From Acidimicrobiales bacterium (GTDB lineage Bacteria > Actinomycetota > Acidimicrobiia > Acidimicrobiales > Bog-793), in the NCBI GenBank assembly GCA_050744865.1, contig JBOGHW010000059.1:15895-79894 (forward strand): 64,000 nucleotides of DNA. Reading direction: 5' to 3'. The translations under genes and the position numbers were made by a program. Below are positions 1 through 64,000 of the stretch, piece after piece; the first letter of the stretch is position 1, and every line of letters starts with the position of its first letter. The notes below the pieces were generated by a model. The model worked only from the letters and a program-made list of their open reading frames with translations, had not been told where the DNA came from and did no database searches.

Positions 1-559
1 CCCCGACGTCGCTGCCGCCTTGGCGCTCGGTTAGGAACATCCCCCCTTCCCAGCTCTCCTCCGGCTCAAGGGACGTCAGCTTGGCCACGAACGAGTCCCG
101 GACGGCCTCGGGGGCGTACCGCTCGACGATGTCGGCGGCCCCGCTCGTCATGCCGAGGGCGCAGTACACGGCGGTCTCTGCCTGCGAGACCAGGTACGAG
201 AGGGCAGCTGTCACGACGGCCGGCACAGGCCGGTCCGAGCGCGCCTCCAGCCCTCCCGCGAAACCCGCCCTCACCAGGTCTGCCTTGTTCTCCAGCCAGG
301 AGGAGTTGTGCTGGACGAATCCCACGTCCTGACCCCAGCGGTCGTAGCGGGCCAACACCGGGCCGTGCTTGTCGGTGATCTCGGCCCGGCGCGCCACGTC
401 ACCGCCGACGAGGCGCCCATACTCCGACACGACGCCCTCGGCGTAGGCGCGGTCGCTCCCGTCGGGCAGCAGTTTGTCGAGCAAGAAACGCAGGTTCGGG
501 TCGACCGCATACCAGTCGAGACCGATGGCCTGGTCGTACTCGGCGTAGTCGGGCAGCAT
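1..559 (-). CDS. acyl-CoA dehydrogenase family protein (long AidB-like form), N-terminal part; gene continues beyond window start
   Basis: Absent from ORF track because it is open at the window edge. My reverse-strand translation from ATG at comp(557..559), preceded by GAAGGAGG, reads MLPDYAEYDQAIGLDWYAVDPNLRFLLDKLLPDG...SYLVSQAETAVYCALGMTSGAADIVERYAPE, which resembles the N-terminal region of AidB-like ACADs. Confidence 0.6.
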   Translation of the reverse strand, partial: MLPDYAEYDQAIGLDWYAVDPNLRFLLDKLLPDGSDRAYAEGVVSEYGRLVGGDVARRAEITDKHGPVLARYDRWGQDVGFVQHNSSWLENKADLVRAGFAGGLEARSDRPVPAVVTAALSYLVSQAETAVYCALGMTSGAADIVERYAPEAVRDSFVAKLTSLEPEESWEGGMFLTERQGGSDVG

Positions 560-683
560 TGGCAAGCCTCCTTCGGTTACGGCTCGATTCTCGCGCCTCA
601 GCAGGGCAGGCCGCCTACCCGCCTACCCGGCATGACGTCTTGGCCGGTGCCGCCGATCTCTCCTGGGCGCCGCCGAGCCCGGC

Positions 684-1739
684 CTATTCGGCTGCTCGCA
701 ACTCGGCGGGGCGGCGGCGGCGCCAAGCCTGGCCGAGCGCCGGCGGCTCCCACCCGGCGTCGGCCCGGTTGGTGTTCTTGCCCGGAGGCGCGAGAGCGTC
801 GATGCGGTCCAGGATGTCGTCGCCGAGCGTCACGCCGGCCCCCGCCAACAGATCGTCGAGTTGCTCCATCGTCCGTGGCCCGATGATCGCCGAGGTGACG
901 CCGGGGTGGGCGATCGCAAAAGCGATGGCCATGTGGGTGAGCGAGGTGCCCGCATCGGCGGCGATCGCCTCGAGTCCCTCTACGAGGTCGAGCTTGCGCT
1001 GGTTGGCGGGCAACGCCGGGTCGAAACGCCCTGGCAGCCGCGACGCCCGTCCCTTCGTCATGTCGATGTCGACCCCTCTCCGGTAGCGCCCGGTGAGCCA
1101 CCCGCCGCCAAGCGGGCTCCACACGATCACGCCCATCCCGTAGCGCTCACACGTCGGCAGCACGCCCGCCTCGATGCCCCGGGTGAAGATCGAGTACGGA
1201 GGCTGCTCGCACCTGAAGCGCTCGTAGCCACGCCGCTCGGCTGCCCACTGCGCCTCGACGATCTGCTCGGGAGGGAACGTCGAGGAGCCGATGGCGCGAA
1301 CCTTCCCTGAACGCACCAGGTCTGTGAGTGCTGACAGCGTTTCTTCGATGTCCGTGGCGGCGTCGGGGCGGTGGATCTGGTAGAGGTCGATGTGATCGGT
1401 CCCGAGGCGCCTGAGGGAGTTCTCGACCTCCTCGATGATCCAGCGGCGGGAGTTGCCCTGCCGGTTCGGGTCCTTGCCGTCGCCCATCGTGGCGTGGACC
1501 TTGGTGGCCAGCACAACCGAGTCTCGCCTGCCCTTGAGGGCCTTTCCGACGATCTCCTCGGACTCGCCCTGCGAGTAGACGTCGGCCGTGTCGACGAAGT
1601 TGATGCCGGCGTCGAGGGCGCGGTGGATGATCCGCACGCACTCGTCGTGATCGGAGTTCGCCCACCCCCCGAACATCATTGCCCCCAAGCAGTAGGGGCT
1701 GACCTGGATTCCGGTACTTCCAAGGGTCCGATAGCGCAT
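684..1739 (-). CDS. aldo/keto reductase
   Basis: ORF 684..1748; MRYRTLGSTGIQVSPYCLGAMMFG and INFVDTADVYSQGESEEIVGKAL are AKR hallmarks; ATG at 1739 (AAGGTGG 5 nt upstream) preferred over GTG at 1748. Confidence 0.9.
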   Translation of the reverse strand: MRYRTLGSTGIQVSPYCLGAMMFGGWANSDHDECVRIIHRALDAGINFVDTADVYSQGESEEIVGKALKGRRDSVVLATKVHATMGDGKDPNRQGNSRRWIIEEVENSLRRLGTDHIDLYQIHRPDAATDIEETLSALTDLVRSGKVRAIGSSTFPPEQIVEAQWAAERRGYERFRCEQPPYSIFTRGIEAGVLPTCERYGMGVIVWSPLGGGWLTGRYRRGVDIDMTKGRASRLPGRFDPALPANQRKLDLVEGLEAIAADAGTSLTHMAIAFAIAHPGVTSAIIGPRTMEQLDDLLAGAGVTLGDDILDRIDALAPPGKNTNRADAGWEPPALGQAWRRRRPAELRAAE

Positions 1740-1845
1740 AGCTGCCACCTTAGGGATCTCGCGGCGGCACAGTTCAGTCCGGGCGGCCGTCCGGAGATTT
1801 ACTCTGGCGGCCGAGGCCCTCCTATGACCGGTCAGGACGTGCGAT

Positions 1846-1886
1846 GGTCAGAGTTAGGTACGGTATACCGACCGTAAGTCTGACAA
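1846..1886. repeat. 41-nt palindromic intergenic element, copy 1 of 2 in window
   Basis: GGTCAGAGTTAGGTACGGTATACCGACCGTAAGTCTGACAA; 35/41 identical (hand alignment, no gaps) to 49179..49219; contains perfect 10-bp palindrome CGGTATACCG at 1861..1870. Confidence 0.7.
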
Positions 1887-1912
1887 AGGCAGCTCGACCA
1901 CCTGTGGCTGGC

Positions 1913-2143
1913 CTACTCGGGTGCCCCGACCACCGACACCCAGCCACCCGGCATGCGGGACACACCGTCAGCAAGCACGATATGGACCTTTGAATGCTGG
2001 GGATGAGTGGCCGGAGGCCGGGGCGTGTCGTGCCCCGTCGTCGCCAGGGCGCCAGCGAGAGCGCCTAGGAGGAGTGACGCCACCAGCACGAGCGGGCGAA
2101 GCGAGGGGCGCGCCACAGACGATGCCTTTTGGACATCCACCAC
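1913..2143 (-). CDS. hypothetical small protein with N-terminal hydrophobic signal/anchor-like segment
   Basis: 76-aa ORF, GTG start with GGGGGAGG 6 nt upstream; LRPLVLVASLLLGALAGALA hydrophobic stretch; no family recognised. Confidence 0.35.
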   Translation of the reverse strand: MVDVQKASSVARPSLRPLVLVASLLLGALAGALATTGHDTPRPPATHPQHSKVHIVLADGVSRMPGGWVSVVGAPE

Positions 2144-2288
2144 GATGCACCTCCCCCTTCAGCCCTGACCGGTTCGGTGGGCCCCGCTGAGCGGGAGAAC
2201 CGGACCCTTGCCAATACAGACGCACGAGCGCCAGGAAAAGTTGCAACAAAATTGGAGACTCTCCGAGCGCTGCACGGAACCTCGGCCG

Positions 2289-2639
2289 CTACCGGACCTT
2301 CGGGACGTATCCTCCCCGACCGAGAGCGGTGCTCTCGAAGATGTCCATCGAGTCGTCGACATCGCCTCTGACCTCGGTCACCCACTCGAGGCGCTGCTTC
2401 AGCAGGCGCTCAACGCCACCCTTAAGGGTGAGGCTGGAGATGGCGCAGGATCCGCAGGCACCCTGCAGCTCGACGGAGACCACGCCGGCTTCGAAGTCCA
2501 CCGAGGTCACGACCAGGTCGCCACCATCAGCCTGCACGGCCGGGCGCATCAGGTCCATCAGCTCGTCAAGGCCGGCCTGTCGCCGGGCCCGCTCTTCGTC
2601 GTCTAACACCTGGGCCTGCTGGTCGTCTGTCGCCGGCAC
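2289..2639 (-). CDS. NifU-like (Nfu-type) Fe-S cluster assembly domain protein
   Basis: 116 aa; GGDLVVTSVDFEAGVVSVELQGACGSCAIS carries the CxxC motif of the NifU C-terminal domain; GTG start. Confidence 0.85.
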   Translation of the reverse strand: MPATDDQQAQVLDDEERARRQAGLDELMDLMRPAVQADGGDLVVTSVDFEAGVVSVELQGACGSCAISSLTLKGGVERLLKQRLEWVTEVRGDVDDSMDIFESTALGRGGYVPKVR

Positions 2640-2719
2640 GTACTTGCCATCCTCTCCTCGCGCCCTGCTCCTCTCACAATGTTACGGGCGGTGAGCTCTC
2701 GGCCATACAGTGGCAAGCC

Positions 2720-3562
2720 GTGTACCTAGTCGTGATGGCAGCTGGCCACGGGCGCCGCTTCGGCGGCCTGAAGCAACTCGCTCCCGTTGGCCCCAACGGA
2801 GAAGCCGTGATGGACTACACCGCCCGCGACGCCCTCGACGCCGGCTTCGAGCAGGTCATCCTCATCGTCCGTGATGACGTGAGAGACGAACTGCTGGACC
2901 ACATAGCCCAGCACTGGCCGCACAAGCTGGACGTCATCCCTGTGATACAGGGGCCGGTGGCCGGCACGGCGCAGGCGGTGGCATCGGCGGCACCCTACGT
3001 AGACGGGACCTTCGGGATAGCCAACGCCGACGACCTCTACGGGGCGCAGGCGCTAGAGACGCTGGCCAAGGCGTTGAACGGGCTGGGGCCGGACGAGCAC
3101 CTCATCGTCGGGTACCACCTCGCAAACACTGTGCTCACGCAAGCAACGGTGACCCGCGGCGTCTGCCAGACGGACGGCGATGGTTACCTGGAGGTCGTCC
3201 GAGAGCTTTGCGTGACCCGGCAGCAGGGTGGCGAGGGCTTTACCGGCGTGCCGGTCCTGGCCGCCGGTGACGAGCCCCCCATGAGCCTGACCGGGCAGGA
3301 GGTGGTGTCGATGAACCTGTGGGGCTTCTCGCAGGGAATATTCGACGATTTGGAGAGGGCGCTGATGCGCTTCGACCCCGATACCGCCCCTCACGCCGAA
3401 GGCAAGCCGCCCGAGCTGCTGCTGCCTGACGTGGTCGCCAGCATCGTCACGGCGGGCCTGTCACGCGTCCGCGTCGTCACGACGACCGACCGCTGCATCG
3501 GTCTCACCCATCCCGACGACGTGCCGCTCGTTCGGTCGGTGGTAGCCGATCTGCGAGGCTGA
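2720..3562 (+). CDS. sugar-phosphate nucleotidyltransferase family protein
   Basis: 280 aa; N-terminal VVMAAGHGRRFGGLKQL matches the G-x-G-x-R nucleotide-binding loop of NTP-transferase fold enzymes; GTG start. Confidence 0.75.
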   Translation: MYLVVMAAGHGRRFGGLKQLAPVGPNGEAVMDYTARDALDAGFEQVILIVRDDVRDELLDHIAQHWPHKLDVIPVIQGPVAGTAQAVASAAPYVDGTFGIANADDLYGAQALETLAKALNGLGPDEHLIVGYHLANTVLTQATVTRGVCQTDGDGYLEVVRELCVTRQQGGEGFTGVPVLAAGDEPPMSLTGQEVVSMNLWGFSQGIFDDLERALMRFDPDTAPHAEGKPPELLLPDVVASIVTAGLSRVRVVTTTDRCIGLTHPDDVPLVRSVVADLRG

Positions 3563-3633
3563 GCGGCACCCAACAGAAAGCGGCCCGGCGGCAACGCCAG
3601 CGGGCGGCTCGGTGGCGCCGAGGAGCCAGAGGC

Positions 3634-4755
3634 TCAGTCCTCCAGGAACCTACCCAGCCGCTCGGACGCCTCGCCGAGGCCCTCCAGCAGCTCGTACATC
3701 ACCTGCTTGACAGGCCGGACGCTGTTCATGCGCGAGACGATCTGGCCAACGGGTATGCCCTGCAGCTCCTTCACGTCCGAGCGGGCGATGCGGCGCTGGG
3801 CCTCGGCCGTCAGCATGTACTGGAGCGGCATCGGCAGCGTGCCGGGCGACTCCGGCGCCTCCCAGGCAGCCGTCCATCCGGTACGCAGCTGGCGGGCGGG
3901 CTTGCCCGTCAAGGCACGCGACCGGGCGGTGTCCCGCGAGCCGGCAGCCAGGAGCTTCTCGACGAGGAAGGGCGGCATGTCGCTCTCGGCCGTCGTGAGC
4001 CAGACAGAGCCCATCCAGACGCCCTCGGCGCCGAGCGCCAGAGCGGCCGCGATCTGCCGCCCCGTCCCGATCCCGCCGGCGGCCAGTACCGGTACCGGTG
4101 CCACGGCGTCCACGACGTCGGGCACGAGCACCATGCTCGTGATCTCCCCTGTGTGCCCACCAGCCTCGTAGCCGGAGGCCACGATGATGTCAACGCCGTT
4201 TCGCACCTGGCTTTCGGCCTGCGAAACGCTCCCCACCAGTGCCGCCACCTGCACGCCGTGGTCGTGGGCGAGCTCCACGACGTCGGGTGGCGGCGGGCCG
4301 AGAGCGTTGGCCAGCAGCTTGATCGGGTGGGATAGCGCGATGTCGACGAGCGGGCGGGCGCCCTCGTGTGTCCAGCCGAGAAGGCGGTTCACGCCCTCGT
4401 CGGGCGGCAGCTCCGGCACGCCGTAGCGTTCGAGCACTTCCTCTACGTACTGGCGGTGGCCAGCCGGGATGTAGCCGTCGAGGATGGCCGACAGCTCGGA
4501 GTTCGAGGCTCCTGCCGGCAGGTCCCCGGCTCCGGCGTAGGAGGCAGGCATCACCACATCGACTCCGTAAGGCTTGCCGCCGACGTGGTCGTCGATCCAG
4601 TCGAGCTCGACCGCCAGCTGCTCGGGAGTAAAGGCAAGCGCCCCCAGCACGCCGAAGCCACCCGCGTTCGTAACTGCGGCCACGACGTCCCGGCAGTGCG
4701 AGAAGGCGAAGATCGGGTACTCCATACCGAGCCGGTCAGTGAGGCTGCTCCTCAT
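3634..4755 (-). CDS. nitronate monooxygenase / FabK-like FMN oxidoreductase
   Basis: 373 aa; MEYPIFAFSHCRDVVAAVTNAGGFGVLG and IIVASGYEAGGHTG motifs of the NMO family; ATG overlaps upstream stop (ATGA at 4752..4755). Confidence 0.9.
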   Translation of the reverse strand: MRSSLTDRLGMEYPIFAFSHCRDVVAAVTNAGGFGVLGALAFTPEQLAVELDWIDDHVGGKPYGVDVVMPASYAGAGDLPAGASNSELSAILDGYIPAGHRQYVEEVLERYGVPELPPDEGVNRLLGWTHEGARPLVDIALSHPIKLLANALGPPPPDVVELAHDHGVQVAALVGSVSQAESQVRNGVDIIVASGYEAGGHTGEITSMVLVPDVVDAVAPVPVLAAGGIGTGRQIAAALALGAEGVWMGSVWLTTAESDMPPFLVEKLLAAGSRDTARSRALTGKPARQLRTGWTAAWEAPESPGTLPMPLQYMLTAEAQRRIARSDVKELQGIPVGQIVSRMNSVRPVKQVMYELLEGLGEASERLGRFLED

Positions 4756-6647
4756 GACTCCTCCGCCCCGGTTGGCACGGTCGGGCTGTACTCCGCTGAT
4801 CGCCCAGGGCTGCTAGCGCCGGCTAGCCCGGCGGCGGTCTGCGGTGGGCTGCTGGCGCCGGCTGGCCCGGCTGGCCCGGCTGGCCCAGCGGCGGGAGGCG
4901 GCGGGCTGGCCCCGAGGGCAACCTCGAGTGCCCATCTGTAGTCCGGCTTGCCCGCCGGCGACCGGACGAGCTTGTCCACGACATGCAGCTCTCGGGGCAC
5001 TTTGTAGCCGGCGATCCGTGATCGGCAGTGCTCCTGCAGCGACTCCAGCTGCGGCGCCGCGCCTGGACGGGGCTCGACTACGGCCGAGACCCGCTGCCCC
5101 CAGCGCTCGTCCGGCACGCCGACAATGGTGGCGTCGTACACGTCGGGATGCGCCTTCACGGCCGCTTCGACCTCCTCGGGAAACACCTTCTCGCCGCCCG
5201 TATTGATCGACACCGATCCCCGCCCGAGGAGCGAGATCCGGCCGTCGCCCTCGAGCATGGCGAGGTCACCGGTCACGACGTAGCGGACGTCCTCGACCTC
5301 GATGAACACCTCGGCGGTCTTGACAGGATCCTTGTAGTAGCCGATCGGTATGTTGCCGGACCTGGCGAGACGTCCGATCTCGCCCGTGCCCGGCGGGAGC
5401 GGGCGGAGCTCGGAGTCCAGCACGACCGAGTCGGTGACCGCCTGCACCGTTGGCCCGCCCCGCATCGCCGTCTCGCCGGGCTTCAGGATCACGACGCCGT
5501 TGGCGCCACCCTCTGAAGACCCGATGGCGTCTGTCATTATCAGGTTCGGGAAGTGGCCGAAGAATGCCTCTTTGACATCGGGCGAGAACACTGCTGCCGT
5601 CGACGAGAGGCTGATCAACTGCGAGGTGTCGTAGGACTGGCCGGTTGCGGCCTGCCTCTCGTACTCCTCGACGAGTGGGCGCGCCATGGCGTCGCCTGTC
5701 ATCATCAACGAGTTCACACCCAGCTCCCCCACGAGGCGCCATACGTCGGCAGGGTGGAACTTGTCGACCAGCACCACGCGGTTGCCCTGGAAACTCTGCC
5801 CCATGACGCCCCACTGCGTGGCGCCGTGCATGAGGGGCGCTATCGGGAAGAACGTGATCTGGAAGTTGGCAGCAACCCCCTTTTCAGCCAAGCCTTGCGG
5901 CGTCCGGATCTGGACGTTCGTCAGTGGGTCGATGCCACCGCCCAGGGCGAACAGGACGTCCTCGTGGCGCCAAACGACACCCTTGGGAAGCCCCGTCGTA
6001 CCGCCTGTGAACAGGATGTAGCGGTCATCGCCAGAGCGCGGGCCGAAGTCGCGCTCGGGCGACTGCGCCGCCAGTGCCGTCTCGTACTGCTCTACTGTCA
6101 CGTCGCCGAAGCCAAGCTCGCGGTTCGTGCCGGCACCCGAACCGGGGTCGCCGCCCGACTCGGCACCCGAACCGGGGTGGCCACCCGACTCGACGCCCGA
6201 GCCGCATCCCGCATCGGCGCCCTCGGCCGTGCCGTCGTCGATGACGAGCACGTGATGCATCATGGGCAGCGAGCCGGCACAGGATGCCACGGCCTTGGCG
6301 AACTGGCGATCGACCACCATGGCCACCACGTCGGACGAGGCGAAAAGGTAGCGAAGCTCCTCTTCGACGTAGCGGTAGTTGATGTTGATCCACACCGCTC
6401 GCAGCTTGAAGACTGCCCAGAGAGTCTCGACCCACTCGGTTCGGTTGTAGCCGTAGATGCCTACATGGTCACCGGGGCCGACGCCGCGGGCCGCAAGGTG
6501 GTGCGCCAGGCGGTTGGCGCGGTTGTCCATCTCGGCGTAGGTGCGGCGCTGCCCGCCGGCCACGAGGTACTCGCGCTCGGCAAAGACGTCGGCGGCGTGC
6601 TCGAAGAGGTCTGCCAGGTTGTACTCCACCGGCGATAAGTAGAACAT
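4752..6647 (-). CDS. acyl-CoA synthetase (AMP-forming, FadD-like) with Gly/Ser-rich internal insertion and Pro/Ala/Gly-rich C-terminal tail
   Basis: AMP-binding motifs FTGGTTGLPKGV, GYYKDP, TGDLAM, INTGGEKVFP; ORF track start 6797 trimmed to ATG 6647 (MFYLSPVEYNLADLFEH) because the upstream 50 codons cross the divergent promoter region. Confidence 0.9.
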   Translation of the reverse strand: MFYLSPVEYNLADLFEHAADVFAEREYLVAGGQRRTYAEMDNRANRLAHHLAARGVGPGDHVGIYGYNRTEWVETLWAVFKLRAVWININYRYVEEELRYLFASSDVVAMVVDRQFAKAVASCAGSLPMMHHVLVIDDGTAEGADAGCGSGVESGGHPGSGAESGGDPGSGAGTNRELGFGDVTVEQYETALAAQSPERDFGPRSGDDRYILFTGGTTGLPKGVVWRHEDVLFALGGGIDPLTNVQIRTPQGLAEKGVAANFQITFFPIAPLMHGATQWGVMGQSFQGNRVVLVDKFHPADVWRLVGELGVNSLMMTGDAMARPLVEEYERQAATGQSYDTSQLISLSSTAAVFSPDVKEAFFGHFPNLIMTDAIGSSEGGANGVVILKPGETAMRGGPTVQAVTDSVVLDSELRPLPPGTGEIGRLARSGNIPIGYYKDPVKTAEVFIEVEDVRYVVTGDLAMLEGDGRISLLGRGSVSINTGGEKVFPEEVEAAVKAHPDVYDATIVGVPDERWGQRVSAVVEPRPGAAPQLESLQEHCRSRIAGYKVPRELHVVDKLVRSPAGKPDYRWALEVALGASPPPPAAGPAGPAGPAGASSPPQTAAGLAGASSPGRSAEYSPTVPTGAEES

Positions 6648-6653
6648 GTTCTC
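6640..6653. promoter_or_regulatory. KstR-type (TnnAACnnGTTnnA-like) palindromic operator candidate
   Basis: TAGAACATGTTCTC; inner AGAACATGTTCT (6641..6652) is a perfect 12-bp palindrome; lies on the divergent start region of fadD-like and 6721 genes. Confidence 0.4.
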
Positions 6654-6720
6654 GTTATTGGCGGCAAGAATGTCTGACCGACAGGCTCCCCAAGAGGCCA
6701 TCGCGACGGAAGGGAACAAG

Positions 6721-7836
6721 ATGCCGGTACCACTCGACGAGTACCCGCTCCACCAGGTCCCCCTCTCCATGCAGTACGCGGCCACGAGCGACCGCAACTG
6801 CTACGACCGTTGCTACGTCAATGCTCAAGACAGGACGGGCAGGCTGTTCGTGGTGACCGGGCTCGGCGTCTACCCGAACCTCGGGGTGACCGACGCCTAC
6901 CTGACGATCATGCGCGACGGCCACCAGTCGACGCTCAGACTGTCCGACGCCCTCGGGCCGGACCGCATGAACCAGGCCGTCGGCCCTTACCGGATCGAGG
7001 TCCTCGAACCTTTGCGGCAGTTGCGCCTCATTTGCGAGCCAGGCGCACATGGCATCGGTGCTGACATAACTTGGACGGGTTCGTTCCCCGTGCTCGATGA
7101 GCCGCTTCACACCGTGCGCTCGGGAGGGCGTGTCATCGTCGACGGAGCCAGGTTCGCTCAAGTCGGAACCGTTGGCGGCATTGTCCACCTGGACGGAGCG
7201 GACCTGGCACTCGACCCCGCCGTCGCAGTCGGGACCCGCGACAGGTCGTGGGGGATCCGTCCCGTCGGCGGGCCGGAGCCGGCAGGACGGGGGACATCCG
7301 AACCGATGGAGGGGTTCGGGTTCTGGTGGGTTTACGCGCCGCTTCGTTTCGAGGAGTTCGCAATCGTCCTCATCGCCCAGGAGGACGGCGCCGGCACCCG
7401 CACGACCGCCGAGGCGACGCGGGTCTGGCCCGAGTCGTCGGGTCGGGTGCCAGAACAGCTCGGCTGGGCCGACTTCGCCATCCGCTACCAGCCGGGTAGC
7501 CGCATGCCGGCCGGTGCGACAGTCACCATCTCCAAGCGGGGGGCTCCCCTCGTCATCGAGATCGACACACTGGGCCATGTCTTGCTGAACGCCGGCCCGG
7601 GGTACCCGGGCGACCCCGACTGGTCGCACGGCCAGTGGCTCGGCCGCGGCTTTGCCGGCCGGGTCGACGTCGATCTAGGCGACCCGGCGCTGGCCGGGCA
7701 ACGGGCCGTCGGCGTTGTGGACCATGTCTGCCGAGCGACTTGCCAAGGCCAGACCGGATTCGGTTTGTTCGAGCACGCCACCTTCGGTGCCCACCTTCCC
7801 TCAGGCTTCGCTGATTGGGACAGCGTGGCGCCATGA
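6721..7836 (+). CDS. conserved-looking hypothetical protein
   Basis: ORF 6646..7836 trimmed to ATG 6721 (GGAAGGGA upstream); 371 aa, no motif recognised; stop overlaps next start (ATGA 7833..7836). Confidence 0.7.
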   Translation: MPVPLDEYPLHQVPLSMQYAATSDRNCYDRCYVNAQDRTGRLFVVTGLGVYPNLGVTDAYLTIMRDGHQSTLRLSDALGPDRMNQAVGPYRIEVLEPLRQLRLICEPGAHGIGADITWTGSFPVLDEPLHTVRSGGRVIVDGARFAQVGTVGGIVHLDGADLALDPAVAVGTRDRSWGIRPVGGPEPAGRGTSEPMEGFGFWWVYAPLRFEEFAIVLIAQEDGAGTRTTAEATRVWPESSGRVPEQLGWADFAIRYQPGSRMPAGATVTISKRGAPLVIEIDTLGHVLLNAGPGYPGDPDWSHGQWLGRGFAGRVDVDLGDPALAGQRAVGVVDHVCRATCQGQTGFGLFEHATFGAHLPSGFADWDSVAP

Positions 7837-8972
7837 CCTCGGGCGGACCGGAGGGCGAGAGCCGCACCACACATGGGCTGCAGTCGTCGACTCGCGACCC
7901 TGAGGAGCTGCGCCAGGCACTCGAGACATGGTTCCGCTCGGACGACCCGACCGCCCGCGTCACCTCGCTCGAAGTGCCCGAGCACACAGGGATGTCGAGC
8001 CTCTCGGTGATGCTCGACCTCGCCGGTGACTCCCTCCCCCGCCCGGAGCGGCTCGTAGCGCGCCTGGCGCCGGACACCGAGGCCGTGCCGGTGTTCCCTT
8101 CCTACGACCTCGAGGCGCAGTACCTCGTGCTCGAGCATCTCGGCCGCAGCTCGGCGGTGCCGGTGCCCCGCCTGCGCAAGCTGGAGCTGGACCCCAGGCA
8201 TGCCGGCGCGCCCTTCTTCGTCATGGACCGCGTCGAAGGGCTGATACCGCCCGACGTAATGCCATACGTGTTCGGCTCCTGGCTCAGCGAGGCGAGCCGC
8301 CCCGACCAGCGCCGCCTGCAGGACGGCGCCCTGCAAGCGCTGGCGGCAGTGCACTCGGTCCCTCTAACCGCTGGTTTGGCGTCTCGCCTTGCCTTCGAAC
8401 AGCCGGGGGCCACCGCCCTCCATCGGCACGTCGCCTCGCAGCGTGCCTACTACGAGTGGTGCGCCTCGGATGGGGTGAGGGCATCGGTGCTGGAGGATTG
8501 TTTCGGATGGTTGGAGGACAACTGGCCGGCGCCAGAAGCCGAGGCAACGCTCAGCTGGGGCGACGCCCGCATCGGCAACATGGTCTTTCGCGACTTCCAG
8601 CCGGTCGCCCTCCTCGACTGGGAGATGGCAGGCTTGGCTCCCCCGCAGGTGGACCTCGGCTGGATGGTCTACCTGCACCGCTGGTTCGATGACCTGGCCG
8701 TGACGTTCGGGATCGAGCCGATGAGCCACTTCATGCGCCTAGACGACGCCGTGGCCACCTATGAGGCAGCCAGCGGCGAGACGGTCGGCGACATGGTCTG
8801 GTACCTCTTCTACGCAGCGCTGCGGCAAGGCATCGTGATGTTCCGCATCGCCCGGCGCCCGATCGCCTTCGGCCAGGCCGCCATGCCCGACGATCCGAAC
8901 GACCTCGTCATGCACCGGGCGACGCTGGAGGCGATGCTAAGCGGGGAGTACTGGGCGAGCTTCGGGTTGTGA
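7833..8972 (+). CDS. phosphotransferase family protein (APH/choline-kinase-like fold)
   Basis: WGDARIGNMVF (catalytic loop D....N) and LLDWEMAG (metal-binding D) typical of APH-fold kinases; ATG 7833 coupled to upstream stop. Confidence 0.85.
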   Translation: MTSGGPEGESRTTHGLQSSTRDPEELRQALETWFRSDDPTARVTSLEVPEHTGMSSLSVMLDLAGDSLPRPERLVARLAPDTEAVPVFPSYDLEAQYLVLEHLGRSSAVPVPRLRKLELDPRHAGAPFFVMDRVEGLIPPDVMPYVFGSWLSEASRPDQRRLQDGALQALAAVHSVPLTAGLASRLAFEQPGATALHRHVASQRAYYEWCASDGVRASVLEDCFGWLEDNWPAPEAEATLSWGDARIGNMVFRDFQPVALLDWEMAGLAPPQVDLGWMVYLHRWFDDLAVTFGIEPMSHFMRLDDAVATYEAASGETVGDMVWYLFYAALRQGIVMFRIARRPIAFGQAAMPDDPNDLVMHRATLEAMLSGEYWASFGL

Positions 8973-9552
8973 CGGCGCCGCGCCGGAGGCGATCAGTCGC
9001 CAGGCCGGCGACGAAGGCCTCCTGTTCGCTCGTCTCGACTGCGTCGGTGCAGTAGTTGGCTCTGACCCAGGCCACCGCCTCGGCCGCGGGAAGCCCGCCG
9101 AGCACTGACAGGCACGCCAGCGCCGTCCCGGTTCGCCCGTGGCCGCCAAGGCATCCCAACTCGACTCGTTGCCCAGCTCGAGCCCGGCCGAGCGCGCCCG
9201 TCAGCCCCACGACGGTGCCGGTGACGTCGGCGGGGACGCCGAAGTCCGGCCAGTCGAGGTGCGCGTGTGCCCACGGCGGTTGCCACGCACGATCGAGGTA
9301 GAGCCCATAGTCGGGTGGGCGCTCACGCCTGTACGGGTCAGCATCGTCGAAGGAGGCAGCGTTGACTTCGGTCCCGTCGGGCAAGACCACGGTCGATAGA
9401 TGCCGATGCACTTCGAGCTCCTGGTGGCCGTGCGCGGGGTCAGCACACTTGGCCGGAACCGCGTTGCTGTACCAGTGCACCTGGCACTCGTTGCAGACCA
9501 CTACCAGGCGTGTCTCGGTGCTCACTTGCCCATCGCCCGGCACGGTCGGCAA
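8908..9552 (-). CDS. protein tyrosine/dual-specificity phosphatase with N-terminal Cys/His-rich segment
   Basis: 214 aa; WPD-loop-like LDWPDFGVP and P-loop CLGGHGRTG (C-x5-R-T); N-terminal CNECQ...CADPAHGH; 3' end overlaps convergent APH gene by 65 nt. Confidence 0.7.
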   Translation of the reverse strand: MPTVPGDGQVSTETRLVVVCNECQVHWYSNAVPAKCADPAHGHQELEVHRHLSTVVLPDGTEVNAASFDDADPYRRERPPDYGLYLDRAWQPPWAHAHLDWPDFGVPADVTGTVVGLTGALGRARAGQRVELGCLGGHGRTGTALACLSVLGGLPAAEAVAWVRANYCTDAVETSEQEAFVAGLATDRLRRGAVTTRSSPSTPRLASPPASPGA

Positions 9553-9738
9553 TCAGGATCGCGGTCGGTGACCAGCGTCAGCTGCCGATCGCGCGAGACA
9601 CCGGCACGGGTGCCACCCATAGCTGCACATCGTACGACCCGAACACTCCGGCTAGATGACGGGGGCGGTCTGGCTCGTGTTGCTTTGGTCGGCTTCGGTT
9701 TGGTCAGCACCAAGCTCCTCGGCACTAGGTTCGGCGAC

Positions 9739-10536
9739 ATGTGCGGGCGCTTCGTAGCGAGCAGGCCGGTGGAGGACGTCGCTTCGATCTTCGAGATCGA
9801 GGACATCGACGTGCCCGAGGAGCTTGCGCTGCCTCGCTGGAACATCGCCCCGCAGGCCGGCGTGCTCGCTGTGCGGACTCGGCTCTTGAGGCCAGACGGT
9901 TCCGATGACGGCGCTCCGCTAGAGCCTCGCCGCGGACTGACCGACTTCCGGTGGGGACTGGTGCCCTCCTGGGCCAAACAAGCCAGCGTGGGGACTCGGT
10001 CCATCAACGCCCGTGCCGAGACCGTGCTCGACAGGCCCGCCTTTCGCACAGCGTTGGCCAAGCGGCGCTGCATCATCCCGGCGGACGCCTTCTACGAGTG
10101 GAGGCGCAACGGTTCGCTCCGCGAGCCGTGGTGCTACACGATGTCGAGCGGCGAGATCCTCGCCTTCGCCGGCCTCTACGAGGTCTGGCGCCCGAAGGCC
10201 GCCGGCGGGCAGGACGGCGGTCCCGGTTGGCACGATGACTGGCTGCTCACCTGCACGATCATCACCACCGATGCCAACGGCGACGTGGCCCCTGTCCACG
10301 ACCGGATGCCGGTGTTCCTCGACAAGCTTGACTGGGCGGGATGGCTCGACCCGGCTCCGCTCGGATCGGACGACCTGGCTCACCTCCTGCGCCCCGCTCC
10401 GGACGGCGTCCTGCGGGCCTACCAGGTCTCGACGGCCGTCAACAGCGCCCGGCTCGATGGACCCGAGTTGGTGGAGCCGCTCGAGCCCGGTGGTGGTGTG
10501 GGCGGCGAGCAGGCCGCCCTGTTCCCCGCTGGATAG
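9739..10536 (+). CDS. SOS response-associated peptidase (SRAP/YedK, DUF159)
   Basis: ORF 9400..10536 trimmed to ATG 9739: MCGRF N-terminus (catalytic Cys2), WNIAPQ, FRWGLVPSWAK, INARAET, IIPADAFYEW. Confidence 0.9.
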   Translation: MCGRFVASRPVEDVASIFEIEDIDVPEELALPRWNIAPQAGVLAVRTRLLRPDGSDDGAPLEPRRGLTDFRWGLVPSWAKQASVGTRSINARAETVLDRPAFRTALAKRRCIIPADAFYEWRRNGSLREPWCYTMSSGEILAFAGLYEVWRPKAAGGQDGGPGWHDDWLLTCTIITTDANGDVAPVHDRMPVFLDKLDWAGWLDPAPLGSDDLAHLLRPAPDGVLRAYQVSTAVNSARLDGPELVEPLEPGGGVGGEQAALFPAG

Positions 10537-10574
10537 CCATAGCGGGTGGTCGGGGCGTCGGGGGGTGCCGTCCG

Positions 10575-10691
10575 GGCGTCGGGTATCCGGCCGGCGAGGC
10601 GTCGGGGTATCCGGCGGGCGAGGCGTCGGGGTATCCGGCCGGCGAGGCGTCGGGGTATCCGGCCGGGCGAGGCGTCGGGGTATCCGGCCGG
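10575..10691. repeat. 24-nt tandem repeat (minisatellite), 4 full + 1 partial copies
   Basis: Units GGCGTCGGGGTATCCGGCCGGCGA at 10575, 10598, 10622, 10646, 10671 (23-25 nt, 1-2 variants each); intergenic between SRAP stop and dxs stop. Confidence 0.85.
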
Positions 10692-10706
10692 AATCCGGGC
10701 ACCCGA

Positions 10707-10741
10707 GGACATTTTCGCCTCCTAGGCAGGTGAAAATGTCC
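10707..10741. terminator. AT-rich hairpin with perfect 10-bp stem (possible bidirectional terminator) between convergent genes
   Basis: GGACATTTTC (10707..10716) / GAAAATGTCC (10732..10741) are exact reverse complements; 15-nt loop containing CCTAGG; no U-tract. Confidence 0.35.
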
Positions 10742-10760
10742 CCGGGCTTCGAGCTTCCCA

Positions 10761-10893
10761 CCTCCTGCCAGCCCGACGTCCTCCCCACCGCACGTCCTGC
10801 CAGCCCGACATCCTCCCCAGCCCCAGGTTCTGCCAACCCACGTCCTGCCAGCTCCACGTCCTGCCAACCCGACGCCCTGCCAGGTATCCCGAC
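10761..10893. repeat. ~16-nt degenerate tandem repeat, about 8 units
   Basis: Units resembling GTCCTGCCAGCCCGAC starting near 10763, 10779, 10795, 10811, 10828, 10843, 10859, 10875 (spacing 15-17 nt). Confidence 0.6.
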
Positions 10894-10899
10894 CGCTGG

Positions 10900-12903
10900 T
10901 CAGCCACCCGATGAGGACAGCAGCCCCCGCCGCCGCGCCGCCGCCCTCACGGAGCCGGCGATGCCAGCCGCGTCAAGGCCGAGCCGGGTGAGGATCGCCT
11001 CCGGCTTGGCATGTTTCACGTAGGCAGTCGGCACACCGAGCACGGTGTATAACGGACCGGCGCCCGGCGTAGCACCCGAGGCTGCCACCAAGTCCGTCTG
11101 GGCACACAAGTACGAGCCCGCCCCTCCGTGAGCAAGGCCGTCCTCGGCCGTCACGACAAGGCTCGCAGCGGCCGTCAGATCCAGCAGTCCCGGGTCGGCC
11201 GGCCGGATCACGCGGGGATCGATCACGGTCACATCGAGACCATCGTCCTCGAGCATCGCGGCCGCCCCGAGGCACGCCCTGGCTAGCTTGCCGATGCCGA
11301 CGAGGACGATCGACGGATCTCCTTCTCGCAGGCAGCGATAGCCCATCCCGGTCCCAACCGGAGCCAGCGGGCCGGGCGAGGCCGTCTTGGGGTAACGCAC
11401 GAGCGCCGGCCCACCCCACTGCAGAGCCGAGTCCAGGGCGGGCCCGACCTCTGCCGGCTCCGACGGGGCGAACACGGCGACACCGGGGATCTGCAGCGCC
11501 TGCACCATGTCGTAGAGGCCGTGGTGGGACGGTCCGTCGTCACCGGTGATCCCGGCACGGTCGGCGGCCACCACGACGGGAAGCCTGTGCAAGCCGACGT
11601 CGAGGTTCCACTGGTCGAAAGCCCGTGACACGAACGTCGAGTAGATGGCTGCGACGGGGCGCAACCCTTGCATCGCCATTCCTGCCGCCGCCGTCAAAGC
11701 ATGCTGCTCGGCGATCCCGACATCAAAGAAGCGCTCTGGAAAGTGATCCTCGAACGACAACAACCCCAACGGCCCGGGCATGGCAGCGGTAATGGCGACG
11801 ATGCGCTCGTCGGCCTCCGCGGCCGCCAGCAACGACTTGGAGAAGGCATCGGTATAGCTGTCGCCAACGGGCGACGGCGGAGCCACTCCGCCGGCGTCGT
11901 CGGTCAGAGCCCCGACCCGCGGAAGAGAGACGGCCTGGTGCGTCTCGGACTCGTTCGGGGTGGGTGGCGTGACCTTGTAGTCGTGGAGCTTCTGGATCTC
12001 GTCCGCCTCGGCGGGTCCGTAGCCTTTGCCCTTCTTAGTCAGCACGTGCAACACGATGGGGCCGTGCCAGGCCGACGCCCGCCGCATCGCCTGCTCGAGC
12101 GCCCCGATGTCGTGGCCGTCGAGCGGGCCGGTGTAGCGCACCCCGAGCGACTCGAAGAACACGTGCGGCTCGACTACCTCACGCAGGGCCGAGGTGACAC
12201 CGTGGATCGATGCGTAGGCGACCGAGCTGACCGAGGCCGGCAGGTCCCGGAGAACGTGACGCAGCCGTTCGCGTACCTGCACGTACCGAGGGTCGAGACG
12301 AAGGTGAGTCAGGGAGTGCGACAGCCGCGAGATCGTTGGGGCGTAACTGCGACCGTTGTCGTTGAGGACGATAAGCACCCGCGAACCCGAGTGGCCGAGA
12401 TTGTTGAGAGCCTCGTAGGCCAAGCCACCGGTGAGTGCGCCGTCACCGACGACAGCCACGACCCGGCGATCGCCGGCCTCGGGGTGAGCGGCCGCCTCTA
12501 GGCGCATGGCGGAGGCAATGCCATGTGCGTACGACATGGCGGTCGAAGCATGCGAGTTCTCGATCACGTCGTGGCTCGACTCGGCACGGTTCGGGTAGCC
12601 GCTCAAGCCGCCTTCCCGCTTCAACTTCTGAAAGCCGCTCTGCCGTCCCGTCAGCAGTTTGTGCGTGTAGGCCTGGTGGCCTGTGTCGAACAGCAGGACG
12701 TCGCGAGGCGAATCGAAGACCCGGTGCAGGGCTATCGTCAGCTCGACGGCTCCGAGATTCGAACCAAGGTGGCCGCCGTTGCGAATGACGGCCTCGATGA
12801 GGAAGTCACGGACCTCGGCGGCCAGAACGTCGCACTCGGCCAGCGAGAGCGCCTTCACGTCGCCAGGGCTATGGATACGGTCGAGGATCATGGGGTCTTT
12901 CAC
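10900..12903 (-). CDS. dxs: 1-deoxy-D-xylulose-5-phosphate synthase
   Basis: 667 aa; GGHLGSNLGAVELTIALH, FDTGHQAYTHKLLTGR, VVGDGALTGGLAYEALNN (ThDP-binding). Confidence 0.95.
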   Translation of the reverse strand: MKDPMILDRIHSPGDVKALSLAECDVLAAEVRDFLIEAVIRNGGHLGSNLGAVELTIALHRVFDSPRDVLLFDTGHQAYTHKLLTGRQSGFQKLKREGGLSGYPNRAESSHDVIENSHASTAMSYAHGIASAMRLEAAAHPEAGDRRVVAVVGDGALTGGLAYEALNNLGHSGSRVLIVLNDNGRSYAPTISRLSHSLTHLRLDPRYVQVRERLRHVLRDLPASVSSVAYASIHGVTSALREVVEPHVFFESLGVRYTGPLDGHDIGALEQAMRRASAWHGPIVLHVLTKKGKGYGPAEADEIQKLHDYKVTPPTPNESETHQAVSLPRVGALTDDAGGVAPPSPVGDSYTDAFSKSLLAAAEADERIVAITAAMPGPLGLLSFEDHFPERFFDVGIAEQHALTAAAGMAMQGLRPVAAIYSTFVSRAFDQWNLDVGLHRLPVVVAADRAGITGDDGPSHHGLYDMVQALQIPGVAVFAPSEPAEVGPALDSALQWGGPALVRYPKTASPGPLAPVGTGMGYRCLREGDPSIVLVGIGKLARACLGAAAMLEDDGLDVTVIDPRVIRPADPGLLDLTAAASLVVTAEDGLAHGGAGSYLCAQTDLVAASGATPGAGPLYTVLGVPTAYVKHAKPEAILTRLGLDAAGIAGSVRAAARRRGLLSSSGG

Positions 12904-12986
12904 GGTCGCGTCACCAAGGGCCGGTGATGGCAGTCGGTGCAGCTGACGAGGTTACTCCGGCGGAGCCGCTGGCTCTGGGCAGCAGG

Positions 12987-13904
12987 TCAGCTCGGCCTCC
13001 GTCCCATCCTGCCTGCGAAGGCATCTCGGGTCCCTGCGAGGTATGCCCTTCCTGCACGGAGCGACCCGGACTTGAGCAACCGGCCGGCGTTGTAGGCGCC
13101 CCATATGCCGAGCACGCCAATCGCCCGAGTCGTGCGCAAGCGACGCTCTGCTGTCCCTAGCGCCCACCGCAGGGGGTTGCGGGCGAGGTAGTACGCCGAG
13201 GTCTCGGTGAGCCCTGTGCTGCCCCGTTTGCCGGCCGACACCGAGACGGCGTGATGGCACAAAACCTCTGCCAGGTACCAGCACTGCCAGCCTTTGGCCC
13301 TGGCTCTGAAGCACCAGTCGGCGTCCTCGTAGTAAAGGAAGAAGTCCGTCCGGTACTTGCCCACGTCCTGCCAGGCTCGTGCCGAGATCAGGGCGCAGCA
13401 CCCGGGGACGTATTGCGTGGGACCGGTCGGCGGCAGGTTTCCGGCGTTGTTGTGCAGGCCGGGATGGGTCGTGAAGGCGAAGTGCCTGCTCTGCTTGCCG
13501 CCGGCGTACCAGACCCGCCACGGCTTGTCGGCGAACACAACCGCCGGTCCGATCACGGCCGCGCGCTCGTGTCGGGAAGCCTCTAGAAGGCACCGCTCCA
13601 GGCAGTCTGGCGTAACTGTGGCGTCGTTGTTTACGAGCAGCACCCACTCGGCCCCGGCCGCCAGCGCCGCATCCACTCCTTGGTTCGCCGCCTCGGAAAA
13701 GCCGAGGTTGTCGTCTATCGCCAGCACCACTCCGCTCGGCCCGAGCTGGTCTGAGAGCCGGACGACGTCGTCTGCCCCCCACTCCTGCACCACGCAAACC
13801 AAGGTGTCGACCGCCGGCTGCATCGCTCCCAGGCTCGAGATCGCCTGCAAGGTGATCTCCGGCTCTCGCCACGCGACCACGACCGCGGCGGTTGCTGGGA
13901 GCAC
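12987..13904 (-). CDS. family 2 glycosyltransferase
   Basis: ORF 12987..14336 trimmed (upstream part overlaps ald); AIDDNLGFSEAAN, LLVNNDATV, YYEDADWCFRA; start GTG 13904 (alternative TTG 13940) uncertain. Confidence 0.8.
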   Translation of the reverse strand: MLPATAAVVVAWREPEITLQAISSLGAMQPAVDTLVCVVQEWGADDVVRLSDQLGPSGVVLAIDDNLGFSEAANQGVDAALAAGAEWVLLVNNDATVTPDCLERCLLEASRHERAAVIGPAVVFADKPWRVWYAGGKQSRHFAFTTHPGLHNNAGNLPPTGPTQYVPGCCALISARAWQDVGKYRTDFFLYYEDADWCFRARAKGWQCWYLAEVLCHHAVSVSAGKRGSTGLTETSAYYLARNPLRWALGTAERRLRTTRAIGVLGIWGAYNAGRLLKSGSLRAGRAYLAGTRDAFAGRMGRRPS

Positions 13905-14064
13905 CCGGCGGACCCTATATGTACGCCGACAGGTCGGCAAACACCCGGCTCGGCCGGCAACCAGGGCGGGCGCCCTGCTGCTCCGGCGGCTCGCATAGAG
14001 TGCGGTCCGAGGGCGTTGCAGTGCGCTGGCGCAACAGACCCGAGGCGACGAGGAGGACGTGAGG

Positions 14065-15174
14065 ATGATCATCGGAATTCCGACCGAGATAAAAAAGGAC
14101 GAGAACCGGGTCGCGATGACACCTGACGGCGTCCGCGGCCTCTCGTCGCTCGGCCACACGGTCCTGGTGCAGAGCGAAAGCGGTGTCGGCTCCGACTTCG
14201 CCGACGCTGACTTCGCGGCCGCTGGCGCCAAGATGGTCTCGGCCGAAGAGGCTTGGGAGGCAGAGCTCGTCTGCAAGGTCAAGGAGCCGCAAGAGTCGGA
14301 GTTCAAATACCTTCGCGAAGACCTCGTCCTGTTCACGTACCTGCACCTGGCCGCCTACCCGGGTGTCGCCAAGGCGCTCTTCGACTCCAAGACGACAGGG
14401 ATCGCCTACGAGACCGTGCAGACCCCGAACGGGGATCTGCCTTTGCTCGCCCCGATGAGCGAAGTTGCAGGCCGGATCGCCACTCAGGTCGGTGCCACCT
14501 TGCTGGAGCGACGCAACGGCGGCCGCGGCATCCTCCTCGGCGGCGTCCCCGGTGTGCGGGCGGCTCGGGTAGTCGTAATCGGCGCAGGCCACGTCGGCTG
14601 GAACTCGGCCTGGATCGCAGCCGGCATGGAGGCGGAGGTCCTGTTGCTGGACAAGAACATCGACCGCCTGCGGTGGGTGGACCAGATCCACAAGGGCAGG
14701 ATCATGACCCTGTCCTCCAACCGCGGTTCGATCGAGCGGGCGATACAGGAAGCCGACCTCCTCATCGGCGCCGTCCTCGTCGCCGGCGGCCGTGCACCCC
14801 TCGTGGTGAGCGACGACATGGTAGCCAACATGCGGCCAGGCGCCGTGATCGTCGACGTCGCCGTCGACCAGGGTGGCTGCATAGAGACAACCCACGAGAC
14901 CTCGCACACGGACCCCACCTACTTCGTCCACGGCGTCCTGCACTACGCCGTGGGCAACATGCCGGCCGCCGTGCCCCATACGTCGACCTACGCCCTCACG
15001 AACGCCACCTTCCCGTACGTGCTCGCACTGGCCGAGCAGGGCGTCGCAGGTGCAGTCGAGGCAGATGCCGTCTTCCGCGGAGGGGTCAACACCGTCAACG
15101 GCTCGTGCACCAACCAGGCTGTGGCCGACGCGCTCGGCATCGAGGCCGCCGACCCCCTCGGGCTGCTCGCCTGA
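14065..15174 (+). CDS. ald: alanine dehydrogenase
   Basis: MIIGIPTEIKKDENRVAMTP, VVVIGAGHVGWNSA NAD-binding loop; ATG 14065 (AGGAGG upstream) preferred over GTG 14059. Confidence 0.95.
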   Translation: MIIGIPTEIKKDENRVAMTPDGVRGLSSLGHTVLVQSESGVGSDFADADFAAAGAKMVSAEEAWEAELVCKVKEPQESEFKYLREDLVLFTYLHLAAYPGVAKALFDSKTTGIAYETVQTPNGDLPLLAPMSEVAGRIATQVGATLLERRNGGRGILLGGVPGVRAARVVVIGAGHVGWNSAWIAAGMEAEVLLLDKNIDRLRWVDQIHKGRIMTLSSNRGSIERAIQEADLLIGAVLVAGGRAPLVVSDDMVANMRPGAVIVDVAVDQGGCIETTHETSHTDPTYFVHGVLHYAVGNMPAAVPHTSTYALTNATFPYVLALAEQGVAGAVEADAVFRGGVNTVNGSCTNQAVADALGIEAADPLGLLA

Positions 15175-15225
15175 GCGCAGGGGTCCTGCACGGCCCGGCA
15201 CACCCCCGCAGCCAATCCAGCGGTC

Positions 15226-16629
15226 TCAAATCCGGTACCAGTCCGGGCCGATCGGCTTGACCAGACCCAGCTCCTCCAGGTGGTCGAGGCAGAGAGCCAC
15301 AGCTCCGAGGCCGAGGCTGGTGGCCTGGCAGACGAGCTCGACGGGTGTCGGCGTGTGCTCAACGGCCGCCAGCACGCTGCGCTCGTGAGGGCTGCACCGA
15401 GCCAGTAGGGCCTTGCGGGACTCGGCACGCGCTTGGCTCGGGCTCGCCCTCCTCCCCGCATACGAGGCATCGCCATCGCCTCGCTCGCCGAGCCGGCTGC
15501 CTTCGCCTCCCTCGCCGGCCCGGCTGCCCTCGCGACCTTGGCTGCCGGAGCCGCACACAACCCGCCCGGCGGTCTGTCCGCCAGCCATCTCGCGGGTCCG
15601 CTCGACGTCGAGGGCAACGAGCACGTCGTGGACGTCGAGAACAGCCCCTTTGCCTGCCTGGATGATGGCGTTGGTGCCTTCGGACTGCGGGCTCCGGATC
15701 GATCCGGGAACCGCCAGCACGGGCACTCCGATGGCGTCGGCGGCGTTCACGGTGTGCATGGCCCCGCCCTGGCGCGTGGACTCAACCACCACGAGCACAA
15801 GGCACAGGGCCGCTATCAGCCGGTTGCGCAAGGGGAAGCGCCATGGTTCCGGGGCCGCACCGGGCGGGGCGTCCGACATCAAACCGCCAGCGGCTACAAC
15901 CTCGGACCAGAGCTTGGCGTTGTCCCGCGGGTAGACGAAGTCCACGCCGCCGCCCACGACCGCCAACGGGCCGTGGGTACGAGGGCCAGGCGCCAACACC
16001 CCCCAGTGTGCTGCCGCGTCGATGCCTCTCGCCAAGCCGGACACGACCACTCCGCCGCCGGCGGCAACCTCTCGGGCGAGCTCGGAGGCCATCGAGGACC
16101 CGTACGGAGTTGCCTTCCGCGTACCGACGATCCCCACACAAGGGGCGTCAGCGTCGGCCAGAGACCCCTTGAAGTAAAGGACCTCTGGGGCAGTCTGGGC
16201 GCGCAGCAACCGGCGGGGATAGCCGTTGTCGCCGCGGCGGACGGCACCGATCCCGGCAGCCGTCAATGCCTGCAACGAGGCCGCCGGGTCGGCCTGACGA
16301 GCTTCGCCCGCCCAGGCTCTGAGCGTCGCCAGCACTCGGCCGCGGCGCTCCGAGGCCTCAGCCTCGGAACCCGAGCTGCCCCAGACGACCTCCGGTGGCA
16401 GGGCGGAGGGATCCCTGTCGCCTGCCTGCCGCCCGGGCCTGCGACCGAAGCTCGGGAGGTCGAGCAGCGGTCCGGCCAGCGAGTAGGAGCCTGCCAGCAG
16501 GTCGCGGTAGACGTCGGCAGCGACCCGATCGCGCAGGAGCCGGCTAAGGCGCACCGGGGTCATCTCGTCGAGCGAAGCCAGCAAGACGGCATAGGCGATG
16601 TCCGGGACGTCAGGATCGAAGCGGTTCAT
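15226..16629 (-). CDS. dprA: DNA-processing protein DprA (Smf) with Gly/Glu/Arg-rich insertion before C-terminal winged-helix
   Basis: CVGIVGTRKATPYG, VVSGLARGIDAAAH, FPLRNRLIAAL; ATG 16629 overlaps upstream stop (ATGA 16626..16629); ORF track start 16722 rejected. Confidence 0.9.
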   Translation of the reverse strand: MNRFDPDVPDIAYAVLLASLDEMTPVRLSRLLRDRVAADVYRDLLAGSYSLAGPLLDLPSFGRRPGRQAGDRDPSALPPEVVWGSSGSEAEASERRGRVLATLRAWAGEARQADPAASLQALTAAGIGAVRRGDNGYPRRLLRAQTAPEVLYFKGSLADADAPCVGIVGTRKATPYGSSMASELAREVAAGGGVVVSGLARGIDAAAHWGVLAPGPRTHGPLAVVGGGVDFVYPRDNAKLWSEVVAAGGLMSDAPPGAAPEPWRFPLRNRLIAALCLVLVVVESTRQGGAMHTVNAADAIGVPVLAVPGSIRSPQSEGTNAIIQAGKGAVLDVHDVLVALDVERTREMAGGQTAGRVVCGSGSQGREGSRAGEGGEGSRLGERGDGDASYAGRRASPSQARAESRKALLARCSPHERSVLAAVEHTPTPVELVCQATSLGLGAVALCLDHLEELGLVKPIGPDWYRI

Positions 16630-18191
16630 GCCGCACACCCCCTCGTGCCGAGAACGCCACGGCGTCCGGCACGAAGCTCGAGCGCAGCGGCAGCCGCTTC
16701 GGCCGTTACCGGGCCGTCGCACCCGCTCAGGTCAGACAGGGTCCTGGCGACTCGCCGCACGCGGTCGAGGCCACGGGCGGTGATCTCGCTGCGCTCGAGC
16801 CTGCGCAGGAGCAGGCTCTTGGCATCAGGCTGCAACGGGGCGATCTCCTCCAGCCGGTCGGCGGGAATGGCGGCATTGCACTTCACCCCGCGGGCCGACG
16901 CCAGGCTCCTCGCCGCGGCGACACGACCCGCCACTGTCTCGCTGCTCTCGCCGGTTCCGATGCCGAACAGCTCCTTGGTGCTGAGCCGGCTGACTGGCAC
17001 ATGCAGATCGAAGCGATCCAACAGCGGCCCGGACAACCGCCTTTTGTACCTGTCGATCTGGGCGGACGAGCACAGGCAGGGCGCATTCCCGCCGCCGTCC
17101 CCGCACGGGCAGGGATTCATGGCACCGACGAACAAGAACCTCGCGGGCAGCTCGACGGTGGCCCGCGCCCTGGCGACGCGGACGACGCCTTCCTCCAGCG
17201 GTTGTCGCAAGCAGTCGAGGACCGAGCCGGCGAACTCGGGCAACTCGTCGAGGAAGAGCACGCCGTTCGTCGCCAGGCTCACCTCGCCCGGCCGCAGCCA
17301 GGCCGAACCGCCGCCCAGGAGAGCGACGGCCGACGCCGTGTGATGAGGAGCCCGAAACGGTGCCTCCCCCGCCAATACCCTGCCTGGCAACGGCAGACCT
17401 GCAGCGGAGTAGATGCGGCAAGTCTCGATGATCGACTCCCGGTCGAGAGGCGGAAGGATCCCCGCCAGGCGCTCGACCAGCATTGTCTTTCCCGAGCCAG
17501 GCGGGCCAGAGAGGAGAAGGTGATGCCCTCCGGCGGCGGCCACCTCCAGCGCCCGCCGGCCGACTACCTGGCCACGAACGGAGGCGAGATCGAGGCTCGC
17601 CCGCCGCCGGTCGGTGTCCCCACCCCCCAGGTCACGCACGGTGCGGACCCCGGAGACGCCGGCGCCGCTTTCGTAACTTGGCCACGGCGCATGGCCCCGC
17701 AGGGCGTCGACCATCTCGCGCAACGTCCGGGCAGTGCGCACGGCGGGCCCGCCGACGAGGAGGGCCTCTTCGACGCTCTCCCAGGGAACGCCAACCACGG
17801 CTGTGCCTACGACGGACACGATGGGCAGTATCCCGGGCACTGGCCGAATGGCCCCGTCCAGGCCCAGCTCCCCGACGAAGCCGTGGTCTCGGACGGCCTC
17901 CGGGTCCAAGTCGGCCGTGGCCACGAGGACGCCGACAGCTATGGGTAGATCGAGCCCCGCACCGGCCTTGCGCACGCCCGACGGGGCAAGGTTGACGGTG
18001 ACCTTCCTCATGGGCCAGGTGAGCCCGCTCGACATGAGGGCGGCCCTTACCCTGTCGCGGGCCTCGCGGCAAGCGGTGTCCGGCAGCCCGACGATGGTAA
18101 AGCCGGGGAGGCCGTTGCTGACATGCACTTCCACGACGATGCTGCGGCCTTCCGCACCATGCAGAGTGGCTGAAGGAATGGCGGCGATCAC
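16626..18191 (-). CDS. comM: Mg-chelatase-like AAA ATPase (YifB/ComM family)
   Basis: 521 aa; N-terminal Lon-like VVEVHVSNGLPGFTIVGLPD, Walker A LLLSGPPGSGKTML, GVLFLDELPEF. Confidence 0.9.
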   Translation of the reverse strand: MIAAIPSATLHGAEGRSIVVEVHVSNGLPGFTIVGLPDTACREARDRVRAALMSSGLTWPMRKVTVNLAPSGVRKAGAGLDLPIAVGVLVATADLDPEAVRDHGFVGELGLDGAIRPVPGILPIVSVVGTAVVGVPWESVEEALLVGGPAVRTARTLREMVDALRGHAPWPSYESGAGVSGVRTVRDLGGGDTDRRRASLDLASVRGQVVGRRALEVAAAGGHHLLLSGPPGSGKTMLVERLAGILPPLDRESIIETCRIYSAAGLPLPGRVLAGEAPFRAPHHTASAVALLGGGSAWLRPGEVSLATNGVLFLDELPEFAGSVLDCLRQPLEEGVVRVARARATVELPARFLFVGAMNPCPCGDGGGNAPCLCSSAQIDRYKRRLSGPLLDRFDLHVPVSRLSTKELFGIGTGESSETVAGRVAAARSLASARGVKCNAAIPADRLEEIAPLQPDAKSLLLRRLERSEITARGLDRVRRVARTLSDLSGCDGPVTAEAAAAALELRAGRRGVLGTRGCAA

Positions 18192-18348
18192 GGACGACTC
18201 CCTCCGGTCCGGCTGGTTGTCTTGGAGGGCTGGCCGGCGGCGCCTCTACAGCGCTCCGCTCCTTGGCCGCTCGATCTACCTACAACCGTATTCAAGCGGT
18301 GTAACACTCAAAGCCCGCCTCTTGGCCGCGGGCAATAATCACGGGGCT

Positions 18349-18714
18349 ATGGGCCGCAAGCATCGACACTCCGACCACAGCGACGGACGCCGGCAGCGCG
18401 GGCGGGCGGCTCCATCCGGGCGGCCTGGGCGTGCAAGTCGGCGCGGCCGGCCCTGGCAAGCGGAGGGATCGGCCACTGCTTCACCCCCTCGCCGAGCCGT
18501 CGGGCTCGCGAAAGACCCGCTCACCGGTCAGATCGCCGAGATGCGTCGCCTGCAACCCTACGAAGCCCGCAAGCAGTACATCTGCCCAGGCTGCAACCAG
18601 GAGATACGACCGGGGACCGGGCACGTCGTCGTCGTCCCGCTGAGCGCGGCAGACCTGAGAAGGCACTGGCACGAGCCATGCCTGGACAAGGCGAGGCGGC
18701 ACGGCTTGGGCTGA
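18349..18714 (+). CDS. small Arg-rich protein with C-terminal zinc-ribbon-like motif
   Basis: C-terminal part of ORF 17734..18714 from ATG 18349; YICPGCNQEIRPGTGHVVV...RRHWHEPC; upstream part of the ORF is antisense to comM and rejected. Confidence 0.6.
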   Translation: MGRKHRHSDHSDGRRQRGRAAPSGRPGRASRRGRPWQAEGSATASPPRRAVGLAKDPLTGQIAEMRRLQPYEARKQYICPGCNQEIRPGTGHVVVVPLSAADLRRHWHEPCLDKARRHGLG

Positions 18715-18822
18715 GCGGCTCGCTGAGTGTGAGGCCGTGCTGAGCATGGCGGAGTCTTCTCGCCACAGCATCGGAGGAGCCGGGTGGCCACGGACCCCCG
18801 TTTCGGCATTACGATGTAAGCA

Positions 18823-19503
18823 GTGAACTCCAAGTTGGCTGCGATCCCCGCAGCGGCGGTCGGCCTCGGCGTAGTAACCGGCGGGCAGTGGGCGCTGGCT
18901 GTGGGTGTGGCGGCGTTGTGTTTCGTAGTGGGATATGTGCTCGCCCTGCAGAACCACAAGATCACTGGCAATTACCCCTGGCACATGCCACCGGTGTTCT
19001 GGGCGGTTCTCGGTGCGTTGCTCCCTGTGATCGGCTTCGTCGTCCAATCCGTCGCCTGCTTCACCACGGCGGGGCCGGGTCGTTCCCTGCGCATGCCCAG
19101 CTCAGAGCACAGAGCATCCCACCACGACGTCGTACAGCAGACCGACGCCCAGGTCACCCCCGGTTCCTGGGCACCGCCGTCTACGCAGGCGCCGGACGGT
19201 ACCTGGCCTCAAGGAAGCTGGCCTCCCGTGCCCTCGGGCCAACCGGGCGCACCGGTCTACCAGGGCGCCAACTGGCCGAGCCCACTCGGTCCTGAGGCCT
19301 TCCAGAAGCCCGGACCGGTCCCGCCGGGCGCTTGGCAACCGCCGATCGGACCAGTCGCTCCTGTCGATGCCCCTCCTCCCCTCTTCGGTTGGTACCCGGA
19401 TCCCACGAGTCGCCACGAGGAGCGCTACTGGGACGGTCGGCAGTGGTCGAGTCGTGTGGCGGACGGCGGAGTCCGTGCCGACGACCCAGAGGGCGCCGTC
19501 TAA
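18823..19503 (+). CDS. membrane protein with Pro-rich linker and C-terminal DUF2510-like domain
   Basis: 226 aa; two to three hydrophobic helices at N-terminus; C-terminal GWYPDPTSRHEERYWDGRQWS matches the DUF2510 motif. Confidence 0.7.
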   Translation: MNSKLAAIPAAAVGLGVVTGGQWALAVGVAALCFVVGYVLALQNHKITGNYPWHMPPVFWAVLGALLPVIGFVVQSVACFTTAGPGRSLRMPSSEHRASHHDVVQQTDAQVTPGSWAPPSTQAPDGTWPQGSWPPVPSGQPGAPVYQGANWPSPLGPEAFQKPGPVPPGAWQPPIGPVAPVDAPPPLFGWYPDPTSRHEERYWDGRQWSSRVADGGVRADDPEGAV

Positions 19504-19607
19504 ACCAACGCAGGGCGACGCCTGGCGGACAGTTCCACCCGATATCTAGGGATGAATGTCCCCGACCGGGTCGAGACTGAGCTGTCGGGACTGCCCGGCC
19601 AACCGAC

Positions 19608-19952
19608 TCAGAAAGCAGACTCGATGACGTCGACCTGCCGGCCGACTACGCAGGCGACATCGAAGCGCAGTTGTTTCGGCCGCTCGCTCGACGCACCCAG
19701 GTAGGCCACGGCGGCTCGGCGAACGCGGCGCTGCTTGGCCGGCGTGACAGCCTCGGCAGCAGTGCCGAAGCGGTCGTCGCGCCGTGTCTTCACCTCGCAG
19801 AACACGAGCAGTCCGCCTCGGCGCATCACGAGGTCGAGCTCGGCATCGCGGATCCGCCAGTTGCGGGCAACCACGTCGTAGCCCCGTGCCTCGTACCAGC
19901 GGGCAGCCAGAGCTTCGCCATGGGACCCAAGAGCCTGCCGGCCTGTCGGCAC
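19608..19952 (-). CDS. yraN: YraN family (UPF0102) endonuclease-like protein
   Basis: GEALAARWYEARGYDVVARNWR...ELDLVMRRGGLLVFCEVKTR; GTG start overlaps upstream stop by 1 nt. Confidence 0.85.
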   Translation of the reverse strand: MPTGRQALGSHGEALAARWYEARGYDVVARNWRIRDAELDLVMRRGGLLVFCEVKTRRDDRFGTAAEAVTPAKQRRVRRAAVAYLGASSERPKQLRFDVACVVGRQVDVIESAF

Positions 19953-20248
19953 TAGGCCTCCTTCTCGGGCAGCGCCTCCACGTTCACGTCCTTGTAGGTG
20001 ACGACCCTTACCGACGATGCGAAGCGGGCGGGGCGGTACATGTCCCAGACCCAGGCGTCGGCGAGCTCCACCTCGAAATATGTCGCACCGTCGCCTGCCC
20101 GGGGCGTGACCTTCACTTCATTTGCCAGATAGAAACGCCGCTCCGTCTCCACCACGAACCTGAACATGGGCAGGACCGCCCTGTACTCGTGGTAGAGGGC
20201 AAGCTCGACCTCAGCCTCGAACTTGTCGAGATCCTCCTCGGCGCTCAT
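19952..20248 (-). CDS. DUF2469 family protein
   Basis: 98 aa; LDKFEAEVELALYHEYRAVLPMFRFVVETERRFYLAN is the conserved actinobacterial DUF2469 pattern. Confidence 0.85.
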   Translation of the reverse strand: MSAEEDLDKFEAEVELALYHEYRAVLPMFRFVVETERRFYLANEVKVTPRAGDGATYFEVELADAWVWDMYRPARFASSVRVVTYKDVNVEALPEKEA

Positions 20249-20269
20249 CGCCAGCCGACCGCAGGCTCT

Positions 20270-20620
20270 CTAGCGGGCGTCGCGCTTCTCTTTGATCTTT
20301 GCGGCCTTCCCGATCCTGTCGCGCAGGTAGTAGAGCTTGGCCCGGCGAACGTCGCCTTGGGTCACGCGCTCGATCTTCTGGTACATCGGTGAGTGGACTG
20401 GGAAGGTCCTCTCGACGCCGACGCCGAAGCTCACCTTGCGAACCGTGAAGGTCTCCCGCACGCCCGAGCCCTGGCGGCGGATCACGGCGCCCTGGAACAC
20501 CTGGATGCGCTCGCGGTTGCCCTCGACGACCCGCACGTGGACCTTCAGCGTGTCCCCTGGCTGGAAGTCGGGGACGTCGTCGCGCAGGCTCCCGCGGTCT
20601 ACGAGATCAGTCGGGTTCAT
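20270..20620 (-). CDS. rplS: 50S ribosomal protein L19
   Basis: [35 protein letters not shown]...RRAKLYYLR. Confidence 0.95.
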
Positions 20621-20793
20621 GACAAGTCACGCTCCTGTGCGTCAGCGAAGGTCGTCTCGGCGCCGAAGTCCCCGGCGACCGGATAGCGGCCCGGGACCCG
20701 CGTCCGATCGGTGGCGGGTTCCTGGCCCGACCAGGATAGCCGCCTGCCGACCTGCCTGTAACCGGCGCCGACCAGGGTCGCGGAAGACGAGTC

Positions 20794-21615
20794 TCAGCCC
20801 TGGTTATCGACCCAGTCCGGCACTTCCACCCCGAACTCGGCGGCTGCGCTGCGCTCGGCGAGGGACAGACCGCCTCGGGCAACGATGAGGTCCGGGCGGC
20901 GCTCCAGAGTCCGCCGTATCGCCTCGGCCAGGCGCCAACGCCCGACGCGGCCGTGGTCTCCGCTCCGCAACACCTCGGGTACTGCCCACGACTTGTACCG
21001 GGCCGGCCTCGTGTACTGGGGATACTCGAGCAAGCCGTCTGCAAAGCTCTCATCCGAGGCCGAAGTCTCGTTGCCGAGAACGCCCGGCACGAGTCGAGCG
21101 ACGGCCTCGACGATCAGCAGAGCGCCGAGCTCGCCGCCCGCCAGCACGAAGTCTCCGACGGACACCTCGCCGTCGACGAGATGATCGGCTATCCGCTGGT
21201 CGACGCCTTCGTAGCGGCCGCAAAGGAGGCTGAAGGCGGCCGGTCCCTGCACGGTGGCCGACGGCGCCAGCTCCTCGGCCATCGACTGGTCGAAGCGGCG
21301 CCCACCAGGCGACAGCAGGAGCAACGGTCTTGGCGGGTCGAACATCTGGACCGCCCCGAATACCGGCTCGGGAGCCAGCACCATGCCTGGCCCGCCACCG
21401 AATGGAGCGTCGTCGACCGACCGGTGCGGGTCCTGGGCTGCCGACCTCAGGTCCCGGATCTGCAGGTCGAGGACACCGTCGCGCCGGGCGCGCCCTACGA
21501 CGCTCGCTTGGCAATAGGCGTCTATCACGTCCGGAAAGATGGTGAAGATGTCGATCCGCAACAGCGCTGGGGAACCAGGCGCCGCGGAACCAGGCGCTGA
21601 GCCGTCCTGGCTCAA
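20794..21615 (-). CDS. trmD: tRNA (guanine37-N1)-methyltransferase
   Basis: RIDIFTIFPDV, DDAPFGGGPGMVL; TTG 21615 overlaps rimM stop (TTGA); alternative TTG at 21561 giving MRIDIF is equally plausible. Confidence 0.9.
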   Translation of the reverse strand: MSQDGSAPGSAAPGSPALLRIDIFTIFPDVIDAYCQASVVGRARRDGVLDLQIRDLRSAAQDPHRSVDDAPFGGGPGMVLAPEPVFGAVQMFDPPRPLLLLSPGGRRFDQSMAEELAPSATVQGPAAFSLLCGRYEGVDQRIADHLVDGEVSVGDFVLAGGELGALLIVEAVARLVPGVLGNETSASDESFADGLLEYPQYTRPARYKSWAVPEVLRSGDHGRVGRWRLAEAIRRTLERRPDLIVARGGLSLAERSAAAEFGVEVPDWVDNQG

Positions 21616-22106
21616 TCGAACAGCCCCGGCGGCCCGTCCACGACGACACGACCGGTGAGGTGCTCAACGACGAAGCACAGCGGCACCAGCCAGCCCGCCT
21701 CGCCCACCAGCAGGTCGCTGGCCGGATTGGCCTCGACGGCCGAGACCAGCCCGTGCGACGTCCCGGCCAGGTCGAAGACTTCCGACCCGATGAGTTCGTG
21801 GACGAACAGGGCGCCGGGGTCCTCGAGGTGCTCGGCGAGCAGGTCAGCACCACGGAGAGCCTCGGCGGCCTCCCGGGACGCGACCCCCTCGAACCGGACA
21901 AGGTGGCGATGTTGGAAGGGCCTGGCGCTCGTTACGACGAGTTGGCGCCGTTCCTCGGTGCTGCCGGCCAGCACGGCGACCAACTGATCGCCGGCTCGGA
22001 GGCGCCCCGGCATGTTCGACACCAGGGACACGACGGTCTCGCCACTGAGGCCGTGGGCCTTGACTACGCGGCCGATCTCCAGCATGGAGCTCTCCGCTGG
22101 GCTCAT
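21612..22106 (-). CDS. rimM: 16S rRNA processing protein RimM
   Basis: LEIGRVVKAHGLSGE and PRC-barrel-like C-terminus; conserved position between KH protein and trmD. Confidence 0.85.
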   Translation of the reverse strand: MSPAESSMLEIGRVVKAHGLSGETVVSLVSNMPGRLRAGDQLVAVLAGSTEERRQLVVTSARPFQHRHLVRFEGVASREAAEALRGADLLAEHLEDPGALFVHELIGSEVFDLAGTSHGLVSAVEANPASDLLVGEAGWLVPLCFVVEHLTGRVVVDGPPGLFD

Positions 22107-22115
22107 AGGCCCACC

Positions 22116-22697
22116 TCAGTCAACGATGTCGACAGACGCCTCGACGCCGTCGCCGGCGGCCGCCGCCCGAACGAGCGTCCGGATTGCCTGAGCAGTGCGA
22201 CCCCGGCGTCCGATGATGCGCCCCATGTCTGACTGTGCGACATGCACCGAGAAACGCAGCCCCGACCGTCCCTCACTCACTTCCACCACGACGGACTCCG
22301 GGTCGTCGACGAGCATCCTGGTCACGTGCTCCAGGACGGCCTTGGCGGCACCGCCGACAAGGCGGTTCTCACCCCTGGCATTGCCCTCGTCGACATCGTC
22401 GTCGTCATCAGCATCGTCGTCGTCGTCATCAGCATCGTCGCCGTCATCGTCAGCGTCGTCATCAGCGTCATCGCCGTCAGCGTCGTCGTCAGCGTCGTCG
22501 TCGTCAGCGTCAGCGTCAGCGTCGTCCTCGTCAGCCGCACCTCCACCCAGGTCGCCGTAACCGCTGTCTCGAGGGGATTCGCCGGCGTCTGCCTGTTGGG
22601 CCGGGCCGTAGCCCTCACCGGCGTCTGGCCTGTCGTCGTCGAACTCGCCCTGGTCCTCGCTGGCGGTGTCGGCGTCGAATTTCGGCTCTTCGAACAT
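22116..22697 (-). CDS. KH-domain RNA-binding protein (YlqC/UPF0109-like) with ~115-aa poly-acidic N-terminal extension
   Basis: C-terminal VLEHVTRMLVDDPESVVVEV...MGRIIGRRGRTAQAIRTL (GxxG KH motif); ORF track start 22862 overlaps rpsP, so ATG 22697 (MFEEPKFD) chosen, 11 nt after rpsP stop. Confidence 0.8.
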   Translation of the reverse strand: MFEEPKFDADTASEDQGEFDDDRPDAGEGYGPAQQADAGESPRDSGYGDLGGGAADEDDADADADDDDADDDADGDDADDDADDDGDDADDDDDDADDDDDVDEGNARGENRLVGGAAKAVLEHVTRMLVDDPESVVVEVSEGRSGLRFSVHVAQSDMGRIIGRRGRTAQAIRTLVRAAAAGDGVEASVDIVD

Positions 22698-22710
22698 CGA
22701 GCTCACGGTC

Positions 22711-23049
22711 TCACGCCCCGGCCTTGGACGTTGCCGGCTTCTTGGCAGCAGCTCGCGATGGCCGAGGCTTCTCGGCCTTCTTGGCCGGCTTGCTCGCCTC
22801 GAACTCGCTCCAGACGCCGGAGATCTTGAGGAGCTTCTCGACTGTCTCGGTGGGCTGGGCACCCTTGGACAGCCAGTCGAGCACCTTGTCGTTCTTCACC
22901 GTCACGATCGAGGGGTCGGCACGAGGCTGATAGGTGCCGACGATCTCGATGAACCGCCCGTCGCGCGGGGACCGGCTGTCGGCCGCCACTATCCGGTATG
23001 TGGGCTGCTTCTTCTTTCCTACGCGCATGAGGCGCAACTTGACGGACAT
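22711..23049 (-). CDS. rpsP: 30S ribosomal protein S16
   Basis: MSVKLRLMRVGKKKQPTYRIVAADSRSPRDGRFIE. Confidence 0.95.
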   Translation of the reverse strand: MSVKLRLMRVGKKKQPTYRIVAADSRSPRDGRFIEIVGTYQPRADPSIVTVKNDKVLDWLSKGAQPTETVEKLLKISGVWSEFEASKPAKKAEKPRPSRAAAKKPATSKAGA

Positions 23050-23108
23050 GCTGTTGTCTTCCTTCTCTCTGGTCGAATTTCAGGACCGGGTGTCCCCGGC
23101 TCGAGCAC

Positions 23109-24485
23109 TCATCTGGCGCCACGGCTCGGTGGTGTCACGCGGCTGCCTTTGGTCTTCTTGCGGTTGCCCTTCTTAGCTCTGGAACCGCCGCCCATGACCC
23201 GCGCCATGGGTCCGAGTGACTTCATCATCTTCTGGCCCTCTTTGAACTGGCGGAGAAGATTGTTGACGTCGGTCGTCGAAGTCCCGCTGCCGTTGGCGAT
23301 CCGGAGGCGGCGTGACCCGTCGAGCAATGCCGGGTTGCGGCGCTCGAGCGGCGTCATCGACTTGATGATCGCCTCGATCCGGCCGACGTCCTTGTCGTCG
23401 ATCGTGGCGTTGCGCATCTCCTTCGGTACGCCCGGGATCATCCCGAGCATCCCCTGGATCGACCCCATCCGCTTGATCTGTTGCATCTGCTCGAGAAAGT
23501 CGTCGAGACCGAACTGGCCCTCCAACAAGCGCTGGGTCGCCTTCTCGGCCACCCCCTCGTCGAACTCGCGCTCGGCCTTCTCGATGAGCGAAAGCAGGTC
23601 GCCCATCCCGAGGATGCGATTGGCGAGGCGGTCCGGGTGGAAGACGGCGAAGTCGTCCACGCGCTCGCCGGTGGAGACGAAGGCGATCGGCTTGCCCACG
23701 ACCTGCTTGACCGACAGAGCGGCACCGCCGCGTGCGTCACCGTCAACCTTGGTCAACACGACGCCATCGAGCGAGAGCGCTTCGTTGAAGGCTTGCGCAG
23801 TCTGGACGGCGTCCTGGCCGGTCATGGCGTCGACGACGAAGAACGTGTAGTCCGGGTGCACCTTGCCAGATATGGCGCGGACTTCGTCCATGAGGCCCTG
23901 GTCGATGGCCAGCCGGCCGGCGGTGTCGACGATCAGGACGTCGCGTCCGAAGCTCTCGGCCTCGGCGAGTCCCTTGGCGGCGACCGTGACCGGATCCGTT
24001 GGCTCGGAGAAGACACCGACGCCCACCTCTTTGCCGAGGATCCGCAGCTGCTCGACGGCCGCCGGCCGCTGCAGGTCGGCGGCCACGAGCAGCGGGTTGC
24101 GTCCCTGTTGCTTGAACCAGTGGGCAAGCTTGGCCGCCGTGGTGGTCTTTCCGGCGCCTTGCAGGCCGGCGAGCAGGATGACCGTTGGAGGTCGCGAGGC
24201 GTAGTGGATCTTGAGAGGCTCGCCGCCGAGCGTGGCGACAAGCTCCTCGTTGACGATCTTGATGACCTGCTGGGCCGGCGAGAGCGCCTTGGAGAGGTCT
24301 GCCCCCACACAGCGGAGCCGGATGCGCTCGATGAAGTCCCGGACGACCGAGAGGTTGACGTCGGCCTCGAGGAGAGCGACCCGAATCTCCCTCAGAACCT
24401 CATTGACCTCGGCTTCTCCCAGCTGCCCGCGGCGGCGCAGGCGCGTGAGGATGCCCTCGAAGCGATCGGTGAGAGTCTCGAACAT
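23109..24485 (-). CDS. ffh: signal recognition particle protein Ffh
   Basis: LAGLQGAGKTTTAAKLA, DTAGRL, Met-rich M domain. Confidence 0.95.
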   Translation of the reverse strand: MFETLTDRFEGILTRLRRRGQLGEAEVNEVLREIRVALLEADVNLSVVRDFIERIRLRCVGADLSKALSPAQQVIKIVNEELVATLGGEPLKIHYASRPPTVILLAGLQGAGKTTTAAKLAHWFKQQGRNPLLVAADLQRPAAVEQLRILGKEVGVGVFSEPTDPVTVAAKGLAEAESFGRDVLIVDTAGRLAIDQGLMDEVRAISGKVHPDYTFFVVDAMTGQDAVQTAQAFNEALSLDGVVLTKVDGDARGGAALSVKQVVGKPIAFVSTGERVDDFAVFHPDRLANRILGMGDLLSLIEKAEREFDEGVAEKATQRLLEGQFGLDDFLEQMQQIKRMGSIQGMLGMIPGVPKEMRNATIDDKDVGRIEAIIKSMTPLERRNPALLDGSRRLRIANGSGTSTTDVNNLLRQFKEGQKMMKSLGPMARVMGGGSRAKKGNRKKTKGSRVTPPSRGAR

Positions 24486-24540
24486 GAGCTTTGACAGGTT
24501 AGTCGGGCATCAGGGTGCCACCGAAACAGTGACAGTCCGA

Positions 24541-25659
24541 TCACTCGAACAGCGCCGACACGAACTCGTCGGGGTGGAACTCGATCAGATCCTCGACCGT
24601 CTCGCCGACGCCGACGAGCTTGATCGGAAGGTCGAGCTCGCTCCTGACGGCCAGCACCATGCCCCCCTTGGCAGTCCCGTCCAGCTTGGTCAGCACGATG
24701 CCGGTGAGGTTGACGGCGTCGGTGAATTGCTTGGCTTGCGCCAGCCCGTTCTGGCCGGTCGTGGCGTCAAGCACGAGCAGGACTTCGGTGAGCTGGCCCG
24801 GCGGACGCTCGGCGACTCGGCGTACCTTGCGCAGCTCGTCCATCAGGTTGACCTTGGTGTGGAGGCGGCCGGCAGTGTCGGCGATCACCAGGTCGGCACC
24901 TCGCGCCGCGGCGTGTTGCACTGCGTCGAAGATGACAGACGACGGGTCGGCGCCATCTGAGCCCCGGATCATCCCGGCGCCGGCTCGCTCGGCCCAGGTC
25001 TCAAGCTGCTCGCCGGCCGCCGCCCGGAACGTGTCCCCCGCCGCCAGCACCACCTTGCGGCCTCCGTCGCCCTCCCGCTTGGCGAGCTTGCCGATCGTGG
25101 TCGTCTTGCCCACGCCGTTCACGCCGACGACCAGCCACACCGTCGGACCGTCGCCATCGCCGAAGACGAGCTCCGGGCTGTCACCGTCGAACATCTCTTC
25201 CAGATCGGACCTGAGTGACGACAGCAGCGCCTCGGGCGTCCCGTCGATCGCCCCCGACTTCAACCGTGCACGCAGGTCGTCGAGCACTCTCGTAGTCGTG
25301 GTGATCCCGGCATCGGCCAGGAGCAGTGCTTCCTCGAGCTCGACGAAGGTGGCGTCGTCGACAGGGCGACTCCGGATGCCGCCGAGGTAGCCGCCGAGGA
25401 GCTGGCGAGCCTTGCCGAGGCGGTCCTTGAGGGCAGGGCGCCCGTCCCGGCCAGGGGCTGGGGCGGGCGCTGGGGCAGTTGCCGGGGCAGTTGCCGGAGC
25501 AGGGTGCTCGTCCGCGACAGGGGCTGGGGCTGGGGCTGGGGCCGCCGGAGGTGCGACGGCCGGCCCCTTGGAACGCCTCGACCGCGTCGTGACGAGAGCG
25601 CCGGCGGCAATGACAAGGATCGCCGCCGCGACGACGACGATAATCAGGACTTCGGCCAT
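24541..25659 (-). CDS. ftsY: signal recognition particle receptor FtsY
   Basis: N-terminal TM helix plus PAPAPAP tract, VVGVNGVGKTTTIGKLA, DTAGRLH. Confidence 0.95.
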   Translation of the reverse strand: MAEVLIIVVVAAAILVIAAGALVTTRSRRSKGPAVAPPAAPAPAPAPVADEHPAPATAPATAPAPAPAPGRDGRPALKDRLGKARQLLGGYLGGIRSRPVDDATFVELEEALLLADAGITTTTRVLDDLRARLKSGAIDGTPEALLSSLRSDLEEMFDGDSPELVFGDGDGPTVWLVVGVNGVGKTTTIGKLAKREGDGGRKVVLAAGDTFRAAAGEQLETWAERAGAGMIRGSDGADPSSVIFDAVQHAAARGADLVIADTAGRLHTKVNLMDELRKVRRVAERPPGQLTEVLLVLDATTGQNGLAQAKQFTDAVNLTGIVLTKLDGTAKGGMVLAVRSELDLPIKLVGVGETVEDLIEFHPDEFVSALFE

Positions 25660-25712
25660 GGGTCGGCGAGCCTATCCGGCGGCAGGCGCCTGCCGGAGGC
25701 CGCCGGCCGCCC

Positions 25713-28700
25713 TCACCCCGTGCGAGAAGTATCCGAACGCAGGCGCTCGGTGACGACCTTCGACGCTCCCCCCGGCTGAAGGGACACGCCGTAGAGGATG
25801 TCGGCGGCCTCCATGGTTCGCTTCTGGTGGGAAACGATCAGGAGTTGCGCCTCGCCGCGGAACTCGTCGACCAGGTCGAGGAAGCGATGAAGGTTGATGT
25901 CGTCGAGCGCGGCCTCGACTTCGTCCATCAGGTAGAAGGGCGACGGCCGGCTGCGGAAGACGGCGAACAGGAAGGCGAGGGCCACGAGGGAGCGCTCGCC
26001 GCCCGACAGCAGCGACAGGCGGCGGGCGTTGCGGCCCACGGGCCGAACCTCGATCTCGATCCCGGTGTTCAGCAAGTCGGTCGGGTCGACCAGCGTGAGG
26101 CGGCCGCTGCCGCCAGGGAAGAGCGTGGCGAAGAGTGCCTCGAAGTGCCTGCTGACGTCCTCGAAGGCGGCGGCGAAGACAGCTACGATCTCGTCGTCGA
26201 CGGCCTTGACGACCCGTGCCAGATCCCGCCGCGTCGACTTGACGTCCTCGATCTGGCCACTCAAGAAACGATCCCGCTCTTGTATCCCGGCCAACTCCTC
26301 CAGCGCGAGCGGGTTGACGGGACCGAGCAAGCGGATCTCGCGCTCAAGATCGCGAACGCGTGCCGTGGCCGTCGTGCCGTCGAGGAGAGGGGGGCAGGCG
26401 GCCTGCGTAGCCACCTCTGGCTCGACTTCCAGGTCGTGGCGGATGGCCTCCACGGTGGCTTCGAGCCGGACTCTGAGCTCGGCCATCTCCAGCTCGGTCT
26501 GCTGTGCCCGCCCGCGTGTGGCGTCGAGCGACGAAGCAGCCTCCGACCTCAGGGCACGCGACTCGCCGAGGCGGGCGGTGATCGCGGCAACAGCTGCCGA
26601 GTGCGCCTGCCGGCGCTGCTGCAACAAGGCGAGCACACCTTCGAGCTCGCCCAGGACTCCGGCGCCGGCGGCGGCCAGGCGCTCCAGGGCACGGCCGGCT
26701 GCTTCGTATCCCTCCCGCCGGTCGGCGGCGCTCGCCCTGGCCGCTTCGTAGCCAGCCAGACGGGCGTCGATGTCGTCGCGCCTGCGGGCGAGGGCGTTGC
26801 GGCGCTCCAGAAGGGCCGACGTCCGCACCTCCAGGTCGGACTGGCTGCTGGCGAGCGCCCTGGCCTCGGTATCAAGACACTGACGGGCGGCCGCCGCCTC
26901 GTCGGCCAACTCGGCAACGTGTCGCTCGAATGCCTCGGCTGCGGCCAGCACCTCGTCTGAGTGCTCGAGCTCGCTGGCGAGAGCCGCGACGCGCCGCTCC
27001 CGTTCCGAGCGGGTGTCGGCGAATACCCGCACCTGCTCGTTGAGGGAGCCCAGGCGTTCCGCCGCCTGCTCGCCTTGGGCGCGATTCTGACGCTCCTCGG
27101 CGGAGGCGGCCTCGAAGGTGCGTGCCCGCTCACGAGCCACAGTACGGGTAGCGGTGTGCGAGGCCCGGGCCGCCGAGGCGGCTGTCCCGGCATACCCTGC
27201 TTGCTCCTCGGCAAGCACGAGCTCGATCCGGACCGCCCCGAGCGCGCCAAGGGTGGCACCGCGCCCACCGGCTCCGAGGCGCCATCCTCTCGCAGAGAGC
27301 CGATCGCCGCCCAAGGTGACCACCACCGCGCCCTCGGGCAGGGCCGCCAGGAGATCGAGAGCCGCCCCCAAGTCCCCGCGGCACAGGACGACGCCGTCCA
27401 GCAAGCGGTCGATCAGCGGTGCGACGGCCTGGCGGCTGGCTCGGACTGAGCGAGCCAACAGGTCTGGACGCTCTCCGAGGAATGGTGCCGGGCCGGGGCT
27501 GCCCGCTCTCGGGCCGCTTCGGCCGGCCTGCACGACGCCACCGCTCAGCCCGGACTCCCGCAGGTGCTCTATCGCCGATCGCGCCTCGGTGGCGCCGTCG
27601 ACGACCACGGACCCAAGCGCTTCGGCGACGCCCGCCTCGAAGGCGAGCTCGCAGCCTTGGTCGATGTCGACGAGGTCGAGGAGCGTCCCGAGTACGCCCG
27701 GGTGGCCGCTCAGGTGCTCGACACCGGCGCGGGCGTGCGCTTCGTCGAGCGCCAGCTGCAGCGCCGCGGCACGTGCCGCCAGCCCTTGGGCATGTTCGAC
27801 GGCCTCCCGGGCGGCCGCCTCGCTAGCCATGACTGCAGCCGCCGCCTCCCGTTCGGCGTCCTCGGCGGCCCCAAGCTCGCGACGCGCCAGCGAGCAAGCC
27901 GTAACGAGCCGCTCAGCTGCTGCCGCGCCGCTGGCCGAGGCGGCTGCCAGCTCGTCGATCTGCCGGGCGAGCGAGGCCTCCCGTTCGGCGTCGCGGGCAA
28001 GAGCCTCGCGTTCGGACGCCAGCTTGGCCTGCACACCGTCGCGAACACGTCGCAGGCGGCTCGCCTCGCCGGCAGCCGGTGCCGGCTGGCTTGCCAGCCA
28101 CTGTCGCTCCTTGGCAGCCAGCTCGGAGCCACGGCGCGCCATCTCCTCCCGCTCGGGCTGCAGAGCTTCGAGAGCGTCGCCCGCCCCGGCCAGCTCACCG
28201 GAGATGCGGGCGAACTCGGCCTCGAGCGAGGCCACGACGTCGGCCTCGGTGCTGGCCGTGAGAGCCATCTCGACGCGGCGGCGGCGCTCGGCGATGACGT
28301 TGGCGATGCCGCGACCCTTCTCGCGCAGCCGCTCGGCTTCGCCCAGAGGCGTCGCGACGTCGTTGGCCCGCTCGGCAGCAAGGGCACCCTCGCAGGCCGC
28401 CAACACCTCGTCCAGGCGGGCGACTTCGGCAAGCAGGCCGGCTGCCTCTGCCTCCAGGGCGGAGCGTCTTGCGGCTGCCTGCTCGTGCCGGAGCCTGAGC
28501 GACTTCAGCTCACTACCGGCCACGAACAACTGCAGCGCCCGCAGCTCGGCCGCGAGCGAGTCGTGTTTGTAGGCGGCCTCCGCCTGCCGCTCGAGGGGGC
28601 GTAGCTGGCGCTTCAATTCGCGGTGGAGGTCCTGCAGCCGCTGGAGATTCGCTTCGGCGGCTTCTATGCGTCGCTCTGCCCGCTCGCGGCGCCGGCGGAA

Positions 28701-29210
28701 CTTCAAGACGCCGGCCGCCTCCTCGACGACTGCTCTCCGGTCCTCCGGCCGGGCCTGGAGCACTTGGTCGAGCTGGCCCTGGCCTACGATCACGTGCTGC
28801 TGCCTGCCAACCCCGGCGTCCGAGAGCAGCTCTTGGATGTCGAGCAGCCGGCAAGGCGCACCGTTCATGGCGTACTCGCTCTCGCCCGAGCGGAAAAGCG
28901 TCCGCGTGATCGTCACCTCGGCCAGATCGATGGACAACAACTTGCCCGCGGAGTTGTCGATGGTGAGGGAGACTTCGGCGCGGCCGAGGGCTGCTCGTTT
29001 CTGCGTGCCGGCGAAGATGACGTCGTCCATCTTTGCCGACCGGACCACTCGTGGCCCCTGCGCGCCGAGCACCCACGCCACGGCGTCGACGACGTTGGAC
29101 TTGCCCGAGCCGTTGGGTCCGACGATAACCGTCACGCCCGGCTCGAACTCCAGGGTGGTGGGATCGGCGAACGACTTGAACCCGCGGAGCGAAAGCGACT
29201 TTAGGTACAC
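25713..29210 (-). CDS. smc: chromosome segregation protein SMC
   Basis: 1165 aa; GPNGSGKSNVVDA Walker A, long coiled coils with hinge, LSGGERSLVALAFLFA signature, LMDEVEAALD Walker B; GTG start. Confidence 0.95.
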   Translation of the reverse strand: MYLKSLSLRGFKSFADPTTLEFEPGVTVIVGPNGSGKSNVVDAVAWVLGAQGPRVVRSAKMDDVIFAGTQKRAALGRAEVSLTIDNSAGKLLSIDLAEVTITRTLFRSGESEYAMNGAPCRLLDIQELLSDAGVGRQQHVIVGQGQLDQVLQARPEDRRAVVEEAAGVLKFRRRRERAERRIEAAEANLQRLQDLHRELKRQLRPLERQAEAAYKHDSLAAELRALQLFVAGSELKSLRLRHEQAAARRSALEAEAAGLLAEVARLDEVLAACEGALAAERANDVATPLGEAERLREKGRGIANVIAERRRRVEMALTASTEADVVASLEAEFARISGELAGAGDALEALQPEREEMARRGSELAAKERQWLASQPAPAAGEASRLRRVRDGVQAKLASEREALARDAEREASLARQIDELAAASASGAAAAERLVTACSLARRELGAAEDAEREAAAAVMASEAAAREAVEHAQGLAARAAALQLALDEAHARAGVEHLSGHPGVLGTLLDLVDIDQGCELAFEAGVAEALGSVVVDGATEARSAIEHLRESGLSGGVVQAGRSGPRAGSPGPAPFLGERPDLLARSVRASRQAVAPLIDRLLDGVVLCRGDLGAALDLLAALPEGAVVVTLGGDRLSARGWRLGAGGRGATLGALGAVRIELVLAEEQAGYAGTAASAARASHTATRTVARERARTFEAASAEERQNRAQGEQAAERLGSLNEQVRVFADTRSERERRVAALASELEHSDEVLAAAEAFERHVAELADEAAAARQCLDTEARALASSQSDLEVRTSALLERRNALARRRDDIDARLAGYEAARASAADRREGYEAAGRALERLAAAGAGVLGELEGVLALLQQRRQAHSAAVAAITARLGESRALRSEAASSLDATRGRAQQTELEMAELRVRLEATVEAIRHDLEVEPEVATQAACPPLLDGTTATARVRDLEREIRLLGPVNPLALEELAGIQERDRFLSGQIEDVKSTRRDLARVVKAVDDEIVAVFAAAFEDVSRHFEALFATLFPGGSGRLTLVDPTDLLNTGIEIEVRPVGRNARRLSLLSGGERSLVALAFLFAVFRSRPSPFYLMDEVEAALDDINLHRFLDLVDEFRGEAQLLIVSHQKRTMEAADILYGVSLQPGGASKVVTERLRSDTSRTG

Positions 29211-29270
29211 GGCAAGGCTGACGATACCCGCCTCACGGGCACTGCTCGGGGACCGCCGGACGAGCCCAGC

Positions 29271-30107
29271 TCAGAGCTGGCAGCTCTCGCAGCAATAGGC
29301 GACACGAGCCCCGAAAGCGATCTTCGAGACGCTCGCGCGGCAGCGCCGGCACGGCAGCCCGGCACGGTCGTAGACCTTGTGGCGGCTCTGGAAGCTCCCT
29401 AGCTCGCCCATCAGGTCCCGGTACTGCTCGTCGCGCAGCGAAGACCCGCGCAGCTCGATTGCTCGGGCAAGGATCGCCTTGGCCGCCCGGGCGAGGCGCC
29501 CGATCTCCTGCCGGCTGAGCGTGTCCGTCCGCCGGTCCGGCCTCACCCTGGCCGCAAAGCAGATCTCGTCGGCGTAGATGCTGCCGATGCCCGCCACCAC
29601 CGTCTGGTCGGTCAGTGCGGCCTTGAGCGCCACCTTGTGCCTCCCCAGCCTGGCCGCCAGCGTGGCGGCTGTGAGGCCGTCCACGATCGGGTCAGGCCCG
29701 AGGCGGGCAAAGTCCGAAGGCAGGCCCTCCGCGTCGACGGCGTCGGTCACGTACCACTCGCCGAATGTCCGAGGATCGACGAAACGCAACTCGCTCCCGT
29801 CATCCAGCCCCACCACCACATGAGTATGAGCAGCACGCGGGGAGGTGGGGTCGTCGACCCACAGCAGCTGACCTGTCATGCGGAGATGGATGACCAGGCA
29901 CGTCCCGCCGTCGAGCAGCACCGCCAGGAACTTGCCCTTGCGCCTGACGGCTTCCACCTGCCGGCCCAGGAGGGCAGGCGAGAGCTCGGCTGAGGGGTGG
30001 CGGCGCACCGTCCTCCGCCCGGTCACCGCCACGCTGGTAAAGCGTCGGTGGAGGGCGCGGCGCTCGAGGCCGCGGCGGACTGTCTCTACTTCAGGTAGTT
30101 CGGGCAC
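29271..30107 (-). CDS. mutM: formamidopyrimidine-DNA glycosylase
   Basis: GTG 30107 gives (M)PELPEVETVRRGL (catalytic Pro2); C-terminal zinc finger CRRC...CCESCQ; overlaps rnc 3' end by 17 nt. Confidence 0.9.
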   Translation of the reverse strand: MPELPEVETVRRGLERRALHRRFTSVAVTGRRTVRRHPSAELSPALLGRQVEAVRRKGKFLAVLLDGGTCLVIHLRMTGQLLWVDDPTSPRAAHTHVVVGLDDGSELRFVDPRTFGEWYVTDAVDAEGLPSDFARLGPDPIVDGLTAATLAARLGRHKVALKAALTDQTVVAGIGSIYADEICFAARVRPDRRTDTLSRQEIGRLARAAKAILARAIELRGSSLRDEQYRDLMGELGSFQSRHKVYDRAGLPCRRCRASVSKIAFGARVAYCCESCQL

Positions 30108-30801
30108 TCGGCGCCTGCGCGAGGGACTGCAGGGCCTCCTCGGCAGCATGCCGTTCGGCGTCCTTCTTGGTATTCCCCGTCCCCGAACCCACGTTCTCGC
30201 CGTTGACGACGACAGACGCCAGGAACCTCTTGGCGTGGTCTGGCCCGCTCTCGCTCATGAGGTAGCTCGGCGACCCGAAGCCTCGCTGCGCCACCAGCTC
30301 CTGCAGGCGGTTCTTCGGGTCTCCGTATCTGGCCTCGCCGGCGATGGCGGTCACATGGTCCTCCAGGAGGCCGAGCACCCAGTCCCGCGCGCCTTGGCTG
30401 CCCGCCGAGAGGTAGACGGCGCCGATCACGGCTTCGAGGCAGTCCGCCAGGATCGACGCCTTGTGGCGTCCACCAGACACTTCCTCACCCTTGCCCAACA
30501 GGATCGCCGAGCCGAGCCCGAGCGTGTCTGCCAACGGGGCCAGAGCTACGGTGCTGACGGCCGCAGCCTTCACCCGGGCTAGGTCCCCCTCGGACAGGTC
30601 CGGGTAAGCGGAGAACAGGTAGTCCGTGATGACGAGCCCGAGGACGGCGTCGCCCAGCAGCTCCAGGCGTTCGTTCGACGGCTGGCCAGGATTCTCGGCG
30701 CAGTAAGACCGGTGAGCCAAGGCGTGCCGGAGCAGCTCGGCGGAGATGTGGTAGCCAGCCAGGCGCTCGGCCAGGTCGGCGGCCGGCACCTCGCGATCCA
30801 C
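30091..30801 (-). CDS. rnc: ribonuclease III
   Basis: ERLELLGDAVLGLVITDYLF signature plus C-terminal dsRBD. Confidence 0.9.
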   Translation of the reverse strand: MDREVPAADLAERLAGYHISAELLRHALAHRSYCAENPGQPSNERLELLGDAVLGLVITDYLFSAYPDLSEGDLARVKAAAVSTVALAPLADTLGLGSAILLGKGEEVSGGRHKASILADCLEAVIGAVYLSAGSQGARDWVLGLLEDHVTAIAGEARYGDPKNRLQELVAQRGFGSPSYLMSESGPDHAKRFLASVVVNGENVGSGTGNTKKDAERHAAEEALQSLAQAPSARTT

Positions 30802-30805
30802 CGGG

Positions 30806-31081
30806 TCAGCTTCCGATCTTGGCCGTGACGTAGTCGACAGCGTCGCGAACCGTGCGGAGGTCCTCGAGATCTTCGTCGTCGATCCGGAAGCCGCTCACGC
30901 GGTCGGCCAGCTCCTCCTCCAGCGCCTCGACGAGCTCGATGAGAGCCAGGGAGTCAGCCTCGAGGTCGTCGGCGAAGGACGAAGACTCCTCGATGCCTGA
31001 CGCGTCAATCTCGAGGATCTCGGCCAGCTGGTTGCGAACAATCTCCAGCACTTCGCTTCGGGAGACTGGTGTCTCGGCCAC
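30806..31081 (-). CDS. acpP: acyl carrier protein
   Basis: C-terminal part of ORF 30806..31441 from GTG 31081 (GAAGGAG 6 nt upstream); FADDLEADSLALIELV with DSL phosphopantetheine site. Confidence 0.9.
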   Translation of the reverse strand: MAETPVSRSEVLEIVRNQLAEILEIDASGIEESSSFADDLEADSLALIELVEALEEELADRVSGFRIDDEDLEDLRTVRDAVDYVTAKIGS

Positions 31082-31360
31082 GTCGGGCTCCTTCGTCTTG
31101 TCGTATCGGCCAGGCGGGCAGCTGTGCCCGATCGAGCGCCCGGTACATCGAGCGCCAAGTACAATAGGCGGCATGTCGCGTCGCACACATCCCGTGGCGC
31201 GATTTCCGCGCCCCCTGGCCCTATTCGGGCCTGCCAGGGTGCGCGCCACTTGCTTCGTCGGCTGACGGGCGCCCCATGAGGGCAGGGCCGGGGGCTGGGG
31301 GGTTGAGACCTCACCACCTCGACCATGGCGAACACGCCACCTTGACCCGAAGGAGCCACG

Positions 31361-32533
31361 ATGCAACGCACTTTGACTGCGCTCGAGCTCGAGCGCGACC
31401 TGGCAATCCGCGACCTCACCGATCCTGCCGCCGGTCCTCACGGCCTCCAGCTGCTCGTCGACCGTCTGGCCGCTGCCCTGGCCGGCACATGGGGCAGCTC
31501 GATCCTCGTCTGTCGAGGGGACAGGGAGGTGACGGTGAAGGCGAATTACGACGAGCTGGGTTTCTCAGGCGACGTCGTCACGCGCGACGCCCGCTACACC
31601 AGATACGTCACACCAGCCACGATGCTGAGGAGCCACACGACGGCGATCGTCCCTGGAGCCCTCCGCCGGCTGGCCGACCTGGGGGATGGCGCCCCGCTCG
31701 ACGTCCTGCTCATCTGCCCCGGGATTTGCTACCGGCGCGACGCCATCGGCCGCTGGCATACCGGTACACCTCATCAGCTCGACGTCTGGCGCCTGGTGCG
31801 GCGGCCCGGCGGACCCGCCATGCAGGCCACGGACCTCACCGAGCTCGTCGGGGCCCTCTGCCGCGTGCTCGTTCCCGGGCAGCCTTGGCGCCTCGAGCCG
31901 CGGGTACACCCCTACACCGAGCAAGGCCAACAGGTGGACGTCGAGTGGGACGGCGCTTGGATAGAAGTCGCCGAGTGCGGGCTCGCCCGTCCCGCCGTGC
32001 TGCGGCGCGCCGGCCTGGCGGCTGGCTGGTCGGGGCTGGCGCTCGGGATGGGCCTCGACAGGCTCTACATGCTCACCAAAGGCATCCCCGACATCCGCCT
32101 CCTACGCTCGAACGACCCGAGAGTGGCCCGCCAGATGGCGGATCTGGCGCCCTACAGGTCGATCTCGGCCATGCCGGCGATCTCGCGGGATCTGTCGGTG
32201 GCAGTGGACGAATCCGACCTGACCGAGGATCTGGGCGACCGCGTCCGCGACGCCCTTGGTCTCGACGCCGACTATGTCGAAGAGGTCAGCATCATGTCCT
32301 CGACGCAGTACGACGACCTGCCGCCGGCTGCCAGGGAGCGCCTGGGCATCGGTTCAGGCCAAGTCAACGTCCTGGTGCGGGTGGTGCTGCGGGCGCTCGA
32401 CCGCACGCTCGACGACGCCGAGGCCAACGAGCTGCGAGACCGTATCTATGCCGCCGTGCACCAAGGCTCTGTGCATACCTGGGCCGGCACCGGGGACGTG
32501 GGTAGCACTGGTGCGACCGATGGCGTCGGGTAG
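31361..32533 (+). CDS. PheRS-alpha-like class II aminoacyl-tRNA synthetase core fused to a C-terminal FDX-ACB-like domain (monomeric, mitochondrial-type architecture)
   Basis: 390 aa; motif-2-like LLICPGICYRRDAIGRWHTGTPHQLDVW, motif-3-like GWSGLALGMGLDRLYMLTKGIPDIRLL, C-terminal PYRSISAMPAISRDLSVAV...VLVRVVLRALDRTLDDAEANELRDRIYAAV; RBS GAAGGAG. Confidence 0.75.
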   Translation: MQRTLTALELERDLAIRDLTDPAAGPHGLQLLVDRLAAALAGTWGSSILVCRGDREVTVKANYDELGFSGDVVTRDARYTRYVTPATMLRSHTTAIVPGALRRLADLGDGAPLDVLLICPGICYRRDAIGRWHTGTPHQLDVWRLVRRPGGPAMQATDLTELVGALCRVLVPGQPWRLEPRVHPYTEQGQQVDVEWDGAWIEVAECGLARPAVLRRAGLAAGWSGLALGMGLDRLYMLTKGIPDIRLLRSNDPRVARQMADLAPYRSISAMPAISRDLSVAVDESDLTEDLGDRVRDALGLDADYVEEVSIMSSTQYDDLPPAARERLGIGSGQVNVLVRVVLRALDRTLDDAEANELRDRIYAAVHQGSVHTWAGTGDVGSTGATDGVG

Positions 32534-32594
32534 TGGCGCCCGCCCGACTCTCCCACCCTGTCGGCTTGCCATCGGGACCTGCCGACACGCTCCC

Positions 32595-33629
32595 TCAGAC
32601 AGCCCCGTCGGACGCGACGGCCGCAGCCAGTTTGGCGGACAGATCGCGCCCGGCCATGTCGTGGCCCGCACGCACGGCGTTGAAGATCGCCCGGGACGTC
32701 GAGGAGCCGTGGCTGATGATGCAGACCCCCTTCAGCCCGAGCAGCATCGCGCCGCCTGTGTTCTCGGGGTCGAGCGGTTCGGCTCTCCGCAGCAGCGTCG
32801 GCAGCAGGATCTCCGAAGCGGCCTTGCACTCGGGGCTATCCCCGAAGACCTCGAAGAGGATCGTCATGAAGGACCTGAGAGCCCCTTCGAGCGTCTTCAG
32901 GGCGACGTTGCCGGTGAAGCCGTCGGTGACGATGACCTGGACGCCGCCTGCCAGCAGATCGCGCCCCTCGGCGTTGCCGACGAACTCGAACGGGTTCGCC
33001 TCCGTCGAGGCGCCGGCGGCCAGAAGGGAGTGAACTTCCTTGGTGAGCGCGTTGCCCTTCGAGGACTCCTCGCCTATCGACAAAGTTGCGACCCGCGGCC
33101 GCTCCAGGCCGTAGCGCTCCCGGTAGAAGGCAGCTCCCATCTGGGCGAATTGCACGAGCCACTCCGGCTGGCAGTCGGAGTTGGCACCAGCGTCCAGCAG
33201 GACCGATGGCGAGTCTCCGAGGGCAGGCAAGGGCGTGGCGATACAAGGCCGGGCCACGCCGGGCAACCGTCCCATGCGAAGCAGGGCGCTTGCCATCGTG
33301 GCGCCGGTGTTGCCTGCGCTGACCATGGCACAGGCCCGCCCGTCGCGGACCGCCTCGGCGGCTCGGACCAAGGTCGAGTCCTTCTTCGTGCGGACTCCTC
33401 TGGCGGCGTCGTCTTCCATTCCGATCACCTCGGACGCCGGGATCAGCTCAAGGCCCCCGAGGTCGCCGAGAGAACCGTCGTCTGGCCCGACGAGAACCAC
33501 GGGGATGCCGATCTCCTCGGACGCCCGGATGGCGCCGGCGACTATCTCGCCCGGTGCCTTGTCCCCGCCCATGGCGTCGACGGCTACGGGGAGGCCCCCT
33601 GGCGCGGCCTCAGCTGTCGGTGGGGTCAA
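32595..33629 (-). CDS. plsX: phosphate acyltransferase PlsX
   Basis: VAVDAMGGDKAPGEIV near N-terminus; ORF track start 33746 overlaps rpmF; TTG 33629 overlapping rpmF stop (TTGA) proposed, start uncertain. Confidence 0.9.
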   Translation of the reverse strand: MTPPTAEAAPGGLPVAVDAMGGDKAPGEIVAGAIRASEEIGIPVVLVGPDDGSLGDLGGLELIPASEVIGMEDDAARGVRTKKDSTLVRAAEAVRDGRACAMVSAGNTGATMASALLRMGRLPGVARPCIATPLPALGDSPSVLLDAGANSDCQPEWLVQFAQMGAAFYRERYGLERPRVATLSIGEESSKGNALTKEVHSLLAAGASTEANPFEFVGNAEGRDLLAGGVQVIVTDGFTGNVALKTLEGALRSFMTILFEVFGDSPECKAASEILLPTLLRRAEPLDPENTGGAMLLGLKGVCIISHGSSTSRAIFNAVRAGHDMAGRDLSAKLAAAVASDGAV

Positions 33630-33805
33630 TCGACTTCGAGTGCCTGACGGCCGTGGTACCAGCCGCAGGACGGGCACACGACGTGCGGGAGCTTGGCGTT
33701 GCGGCACTGCGGGCAGATGCTGCGGGCGGGCTCCTTCAGAGTCCACGCCGAGGCGCGCCGGCTACGGCTCTTCGACTTCGAGGTCTTCTTCTTGGGGACG
33801 GCCAT
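33626..33805 (-). CDS. rpmF: 50S ribosomal protein L32
   Basis: MAVPKKKTSKSKSRSRRA...CPQC...CPSCG; ORF track start 33949 trimmed to ATG 33805 (GAGGAAG upstream). Confidence 0.9.
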   Translation of the reverse strand: MAVPKKKTSKSKSRSRRASAWTLKEPARSICPQCRNAKLPHVVCPSCGWYHGRQALEVD

Positions 33806-33837
33806 AGTCGCTTCCTCTATCCGGTGCTGACTCGTTG

Positions 33838-34332
33838 CTAGGTTGCTACATCTGATCCGTTGTGCTCGAGCCGAACCGCGCACGAGCATGCCTCGTTGTT
33901 GCGGTTCACTCCGCACTCCGGGCAAAGACCCTGGCAGGCCTCTCGGCACAGCGGCGCCAACGGCAGCTCAAGGATACAGGCATCGTGGACTATCGGTTCC
34001 AGGTCCAGCCAGTCCGGTTCGACACCATAGCCGAGCTCAGGGTCGGGATGGTCCAGGCAGACCTCGCGGACGGCCACCACCAGCTCCCCGCTCGCCTCTT
34101 CCAGGCACCGACGGCACTCGCCTTCGTAACGTGCCTGCGCCGTCCCGTCGACGACGACTCCGCCGACAGTCGACGTCACTTTGCCCTTGAAGGACACGGC
34201 GGATTCGTCGGGGACCCGGGCATAGGTGATCGCCATGCCGGGCAGGGGTGCGTGTATCTCCACTTCCCTGGCCGATCCCGAGTGCCTCCTGAGAGCGCCC
34301 ACGGGCACGAGCCAGGCCCTGGCCGGGCTCAC
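33838..34332 (-). CDS. YceD/DUF177 family protein
   Basis: CRRCLEE...CREACQGLCPECG; conserved position upstream of rpmF; GTG 34332 overlapping upstream stop (GTGA) proposed, start uncertain. Confidence 0.8.
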   Translation of the reverse strand: MSPARAWLVPVGALRRHSGSAREVEIHAPLPGMAITYARVPDESAVSFKGKVTSTVGGVVVDGTAQARYEGECRRCLEEASGELVVAVREVCLDHPDPELGYGVEPDWLDLEPIVHDACILELPLAPLCREACQGLCPECGVNRNNEACSCAVRLEHNGSDVAT

Positions 34333-34922
34333 TCCTCGTCCTGGTCGAAGAAGCCCTCCGCCTCCCTCGCCTGGCCCTCGAACCATTCCTCGGCTTCCTG
34401 GTCCACGTCCGGCCCGTCGGCGGGCACCGAGGCGAGCCGTTCACGCCCGGCCCGCACGGTCTTGGTGGTGCGATCGAGCACGATCTCGAAGGCAGCCAGC
34501 TTCTGGTCGATGTAGTCATCGGCTTCGTGGCGCATCCGCCGGCACTCCGCCTCGGCATCCTCGACCAGCCGCACGGCGCGGTGCTCGGCCTGCCGCACGA
34601 TCTCGGTCCGCTGCACCATTCGCTCGGCGTGGACACGAGCGTCTTCGATGATCTCGGTCGCTTCCCTCCGGGCGGCGGCGAGCACGTCCTCACGATCCTT
34701 GAGCAGGCGGCGGGCGCGGCGAAGCTCCTCGGGAAACTCGTCGCGAGCCGCTTCCACCAAGTCGAGGACTTCTTCTCTTGGAATCAGGACCGAGGACGAC
34801 AGGGGCATCGACTTGGCCGACGACACGATGTCGATCAACTCGTCGAGAACACCTTCGACACCGCCGGCAGCCAGCGACTCTCCTTCAGTGCCCTCAGGGT
34901 CGACGTAGGTGGTGTCGCTCAC
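34329..34922 (-). CDS. coiled-coil DivIVA-like protein (positional equivalent of mycobacterial Rv2927c/SepIVA)
   Basis: 197 aa, highly charged heptad-like sequence; position between coaD and DUF177 as in mycobacteria; GTG overlaps coaD stop (GTGA). Confidence 0.7.
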   Translation of the reverse strand: MSDTTYVDPEGTEGESLAAGGVEGVLDELIDIVSSAKSMPLSSSVLIPREEVLDLVEAARDEFPEELRRARRLLKDREDVLAAARREATEIIEDARVHAERMVQRTEIVRQAEHRAVRLVEDAEAECRRMRHEADDYIDQKLAAFEIVLDRTTKTVRAGRERLASVPADGPDVDQEAEEWFEGQAREAEGFFDQDEE

Positions 34923-35392
34923 TTCAGTTCCTTCAATCGCCGGGCTACGGGCGCCGGCACCATGCTGCTGACGTCTCTGCCGTAAAGCGCCACTTCGCGT
35001 ATCAGCCGGCTCGCATGGTAGGCGTACTGCGAGCCGGTCGGCAGGAAGAGGGTCTCGATTCCGGTCAGCTCGCGGTTCATCTGGGCCATCTGGAACTCGC
35101 TCTCGAAGTCCGACACGGCTCGCAAGCCTTTCACGATGGCAGTGGCCCCTACCTCGCGGGCAATGTCGACCACCAGCGTCTGCATGCGCATCACGCGGAC
35201 CGTCGGCAGGTGCGCCACCGACTCGGTGATCATTGCCTCGCGTTCCTCAGGCGAGAAGACGGGCTCAGCCTTCTGCGGGTTGCGGAGCGAGGCGATGATC
35301 ACTTCGTCGAACAAGCCGGCTGCCCTTTCGGCGATCTCGAGGTGGCCGTTGTGGAACGGGTCGAACGAGCCGGGAAACAGGGCGATGGTCAA
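34919..35392 (-). CDS. coaD: phosphopantetheine adenylyltransferase
   Basis: LFPGSFDPFHNGH (T/HxGH motif); TTG start overlaps rsmD stop (TTGA). Confidence 0.9.
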   Translation of the reverse strand: MTIALFPGSFDPFHNGHLEIAERAAGLFDEVIIASLRNPQKAEPVFSPEEREAMITESVAHLPTVRVMRMQTLVVDIAREVGATAIVKGLRAVSDFESEFQMAQMNRELTGIETLFLPTGSQYAYHASRLIREVALYGRDVSSMVPAPVARRLKELK

Positions 35393-36018
35393 AAGGAGTC
35401 CTTGTCACTCGAGTCGGGCTCATCTGCAGCGGCACTATGCCGCTTGTCCCGCACCAGCGTCACGAGCGTACCGCCATAGCGATATTGGCGCGAGATCTCG
35501 TAGCTGCCGCCGGCTTCGAGTGGGTCGCGGTGCTCGAGCAGCATGCAGCAAGCTGCGCAACGCCGGAAGAGCAGCTGCCAGCCCTTCCACTCATAAGGGG
35601 GGTCGGCCAGGACCAGGTCGACGGGGGCAGCCGCGTACAGCTCCAGCCAGGCCTCGACATCTGTGCGCCTGACCTTGACAGTCGGCAGGCCGGGGTCATC
35701 GGTCTGGGTGGCGAGAGCGCGGGCGGCGACTCGGCTGCCCGAGGAGAACCCGGTGCCCGCCAGGTTGGCGTCGATCGCCCGCAATGCTCGCGGATCTCGC
35801 TCCACGAAGGTGACCGACGAGGCGCCGCGGCTCAGCGCCTCGATACCGAGAGCTCCTGAGCCGGCGAACAAGTCAACCACGACGGCACCCTCCACGAGGC
35901 CACGAGCATCGAGAATGTCGAACATCGCCTCTCGGACGCGATCGCTCGTCGGGCGAAGCCCCGCTATCCGGGGGGCCACGAGGCGGCGGCCGCCTGCTTG
36001 CCCTCCGATCACCCGCAT
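35389..36018 (-). CDS. rsmD: 16S rRNA (guanine966-N2)-methyltransferase
   Basis: LRPTSDRVREAMFDIL, VVDLFAGSGALGIEALSRGA, ADPPY. Confidence 0.9.
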   Translation of the reverse strand: MRVIGGQAGGRRLVAPRIAGLRPTSDRVREAMFDILDARGLVEGAVVVDLFAGSGALGIEALSRGASSVTFVERDPRALRAIDANLAGTGFSSGSRVAARALATQTDDPGLPTVKVRRTDVEAWLELYAAAPVDLVLADPPYEWKGWQLLFRRCAACCMLLEHRDPLEAGGSYEISRQYRYGGTLVTLVRDKRHSAAADEPDSSDKDSF

Positions 36019-36064
36019 GGCTGCCCCATATCTCTCGTATGCATCCTGTCAGTTCCGGATGCGG

Positions 36065-38317
36065 TCAGCTCCGGAAGAGGAATTGACGCTCCTCTTCGGT
36101 CACCGACATCTCGACCTCGTCCCAGAGCAGCCGGTGCCGCCCGTCGAGATGCGGCTCTTCATCGACGAGCGCCTCGGCCACCTGGCGAGCCTTCAGGATG
36201 AGGTCGCGGTGATCCACGAGCGAAGCCAACTTGAGGTCTGACCGCCCCTTCTGGCGGGCGCCGAGCACGGTCCCGGCGCCACGGAGCTTGAGGTCGGCCT
36301 CCGCCAGGTCGAAGCCGTTCTCGGTGCCTTCCATGGCACCTAGCCGCGAGATGGCGATCTCGCTCACCGGATCGGACAGCAAGAAGCAGTAGCTCTTGTC
36401 GGCACCCCGCCCCACGCGCCCTCTGAGCTGGTGCAGCTGCGCGAGCCCGTAGCGATCTGCATCCTCGATCACCATCACGGTCGCGTTCGTCACGTCCACG
36501 CCGACCTCCACGACAGTCGTGGCGACCAGTGCCTGGATCTCGCCGGCGCGGAATGCCGACATGACGGCGTCCTTATGCTTGGAGGGCAGCTGGCCGTGCA
36601 GGAGCCCGACCGAATAGCCGGCCAGCTCCGTCATGCTCAGTCGCTCACACTCCTCGACGGCGGCGTGCGGTGGTTGGCGATCGCGGCCGTCCTCGAGGTC
36701 GAGGCGGCCAGCGGCGCTCGCCTCGCTACGGCGGCCGGCCGTTGCCGCCACCGGCTCGTCCTCGTCGTCATCGGCCGGGTCGTCGTCTGCCTCTTCGTAG
36801 CCTTCCTCGGCACCTGCACCGCCCCCTACCAAGGGGCAGATGACGTAGGCCTGGTGGCCGCCGTCCAGTTCTGCGCGCACTCGTTTCCAGGCCTGAGCTG
36901 CCTGCGCCCAGCCGAGCCAGCGGGTGGCGACGGGCGTCCGGCCCGGTGGCAGCTCGTCGAGAGTCGTGTGGTCGAGATCGCCGTACACCGTCATGGCAGC
37001 TGTGCGGGGGATCGGCGTAGCGGTCATGACGAGCAGATCGGGGTCGACCGAGCCCTTCTCGCGCAGCGCAGCTCTTTGCTCCACACCGAAACGATGCTGC
37101 TCGTCCACCACCACCACACCCAAAGACCGGAAGGCGACGTCAGGAGTGAGAAGCGCATGCGTACCGACGAGCAGGTCGACGGCTCCGGCGGCCAAACCGG
37201 CGAGGATACGAGCTCGCTCGGTGGCCGTCGAGCGGCTCGTGAGCAGCTCGACCAGGAGCGGACGTTCACCTGCCAGCCGCGCCTGGTCCGGCAGGGCCAG
37301 GCCTTCGACGAGCCTGGTGACGGCCAAATAGTGCTGCTCGGCAAGAACCTCTGTCGGCACCATGAACGCGCCCTGGTGACCACCCTGGACCGCGTAGAGA
37401 AGGGCAGCGACGGCAACCACCGTCTTGCCCGAGCCGACATCGCCTTGCAGGAGCTGGCTCATCGGGTGAGCAGCACCGAGGTCCGTGGCAATGGCCCGGA
37501 TCGAGCGCTCTTGAGCACCGGTCAGCTCGAAGGGCAGGCGTGCCACGAAGCACGACACCAGACCGCCCGGCGACGTGTCGTGGACCACTCCGCGAGTCTC
37601 GGCAGCCACGGCACGCTTTCGTCTGACCAGGAGCAGCTGTAGGCGGAGCAGCTCGTCGAAGGCCAATCGCCGCCTCGCTCGTTCCTTGGCGGCCATGTCG
37701 TCGGGCCGGTGGATGGACCGGAACGCCTCGGTTCTCCCCACGAGCTTCAGCTCGTCCAGGTACCTGCCCGGCACCGGGTCGTAGAAATCGCCGGCACGCT
37801 CGAGGGCCTCCTCCTCGTAGCGGGCGATGTCCACCGAGCTGACGTTGGCCTTGCCCGACTGCTTGTAGATGGCCACGATGCGGCCTGTCTGGTCGCCGAC
37901 GAGGTCGATGATCGGGTTGGCGAGCTTCAGCCTGCCCCTGTAAGCGCCGACCTTGCCGAACACCGTCACCTCCTGACCGGCCGAGAACTGCTTGGCGCGC
38001 CAGGGCTGGTTGAAGAAAGTGCAGTCGATCACGCCGGAGTCGTCCGTGAGGGCGATCTCGGCGCTCGTTTTGCCGCCGCGCATACGGCGCACGGAGGTGT
38101 GGGCGACCGTGGCCGTGACCACGGCGAGATCGCCCTCGCGCAAAGAGGCGATGGTCGCCTGGTTCGTGCGGTCCACCCACCGTCGCGGATAGTGGGTGAG
38201 CAGGTCGAGAACGCTGGTGACCTCCAGGGCCTTCAGCGCCGCGGCCTTCCTGGGCGTGACTGTCTTGAGCACCGAGACGTCGAGCTCGGACAGCTGGCGG
38301 AGGCGGCGTTCGGTCAC
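36065..38317 (-). CDS. recG: ATP-dependent DNA helicase RecG
   Basis: 750 aa; wedge domain, LLQGDVGSGKTVVA, VVVDEQHRFGV; acidic insertion EEADDDPADDDEDEP; GTG overlaps yloV stop (GTGA). Confidence 0.95.
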   Translation of the reverse strand: MTERRLRQLSELDVSVLKTVTPRKAAALKALEVTSVLDLLTHYPRRWVDRTNQATIASLREGDLAVVTATVAHTSVRRMRGGKTSAEIALTDDSGVIDCTFFNQPWRAKQFSAGQEVTVFGKVGAYRGRLKLANPIIDLVGDQTGRIVAIYKQSGKANVSSVDIARYEEEALERAGDFYDPVPGRYLDELKLVGRTEAFRSIHRPDDMAAKERARRRLAFDELLRLQLLLVRRKRAVAAETRGVVHDTSPGGLVSCFVARLPFELTGAQERSIRAIATDLGAAHPMSQLLQGDVGSGKTVVAVAALLYAVQGGHQGAFMVPTEVLAEQHYLAVTRLVEGLALPDQARLAGERPLLVELLTSRSTATERARILAGLAAGAVDLLVGTHALLTPDVAFRSLGVVVVDEQHRFGVEQRAALREKGSVDPDLLVMTATPIPRTAAMTVYGDLDHTTLDELPPGRTPVATRWLGWAQAAQAWKRVRAELDGGHQAYVICPLVGGGAGAEEGYEEADDDPADDDEDEPVAATAGRRSEASAAGRLDLEDGRDRQPPHAAVEECERLSMTELAGYSVGLLHGQLPSKHKDAVMSAFRAGEIQALVATTVVEVGVDVTNATVMVIEDADRYGLAQLHQLRGRVGRGADKSYCFLLSDPVSEIAISRLGAMEGTENGFDLAEADLKLRGAGTVLGARQKGRSDLKLASLVDHRDLILKARQVAEALVDEEPHLDGRHRLLWDEVEMSVTEEERQFLFRS

Positions 38318-40113
38318 TCAACCGAGATTAGGTATGGGTACAGAGCCTGCCCACCGTGATGGAGTTCAACCGAGACTCCTGGATGAGTCTCGGCAAGCCA
38401 CTCGGTGATGTGGCGCGTGTCGGCAGCCTTGGCCGCCACGCCCTCGATGATCGTGACGATCTCACACGAGTCGTCGAGCAGCTCGTCGATCAGCCGGATC
38501 GTCACTTCGGAGACGCTCTTGGCCACGACTTCGATCCCCCGGCGGGAGATCCCGATCCAGTCGCCCTCGGCCACTGCGCCCGCCTCTGTCGAGCTCGCCC
38601 GCACGGCCTGTGTGACCTCGCCGGCTGCCACCCGAGCGGCCGCCGCCGTCATCGAGGATGCGTTCTCGTCGGCACCGGCCTGCGGGTCGTACTCCAGCAA
38701 GGCAGCGAAGCCCTCCTGGATCCCGGGGGTGTTCACCACCCTCGCCGGCTTGGTCGCCAGCTCGCAGGCTTGGGCGGCCACGGCGAAGATGTTCTTGTTG
38801 TTGGGGAGCACCACGACCTCGGCGCCCGGGGTCGTCTCGATGACGGTCAGGATCTGCTCGGTCGAAGGGTTCATCGACTGCCCGCCGGCCACGATGTGAA
38901 GGGCACCCAGCGAGTGGAAGATCCGCCCGATTCCCGTCCCCGTGGCGACTGAGACGACAGATGTCGTGGGGGGCGGGCCGACCTCCAGCTCCTCAGGTTC
39001 GCCCCCCGATGTCGACTCGACCGCCCTGCGTACCCAGGACTCCTCCTCGACTTGCTCGAGCAGGTCCGTCACACGGATGTTGCGGGGACGGCCGGCGTCG
39101 AGGGCTGCTTCCAACGCAGCTCCGATGTCGTTGGTGTGAATGTGGCAGTTCCAGGTCCCCTCGCCACCGACGACCACGATGGAGTCGCCTAAGCCCGCCC
39201 ACACGCTCTTGAAGGCAGGAATGGCGTGGTCGGCCGCCTCGAGGAAGTACATCACCTCGTAACGCAGGTCGGCGATGTCGTCCGCGGCGAGTCCCCGGAC
39301 GCCTGTGGAGCTGACCGCGGCGGCACGCACGCCCGACCCGACCCGGTCGAGGACCCCGTCGGGCAACGGGATCTGATCAGGGACAGGACGCCCGTCCAGC
39401 ACTTCCAGCAACGCGTCGAACAGCAGGACGAGCCCGGCGCCCCCGGCGTCGACCACGCCGGCGTCGGCGAGCACGGGGAGTTGCTCCGGCGTGTGCCAGA
39501 GTGCCTCGACGGCGGCGGCCCTGGCGGCCTCGGCGACAGCGTTGATGGCGGGCTCTGTCTCGAGGTGGGTGCCGGGGGGTGCAGTGCCGGGGGGTGCAGT
39601 GCCACTACTGCCCGTCAGCTCGGCGGCCGCTTCGGCGGCCGCCTTGATCACGCTCAGAATGGTTCCCTCGACGGGCCGCATCACCGCCGAGTGAGCGGCG
39701 CTGTTCGCCTCGGCCAATGCCGCGGCCAGGGCGCCTGCGCTGATCTCGGCTCGTGGCGTCTGCGTGGCCGTAGAGCCGGCAGGGGGCGAGGGCGCCGGAC
39801 CGGCCGCGACCGAGGCCACGAAGCTGGCCGTGAGGCCGCGCAGGATCTGGCAAAGAATGACACCCGAGTTCCCGCGGGCCCCCATGAGCGAGCCGTGGGA
39901 GATGGCCATGCACGTAGCAGCCATGTCGTCGTCCGGCACGGACGCCAGCTGGCGGCTCACGGACTCGAGCGTGAGGTGCATGTTCGTACCGGTGTCACCG
40001 TCGGGAACCGGATAGACGTTCAGCTTGTTGATCAGGTCCTTCTGGCGCTCGAGGGCACCCTCGAAGCTGCGCATCACGGCGCCGAGCTCGGCCGCCCCGA
40101 GCGCGGTGCTCAC
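38314..40113 (-). CDS. DAK2-domain fusion protein (YloV family)
   Basis: LNVYPVPDGDTGTNMHLT; ORF track start 40401 overlaps rpmB, trimmed to GTG 40113; contains GTAPPGTAPPGT duplication. Confidence 0.85.
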   Translation of the reverse strand: MSTALGAAELGAVMRSFEGALERQKDLINKLNVYPVPDGDTGTNMHLTLESVSRQLASVPDDDMAATCMAISHGSLMGARGNSGVILCQILRGLTASFVASVAAGPAPSPPAGSTATQTPRAEISAGALAAALAEANSAAHSAVMRPVEGTILSVIKAAAEAAAELTGSSGTAPPGTAPPGTHLETEPAINAVAEAARAAAVEALWHTPEQLPVLADAGVVDAGGAGLVLLFDALLEVLDGRPVPDQIPLPDGVLDRVGSGVRAAAVSSTGVRGLAADDIADLRYEVMYFLEAADHAIPAFKSVWAGLGDSIVVVGGEGTWNCHIHTNDIGAALEAALDAGRPRNIRVTDLLEQVEEESWVRRAVESTSGGEPEELEVGPPPTTSVVSVATGTGIGRIFHSLGALHIVAGGQSMNPSTEQILTVIETTPGAEVVVLPNNKNIFAVAAQACELATKPARVVNTPGIQEGFAALLEYDPQAGADENASSMTAAAARVAAGEVTQAVRASSTEAGAVAEGDWIGISRRGIEVVAKSVSEVTIRLIDELLDDSCEIVTIIEGVAAKAADTRHITEWLAETHPGVSVELHHGGQALYPYLISVE

Positions 40114-40219
40114 TCGTGCGCCAGCCTGGTCGACAGGCAAGTGAGGGGAGCCATGGCGGAGGATGGTAATCTGCAGCTCGTTCCTAGCAGGTCTTCGTCT
40201 TCTGAGGTGACGCGTCCCG

Positions 40220-40432
40220 ATGGCAGCCGTATGCGAACTCTGTGGCAAGCACCCCGGCTTCGGGATGAACCTGTCGCACTCACACCGCCGCACGAAGCGG
40301 CGCTTCGACCCGAACATCCAGAACGTGAGAGCGTTCGTGAACGGCACTCCCCGGCGGCTCAACGTCTGCACCTCGTGCATCCGGGCGGGCAAGGTCGTCA
40401 AGCCCCCGAAGCGCCAGATTCCCTCGGCTTGA
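40220..40432 (+). CDS. rpmB: 50S ribosomal protein L28
   Basis: MAAVCELCGKHPGFGMNLSHSHRRTKRRFDPNIQ; Cys pairs CELC and CTSC (zinc-binding form). Confidence 0.9.
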   Translation: MAAVCELCGKHPGFGMNLSHSHRRTKRRFDPNIQNVRAFVNGTPRRLNVCTSCIRAGKVVKPPKRQIPSA

Positions 40433-40485
40433 ATCCTGCTGCTTGGCGCCCCAGCCGAGAGCTGCCGGGCCAGCCCACGGCGTGA

Positions 40486-41523
40486 TCACCCGAACGAGTG
40501 CGACCAGCCGACGATCCGAAGCGGCAGTCCTCCGAGCGAGCATCCCGGCTGGGCGCTCGTAACGCTGGCACAGACGCCCATCCGGACGGGTGGCCGCAAC
40601 CCGGCTGAGGCGAAGGCGGCCACTACTTCTGTCCCCGGCTCGGTGCAAAAGACCAGTTCGTAGTCCTCTCCACCGCCTAGGGCATGCTCGAGGCTGGCTC
40701 CGCCGGCGATCGGAACCGAGTCGAGCCGGACGCCCACTCCTGAGCCTGTCGCGATGTGGTCGAGGTCGCGGGCCAGCCCGTCCGACACGTCGATCATGCC
40801 CCGCGCCCCAAGAGATGCAGCCAGCCTGCCCTCGGCGACACGGGCCACGGGCCGCCTGTAGGCAAGCGCCAGCTCGGCGGCCACCGAGCGACGGTCGCCA
40901 CCAGCGGTGTCCCCGAGTGGCGCCGCGGCTTGCAGCGCCTCCAGCCCGGCAGCCGACGCCCCGAGCGGGCCGGTGACCCAGACCTCGTCACCGGCCTTGG
41001 CGCCGCTGCGGAGCACCTCTCCCCCCGCCGCGCACGACCCTGTCACGGTCACGGCGAACACGAGACGTTCTCCTCTCGTCAGGTCGCCACCGACCAGCCC
41101 GATCCGATAGGCAGCGGCGGCCTCGGCCAAGCCGCCCATGACGGCGTCGAGGTCGGTGCCGCCAGGTGCGGCCAGTCCGACGACGGCGTGCCGGGGCTCT
41201 CCTCCCATGGCCGCGATGTCGCTCACGTTGACGGCTATGGCTTTCCAGGCGGCGTCCTCGAGCGAGCCGAGGGCGAGGTCGAAGTGAACTCCCTCCACCA
41301 AGAGGTCAGTCGTCAGGAGGAGGCGGCCCTCCGGCGGGACGAGGACGGCGGCGTCGTCGCCCGTAAAGGTCTCCCCGGGCAGCGCCCGGCGCAGTCCCCG
41401 ATAGCGTCGAGGATCCGCCAGGCGTGCCGACATTCGGGCGAGGACGGCGAACTCGTCGGCGCCGGACTCATCTCCGGAGCCACCTCTGGAATCGTCTCCA
41501 GAGCCCTCACTCGGCAGGGGCAT
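40486..41523 (-). CDS. thiL: thiamine-monophosphate kinase
   Basis: GDDAAVL, LLTTDLLVEGVHF, AIAVNVSDIAAMGG (AIR-synthase-related fold); ATG 41523 preferred to ORF start 41601, uncertain. Confidence 0.85.
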   Translation of the reverse strand: MPLPSEGSGDDSRGGSGDESGADEFAVLARMSARLADPRRYRGLRRALPGETFTGDDAAVLVPPEGRLLLTTDLLVEGVHFDLALGSLEDAAWKAIAVNVSDIAAMGGEPRHAVVGLAAPGGTDLDAVMGGLAEAAAAYRIGLVGGDLTRGERLVFAVTVTGSCAAGGEVLRSGAKAGDEVWVTGPLGASAAGLEALQAAAPLGDTAGGDRRSVAAELALAYRRPVARVAEGRLAASLGARGMIDVSDGLARDLDHIATGSGVGVRLDSVPIAGGASLEHALGGGEDYELVFCTEPGTEVVAAFASAGLRPPVRMGVCASVTSAQPGCSLGGLPLRIVGWSHSFG

Positions 41524-41712
41524 GTCGCGGACGGTAGCCGATGCGCCGGCAGTGGCCGCAACGGGGCCGACTTTGGCACGACCCGGTCGCTCGCATAGCA
41601 TCGATCAATACGCTGTGTCAGGAGCAGGACGCTCCGGGCACACCCCGCACGACCTGCAGCGATAGGTGCAGGGTATGACGAAGATCGCAGCCGTGAAAGG
41701 ACAGGGCCCACT

Positions 41713-43506
41713 ATGCCTCCCACCAGTAATCACAAGCTCATCGAGTGGGTCGAGGAGATAGCAGCGCTAACACAGCCGGAGCGTGTCGAGTGGTGCGACG
41801 GCTCGGCCGAGGAATACGACCGGCTCTGCCAACTGCTGGTCGACCAGGGAACCTTCACGCGGCTGTCCGAGGCCAAGCGCCCCAACAGCTACTGGGCCCA
41901 CTCGTCGGTGAAGGACGTGGCCAGGGTCGAGGGTCGCACCTACATAGCTTCGGTCGACCCAACAGACGCCGGGCCCACCAACCATTGGATCGACCCAGCC
42001 GAGCTGCGCGGGACGCTCGACGGGTTGTTCTCCGGCTGTATGCGCGGCCGGACCATGTACGTCGTGCCCTTCTCCATGGGCCCGCTCGGCTCACCCATCG
42101 CCCATATCGGTGTCGAGATAACCGACTCCGCCTACGTCGCAGTCAGCATGCGGATCATGACCCGCATGGGTGCCGGTGCCCTCGAGGTCCTCGGCACAGA
42201 CGGTGAGTTCGTTCCCTGTGTGCACTCCGTCGGCGTCCCACTCGCCGACGGGGCAGCAGACTCGCCTTGGCCCTGCAATCCCGAGAACCTCTACATCGCC
42301 CACTTTCCCGAGACCCGGGAGATCTGGTCGTTCGGTTCGGGATACGGAGGCAATGCCCTGCTCGGCAAGAAGTGCTTCGCTCTCCGAATCGCCTCGGCAA
42401 TGGCCAGGGACGAGGGTTGGCTAGCCGAGCACATGCTCATCTTGAAGCTCACGTCGCCTGACGGCGAGCTGCGCTACGTCACCGGTGCCTTCCCGTCGGC
42501 TTGCGGCAAGACGAACCTCGCCATGCTCGTCCCGACGATGCCGGGTTGGAAGGTCGAGACCGTCGGCGACGACATCTGCTGGATGAAGGTCGGACCGGAC
42601 GGACGATTGTGGGCGATCAACCCGGAGGCCGGCTTTTTCGGGGTGGCACCGGGAACGAACATGGAGACGAACCCGAACGCGGTGCTGACGCTCGCCGCCA
42701 ACTCGATCTTCACCAATACGGCCCTCACAGACGACGGCGACGTGTGGTGGGAAGGCCTCACGGCCGAGCCACCTGCCCACTGCACAGATTGGACAGGCGA
42801 GGACTGGACGCCCGAGAAGAGCACTCCTGCCGCCCACCCGAACTCGAGGTTCACAGCTCCGGCCAGCCAGGACCCCGCCATCGCACCGGAGTGGGAAGCG
42901 CCGCTGGGTGTTCCGATCTCGGCCATACTCTTCGGCGGCCGACGCGCCTCGGTCGTGCCCCTCGTGCACGAAGCGTTCGACTGGAACCACGGTGTCTTCC
43001 TCGGCTCGATCATGGCCTCCGAGACGACCGCGGCAGCCGCCGGCGCCGTTGGCAACCTCCGGCGCGACCCCTTCGCGATGTTGCCGTTCTGCGGGTACAA
43101 CATGGCCGACCACTGGAACCACTGGCTGTCGTTCGGCGAGCGGATGGACGCCGAGAAGCTCCCGAAGATCTTCTACGTCAATTGGTTCCGGAAGTCGGCC
43201 GATGGCCGCTGGCTCTGGCCGGGCTTCGGCGAGAACTCCCGTGTGCTGGAGTGGATATTCGAGCGCTGTGCCGACCGCGGGGCGGCCGTCGAGACCGCTA
43301 TCGGCTACCTGCCCGCCAAAGGCGCCATCCCCACCGACGGACTCGGCATGCCCGACGGCGACATGGCCGAGCTGCTGAGCGTCGACATCGACGAGTGGCG
43401 GGCAGAAGTGCCCGACATCGAGAAGCACTTCGAGCGGTTCGGCGACCGGCTGCCGTCCGAGCTGACAAAGCAGCTCGATGCCCTGCGGGCACGGCTCGGC
43501 GACTAG
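41713..43506 (+). CDS. pckG: phosphoenolpyruvate carboxykinase (GTP)
   Basis: 597 aa; [39 protein letters not shown]. Confidence 0.95.
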
Positions 43507-43548
43507 CGGCCAACCAGCCGGCTCGGTGAGGGAGCCGCGGCCGAGAGC

Positions 43549-45003
43549 TCAGCTACCGCTCAGAGGCCTTTCGGCTTGATGGCCTGTCGTGCCGGTAGGC
43601 AGGATGGCGTGCCGCATGGACCAGTGGAATGCGGCTGCCAGCGCTGCTGTGACCGCGATGAGCACGTCGCCGTCGGCGAAGGGGAACGACACCACCACTG
43701 CAACGAGCGCAGCCACTACCCAGCACAGCTGCAGCTGGGTCTCGAACCGGGCAAAGCTGCGTCCGAGAGCGGCGGGCGGCACGTATCGCTGGCCGAGCGA
43801 GTCGAACGCAGGCTTGGCCCCTGTGCTTGCCATGCCCATGACGAAGGCAAGAATCGGCTGTGGCCACAAATGGCCCAGGAATGCCACGACGAGTGCGGTC
43901 ACGGCCGTCAGCACGAGTGCGCCGAAGATGATCTGCTGCTCGGAGAGCCGGCGGCGGAACTTCGGCACTGACATCGACCCGACAAGACCGCCTACACCGC
44001 TCACTCCCAGGATCAAGCCGTACCACCAAGCGTGGGCATCCTCGTGCTTGAGCGCGAACGCCAAGAAGAACGTCAAGAAGCCGAAGAGCGCCCGCAACAC
44101 GGTCATCGCCATGAGCGCAACGGTGACCTCCGGTGCCACCAAGGGCAGGCCGAGCCGCCGACGTTCGTGCTTGACGTCGAGCCGGTCCCGGCGCGACGAC
44201 CTGCCGCGCCCCTTGCGGTCTGCCCGGTAGATGAGGCCGCCCGGGCCGCCCTGCAGCTCGAGCGGCCGGATGCCTTCGGGCACCAGCGGGCGGGGCTGGG
44301 GAGGGCCGTGCAGTGGGCGGCCTGCCTCGTCGAGCCCCAAGGATTTGACAGGAGCGAGCAGCGTGCTCGAGCGGGGCAGGCGAATGGCACCCAAGCCGCC
44401 GGCGATGAAGACAAAGCAAGTGAGGAGCAGGACCCATGGGGCGCCGATCTGCAGGATGAGGACCCCGAAGGGCGACGCCGCGAAGCCGGCCAAGGCCGCC
44501 AGCACAGCCAGCTTGGCGTTGGCCGTCGCCAGGTCGTCGCCATCTTCTGTCATCGAGGGGATGAGGGCCGCCTTGCCGACGAGGTAGAGCTTCGACAGCA
44601 CGAGGATGCCAAAGGCCTCGGGGAACAGCAGCCAGACCCTGAGATCGTGAGCCATCAGCAGAGCCAACAGGGCGCTGCCGCCCGATGCGACGCCGATGCT
44701 GGCCCGCCTGGCGGCGGCGCCGCGGTCGAGCAGCGGGCTCAGCATCGGGGCCACGACTGCAAAGGGGGCGAGCGACAGCAGCAGATATCTGACGATGTTG
44801 CCTGACGACTCGTGTAGCGAGGCCGAGAAGAACAGCGAGCCTGCCAACGAGATGGTGACGAGCGTGGTCCCTGCCGAGAAGAGCGAGTGCACGAGAGCCA
44901 GGCGCCCGAAGGGCCGGCTCTGGTCGAACAGCGCTGATAGGGCGTCGCGCAGCTGGCGTGACATGCGGGTGGCGAGTTGCCTCGGTTGCAGGCGGCGCTC
45001 CAC
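43549..45003 (-). CDS. MFS-type transporter with large central loop
   Basis: 484 aa, about 10-12 hydrophobic helices split by a charged Arg-rich loop; family call from topology only; alternative ATG start at 44964. Confidence 0.6.
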   Translation of the reverse strand: MERRLQPRQLATRMSRQLRDALSALFDQSRPFGRLALVHSLFSAGTTLVTISLAGSLFFSASLHESSGNIVRYLLLSLAPFAVVAPMLSPLLDRGAAARRASIGVASGGSALLALLMAHDLRVWLLFPEAFGILVLSKLYLVGKAALIPSMTEDGDDLATANAKLAVLAALAGFAASPFGVLILQIGAPWVLLLTCFVFIAGGLGAIRLPRSSTLLAPVKSLGLDEAGRPLHGPPQPRPLVPEGIRPLELQGGPGGLIYRADRKGRGRSSRRDRLDVKHERRRLGLPLVAPEVTVALMAMTVLRALFGFLTFFLAFALKHEDAHAWWYGLILGVSGVGGLVGSMSVPKFRRRLSEQQIIFGALVLTAVTALVVAFLGHLWPQPILAFVMGMASTGAKPAFDSLGQRYVPPAALGRSFARFETQLQLCWVVAALVAVVVSFPFADGDVLIAVTAALAAAFHWSMRHAILPTGTTGHQAERPLSGS

Positions 45004-45069
45004 AAGGCCATGGTAGGGGCAGCCCGCGAGGACTACGCTGCGCGCCAGGTGAACGTCTAGGAGGTCAGA

Positions 45070-45306
45070 GTGTCAGTTCGGGCTTACGTGCTCATCCAGA
45101 CCGAGGTCGGCAAAGCAGCTTCGGTGGCGACGAAGGTATCGGAGATTCCCGGCGTGACCATGGCAGACGACGTCACCGGACCTTACGACGTGATCGTGCA
45201 GGCGGAGGCCAACTCGGTGGACGACCTCGGCAAGATGGTAGTGAGCCGCGTCCAGCTGATCGAGGGCATCACGCGGACGCTCACTTGCCCGGTGGTGCGC
45301 CTCTAG
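45070..45306 (+). CDS. stand-alone Lrp/AsnC ligand-binding (RAM) domain protein
   Basis: 78 aa; VRAYVLIQTEVGKAASVATKVSEIPGVTMADDVTGPYDVIVQAEA; GGAGG RBS, GTG start. Confidence 0.8.
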   Translation: MSVRAYVLIQTEVGKAASVATKVSEIPGVTMADDVTGPYDVIVQAEANSVDDLGKMVVSRVQLIEGITRTLTCPVVRL

Positions 45307-45312
45307 GCCAGC

Positions 45313-46050
45313 TCAGGCTTGGCGGTAGCCCGCGTACCCGGTCTCCTCGAGCTCGGTCGCCAGCTCGGGCGGTCCGCTGCGAACTATGCGGCCAGCCGAC
45401 AGCACGTGCACGACGTCGGGCGCCAGCTCGTCGAGGAGCCTGCGGTAGTGCGTGATTGCGACAACACCGAGAGGTGGGGCGCTCGCCAGCTTGACCTCTT
45501 CGATCCGCTTGGCGACTTGGCGGAGCGCATCTACGTCCAGGCCTGAGTCCAGCTCGTCGAGCACCGCGAAGCGTGGCTGGAGGAGGACGAGTTGGAGGGT
45601 TTCGTTGCGTTTCTTCTCGCCGCCGGACAGCTCGACGTTGAGGTGCCTGCTCACAAGGCCCGCAGCGATCCCGAGGCGGGCCGACTCGGCGACGATCTGC
45701 TCTTCGATCCCGTCCGACGGTTTGCCAGCCGCCACCAGCGCCTCCCGCACCACGTCCGCCAGCGCCACGCCGGGCACCTCCACGGGGTACTGCAAGGCCA
45801 GGTAGAGCCCAGCCTTGGCTCTTTCCCACGGCTCGAGGCCGACCAGTTCCACACCGTCTATCCGGATGCTGCCACCGGTGATCTCGGCTCCCGGTCGACC
45901 CATCAGAGCGTGGGCGAGTGTGGACTTCCCAGAGCCGTTCGGCCCCATGACAGCGTGTGTCTCTCCACTGGCCACACGCAGGTCGATGCCGGCGATGACC
46001 TCGCGGCCGCCCGCTCGCACCCGCAGGCCCTCGATCTCGAGCAGGCTCAC
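45313..46050 (-). CDS. sufC: Fe-S cluster assembly ATPase SufC
   Basis: GPNGSGKSTLAHALMG, LSGGEKKRNE; GTG 46050 overlaps Rieske gene stop (GTGA); ORF track start 46185 rejected. Confidence 0.95.
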   Translation of the reverse strand: MSLLEIEGLRVRAGGREVIAGIDLRVASGETHAVMGPNGSGKSTLAHALMGRPGAEITGGSIRIDGVELVGLEPWERAKAGLYLALQYPVEVPGVALADVVREALVAAGKPSDGIEEQIVAESARLGIAAGLVSRHLNVELSGGEKKRNETLQLVLLQPRFAVLDELDSGLDVDALRQVAKRIEEVKLASAPPLGVVAITHYRRLLDELAPDVVHVLSAGRIVRSGPPELATELEETGYAGYRQA

Positions 46051-46367
46051 GGCAATTCCACCCAGACCTCGCCGTCGACGACCTCGACGGGCAGTATGCG
46101 CACCGGCTTGGTGGCCGGCAGGCTGAGCGGCTCGCCGTCTATGAGCGAGAAGGTGCTGCCGTGCTTCAGGCACTCGAGCTCGCACTCGCTCGCGAATAGC
46201 TCGCCCTCGGACAACGGGTAGTCCTCGTGGCTGCAGTTGTCTACGACTGCTCGCAGTCCGCTGTCACAACTGGCCAGCGCCACGGCCACTTCGGATTCCG
46301 GCGGCTCGAAGCGCCGCACCGAGCCGGCCTCGACCTCGTCGGCCCGGCAGAGCCTCACCCGGCTCAT
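46047..46367 (-). CDS. Rieske (2Fe-2S) domain protein of the suf operon
   Basis: CSHEDYPL (CxH) and CLKHGSTF (CxxH) motifs; position between sufD and sufC as in many Actinomycetota. Confidence 0.85.
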   Translation of the reverse strand: MSRVRLCRADEVEAGSVRRFEPPESEVAVALASCDSGLRAVVDNCSHEDYPLSEGELFASECELECLKHGSTFSLIDGEPLSLPATKPVRILPVEVVDGEVWVELP

Positions 46368-47578
46368 CGTGCCGCCGCCAGCCGGCCGGCAATCGACTCG
46401 ATCACCAGGTCGTGGACAGGCAGCGACACCCTCTCGAGAAGCTCCACGAAGAAGCCCACCAGTATCAGCCGCTCTGCCACGTCAGCAGGAACCCCCCGCG
46501 ACTCCACATAGAAACGCTGCTCCTCGTCGATCGGCCCCACCGCCGACGCATGGGAGCACCGGACGTCGTTCTCCTGGATGTCGAGGTTGGGCACCGAGTC
46601 GGCGTGGGCGCCGTCGGAGAGCACGAGGTTCCTGTTGGTCTGGAACGCCGTTGCTCCACGGGCACCCTTGCGCATCCGGATGAGACCGGTGTACACCGAT
46701 CTCGCCGTCCCGCCGACGGCGCCCTTGAACACGAGATCGCTCGTAGTGCGAGGCGCCGCGTGCTCCTGCAGGATGCGGAAGTCGTGCACTTGGTCCTCGG
46801 CACCGAAGTAGGCCGCCAGCAACTTAGCCGTGCCTCCTTGGCCAGTCAGCACGGACTTGGTGTCGGTGCGGGCGAGCTTGGCGCCAAGGCTCGCCTGGAA
46901 GCTCTGCAACGTGGCGTCTCGCCCGGCCGAGGCGAAAATACGCCCGAACTGCCAGGTCTGGCTGCCGAGCAGCTGGACGACCTCGTGGGTGAGCCGGGCA
47001 CCTTCTGCAACTGACAGCTCGACTGTCGGGAACACGGCGGCAGGCTCGTCGCCCGAGACGAGCAGCTCCACGACCGTGGCGCCGGCGTTCTCCCCCAGGC
47101 GGACCAGGCTCCTCGGGAAGTAGGCGCCATAGCCGGGACCTTCGAGGACATGCAGTATCAGGACAGGAGCGCCCAGCTCGCAGCCGGCCGGCACGTGCAG
47201 CAGGGGCCCGCCGGGCGCACAGCTGTCCGCGAGAGCCCCGTAGGCGTCCTCTCCCTCGGCGGTGAAGTGGCTCGCCACCGAGCTGAGCAGCTCTGCGGCC
47301 AGGTCGTGGGCGGCGAAGTCGGCCAGCACGACGCCGGCCTTGGTCGCCTCGGCCGAGACCTCCACCGACTCGAGGACACCATTGCGTGTGACCACGAGAC
47401 CCGAACGGGCCGGGTGGCGGTCGAGGAGGGCCACCGCGACTTCCGGCAGAGCCTGGGTTGCGGTGCCGCGTCGGGCCTGAGCCCTGTCGCCGGCTTCAGC
47501 CGGTGTGAACCGGCCGAGATCGAACTCGGTGATCCCGCTGTAGCGCCAGTGCTCGTCGGTCTCGGTCGGCAGGTCCAT
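46364..47578 (-). CDS. sufD: Fe-S cluster assembly protein SufD (first canonical start; N-terminus probably extends to CTG at 47692)
   Basis: FQTNRNLVLSDGAHADSVPNLDIQENDVRCSHASAVGPIDEEQRFYVESRG; in-frame upstream codons encode a SufD-like N-terminal segment but contain no ATG/GTG/TTG. Confidence 0.9.
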   Translation of the reverse strand: MDLPTETDEHWRYSGITEFDLGRFTPAEAGDRAQARRGTATQALPEVAVALLDRHPARSGLVVTRNGVLESVEVSAEATKAGVVLADFAAHDLAAELLSSVASHFTAEGEDAYGALADSCAPGGPLLHVPAGCELGAPVLILHVLEGPGYGAYFPRSLVRLGENAGATVVELLVSGDEPAAVFPTVELSVAEGARLTHEVVQLLGSQTWQFGRIFASAGRDATLQSFQASLGAKLARTDTKSVLTGQGGTAKLLAAYFGAEDQVHDFRILQEHAAPRTTSDLVFKGAVGGTARSVYTGLIRMRKGARGATAFQTNRNLVLSDGAHADSVPNLDIQENDVRCSHASAVGPIDEEQRFYVESRGVPADVAERLILVGFFVELLERVSLPVHDLVIESIAGRLAAAR

Positions 47579-47876
47579 GGCCAGGAAACGCTCGACGGCG
47601 TCCAGCCGCCGTTGCTTCAGCCAGGCCGGACCGGCAAGCGCGCCAGCGTGGGCGGCCCCGAATCCGTCGATGCGATCTTTGGTGGTGCTCAGGGCGCGCG
47701 CTCCTATAGCCGATATCTACGTATGGGCGCCATGTTACCGGGGCAGCTGAGCGCTCAGTCCTGGACGCCCGGGGGGATCGGTCGGAGGTGGATCGGGCGC
47801 AGGTGGGCCGCCGGACGTACGTTTCGCGGCCGAATTGAGCGCGTCAGACGCCACACCTCGCGCGTGGGCACTCGGT

Positions 47877-48251
47877 TCACGGGCACCTGTGCCGGCCGGG
47901 CCTGGCAGCGCCGGCGCGACCGCGAAGGGACCGCTTAGACGCCGGGCCAGGCGGAGTGACCCCAAAGCGCCGCAGCCACCAGCCCTCGTCGCGGGCGTGG
48001 GCATGGAAGTGGTCGGGAATCTGGCGCATCACCCTGTCGATCTTGAAGCTCGCCCCTCCGAAACGCTCGGCGGCCACCCGCTCCAGCTCCCCCAACATGT
48101 GCACGACCGCTTCGGGCGGGGGGACCGGACCGTGCTGGCGCCATACGACCATCGGGACGTCGCACACCTCGCAGTCTGCGATCCAGCAGACGTCGTCGGA
48201 GTGGTGCCAGGTGGTCATGCGGGCCGCCTCGCATAGATCGCAGCCGGTCAC
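47877..48251 (-). CDS. Cys-rich HIT-like (histidine triad) protein
   Basis: 124 aa; CDLCEA...CWIADCEVCDVPMVVWRQHG...IPDHFHAHAR (HxHxH triad-like); GTG start. Confidence 0.55.
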   Translation of the reverse strand: MTGCDLCEAARMTTWHHSDDVCWIADCEVCDVPMVVWRQHGPVPPPEAVVHMLGELERVAAERFGGASFKIDRVMRQIPDHFHAHARDEGWWLRRFGVTPPGPASKRSLRGRAGAARPGRHRCP

Positions 48252-48288
48252 GTGGTGAACCTACCCTGTCGATCGCTACGGTTCATGC

Positions 48289-49128
48289 GTGACCACCGCC
48301 GACACCACCCCGTCCGTCATCGAGATCGAGCACGACTCGCACGTCGCCACCCTGTGGCTCGACCGCCCCGAGAAGCGCAACGCCATGGGGATGCCCTTCT
48401 TCGACCAGCTCCCCAAGGTGATGGCCGGGCTCGGGCGCGACCGCAACGTCCGCGCCGTCGTCATAGCCGCCCGAGGACCGGCCTTCAGCGTCGGGCTCGA
48501 CCTCACGGCGCTGGCCGGTGTGGCGGCCGACGGTGAGCATGGCGGGGGTCGCTCGCACGCAAGCATGGCTAGCGCCACGCATGCCAACGTCCTTCGCCTC
48601 CAAGAGTCAATCAGCTCGGTGGCCGAGTGCCCAAAGCCTGTTATTGCCGCCATCCACGGCTGGTGCATCGGCGGCGGCGTCGACCTCACTGCGGCTTGTG
48701 ACATCCGCCTGGCGGCCGCCGACGCCAAGTTCTCGGTCCGGGAGACCCGCATGGCCATGGTGGCCGACTTGGGGAGCCTCCAGCGCCTGCCGCTGGTGAT
48801 GCCCATGGGGTATGTAGCCGAGCTTGCCTACACGGGCAAGGACATCGACGCGGCTCGGGCCGAGCGGATCGGCTTCGTGAACGCCGTCTTCACCGACCAG
48901 GCCGCCACCGTCGCCGCCGCCCTGGAGATGGGCACCGAGATCGCAGCCAACTCACCGCTGGCTGTGCAGGGGACCAAGCAGGTGCTGTTCGAGGCACATA
49001 GGGATGCGGTGGCGGCGGGCCTGCGTTACATCGCGACCTGGAACGCAGGCCAGCTCCGCTCCGATGACCTCAACGAGGCGGTGACGGCGTTCTTCGAACG
49101 ACGCGAGCCGAAGTTCACCGGCGACTGA
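48289..49128 (+). CDS. enoyl-CoA hydratase/isomerase (crotonase) family protein, dienoyl-CoA-isomerase-like
   Basis: LDRPEKRNAM, IAARGPAFSVGLDL, IAAIHGWCIGGGVDL; GTG start. Confidence 0.9.
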   Translation: MTTADTTPSVIEIEHDSHVATLWLDRPEKRNAMGMPFFDQLPKVMAGLGRDRNVRAVVIAARGPAFSVGLDLTALAGVAADGEHGGGRSHASMASATHANVLRLQESISSVAECPKPVIAAIHGWCIGGGVDLTAACDIRLAAADAKFSVRETRMAMVADLGSLQRLPLVMPMGYVAELAYTGKDIDAARAERIGFVNAVFTDQAATVAAALEMGTEIAANSPLAVQGTKQVLFEAHRDAVAAGLRYIATWNAGQLRSDDLNEAVTAFFERREPKFTGD

Positions 49129-49178
49129 ACGCCCGCCACGCGCTGCGTCGGCGACTGAACGGCCGCCCGGCGCTGCTT

Positions 49179-49219
49179 CGGTCAGAGTTTGGGTCGGTAT
49201 TCCCACCGTAACTCTGACA
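49179..49219. repeat. 41-nt palindromic intergenic element, copy 2 of 2 in window
   Basis: GGTCAGAGTTTGGGTCGGTATTCCCACCGTAACTCTGACAA; outer arms GTCAGAGTT/AACTCTGAC perfectly complementary; 35/41 identical to 1846..1886. Confidence 0.7.
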
Positions 49220-49291
49220 ACTCCGCCCGCCCTGCCGGCGGGAGCCCGGCCTCGGCGCCCGGCATCGGCACCAGGGAGGCGAAGGTCTGGC

Positions 49292-49642
49292 TCAGCGACC
49301 CTTGCGCTTGAAGAAGCCCTTCTTCGCCTGCCCTGTCGCCCGGCGCTCCCGCGCTTCGGCCTCGGCGAGCGCAGCTGGAGCTGCCATGTCCACTACGGAC
49401 TCGGCTGCCTCCAAGAGCGAGGCTATGTCGCCCGCCGGCTCGTCGGGCTCGTCCTCGACTCCCGGCTCGACCAGCCTCCCGTGCTGCCAGCCGGCGTCGG
49501 CCATGCGGCGGCTGTAACGGGGGCAGTCGTCCGGGCAGCGCCAAGGTGCTTCCGGAGCCAGGCCGAGCACGCAAAAGCGCGCTACCTCGCCCGAAGCGTA
49601 GGTCCGGGACTGGAAGTGCTTGCACTCTTCGCGCATGGGCAT
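49292..49642 (-). CDS. hypothetical 4-Cys protein immediately downstream of sufB
   Basis: 116 aa; CKHFQSRTYASGEVARFC...WRCPDDCPRY then acidic and basic tail; strong GC3 bias; starts 46 nt after sufB stop. Confidence 0.6.
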   Translation of the reverse strand: MPMREECKHFQSRTYASGEVARFCVLGLAPEAPWRCPDDCPRYSRRMADAGWQHGRLVEPGVEDEPDEPAGDIASLLEAAESVVDMAAPAALAEAEARERRATGQAKKGFFKRKGR

Positions 49643-49688
49643 GCTGGCGGTGAACTCTCTTGGTCTGAGCGATGAACGAACGGCTGGG

Positions 49689-51089
49689 TCAGCCGACAGA
49701 GCCGTCCATCTGGAGCTCGATCAGCCTGCTCCACTCTACGGCGTACTCCATCGGCAGGGTTCTCGTCACCGGCTCGATGAAGCCGTTGACGATCATCCCC
49801 ATCGCCTGGTTCTCGGACAGCCCGCGGCTCATCAGGTAGAAGAGCTGGTCGTCACCGACCTTGGACACCGTTGCCTCGTGGCCTATCTGGGCGTCGCGCT
49901 CGGAGACCTCGATATATGGCTTGGTCTCGGACACCGACGCCTCGTCGAGGATGAGGGCGTCGCAGCGCACGAACGACTTCGAGCGCGTGGCGCCCTCGTC
50001 GACATGTACCTTGCCCCTGTAGGTGGCGTTGCCTCCGTCCTTGGAGATCGACTTCGACACGATCGTCGAGGTGGTCTCGGGCGCACAGTGAAACATCTTG
50101 GCCCCTGTGTCCTGCTGCTGGCCCGCCCCGGCATAAGCGACGGACAGCACTTCGCCCGAGGCCTTCGGCCCCATCAGGTACACCGACGGGTACTTCATCG
50201 TGAGCCGGGAACCGATGTTGCCGTCGATCCACTCGACGTGGGCCTCGGCCTCGGCTCGGGCCCGCTTGGTGACGAGGTTGTAGACGTTCGTCGACCAGTT
50301 CTGGATCGTCGTGTAGGTGATGCGGCTACCGGGCAGGGCGACGAGCTCGACGACGGCTGAGTGCAGCGAGTCGGTCGAGTACACAGGTGCCGAGCAACCC
50401 TCGACGTAGTGGACCTGGGAGCCTTCGTCGGCGATGATGAGCGTCCGCTCGAACTGCCCCATGTTCTCGGCGTTGATGCGGAAGTAAGCCTGTAGCGGCA
50501 TCTCGACCTTGACGCCCGGCGGCACGTAGATGAACGACCCGCCCGACCAGACAGCCGAGTTGAGGGCGGCAAACTTGTTGTCAGCCGGCGGGATGATCTT
50601 GCCGAACCACTTGCGCACGATGTCGGGGTACTCCCGCACAGCGGTATCCATGTCGCAGAAGAGCACGCCCTGGTCCTCGAGGTCGGCCCGGTTGCGGTGG
50701 TACACGACCTCAGATTCGTACTGGGCCGTGACGCCGGCGAGGTGCTTGCGCTCTGCCTCGGGGATGCCGAGCTTCTCCCAGGTGTTCTTGACTGCGTCCG
50801 GCAGCTGGTCCCAGTCGTTGACCTGCTTGTCCGTGGGCTTGATGTAGTAGAAGATGTCGTCGAAGTCCAGCTCGGGCATCTTGCTGGCGAACCAGGGCAC
50901 CATGGGCTTGGAATAGAAACGCCTAAGCGACGACAACCGGAATTTCGTCATCCACTCCGGCTCGTGCTTCATCGCCGACATCTCGCGGACTATCTCCTCG
51001 GACAGCCCCTTGCGAGGTTTGAAGACGTAATCTTCTTCATCGCTCCAGCCCAGCTGGTAGCGCCCCAGATCCAGTTCCGTGGTAGCCAT
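49689..51089 (-). CDS. sufB: Fe-S cluster assembly protein SufB
   Basis: 466 aa; YQLGWSDEEDYVFKPRKGLSEEIV, GKVHVDEGATRSKSFVRCDALILDE, typical SufB C-terminus. Confidence 0.95.
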   Translation of the reverse strand: MATTELDLGRYQLGWSDEEDYVFKPRKGLSEEIVREMSAMKHEPEWMTKFRLSSLRRFYSKPMVPWFASKMPELDFDDIFYYIKPTDKQVNDWDQLPDAVKNTWEKLGIPEAERKHLAGVTAQYESEVVYHRNRADLEDQGVLFCDMDTAVREYPDIVRKWFGKIIPPADNKFAALNSAVWSGGSFIYVPPGVKVEMPLQAYFRINAENMGQFERTLIIADEGSQVHYVEGCSAPVYSTDSLHSAVVELVALPGSRITYTTIQNWSTNVYNLVTKRARAEAEAHVEWIDGNIGSRLTMKYPSVYLMGPKASGEVLSVAYAGAGQQQDTGAKMFHCAPETTSTIVSKSISKDGGNATYRGKVHVDEGATRSKSFVRCDALILDEASVSETKPYIEVSERDAQIGHEATVSKVGDDQLFYLMSRGLSENQAMGMIVNGFIEPVTRTLPMEYAVEWSRLIELQMDGSVG

Positions 51090-51194
51090 CAGACTTCAGC
51101 CCTCTCAGTGGCAGCTCGGCGTATTTCCACTACCTAGATAGTAACAACTCCACCGGGTCGCCGGACAGGTGGCGCGCTGTGGAATGCTCCCAAT

Positions 51195-53330
51195 GTGACA
51201 CGCGAGCCTGACGACCAACTCACACCACCTGCCGCCGAGCGCCGGCCCCACCAGATCGAAGCGCACGGTGACACCAGGACCGACGACTGGTACTGGATAC
51301 GAGACCGCGACGACCCGGCCGTGCTCGAGCTGCTGAAGGCGGAGAACGCATACACCGAGCAGCGGACGGCTCATCTCGGGCCGCTGATCGAGCAGATCTA
51401 CGACTCCATGCTCGCAAGGGTGCAGCTGACCGACGTGACCTACCCGACGCCAAAGGGCCCTTGGGCGTACTACACGCGTACGATCGAGGGCAAGGAGCAC
51501 GGAGTGCTCTGCAGGCGGCCTGGAGACGCTCCGCTACCGAGCGCCGACCCCGACGAGCCTGACCCGAACGAGACAGTCATCCTTGACCAGAACGCCATGG
51601 CGGAGGGGCACGACTACTTCGAGATCGAGTCGAGCGCTTTCAGCGCCGACCAGCGCCTGGTCGCCTACGGAGTGGACTACAACGGCGGGCTTCGCCTGAC
51701 CGTCAGGATGCGGGTCGTCGAGACCGGCCAGGACATGCCAGAGGTCATAGAGAACGCTCAGGACGTGGTGTTTGCGGGGAACGACACCCTCTTCTACACG
51801 CGTCCCGACAGCGCCATGCGTACGCACCAAGTCTGGCGGCACCTTCTCGGCACCGACCCGGCTTCGGACGTACTGGTCTGGGAGGAGCCGGACGAGAGCT
51901 ACTTCCTAGGTGCCCACTCCACCAAGGACGGCAAGTTCGTCCTCTTGACGGCACAGAGCCGCGAGACGTCCGAGTGCCGGATGATCCCGGCCGACCAACC
52001 CGACTCCACGCCGCTGGTCGTCGAGCCTCGCCGCCAAGACGTCACCTACCAAGTCGAGCACCATCATGGCGAGCTGTACATCCTGTCCAACTGTGAGGAC
52101 GAGAACTTCGCCGTCTACCGGGCACCCGCCGACAAGCCGGGCAGGGCCAACTGGCGCGTGATGATTGCCCACAGGGACGACATCCGCCTCGAGAGCCTGG
52201 ACGTCCTGGACGGGTACGTGGTCGTCGAGGAGCGTGGCCACGCCACCACCGCGATCCGCTTGCTCCCCGTCTCCCCCGGTGCCCAGCCGGCGGCGCCGGG
52301 GTTGGGAAGCCCTGGGCAGGCCCGCGTGATCGAGGCGCCTCCGGCCGGCACGATCATGGCTGCCGGCAACCTCGACTTCGACACGTCCGAGCTTCGGTTC
52401 GCCACGACGAGCTTGATCATGCCAAGGACCCTCCACGGCTTGGATCTGGTGACGGGCGAGACGACAGAGCTGCACCGGCAGGCGGCTCCGGGATACGACC
52501 CCGCCAAGTACGCCACCGAGCGGCGGTGGGCGAAGTCGCCCGACGGCAGCGCTGTCCCCGTGACGCTGGCTTGGGCAGTGGACCGCCCGGCCGGCCCCGG
52601 GCCCGGCCTCGTGTACGGCTACGGGTCCTACGAAGCCAGCATGGACCCCACCTTCCGCCACGACAGGCCGATACACCCTTATCTCGACAGGGGCTTCGTG
52701 TACGCCGTCGCGCACGTGCGCGGCGGCGGAGAGATGGCGCGCAAGTGGTTCCTCGAGGGGCGGCGGGCGAACAAGCCGAACAGCTTCATGGACTTCGTCG
52801 CCGTTGCCCGATACCTCGTCGCCGAAGGCTTGACAACGGCGGGACAGCTGGCGGCTACGGGGCGCAGCGCCGGTGGCCTCCTCATGGGGGCCTCGGTAAA
52901 CCTCGACCCGTCCGCTTTCGGTTGCGTCGTCGCCGAAGTCCCCTTCGTCGACTGCCTGACCACGATGCTCGACACGAGCCTGCCTCTCACGATCATCGAA
53001 CGCGAGGACTGGGGCGACCCGCTCAACGACCCGGATGCCTACAAGGTCATCAAGGCCTACTCCCCCTACGACAACGTCAAACCTGTCGCCTACCCCCAGA
53101 TGCTCGTCACCGCAGGGCTGAACGACCCGATGGTGAGCTACTTCGAGCCCACCAAGTGGGTCCAGAAGCTGCGCGGCGCGCACCCTGACAATCGCCTACG
53201 GGTATTCCTGCGGGTGGAGCTCGGCGCCGGTCACATGGGGCCGTCCGGCCGGTACCACCATTGGAAGGAACGCGCCTTCGTGATGGCGTTCGTGGCCGAT
53301 GCGGTCGGTGCGGTCAGCCGGCTGACGTGA
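51195..53330 (+). CDS. ptrB: oligopeptidase B / S9A prolyl-oligopeptidase family serine protease
   Basis: 711 aa; HGDTRTDDWYWIRDRDDPAVLELLKAENAYTE, nucleophile elbow GRSAGGLLMG; GTG start. Confidence 0.9.
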   Translation: MTREPDDQLTPPAAERRPHQIEAHGDTRTDDWYWIRDRDDPAVLELLKAENAYTEQRTAHLGPLIEQIYDSMLARVQLTDVTYPTPKGPWAYYTRTIEGKEHGVLCRRPGDAPLPSADPDEPDPNETVILDQNAMAEGHDYFEIESSAFSADQRLVAYGVDYNGGLRLTVRMRVVETGQDMPEVIENAQDVVFAGNDTLFYTRPDSAMRTHQVWRHLLGTDPASDVLVWEEPDESYFLGAHSTKDGKFVLLTAQSRETSECRMIPADQPDSTPLVVEPRRQDVTYQVEHHHGELYILSNCEDENFAVYRAPADKPGRANWRVMIAHRDDIRLESLDVLDGYVVVEERGHATTAIRLLPVSPGAQPAAPGLGSPGQARVIEAPPAGTIMAAGNLDFDTSELRFATTSLIMPRTLHGLDLVTGETTELHRQAAPGYDPAKYATERRWAKSPDGSAVPVTLAWAVDRPAGPGPGLVYGYGSYEASMDPTFRHDRPIHPYLDRGFVYAVAHVRGGGEMARKWFLEGRRANKPNSFMDFVAVARYLVAEGLTTAGQLAATGRSAGGLLMGASVNLDPSAFGCVVAEVPFVDCLTTMLDTSLPLTIIEREDWGDPLNDPDAYKVIKAYSPYDNVKPVAYPQMLVTAGLNDPMVSYFEPTKWVQKLRGAHPDNRLRVFLRVELGAGHMGPSGRYHHWKERAFVMAFVADAVGAVSRLT

Positions 53331-54297
53331 CGAAGGCGATGGTGCTGCCGGGTATGTCGGCCGGCAGCGTGCAGGGAACGCCGTTGACAGTGATCTTCAG
53401 CTCGACGGGCGCCCCGATGTCGACCGCCACAGGTCCCTTCGCCTGGTAGGTCAGCGCTTGCTGAGGCTGGACCTCGTTCTGCCAGAGCAAGGTGCCCGAG
53501 CCGTAGCTGGGCTCGACTCCGAGCCAGCTCGGGAGCGTCCCGGTGTCGGCGAAGACCACCGTGTAAGAACCCTTTGGCACGAGGTATGACACGACACCGT
53601 CAGTGTTCGTCAACGGGCTGAGGACCGCCGGCCGCGTCGTCGTGGTGGCCAGCGAGGTTGACGTGGTCGTGGCGTGCGTCCCGGGTGGCTTGGTCGTGGT
53701 GGTCGGCGAGGTGGTCTTGGGCGACGGCCCACCCGCCAGGAGGATCGAAGCGACGATGATGAACGTCAAGGCGACGGCCGCAACGGCCGCGACGGTGACC
53801 CGGCGGACAGTCGCCTGGCGGCGCAGCTCGTCCTCGCTCACGACCTCGGTCGGGGGCTCGAGATCGGCATGGCGAGGGCGGACGCCACCGGAGCTGACCC
53901 AGCTGGCACTCCTACCCTCGTTCGGCGGCCCCTGATCGGGCACCGGCGCAGAGACCGACGGTCGCGACTCGGGGAAGGACCGCACGGGTCGTCCGGGAGC
54001 CTCGGCTGGTGGCTGCATTCTCGCCCTTGGCGGTTCGGCGGGCGCCGGCTGCCGGCCGGCGGCGCGGCCTTCGGCGTGGGCGCGCGGCGGGCGACCCGGT
54101 AGCGGCCTGACATGACCTCGGCCGGCATCGCCAGGTGGCAGGACGCGGACGCTCCCACCCGGGTCTCTGCTTCGGGGTGGCTCGGCTGGCTGGCCGAAGG
54201 GTTCGAGCGGCTTGCGGTCGGACCGAAGGACGGCGGCCCGCGCCAACACCACCACAACTATCACCACCACGACGATGAGCAATAGCCAGGCCATCAA
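53314..54297 (-). CDS. membrane-anchored Pro/Thr-rich protein with C-terminal DUF4115-like (RodZ C-terminal-like) domain
   Basis: 327 aa; N-terminal LLLIVVVVIVVVVL helix, second helix VAAVAAVALTFIIVASILLAG, Thr-rich linker, beta-rich C-terminus; 17-nt convergent overlap with ptrB. Confidence 0.55.
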   Translation of the reverse strand: MMAWLLLIVVVVIVVVVLARAAVLRSDRKPLEPFGQPAEPPRSRDPGGSVRVLPPGDAGRGHVRPLPGRPPRAHAEGRAAGRQPAPAEPPRARMQPPAEAPGRPVRSFPESRPSVSAPVPDQGPPNEGRSASWVSSGGVRPRHADLEPPTEVVSEDELRRQATVRRVTVAAVAAVALTFIIVASILLAGGPSPKTTSPTTTTKPPGTHATTTSTSLATTTTRPAVLSPLTNTDGVVSYLVPKGSYTVVFADTGTLPSWLGVEPSYGSGTLLWQNEVQPQQALTYQAKGPVAVDIGAPVELKITVNGVPCTLPADIPGSTIAFVTSAG

Positions 54298-54349
54298 CGC
54301 CTGCCGGACGGATCCACGGGTGCAAATGCTGCGCTCGGCATCTGCCTAT

Positions 54350-55324
54350 TCAAGCCTGGCGCGTGTGCAGGAGCACACCGGACGGCTCCGGCTGCACCTC
54401 GACGACGAGATTCTCTGTCGCCATGATCACCGGCAACTGGTCCCCGGCAAGCTCGGCTGCCTGCAAGCCGAAGCTGTCGAGTTGGTCGTCGTCATGGGTG
54501 GGGTCGTGATGGAAGAGTGCGAGGCACCGGGCGCCCGATTGCCGGGCGACCTCCACAGCGTAAGCGACCGTGCTGTGCCCCCAGGTCGACTTGGCGGCGA
54601 ACTCCGCGTCGGTGTACTGGCCGTCGTGGATCAACAGGTCCGCCCCACTGCACAGATCCAGGGCGGCCTTGGACACGCACTTGAGGACCCTCCCGTCCTC
54701 GCAAGGGGCCTGATGATCGCTCAGGTAGGCGATTGCAACGCCTCCTACCTCCACTCTGTAGCCGAGCGTGCGGCCGACGTGTGGCACCTCGCGAGCCGTC
54801 ACCAGGCTCGGCCCAACCTTCACCTGGGCACCGTCGGCGAGCTCGAAGAAGCCCACCTCCCCCGGCAACTCGTCCACCTCCACCGGAAAGTATGGTGGCC
54901 TCAGGAACCTGCCGAAGGCGGCGGCGAGCGAGTCGTCCTGTTGCGGGCCGTAGACGTCGAGACGGACGTCCGGCCGCAGCGCCGGGGTGAAGAACGGCAA
55001 GCCCTGCACGTGGTCGAAATGCAGGTGGGTGACGAATGCCGAGAGGTGCAGCTTGGCACGCCCGTGTATGGCGTGCCCTGCAGGCATCTCGTGCTCGTCG
55101 CGCGGTGCCACGCCGGGCGGTTGCGAAGCGCCGGGGAAGTAGCGCTCCAGCAAGGAGGCGCCGAGACGCCTGCTGCCTGTGCCGAGATCGAGGAGCACCG
55201 GCACCGAGCCGTCGGCCGGGTCGATCACGACGCATGCAGTCGAGCCGCCGTAGCGCGCCAGGGCGGGGTCGGAGCACGGGCAAGACCCCCTCACTCCATA
55301 AAAGCCCACGCTAGGCACCGCCAC
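54350..55324 (-). CDS. MBL-fold metallo-hydrolase
   Basis: FVTHLHFDHVQGLP (HxHxDH), later HDGQYT and FHHDPTHDD metal-ligand-like motifs. Confidence 0.85.
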   Translation of the reverse strand: MAVPSVGFYGVRGSCPCSDPALARYGGSTACVVIDPADGSVPVLLDLGTGSRRLGASLLERYFPGASQPPGVAPRDEHEMPAGHAIHGRAKLHLSAFVTHLHFDHVQGLPFFTPALRPDVRLDVYGPQQDDSLAAAFGRFLRPPYFPVEVDELPGEVGFFELADGAQVKVGPSLVTAREVPHVGRTLGYRVEVGGVAIAYLSDHQAPCEDGRVLKCVSKAALDLCSGADLLIHDGQYTDAEFAAKSTWGHSTVAYAVEVARQSGARCLALFHHDPTHDDDQLDSFGLQAAELAGDQLPVIMATENLVVEVQPEPSGVLLHTRQA

Positions 55325-55473
55325 CCCCGTTGTTCGACTTAGGACCCTGCTACGTCAGGGCCTTGACGATACAGGCTCGCCGCGACGGGCAACGCTGAGT
55401 CTCTCGACAGCTCAAGTCAGACGTGAGAAAATGACAGTACAACTTGTCGTGTTGGCGGAGGCGGGAGGCCGAA

Positions 55474-56631
55474 ATGTCCAAGTTCTCAACATCGCGGCCG
55501 GTCAAGCAGGCGGGCTTGCCGGTCGTCGCAACTGCGCTCATAGCGCTGCTACTGGCCCTGCTGGCGGCTGTTCAGGTCGGCACTTCCACAGCTGCATCAG
55601 CCGCTGCTCGCCCTGGTCTTGAAGTGCGCCAGGGTGAGGCCGCCCGGTCTGGGCTACCGGATCTGGCCGGCATATCGACCACCGCGGCGATCGCCAGCCT
55701 CGACCTCGACGGAGCGACCGTCAAGACGTCCAACGGCGTGTCCTGGAGCCTGACCGTCGACGCCAGCAGCACTGGCGCCGTAGAACTTGTGCTGGAGCGC
55801 CTCGACACCAAGGGCGGCACCGGCGACGAGATCTACTCCTGGGACCTCGGGACAGCTACTGTCGGCGACCTCAAGTTCTCGACCAGCACAGGCGTCGGCA
55901 CAGTCAACACCGGCACCAAGGCAGTCCCACTGGCGACTGTTGACGTCACCTTCAAGGCGACTGCCCACAAAGCCGACGTGTGCAGCTCCGGCAGCGAGAC
56001 GAGCTACACCGGGACCCTGAGCGGCGAGGCCGAACTCGTCACCGGCCTGACCGGCGGCGGCACGGTAGGCGGCAAGTCCCTCAAGTTCACGGTCAGCAAC
56101 GCAGGATCCAAGCCCACGGTGACCGTCGACAAGGACTGCTCGCTTGCCCTCGACTGCCCGGCCACGACGGACGTGACGTTCTCTGCGGTGCCGTCTGGGA
56201 CGTCGCCCTTGTTTCTCGAAGGCGCCTCCGGACCGCTCAACGGTAAGGTCTACGACTTGGTGACCATCTCGAGCAGCGCCAAGCTCGCCAAGCCGGCCGG
56301 GGCGACCCGGCTCGCCCTGGCTTACCTCGAGGCCGCCCCGGCCAAGTGGGACAAGTCGACGTCCACGCTCAGCGTCGCGGCCTCCACCTCTGGTCTGATC
56401 ACGGGATCGGCGACGCTCTCGGGATCCCAGGAGTTCAGCTTCTCTCTGCCGTGCACGACAGGCGGAAAGAAGTCCAGTGTCACCGAGACCGCCTACGCCG
56501 CCAACCTTTCCAGCCCGGCCGGCCACGCCCTCGCTGCCCACTTCGACCTGCTTGGCAAGGTCGCCTTTCCCACCACCTTGAAGAACACAGCCTCCTCCCC
56601 CGTCTCGATAGTCACCCTCGCCCCCAAGTGA
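55474..56631 (+). CDS. secreted Ser/Thr/Gly-rich beta-type hypothetical protein
   Basis: ATG 55474 (GGGAGG upstream); signal-like LPVVATALIALLLALLAAVQVGTSTAASA; 4 Cys; no family recognised. Confidence 0.65.
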   Translation: MSKFSTSRPVKQAGLPVVATALIALLLALLAAVQVGTSTAASAAARPGLEVRQGEAARSGLPDLAGISTTAAIASLDLDGATVKTSNGVSWSLTVDASSTGAVELVLERLDTKGGTGDEIYSWDLGTATVGDLKFSTSTGVGTVNTGTKAVPLATVDVTFKATAHKADVCSSGSETSYTGTLSGEAELVTGLTGGGTVGGKSLKFTVSNAGSKPTVTVDKDCSLALDCPATTDVTFSAVPSGTSPLFLEGASGPLNGKVYDLVTISSSAKLAKPAGATRLALAYLEAAPAKWDKSTSTLSVAASTSGLITGSATLSGSQEFSFSLPCTTGGKKSSVTETAYAANLSSPAGHALAAHFDLLGKVAFPTTLKNTASSPVSIVTLAPK

Positions 56632-57521
56632 CCGACAGGGCGTTGCGGCGCTGCCAGGTCGAGGCAAACGGGATCTCCTTCTCCTACCTGGAAGCCGGTC
56701 CCGCCGCCGGTGAGCTGGCGCTGTGCGCCCATGGGTTCCCTGACTCGGCTTGGACGTGGCGGTACCTGTTGCCTGCCTTGGCTGACGCCGGGTTCCATGC
56801 CGTAGCACCGTTCATGCGCGGCTACGGCCCGTCGTCGCTGGCGCCCGACAACCGCTACCCGCTCGGAGCACTCGTCGCCGACCTCGTCTCCCTCCACGAG
56901 GTCCTCGGGGGTGATGGCGACTCGGTCCTGATCGGCCACGACTGGGGAGCCGTCGCGGCTTACGGGGCGGCATCGTTCGCACCCGAGCGCTTCCGGCGGG
57001 TCGTGACCGGAGCCGTCCCGCCACCGCTGGTGTTCATGCAGGCAATGTTCACGTACCGGCAGTTGAAACGCAGCTGGTACATCTTCTTCTTCCAGACGCC
57101 GCTGGCAGATGGAGCTGTCGCGGCCGACCATCTAGCTCTTGTGGACGGGCTCTGGGCGGACTGGTCGCCCGGCTACGACTGCGCTGAGGACCTTGCCCAC
57201 GTCAAGGAGTCGCTCGCCGACCCGGCCCGAGTCGCAGCTGCACTGTCCTACTACCGGTCTATGTTCGACCCGTCTCAGGAGATCCCCGGCCTGGAGGCCC
57301 AGCAGGCGTCACCGATGACGCCGGCGCCGCAACCGACGCTGTACTACCACGGGACCGCCGACGGGTGCCTCGGAGCTGAGGCCATCACGCCGGAGATCCT
57401 GGGTTACCTCGGACCAGGTTCCGAGCTCTTGATGGTCGAGGGCGCCGGCCACTTCGCCCACCTCGAGCGACCCGACGTGGTCAACCCGCGGATAGTCGAC
57501 TGGGTGACGGCCGGCCGCTGA
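56628..57521 (+). CDS. alpha/beta hydrolase, epoxide-hydrolase/haloalkane-dehalogenase-like
   Basis: CAHGFPDS (HGxP oxyanion motif), LIGHDWGA (Asp nucleophile elbow); GTG 56628 overlaps upstream stop (GTGA); earlier part of ORF 56346..57521 rejected. Confidence 0.85.
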   Translation: MTDRALRRCQVEANGISFSYLEAGPAAGELALCAHGFPDSAWTWRYLLPALADAGFHAVAPFMRGYGPSSLAPDNRYPLGALVADLVSLHEVLGGDGDSVLIGHDWGAVAAYGAASFAPERFRRVVTGAVPPPLVFMQAMFTYRQLKRSWYIFFFQTPLADGAVAADHLALVDGLWADWSPGYDCAEDLAHVKESLADPARVAAALSYYRSMFDPSQEIPGLEAQQASPMTPAPQPTLYYHGTADGCLGAEAITPEILGYLGPGSELLMVEGAGHFAHLERPDVVNPRIVDWVTAGR

Positions 57522-57663
57522 GGTCGTCCCGCTTGCCTCCAGGTCACCGCGGCGCCTAGAACGGCGCCCAGAACCAAGGTCGGCCGTTCCACGCGCCTAG
57601 TTGGCCGCCACAGAAACGTACGTCCGGCGGCCCACCTCGCCCGCGCCGGCGACCGGCCGCCCT

Positions 57664-58176
57664 CTACCCAGGCCAGGCATCCTCGTAGGGACGGCGCCGC
57701 GCCGGTAGAGATGCCCGCTTCCAGACAAGGAGCTTGCGGCGGAAGTAGCAGACCTCTTCGCCGCGCTGGTTGAAGGCCTTCGTCTCGACGGTCACGACGC
57801 CCCGGTCCGGCTTGGACTTCGACTCGACGACGTCGAGCACTCTCGTCTCGGCATAGATCGTGTCGCCGTGAAACGTCGGGCTCTTGTGTTGCAGCGTCTC
57901 GACTTCGAGGTTGGCGATGCACGAGCCGGACACGTCGGGAACGCTCATACCCAGCACGAGGGAGTACACCAGGTTGCCGACCACGACGTTGCGCCCGTGC
58001 GGGGCGTCGTTCTCGGCGTACCACTCGTCCAAGTGCAGCGGGTGGTGGTTCATGGTCACAAGGCAGAAGAGGTGGTCGTCGGACTCGGTGACCGTCTTGC
58101 CCGGCCAGTGCCGGAACACGTCGCCTGGGACGAAGTCCTCAAGAGCCCGGCCGAAGGGGCGCTCGTGGACCGTCAC
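57664..58176 (-). CDS. MaoC-like (R)-specific enoyl-CoA hydratase/dehydratase
   Basis: 170 aa hot-dog fold pattern: FVPGDVFRHWPGKTVTESDDHLFCLVTMNHHPLHLD...GNLVYSL; GTG overlaps upstream stop (GTGA). Confidence 0.9.
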   Translation of the reverse strand: MTVHERPFGRALEDFVPGDVFRHWPGKTVTESDDHLFCLVTMNHHPLHLDEWYAENDAPHGRNVVVGNLVYSLVLGMSVPDVSGSCIANLEVETLQHKSPTFHGDTIYAETRVLDVVESKSKPDRGVVTVETKAFNQRGEEVCYFRRKLLVWKRASLPARRRPYEDAWPG

Positions 58177-58595
58177 GAGACGCGCTCGCGCGTGGAGAAG
58201 GAGAGCACCCAGTCGGGGCGCGTCTCACCGTCGATCGTCAGCCTCCAAGTGAAACGCCGCCCCGCCTCCAACGGCAGCGGCGCAAAGTTCACGGCCGCCG
58301 AGAAGTCGATCGGGCTGCCCTCGGGGATGTTGGTGGGACGCTCCACATTGATGTCAGCCTGGACCTCCATCGGGTGACGCCCGTTCGGCGTCTCGATGAT
58401 CACCGGTTGGCCGTCCTCGTCGACGAGATACAGCTCCCAGTGGTGGGACCCGGCCTCGGTCCAGTCGACGTCGAACTTGAGGGCGATGGCCGACGGCATG
58501 GCATCAGGACCGCACACGCTCCAGCCGCCGCCGAGTATGTAGAGCTTCCCGTCCGCACACTGGGCGGAGTCGCACAACATCATGGTCACTCGCAT
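58173..58595 (-). CDS. hypothetical protein
   Basis: C-terminal 140 aa of ORF 58173..59069 from ATG 58595: MRVTMMLCDSAQCADGKLYILGGGWSV...; upstream part is antisense to the ACAD gene and rejected. Confidence 0.6.
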   Translation of the reverse strand: MRVTMMLCDSAQCADGKLYILGGGWSVCGPDAMPSAIALKFDVDWTEAGSHHWELYLVDEDGQPVIIETPNGRHPMEVQADINVERPTNIPEGSPIDFSAAVNFAPLPLEAGRRFTWRLTIDGETRPDWVLSFSTRERVS

Positions 58596-58745
58596 CGCCG
58601 CCACCGTAGCCGGGCGAGCCGCGTCGCTTCGACGGCTGCCTCGGCCGCCCCGCAGGGCCACAGCCCGCAACGGGCAGGTCGCGCGGTATGGCGACCCCTG
58701 CCGGCGCCGAGCGGGTAGCCCCCGGCGCCCAACTACCCTCAGGGC

Positions 58746-60422
58746 ATGCCGCCCAACGCCGGGCCAGCGCCCGGCCTCCCCAGCTCCAAAGCTGCCCTCC
58801 AAGCCGCCAGGGCGTTGGTCGACCGAGCAGCCGAACAGCTCGCTCGAGCGAGCAGCAACGGGAGGGACCTCGACGACCACCAGGTCCTGGCTTACGACTT
58901 GGCCCACGCAACGGCTGGCGTGCACACCGCCGAAGCCGCATTGCGCTATGGCGAGCACGGGACCACAGAGGCCATGCTCGCCACCGCTTTCGCAGGCGAT
59001 GTCGTGGCCGATCTCGTGAGCCGCACAGCGGGTAGGGAGACAACCTGGGGGACCGAGCCGGGCTGGCACGCCGGCCTCTCGCCGTGGCTGGAGGCAGCTC
59101 GGGCGCCAGGTCTTCTCGCCAGCCTCGCCGAGACGCCAGGCGACTCACACCTCGACCCGGACTTCGAGCTGGTGCGCGACAGCTTCCGGCGCTTTGCAAC
59201 CGAGCAGATCGCCCCAAGCGCCGAGCACATACACCGTGCAAATGCGGACATACCCGAAGACATCGTCGACGGCCTGGCGGCGATGGGCGGCTTCGGCCTG
59301 TCCGTGCCGGAAGAGTACGGGGGGTACGCAACCGGAGGCGAGCACGACTATCTCGGCATGGTCGTGGCCACCGAGGAGCTTTCGCGCGCCTCGCTCGGCG
59401 CCGGCGGATCCCTCGTGACCCGTCCGGAGATCCTGGCGCGCGCGATCGTCAACGGAGGCACCGAAGAGCAACGGCGACACCTCCTCCCCAAGATCGCAAC
59501 GGGCGAGCTGATGGTGGCTGTTGCAGTGACAGAACCCGATTTCGGCTCCGACGTCGCGGGCCTGGCGGTAACCGCCACCCCGGCCGAAGGAGGCGGTTGG
59601 CTCGTGAACGGCGTCAAGACTTGGTGCACCTTCGCGGCCAGGGCGGACATCCTAATGCTGCTCGCCAGGACGGACAAAGACCGCTCCAAGGCGCACCGCG
59701 GCCTGTCGCTGTTCGTCGTCGAAAAGCCGCGGGGCGAAGCACACGGCTTCGTCTTCGAGCAGCCGGTCAGTGGCGACGACGAGCGCCCGCAGGGCCTCCC
59801 GTCTGGGCGGCTCGAAGGCAGGCCGATCGACACGATCGGCTACCGGGGCATGCACTCCTACGAGCTCGCCTTCGAGAACTGGTGGGTACCCGAGGCGAAC
59901 CAGATCGGTGGGCCGGCCGGCTTGGGACGGGGTTTCTACCTTCAGATGGCGGGGTTCGAGAACGGCCGCCTGCAGACAGCAGCCAGGGCGATCGGCGTGA
60001 TGCAGGCCGCCTACGAGGCGGGGCTCGCCTACGCCAGGGCGCGCAGCGTCTTCGGCCAACCCGTCATCGAGTACCAGCTGACCCGCGCCAAGCTCGGGCG
60101 GATGGCGGCTATGACACAGGCCAGCCGCCAGTTCGCTTACGAGGTGGCAGGAATGATGGCTCGGGGCGAGGGCTCCATGGAAGCCTCAATGGTGAAGGCG
60201 TATGTGTGCCGGGCAGCCGAGTGGGTGAGCCGGGAAGCGCTCCAGATTCACGGCGGCATGGGCTACGCCGAAGAGTTCGCCGTCAGCCGCTTGTTCGTCG
60301 ACGCCCGCGTCCTGTCGATCTTCGAGGGAGCCGACGAGACGCTCTGTCTCAAAGTGATCGCCCGCCGTCTCGTCCAGCAGGCGTCGAGCGGGGACGCCCC
60401 GACCGGTCAAGACAAAGGATGA
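58746..60422 (+). CDS. acyl-CoA dehydrogenase with ~150-aa helical N-terminal extension
   Basis: VAVTEPDFGSDVAG, WCTFAARADILMLLART, IHGGMGYAEEF. Confidence 0.9.
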   Translation: MPPNAGPAPGLPSSKAALQAARALVDRAAEQLARASSNGRDLDDHQVLAYDLAHATAGVHTAEAALRYGEHGTTEAMLATAFAGDVVADLVSRTAGRETTWGTEPGWHAGLSPWLEAARAPGLLASLAETPGDSHLDPDFELVRDSFRRFATEQIAPSAEHIHRANADIPEDIVDGLAAMGGFGLSVPEEYGGYATGGEHDYLGMVVATEELSRASLGAGGSLVTRPEILARAIVNGGTEEQRRHLLPKIATGELMVAVAVTEPDFGSDVAGLAVTATPAEGGGWLVNGVKTWCTFAARADILMLLARTDKDRSKAHRGLSLFVVEKPRGEAHGFVFEQPVSGDDERPQGLPSGRLEGRPIDTIGYRGMHSYELAFENWWVPEANQIGGPAGLGRGFYLQMAGFENGRLQTAARAIGVMQAAYEAGLAYARARSVFGQPVIEYQLTRAKLGRMAAMTQASRQFAYEVAGMMARGEGSMEASMVKAYVCRAAEWVSREALQIHGGMGYAEEFAVSRLFVDARVLSIFEGADETLCLKVIARRLVQQASSGDAPTGQDKG

Positions 60423-61165
60423 AAGTACTCATCCCGCTTCCCGATGCTGACTTCGACACGACTGAGGTCGCCGTGCCCTGGCACTACCTGACCCAGGACG
60501 GCCACGAGGTCGTGTTCGCCACCGAAGGCGGTGGCGCCTCCCCCGCCACCGACCCCCGCCTGCTGAGCGGCGTCCTCTTCGGCCGGCTCGGCGCGCGGCC
60601 GGAGCCGCTCCGTATGCACAGGCAGATGGCGGCATCCGCCGAATACGCCGCACCGGCAGCCTGGGCAGACTTGGACGTCGCGGCCTTCGACGGCCTTATC
60701 CTGGCCGGCGGCCACGCACCGGGCATGCGGCAGTATCTCGGCAGCTCCCTGCTCCGTGACAAGGTTGCAGAGTTCTGGCGCCTCGACCGCCCCGTCGGTG
60801 CCATCTGCCATGGTGTGCTGGTACTGGCCAGGACGATCGACCCGAGCACGGGGAGCAGCGTGATCGCCAAGCGCTTCACGACGTGCCTCCCCAAGCACAT
60901 GGAGCGCAGCGCCTACGCACTGACGGCCTGGAAGCTCGGTCGTTACTACCGGACGTACCCGTCGTATGTCGAGGACGAGGTAAGGAGTGTGCTCGACGAC
61001 CAGCGGAGGTTCGTTCGTGGTCCGCGCACGATCAGCCGGCGAGGCACCGACGTCGATGACCGGCCGGCGTTCGTCCTACGGGACGGCAACTACCTCTCGG
61101 CCCGCTGGCCAGGGGACGCGTACTTGTTCGCCAGGTCGTTTCTTCGGGTCTTGGCCGGGTCCTGA
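60419..61165 (+). CDS. DJ-1/PfpI (class I glutamine amidotransferase-like) family protein
   Basis: Last 248 aa of ORF 59084..61165 from ATG 60419 (ATGA overlap with ACAD stop); MKVLIPLPDADFDTTEVAVPW, LILAGGHAPG, nucleophile elbow VGAICHGVLVLA. Confidence 0.85.
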   Translation: MKVLIPLPDADFDTTEVAVPWHYLTQDGHEVVFATEGGGASPATDPRLLSGVLFGRLGARPEPLRMHRQMAASAEYAAPAAWADLDVAAFDGLILAGGHAPGMRQYLGSSLLRDKVAEFWRLDRPVGAICHGVLVLARTIDPSTGSSVIAKRFTTCLPKHMERSAYALTAWKLGRYYRTYPSYVEDEVRSVLDDQRRFVRGPRTISRRGTDVDDRPAFVLRDGNYLSARWPGDAYLFARSFLRVLAGS

Positions 61166-61298
61166 TGCCGCCCACGGGCTCGTGCCGCCGCCGCCCGGTT
61201 GCGGCTCGGTTCACAAGCGACAAGCTTTCTTACTCGGCGTATAGATAGCCGCTTTCTCCCGGCTAAGCTACGCGGCCAGCAGCATCGGGGGGGATGAC

Positions 61299-62195
61299 GT
61301 GGTGAGCAGGGTTACTCGTGAGCTGGGCTGGTGGATGGCTTCGGACGGCAAGTGGTACCCGCCCGAGCTACATCCCGACGCCACGGCGGAACCGACACCG
61401 TCGGCCGAGCGCGGCGGCCTCCACCTGGTCGCACCTCTCGAGGAGGAGCCTCCGGACGACGAGCTGACCGTCGCCGCCGATGACGAGACGGCGGACTTCG
61501 ACGAGCACTTTGGCGAGCACGCCATGGTTCCGGACCACTCGCTGGCCGCGGACCTGGTGGAAGACGACGACGGGGAGCCGCCACACCCCGGCTGGTGGAT
61601 CGCCACCGACGGCCACTGGTACCCGCCCGAGCTACATCCGGACGCCCAATTGAGCGACGACGCCGCCTCACGGGGCGACGACGCAGCCGACGACAGCCTC
61701 GGCGAGTTCGGGGAGGAGTTGCAGACGGGCGAGGCGGCGCCTGGCCCGGTCGGGACAGACCCAGACCCTGGGGAGTTGCCGGTCTTCTTCGCCGCAGAAC
61801 CGCTCATAGCCACGGCTCACGAGCCCGCGCTGGGCACGGTCCCTCAGCCTGGCGAGAGCGAGCCGGTGGATTACTTCGGCGCTCCACCCGACTACCCCGC
61901 AGAGGAGCCCGCAGGGGAAGGGCTCACCGCTACGACAGCCGCCGGCTATGCCGAGCCTGAGCCACGGCCACCGCGGTCGAGCGGCTGGGACGAGTTCCAA
62001 GGCGCGGACGAGGGCGCCAGCCAGGTCCACGACGAGACTTTGCCGGGCGGTCCCTTCGGAGTCGACCCGATGTTCGGGGGACCGTGGCAGGGCCCGGAGA
62101 TCAGGATGGGATTCCGGCGGCTCATCTCGGCTGGCCCGATCCCGGTCAAGCCAGTCGACGGCAGGAAGGGCCTACGCCGGTTCCTTCGTGACTGA
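61299..62195 (+). CDS. acidic hypothetical protein with duplicated GWWxAxDGxWYPPELHPDA module
   Basis: 298 aa; modules at residues ~10-28 and ~98-116; otherwise Asp/Glu/Pro-rich; GTG start. Confidence 0.6.
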   Translation: MVSRVTRELGWWMASDGKWYPPELHPDATAEPTPSAERGGLHLVAPLEEEPPDDELTVAADDETADFDEHFGEHAMVPDHSLAADLVEDDDGEPPHPGWWIATDGHWYPPELHPDAQLSDDAASRGDDAADDSLGEFGEELQTGEAAPGPVGTDPDPGELPVFFAAEPLIATAHEPALGTVPQPGESEPVDYFGAPPDYPAEEPAGEGLTATTAAGYAEPEPRPPRSSGWDEFQGADEGASQVHDETLPGGPFGVDPMFGGPWQGPEIRMGFRRLISAGPIPVKPVDGRKGLRRFLRD

Positions 62196-62199
62196 CCCT

Positions 62200-62221
62200 C
62201 CGGCACGGGACGCTGTGCCGG
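62200..62221. terminator. GC hairpin between convergent genes (possible bidirectional terminator, no U-tract)
   Basis: CCGGCAC (62200..62206) / GTGCCGG (62215..62221), 8-nt loop; 4 nt after the + strand stop and 3 nt before the - strand stop. Confidence 0.4.
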
Positions 62222-62224
62222 TCC

Positions 62225-63163
62225 CTAGCCCTCCGAACGCTTGAGGCCCGCCCTCTCGCCTCGGGACACGAACTTGTCGGCCATCTTGCGGCTTGCCTCG
62301 TCGATCATCTCCTCCCCGAACATGACAGCGCCCTTCCGCTCGCCCTCGGTGGCTTCCTTGTAGGCGTCCAGGATCGCCCAGGCCCTGTCGAACTGCTCCT
62401 GTGTCGGTGAGAAGATCTCGTTGAGGATGGCGACCTGGTCGGGGTGCAGCGCCCACTTGCCGTCGTAGCCGAGCGTCCTCGTTCGCCGGCAGTAGTCCCG
62501 GAACGAGTCCGGCTCGCGTACCCGGAGAAAGGGTCCGTCGATCACCTGCAGCCCGTTCGCCCTGCCTGCCATCAGTATCTTCGAGAAGACGTAGTGGAAG
62601 TGGTCGCCCGGGTACTCGGGAATCTGCACCCCACCTGTCAAGACCGGCATTTCCATCGAAGCGGCGAAGTCGGCAGGACCGAAGATGATGGTTTCGAGAC
62701 GCCGCGAAGCCGCACAAATCTCTTCGACGTTGATGAGGCCGCGAGTCGTCTCGATCTGAGCCTCGATGCCGATGTGGTTCTCCGGCAGCCCGGCGTTCTT
62801 CTCGATCTGGGTGAGCAGAAGATCGAGTGCCACCACTTCGGAGGCGGACTCCACCTTGGGCAGCATGATCTCGTCGAGCCGCTCACCTGCTCCGGTCACC
62901 ACGTCGATGACGTCGCCATAGGTCCACTGGGTGTCCCAGGCATTGACGCGGACACAGATGACGCGGTCGTCCCAGGCCAGCTCGCGGATCGCCTTGGCCA
63001 CGAGTGCTCGCGCGCTGTGTTTCTCGAGCGGGGCGACGGAGTCCTCGAGGTCGAGGAAGGTCATGTCCGCCGGCACAGATGGCGCCTTTTGCAGGAACCG
63101 CTCGCTCGAGCCGGGTACCGACAGGCACGAACGCCGCGGCATCGCGCGGGTGCGGGCGGACAT
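62225..63163 (-). CDS. HpcH/HpaI aldolase / citrate-lyase-beta-like (CitE, acyl-CoA lyase) protein
   Basis: RRSCLSVPGSS, FLDLEDSV, IIFGPADFA, GYDGKWALHPDQV. Confidence 0.9.
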   Translation of the reverse strand: MSARTRAMPRRSCLSVPGSSERFLQKAPSVPADMTFLDLEDSVAPLEKHSARALVAKAIRELAWDDRVICVRVNAWDTQWTYGDVIDVVTGAGERLDEIMLPKVESASEVVALDLLLTQIEKNAGLPENHIGIEAQIETTRGLINVEEICAASRRLETIIFGPADFAASMEMPVLTGGVQIPEYPGDHFHYVFSKILMAGRANGLQVIDGPFLRVREPDSFRDYCRRTRTLGYDGKWALHPDQVAILNEIFSPTQEQFDRAWAILDAYKEATEGERKGAVMFGEEMIDEASRKMADKFVSRGERAGLKRSEG

Positions 63164-63190
63164 CGGCCGGGCCTCGGCCCTTTCTCGCCC

Positions 63191-63892
63191 TCAGCCGAGC
63201 CGGGAGCGGAGGAACTCGACGGTGCGGTCAAAGGCGAGGCTCGACGCCGCCTCGTCGTAGACCTCGGGGCGGGTGTCGTTGAAAAAGGCATGATCGGTGC
63301 CCGGGTAGATGTGCACCGTCACGTCACTGTTCCCGCCGCTCCTGACGTCCGCCTCGAGCCGCCGGGCGACCTCGGGGCTCGCCCAATCGTCCTTCTCGGC
63401 GTAGTGACCGAGAAGAGCGCCAGAGATCTTCGAGTAGTCGGGAGCCGCCGCTTCCCAGGGAAGGGCCCCGTAGAAGGGCACGACCGCCCTCACCTTGTCG
63501 GGGCGCTCGGCGGCCAAAAGAAGGGCCAGGCCCCCACCCATGCAGAAGCCGACGACGCCGACGCCCTTGGCCGAGGCCGACGCCCGCGCCGCCACGGCGT
63601 CGACTGCGCCGCTCATGTCCCTGGCGGCGCGCCCGAGCTCCATCGCCATCATCTTCTTGCCGGCCTCGTCGGGCTCGGCCGTCTTCTCGCCGTGGTACAG
63701 GTCCGGGGCCAGGGCCGCGAAGCCGGCACGGGCAAAGCGGTCACAGACATCTTTGATGTGGTCGACGAGCCCCCACCACTCCTGGATCACGACCACGCCG
63801 GGCCCGTTGGGGCCGGGACCGCCTGGCTCGGGCATGGCGAGATAGCCCTCGCCGGTGGCGCCGTTGCTCGGGAACTCGATCATCTCGCTCAT
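63191..63892 (-). CDS. dienelactone hydrolase family protein
   Basis: VVVIQEWWGL, nucleophile motif VVGFCMGGG, C-terminal YPGTDHAF. Confidence 0.9.
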   Translation of the reverse strand: MSEMIEFPSNGATGEGYLAMPEPGGPGPNGPGVVVIQEWWGLVDHIKDVCDRFARAGFAALAPDLYHGEKTAEPDEAGKKMMAMELGRAARDMSGAVDAVAARASASAKGVGVVGFCMGGGLALLLAAERPDKVRAVVPFYGALPWEAAAPDYSKISGALLGHYAEKDDWASPEVARRLEADVRSGGNSDVTVHIYPGTDHAFFNDTRPEVYDEAASSLAFDRTVEFLRSRLG

Positions 63893-64000
63893 CGCGCGGA
63901 GGCTACCGCGGCCGCTCGAGGGCAGCGGCGGCCCGCATCGAGGCTGCGAGGAGCCCCGCAGAGCGGCCAGCGCTCAGTGCCAGCGCGCAAGGAGCTCGGA

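Follow-up and report, generated by a model that had tools for sequence, protein, structure and literature searches.

A new member of the SrmL family, a single-chain PheS-related ligase, encoded between acpP and plsX in an Acidimicrobiales bacterium

The srmL gene and its family

The window analysed here is a 64-kb stretch of DNA from an Acidimicrobiales bacterium, in which the minus strand carries smc, mutM, rnc and acpP, followed by plsX, rpmF, yceD, coaD, rsmD and recG, in this order. Between acpP and plsX lies srmL, which is read from the plus strand (Table 1). The gene is a real and maximal open reading frame that starts with ATG and encodes 390 amino acids before the stop codon. Homologues align with its product from residue 1 on, the product is identical to an NCBI protein from a metagenome-assembled genome (ACRD0Z_11500, Acidimicrobiales bacterium), and GC3 is 0.83, compared with 0.82-0.85 in the neighbouring genes. 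The window acpP is an ordinary housekeeping copy adjoining rnc. Neither pheS nor pheT occurs within 10 kb on either side of srmL, and the 64-kb window as a whole contains no other PheS-like open reading frame, no canonical pheS or pheT and no tRNA gene.

Table 1. Features of the srmL locus in window coordinates
Feature	Position	Strand	Basis
acpP, 91 aa, upstream divergent neighbour (context only)	30806..31081	-	Pfam PP-binding on called gene
Divergent acpP-srmL intergenic region	31082..31360	.	Conserved non-coding block at about 31195-31275; TACAAT hexamer at 31160-31165
srmL CDS, single-chain PheS-related ligase	31361..32533	+	ORF list; NCBIfam NF051887, 496.3 bits
Class IIc catalytic core, residues 58-259	31532..32137	+	Pfam tRNA-synt_2d, E = 4.5e-30
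GDVVTRDARYTRY, residues 70-82, replacing the PheS xDHP(A/S)Rxx(Q)DTFY element	31568..31606	+	HMMER alignments, conservation
Motif 2 region, LLICPGICYRRDAIGRWHTGTPHQLDVW, residues 116-143	31706..31789	+	Y124-R125-R126-D127 ... H133 ... P137-H138-Q139-L-D141-V-W143
H183-P-Y185-T186, replacing the F-P-F-T/V wall of the PheRS amino-acid pocket	31907..31918	+	Alignments, conservation
Motif 3 region, GWSGLALGMGLDRLYMLTKGIPDIRLL, residues 222-248	32024..32104	+	GLALGMGLDR234 ... K240 ... D244-I-R; aligned to GFAFGMGLER of PheS
C-terminal FDX-ACB (ferredoxin-fold anticodon-binding type) domain, residues 269-367	32165..32461	+	Pfam PF03147
Family-specific insert in the beta2-beta3 loop of FDX-ACB, Y317DDLPPAARERLG329	32309..32347	+	Conservation; predicted short helix 322-328
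plsX, 325 aa as called, convergent downstream neighbour (context only)	32595..33572	-	Pfam FA_synthesis

The product matches the NCBIfam model NF051887, "PheS-related mystery ligase SrmL", with 496.3 bits against a cut-off of 300, and the match spans the entire model (positions 1-349 of 349) and SrmL residues 16-369. The scores obtained with the two PheRS models are far lower, i.e., 90.5 bits for bacterial PheS (TIGR00468, cut-off 237.45; model positions 150-322 only) and 122.4 bits, in two stretches, for mitochondrial PheRS (TIGR00469, cut-off 258.35). By these curated cut-offs, and in line with an earlier note on this DNA, the protein is not a canonical PheS or mitochondrial PheRS. The signature of the family (RYTRY, YRRD...PHQxDxW, HPYT, ECG and LPxxAxxRLG...QKN), whose residues are kept in 158-197 of the 197 full-length members on which all conservation counts given here are based, is present in the window protein with the exception of one residue, the Lys of QKN being replaced by Val (Q334-V335-N336).

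The window gene is a new member of a catalogued family to which no function has been assigned. It is inseparable from the NF051887 family and, taken by itself, is an ordinary member, its sole local peculiarity being its placement between acpP and plsX. The name "PheS-related mystery ligase SrmL" is already in use by UniRef and RefSeq, and literature searches, including those for monomeric PheRS in Streptomyces and for huge-phage PheRS, found no publications on the family. The earlier note had considered that membership in a widely annotated family of known function would remove the novelty of the gene; the family is indeed widely annotated (NF051887, UniRef, RefSeq), but it has no known function.

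Catalytic core and anticodon-binding domain

The core of SrmL aligns to M. tuberculosis PheS and human mitochondrial PheRS in HMMER comparisons, and Foldseek matches it to bacterial PheS catalytic domains. Bacterial PheS proteins (M. tuberculosis, PDB 7DAW; E. coli, PDB 3PCO) have a homologous core in which motifs 2 and 3 as well as the Thr and Ala of the pocket floor are kept, the latter two residues in SrmL being the counterparts of E. coli T251 and A294. Unlike bacterial PheS, SrmL has neither the N-terminal coiled-coil arm nor an adjacent pheT, and it carries in its own chain an anticodon-binding domain of the kind that bacteria place at the end of PheT. SepRS and PylRS share the class IIc core; however, they are more distant (profile E = 1e-9 to 1e-6) and differ in accessory domains and pockets, SrmL being much closer to PheRS.

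Both ATP-binding arginines of a class II active site, R125 in motif 2 and R234 in motif 3, are present and invariant (197/197 members each). Other positions of the two motifs are also highly conserved, namely H133 (182/197), Q139 (187/197) and W143 (194/197) in the motif 2 region and A227 (185/197), K240 and D244 (196/197 each) in motif 3. Nonetheless, SrmL departs from PheRS at several positions. D141, kept in 192 of the 197 members, replaces a Glu of PheS (Glu220 -> Asp). P137 is found in 181 members and Phe in only 6, whereas PheS and mitochondrial PheRS have Phe at this position, the adenine-stacking Phe216 in T. thermophilus numbering; with Pro137, SrmL lacks this aromatic residue, for which W143 is a candidate substitute. 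The HPYT stretch (H183 in 184, Y185 in 192 and T186 in 179 of 197) aligns to 'FFPFTEPS' of M. tuberculosis PheS and 'YFPFTHPS' of human mitochondrial PheRS. Furthermore, the 'GCG' strand of PheS and mitochondrial PheRS has its first Gly replaced by E205 in SrmL (190/197); the PheRS pocket floor has been described as lined by invariant glycines (PMC3275996).

The earlier note had drawn attention to the HP(A/S)R element, and all of the motif strings that it quoted are present in the protein. HMMER pairs GDVVTRDARYTRY with ADHPARGEQDTFY in M. tuberculosis PheS and with ADHPSRKKGDNYY in the human mitochondrial enzyme, so that V72-V73-T74-R75 stands where PheS has HP(A/S)R. The element is indeed altered and the His of HPxR is gone; however, the conclusion that this alteration points to a non-canonical substrate was overstated, since the change from Ser to Thr is conservative (115 Thr and 33 Ser, i.e., Thr or Ser at position 74 in 148/197 members) and the Arg of HPSR is kept (R75, 166/197). 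The residues that follow are similarly conserved (R78 159, Y79 160, T80 172 and R81 162 of 197). Altered motifs alone are no argument for a non-canonical substrate, because the FPF -> HPY replacement resembles the Asn and Tyr that bona fide eukaryotic cytosolic PheRS carries at two Phe positions of the pocket wall (PMC3275996), and because phage copies of srmL adjoin tRNA-Phe genes (see below). By analogy with the cytosolic enzyme, the H-P-Y wall appears compatible with Phe recognition. The pocket floor (T186, A227) and the putative amino-group ligands (Thr/Ser74, Q139, D141) are PheRS-like.

The profile search suggested in the earlier note recovered both tRNA-synt_2d and FDX-ACB, the latter with E = 1.1e-6 and 29.5 bits, slightly below the Pfam gathering score of 31.1. 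As a PDB query, the FDX-ACB segment alone gave no match, and among PDB sequences the domain was detected only with the SrmL family profile, which matches the C-terminal domains of P. aeruginosa and T. thermophilus PheT. In the AlphaFold model of SrmL, residues 274-366 are predicted to form a beta-alpha-beta-(helix)-beta-alpha arrangement (E274-283, H291-305, E306-316, H322-328, E334-343, H352-366). The model (AlphaFold2; pLDDT 89.3, pTM 0.84) has human mitochondrial PheRS structures (3CMQ and others) as its top Foldseek matches, with E = 1e-26 over the full length and TM values of 0.71-0.75 over about 385-410 columns. In agreement with this, the family profile scores 155 bits on mitochondrial PheRS, again over the full length, and at most 130 bits on bacterial PheS. 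The predicted single-chain architecture of a class IIc PheS-type core fused to FDX-ACB, similar to that of mitochondrial PheRS, is confirmed because a confident AlphaFold model matches the human mitochondrial enzyme over its full length; Pfam, Foldseek and the family profile thus bear out what had been read from the letters of the gene.

Mitochondrial PheRS combines the catalytic module and the anticodon-binding domain in one chain (PMC3275996). Human FARS2 (PDB 3CMQ, 3TUP) is likewise a single chain made of a class IIc module and a C-terminal FDX-ACB domain, with no editing domain, and the predicted structure of SrmL superposes on the closed form of the mitochondrial enzyme. The two proteins have YRRDxID, GEWLEVxxCG and IPDIRL in common at an overall identity of 22-23%. 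They differ in that SrmL has xxTR for HPSR of mitochondrial PheRS, HPY for FPF, Pro for the motif 2 Phe and ECG for GCG, and in that an insertion of approx. 40 residues after motif 2 of the mitochondrial enzyme is absent from SrmL. Whereas mitochondrial PheRS is organellar, SrmL is bacterial, plasmid-borne or phage-borne.

The anticodon-binding domain also differs. In human mitochondrial PheRS, G34 is read by Asp364, Phe366, Ser375 and Arg414, of which Asp364 is essential, the D364G variant being inactive (PMC7540514). Asp364, Phe366 and Ser375 align to Ser/Ala313, Thr315 and Asn336 of SrmL in an alignment that is partly manual in this loop owing to the insertion, and these three readers therefore appear not to be kept. 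The family-specific insert sits where PheT and mitochondrial PheRS have G34-reading residues; it adds a conserved helix that mitochondrial PheRS does not have, with L320 found in 171, P321 in 173, A324 in 164, R327 in 178 and G329 in 176 of the 197 members.

Distribution and genomic context

At least 392 of 185,579 species representatives carry srmL, most of them Actinomycetota, and the gene is also found on plasmids and in huge phages; its distribution is sporadic and mobile. The cellular neighbourhoods have little in common. Clustering of the open reading frames of 80 genome loci and then of 82 more (80 metagenome loci plus L100 and L101) revealed no conserved partner gene among these approx. 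160 loci, in which no family occurred in more than 17 loci or was consistently adjacent, and no target gene linked to srmL. ARAGORN detected no linked tRNA at 60 genome loci; in four of them a single tRNA lies at a distance of more than 3 kb from srmL (tRNA-Cys in three cases, tRNA-Pro in one), and 3 of the 80 metagenome loci contain one isolated tRNA each (SeC(tca) twice, tRNA-Ala once). Some plasmid copies adjoin a Cmx/CmrA gene for chloramphenicol efflux, in a strain that came from the sludge of a pharmaceutical factory, and others lie amid IS elements, an HNH endonuclease gene and a VapBC pair. A PADLOC search for a link to anti-phage defence gave no match, and the sole PHROG match of SrmL is an unannotated PheS-like family.

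The acpP-srmL-plsX order is lineage specific; among approx. 170 loci examined, it occurs in the window organism and in one relative whose SrmL is 72% identical. The position of srmL in a fatty-acid/ribosome housekeeping array is without demonstrated functional meaning, and the earlier suggestion that the gene occupies the place of fabD/fabG reflects a positional coincidence, as this order is limited to the two related genomes and absent from approx. 160 other loci.

The phage copies present a different picture. Huge phages may encode up to 15 synthetases and up to 67 tRNAs (PMC7162821, Al-Shayeb et al. 2020), and the main text of that study mentions neither a PheRS nor the SrmL family. A viral scan with SrmL family alignments found copies that score 380-452 bits, above the SrmL cut-off, on huge-phage contigs of 415-578 kb. 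Copies of srmL sit in synthetase islands of such phages, unlike the window gene, which is chromosomal and belongs to an Acidimicrobiales bacterium. In one phage (L184), srmL lies between the only two tRNA-Phe(GAA) genes among 25 tRNAs, one 213 bp upstream and the other 166 bp downstream, a placement with a chance of 1/300 if the order of the array is assumed to be random (1/C(25,2)). In a related phage (L187), tRNA-Phe is located 121 bp upstream of srmL, and in L092, 5 of the 14 upstream tRNAs are tRNA-Phe. A 21-kb island (L182) holds srmL together with LysRS-like, TrpRS-like, SerRS, HisRS-like, AlaRS-like and TyrRS genes, as well as tRNAs for Lys, Trp, Ser, His, Ala and Tyr plus two tRNA-Phe, and SrmL is the only candidate partner of the tRNA-Phe of this island. 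The phage tRNA-Phe genes are canonical (CUGAAAA loop, A73). In a 635-kb phage (LR745206.1), SrmL is the only PheS-like locus, with no tRNA within 12 kb, and three further viral loci (L183, L185, L186) have no tRNA within 10 kb of srmL. This context evidence, which comes from three or four phage lineages, suggests that SrmL might be a compact second PheRS.

Possible functions of SrmL

Within this context, we tentatively favour, with slightly less than even confidence, the reading that SrmL is an accessory, editing-free, single-chain tRNA ligase of the PheRS type, whose amino acid and acceptor we infer. Such an enzyme would consist of a PheS-like catalytic module and a ferredoxin-fold RNA-binding domain, and would do without PheT and its editing domain as well as without the N-terminal coiled coil of PheS. 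R125 of motif 2 and R234 of motif 3 would bind ATP, and the aminoacyl-adenylate of phenylalanine, or of a very close aromatic analogue, would be formed in a pocket with H183 and Y185 as its walls and T186 and A227 as its floor. The C-terminal domain might then open on its hinge, as in mitochondrial PheRS, and the amino acid would be transferred to tRNA-Phe. In the cell, the essential (alpha-beta)2 PheRS, whose pheS and pheT presumably coexist with srmL in the window genome, would probably be supplemented by SrmL as a second, accessory enzyme that is horizontally mobile, whereas in huge phages SrmL may be the phage's own PheRS.

A single-chain PheRS-derived protein that is widespread across bacteria, plasmids and huge phages has thus far received only a curator's "mystery" label, and its linkage to tRNA-Phe and synthetase islands in phages provides one directly testable hypothesis, i.e., that SrmL charges tRNA-Phe with Phe. 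If so, it would be the smallest bacterial PheRS and a natural editing-free source of Phe-tRNA, possibly also of Tyr- or m-Tyr-tRNA-Phe. It would then be a candidate for conferring resistance or serving as a back-up, genetic-code engineering would gain a compact scaffold, and the question of how the mitochondrial enzyme arose would be affected as well. Should SrmL not charge tRNA-Phe with Phe, a new ligase chemistry on the PheRS scaffold would have to be assumed.

Several observations speak against a PheRS. The stacking Phe is replaced by Pro, a pocket Gly by Glu205 and Glu220 by Asp, and the His of HPxR is lost; the G34 readers are apparently not kept, and both PheRS equivalog scores are far below the cut-off. 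In addition, cellular loci have no linked tRNA, and several viral loci have none nearby. It is conceivable, although on balance rather unlikely, that SrmL is a true ligase with diverged substrates, using a non-Phe acid (e.g., a polar or charged aromatic one) and perhaps attaching it elsewhere than to the 3' end of tRNA-Phe, for instance to a different tRNA, to a base within a tRNA or to a protein; GluQRS, EpmA/PoxA and the amino acid:carrier-protein ligases provide precedents. Family-wide Pro137 and Glu205, the extra R78 and R81 in RYTRY and the lost His, a combination unlike every PheRS, are consistent with this explanation, as are the apparent replacement of the canonical G34 readers, the conserved LPxxAxxRLG insert in the anticodon-binding loop, the missed cut-offs of both PheRS models, the accessory occurrence of srmL in genomes that should already have a PheRS, and the label "mystery ligase" chosen by the NCBI curators. 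However, phage copies adjoin canonical tRNA-Phe amid ordinary synthetases, where a mischarging or non-translational enzyme would be odd; the pocket floor and the amino-group ligands look PheRS-like, and neither a partner nor an acceptor or biosynthetic gene is conserved in approx. 160 loci. EpmA/PoxA, GluQRS, HisZ and the amino acid:carrier-protein ligases are stand-alone synthetase paralogues whose likeness to SrmL is conceptual only; we know of none among them that is derived from PheRS or has a PheRS-type anticodon-binding domain.

A more far-reaching view, speculative and in our opinion unlikely to be correct, is that SrmL represents a self-sufficient, mobile lineage of monomeric PheRS in bacteria, plasmids and huge phages that is the closest living relative, and possibly the phage-type source, of mitochondrial PheRS, or else that it serves a new amino acid/acceptor pair by means of a remodelled pocket (Glu205, His183, Tyr185, Pro137) and anticodon-binding loop. 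Mitochondrial RNA polymerase and Twinkle, which are of phage ancestry, would be parallels for such a source. According to a 2010 review, no monomeric class II synthetase other than mitochondrial PheRS is known, bacteria using the (alpha-beta)2 form (PMC3275996); a true monomeric PheRS lineage would overturn this exclusive status.

The favoured reading of SrmL as an accessory PheRS can be refined by assuming that this enzyme, while a genuine PheRS, is retained for special purposes instead of bulk translation, e.g., as a decoy or resistant copy directed against PheRS inhibitors or toxins, or as a stress isoform; only the physiological role would differ. This would explain the spread on plasmids and phages, and the plasmid copies next to the Cmx/CmrA gene in the sludge strain, those amid IS elements, the HNH endonuclease and the VapBC pair, and the sporadic presence in antibiotic-producing Actinomycetota point in the same direction; duplicated inhibitor-resistant synthetases are common in Streptomyces. 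Nonetheless, no biosynthetic or resistance cluster is conserved in approx. 160 loci, PADLOC returned no match, and the window srmL resides in a housekeeping array with native codon composition, which makes this refinement improbable. It is more improbable still that SrmL is a non-catalytic pseudo-synthetase that binds RNA or small molecules as a regulator, similarly to HisZ. The loss of the adenine-stacking Phe, the altered pocket and the complete absence of motif 2 from a few distant members (P0220, P0223, P0227) would fit such a role, but R125 and R234 in all 197 full-length members and near-invariant Q139, D141, H133, K240 and D244 are typical of an active class II site, and no gene for a partner enzyme is conserved.

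Finally, it is barely credible that SrmL loads an amino or aromatic acid onto acyl carrier protein, or acts in lipid synthesis in place of fabD/fabG, an idea which the divergent adjacency to acpP and the unusually conserved spacer might evoke but which is rejected since the synteny with acpP is not conserved (two related genomes of approx. 170 loci), the acpP in question is the ordinary copy by rnc, SrmL keeps the RNA-binding FDX-ACB domain although carrier-protein ligases are expected to have no tRNA-binding domain and to show conserved adjacency to a dedicated carrier-protein gene, and the known amino acid:carrier-protein ligases are SerRS-like rather than PheRS-like.

As regards the acpP-srmL spacer itself, a consensus scan detected no consensus promoter or terminator in it. 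A T-box or other riboswitch upstream of srmL was considered and discarded, as the window has no Rfam match at the gathering score and matches at E up to 5 between 30700 and 32800 are at chance level only. The plus-strand RNA fold of the spacer has a z value of -2.2, and its nucleotide sequence is 82% identical to the same spacer of the relative (L188), whereas the SrmL proteins of the two organisms are only 72% identical.

Family membership and fold

The protein encoded by srmL belongs on every feature tested to the NCBIfam family NF051887 (SrmL, "PheS-related mystery ligase"), scoring 496 bits where the curated cut-off is 300 and covering the model end to end. By contrast, it falls below the NCBIfam equivalog cut-offs for mitochondrial PheRS (122 vs 258 bits), bacterial PheS (90 vs 237 bits) and archaeal PheS (66 vs 350 bits). 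SrmL resembles mitochondrial PheRS in its single-chain architecture but lies outside both the mitochondrial PheRS and the bacterial PheS families: it misses the curated cut-offs and lacks several defining residues. The earlier note had implied an unrecognised family; the SrmL name, in fact, is already attached to many homologues in RefSeq and UniRef, and the record identical to the window protein is a "hypothetical protein" from an Acidimicrobiales MAG. The searchable literature library yielded no publication on the family. The window gene is a further member of a catalogued but uncharacterised family, of which it is an ordinary instance, whereas the family as a whole raises a genuine question that can be tested directly now that its phage context is known.

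The proposed mitochondrial-type single chain, i.e., a catalytic core joined to an FDX-ACB domain, is borne out by Pfam, structure prediction and the family profile. Pfam places tRNA-synt_2d on residues 58-259 (E = 4.5e-30) and FDX-ACB on residues 269-367 (E = 1.1e-6; 29.5 bits, slightly under the gathering score of 31.1). The AlphaFold2 model, built with 27 homologues, is confident (pLDDT 89.3, pTM 0.84), and its top Foldseek match in the PDB is human mitochondrial PheRS (E = 1e-26, TM 0.71-0.75, ~385-410 columns, 22-23% identity), with a better fit to its closed form (3CMQ) than to the open form seen with tRNA bound (3TUP); for bacterial PheS chains, the match is confined to the catalytic half. 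A profile of diverse family members reaches 155 bits on mitochondrial PheRS over its full length and at most 130 bits on bacterial PheS. Since this profile also matches the PheT C-terminal domains of P. aeruginosa (E = 3e-6) and T. thermophilus (E = 1.6e-4), the FDX-ACB assignment can be regarded as settled. According to a 2010 review (PMC3275996), no monomeric class II synthetase other than mitochondrial PheRS was known.

Genomic setting and distribution

The sequence strings on which the earlier note relied are all present in SrmL, namely LLICPGICYRRDAIGRWHTGTPHQLDVW (residues 116-143), GWSGLALGMGLDRLYMLTKGIPDIRLL (residues 222-248), GDVVTRDARYTRY (residues 70-82) and the C-terminal segment starting PYRSISAMPAISRDLSVAV, and the ORF and its placement were likewise confirmed. 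The ORF is the longest reading of its frame, and homologues align from its first residues. It lies between acpP and plsX, opposite to a minus-strand order of smc, mutM, rnc, acpP, then plsX, rpmF, yceD, a gene for a 197-aa protein, coaD, rsmD and recG. Its GC3 (0.83) equals that of the neighbouring genes, which argues that srmL is long-resident at this locus. The acpP, srmL, plsX order recurs only in the same organism and in one relative (L188, whose SrmL is 72% identical), and srmL is sited elsewhere in a 67%-identical relative and in other Acidimicrobiia. The supposed occupation of the fabD/fabG position thus reflects chance placement in this lineage and is no functional tie to lipid synthesis.

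At the nucleotide level, the spacer between the divergent acpP and srmL shares 82% identity with its counterpart in L188, with one block above 90%, against only 72% identity for the SrmL proteins. Its predicted RNA fold gives z = -2.2 on the plus strand and z = -0.6 on the minus strand, and it has no match in Rfam; the block could serve as a leader of srmL or as a regulatory element upstream of acpP. The 197-aa protein, which has a single weak Pfam match (ATP-synt_B), keeps its place in L188.

The distribution of SrmL is sporadic and mobile. A pattern scan covering 185,579 species, each represented by one genome, detected it in at least 392, mostly Actinomycetota (Kitasatospora, some Streptomyces, Amycolatopsis, Nocardia, Actinocrinis and Acidimicrobiales) but also a Longimicrobium MAG, and, among representatives of 50%-identity clusters, 212 clusters matched at E <= 1e-30. 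Full-length members reach down to ~31% identity, one of them from the gammaproteobacterium Saccharospirillum mangrovi. Plasmids carry copies too, annotated "hypothetical protein": in Glutamicibacter nicotianae pGnB68 (L192) a Cmx/CmrA chloramphenicol efflux gene immediately precedes srmL, the copy on a 308-kb Azotobacter chroococcum plasmid (L193) is set amid IS630 and IS3 transposases, an HNH endonuclease and a VapBC pair, and that of Corynebacterium diphtheriae (OV884290.1) is partial (56% of the protein). Clustering of the flanking ORFs at 80 genome loci and 82 further loci (80 metagenome loci, L100 and L101) revealed no recurrent neighbour beyond genus-level synteny. Linked tRNA genes were not found either: a lone tRNA more than 3 kb from srmL was present in four of the 60 genome loci scanned (tRNA-Cys in three, tRNA-Pro in one), and a single stray tRNA occurred in 3 of the 80 metagenome loci. 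A large second clade from soil metagenome contigs (L102-L181; GC 0.60-0.76; 42-49% identical to the AT-rich query) suggests that the family is common among soil bacteria beyond Actinomycetota.

Huge-phage copies

Distant AT-rich members of the family sit on ORFan-dense contigs. Scans of IMG/VR identified six viral contigs (145-578 kb) with SrmL homologues, and in INPHARED the 635-kb "uncultured phage" LR745206.1 carries a copy 66% identical to one of them, which is its only PheS-like locus. With 380-452 bits, the four IMG/VR copies scored against the SrmL model (on 181-578 kb contigs) clear the cut-off, as do four AT-rich relatives, and they carry the family signature. The contigs L088/L089 (P0139), L087 (P0134), L101 (P0124) and L183, which are AT-rich or ORFan-dense and encode HSP70, RNase T, R2K ATP-grasp, DUF4116 repeat and GGDEF proteins alongside SrmL homologues, look like giant-virus or huge-phage DNA.

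Phage SrmL is linked to tRNA-Phe and to synthetases, this phage evidence being drawn from three or four lineages. Four of the phage or AT-rich loci (L184, L187, L092 and L182) lie in tRNA arrays. In L184, srmL is flanked by both tRNA-Phe(GAA) genes, 213 bp upstream and 166 bp downstream, the only two among 25 tRNAs; for random tRNA order such bracketing has a probability of 1/300 (1/C(25,2)). In a related phage (L187), tRNA-Phe lies 121 bp upstream, and in L092 it accounts for 5 of the 14 upstream tRNAs. The phage tRNA-Phe genes are canonical (CUGAAAA loop, A73). In the 508-kb contig L182 (IMG/VR UViG_3300049793_000366), srmL is located within a 21-kb translation island with 28 tRNA genes, including Lys, Trp, Ser, His, Ala, Tyr and two tRNA-Phe. 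Several synthetases of the island are shorter than their cellular counterparts, and SrmL is the sole synthetase-like gene remaining as a partner for tRNA-Phe. No tRNA was found within 10 kb of srmL in the viral loci L183, L185 and L186, or within 12 kb in LR745206.1. In L186 (IMG/VR UViG_3300034072_000758, 517 kb), srmL follows an RNA-repair type kinase-phosphatase gene (PNKP HAD domain and AAA_33), and the upstream genes include a family B DNA polymerase and a 5'-3' exonuclease. Huge phages carry up to 15 synthetases and 67 tRNAs, in a report whose main text does not mention PheRS (PMC7162821). An ARAGORN-called tRNA amid the tRNA-His, Trp and Phe genes of L182 has a four-base anticodon and could be of the frameshift-suppressor type or a mis-call.

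Features of the window and of the phage loci L182 and L186
Locus	Feature	Coordinates	Remark
Window	acpP-srmL spacer	31082-31360	
Window	TACAAT	31160-31165	in acpP-srmL spacer
Window	Conserved spacer block	~31195-31275	nested inverted repeats CCCTGGCCC...GGGCC..GCCAGGG
Window	srmL	31361..32533 (+)	ATG start, 390 aa
Window	197-aa acidic protein	34329-34922 (-)	probably coiled-coil; between yceD and coaD
L182	Translation island	1-21098	
L182	tRNA, anticodon 'ggaa'	1838-1912	Ser/Phe call; enlarged anticodon loop
L182	LysRS-like	3256-4464	three tRNA-Lys before gene
L182	TrpRS-like	5520-6242	
L182	SerRS	7151-8422	tRNA-Ser genes before gene
L182	Receiver-domain protein	8449-8910	
L182	HisRS-like N-terminal half	9357-9992	immediately upstream of srmL
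L182	SrmL	10001-11101	
L182	AlaRS-like fragment	17186-17908	
L182	TyrRS	18573-19652	
L186	Polynucleotide kinase-phosphatase	8901-11152	ends at srmL start

Active site, anticodon-binding domain and candidate functions

Residues were mapped from alignments to PheS and mitochondrial PheRS and counted over 197 full-length members. The motif 2 and motif 3 arginines, R125 and R234, are each conserved in 197/197. Also retained or conservatively substituted are H133 (182/197), Q139 (187/197), D141 (192/197) and A227 (185/197), which correspond to His212, Gln218, Glu220 and Ala314 of T. thermophilus; the Ser of HPSR (Ser180) becomes Thr/Ser74 (148/197), followed by R75 (166/197), and the pocket-floor Val261/Thr becomes T186 (179/197). 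Among the changed positions, the HPSR His (His178) is replaced by Val, Ala or Asp, and the adenine-stacking Phe (Phe216) by Pro137 (181/197). Phe258 and Phe260 become H183 (184/197) and Y185 (192/197), the first Gly of the "GCG" strand becomes E205 (190/197), and DTFY reads R78-Y-T-R81-Y. Asn and Tyr occupy the Phe258 and Phe260 sites in genuine eukaryotic cytosolic PheRS, so the H-P-Y wall is compatible with phenylalanine; E205 calls for real caution, since invariant glycines line the PheRS pocket floor (PMC3275996).

In human mitochondrial PheRS, G34 is read by Asp364, Phe366, Ser375 and Arg414, of which Asp364 is essential, the D364G mutant being inactive (PMC7540514). In a partly manual loop alignment, the first three of these readers fall on the variable Ser/Ala313, Thr315 and Asn336 of SrmL, which has a conserved insert there, L320-P321..A324..R327-L-G329, predicted to form a short helix. 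Judging from this alignment, anticodon reading by SrmL, if any, would not be canonical.

The best-supported reading, which we favour tentatively, is that SrmL acts as an accessory tRNA ligase of the PheRS type, made of a single chain and free of editing. Such an enzyme would form Phe adenylate at the class II site; its C-terminal domain would then swing on a hinge, as in mitochondrial PheRS, and Phe would be transferred to tRNA-Phe. It would serve as a huge phage's own compact PheRS and as a mobile second copy in cells, presumably coexisting with pheST in this genome. The main rival, a ligase with a diverged amino acid, acceptor or both, draws on Pro137 and Glu205 as well as on the extra arginines and the altered anticodon loop, and we consider it rather unlikely. 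That SrmL represents a mobile monomeric PheRS lineage tied to how the mitochondrial enzyme arose, or a new substrate pair, seems quite improbable. A role as a specialised spare or resistance PheRS, which would refine the role of SrmL and leave its chemistry as it is, appears quite doubtful. The invariant arginines contradict a non-catalytic regulator and make it very improbable, and an ACP-directed ligase is hardly credible given the lack of conserved synteny. A distant subgroup (P0220, P0223 and P0227) has lost most of motif 2 (YRREG..HH.MDIW, without the xIDRxH segment) and retains a C-terminal domain with the LPxxAxxRLG...QKN signature; its members may be degenerate or non-catalytic derivatives.
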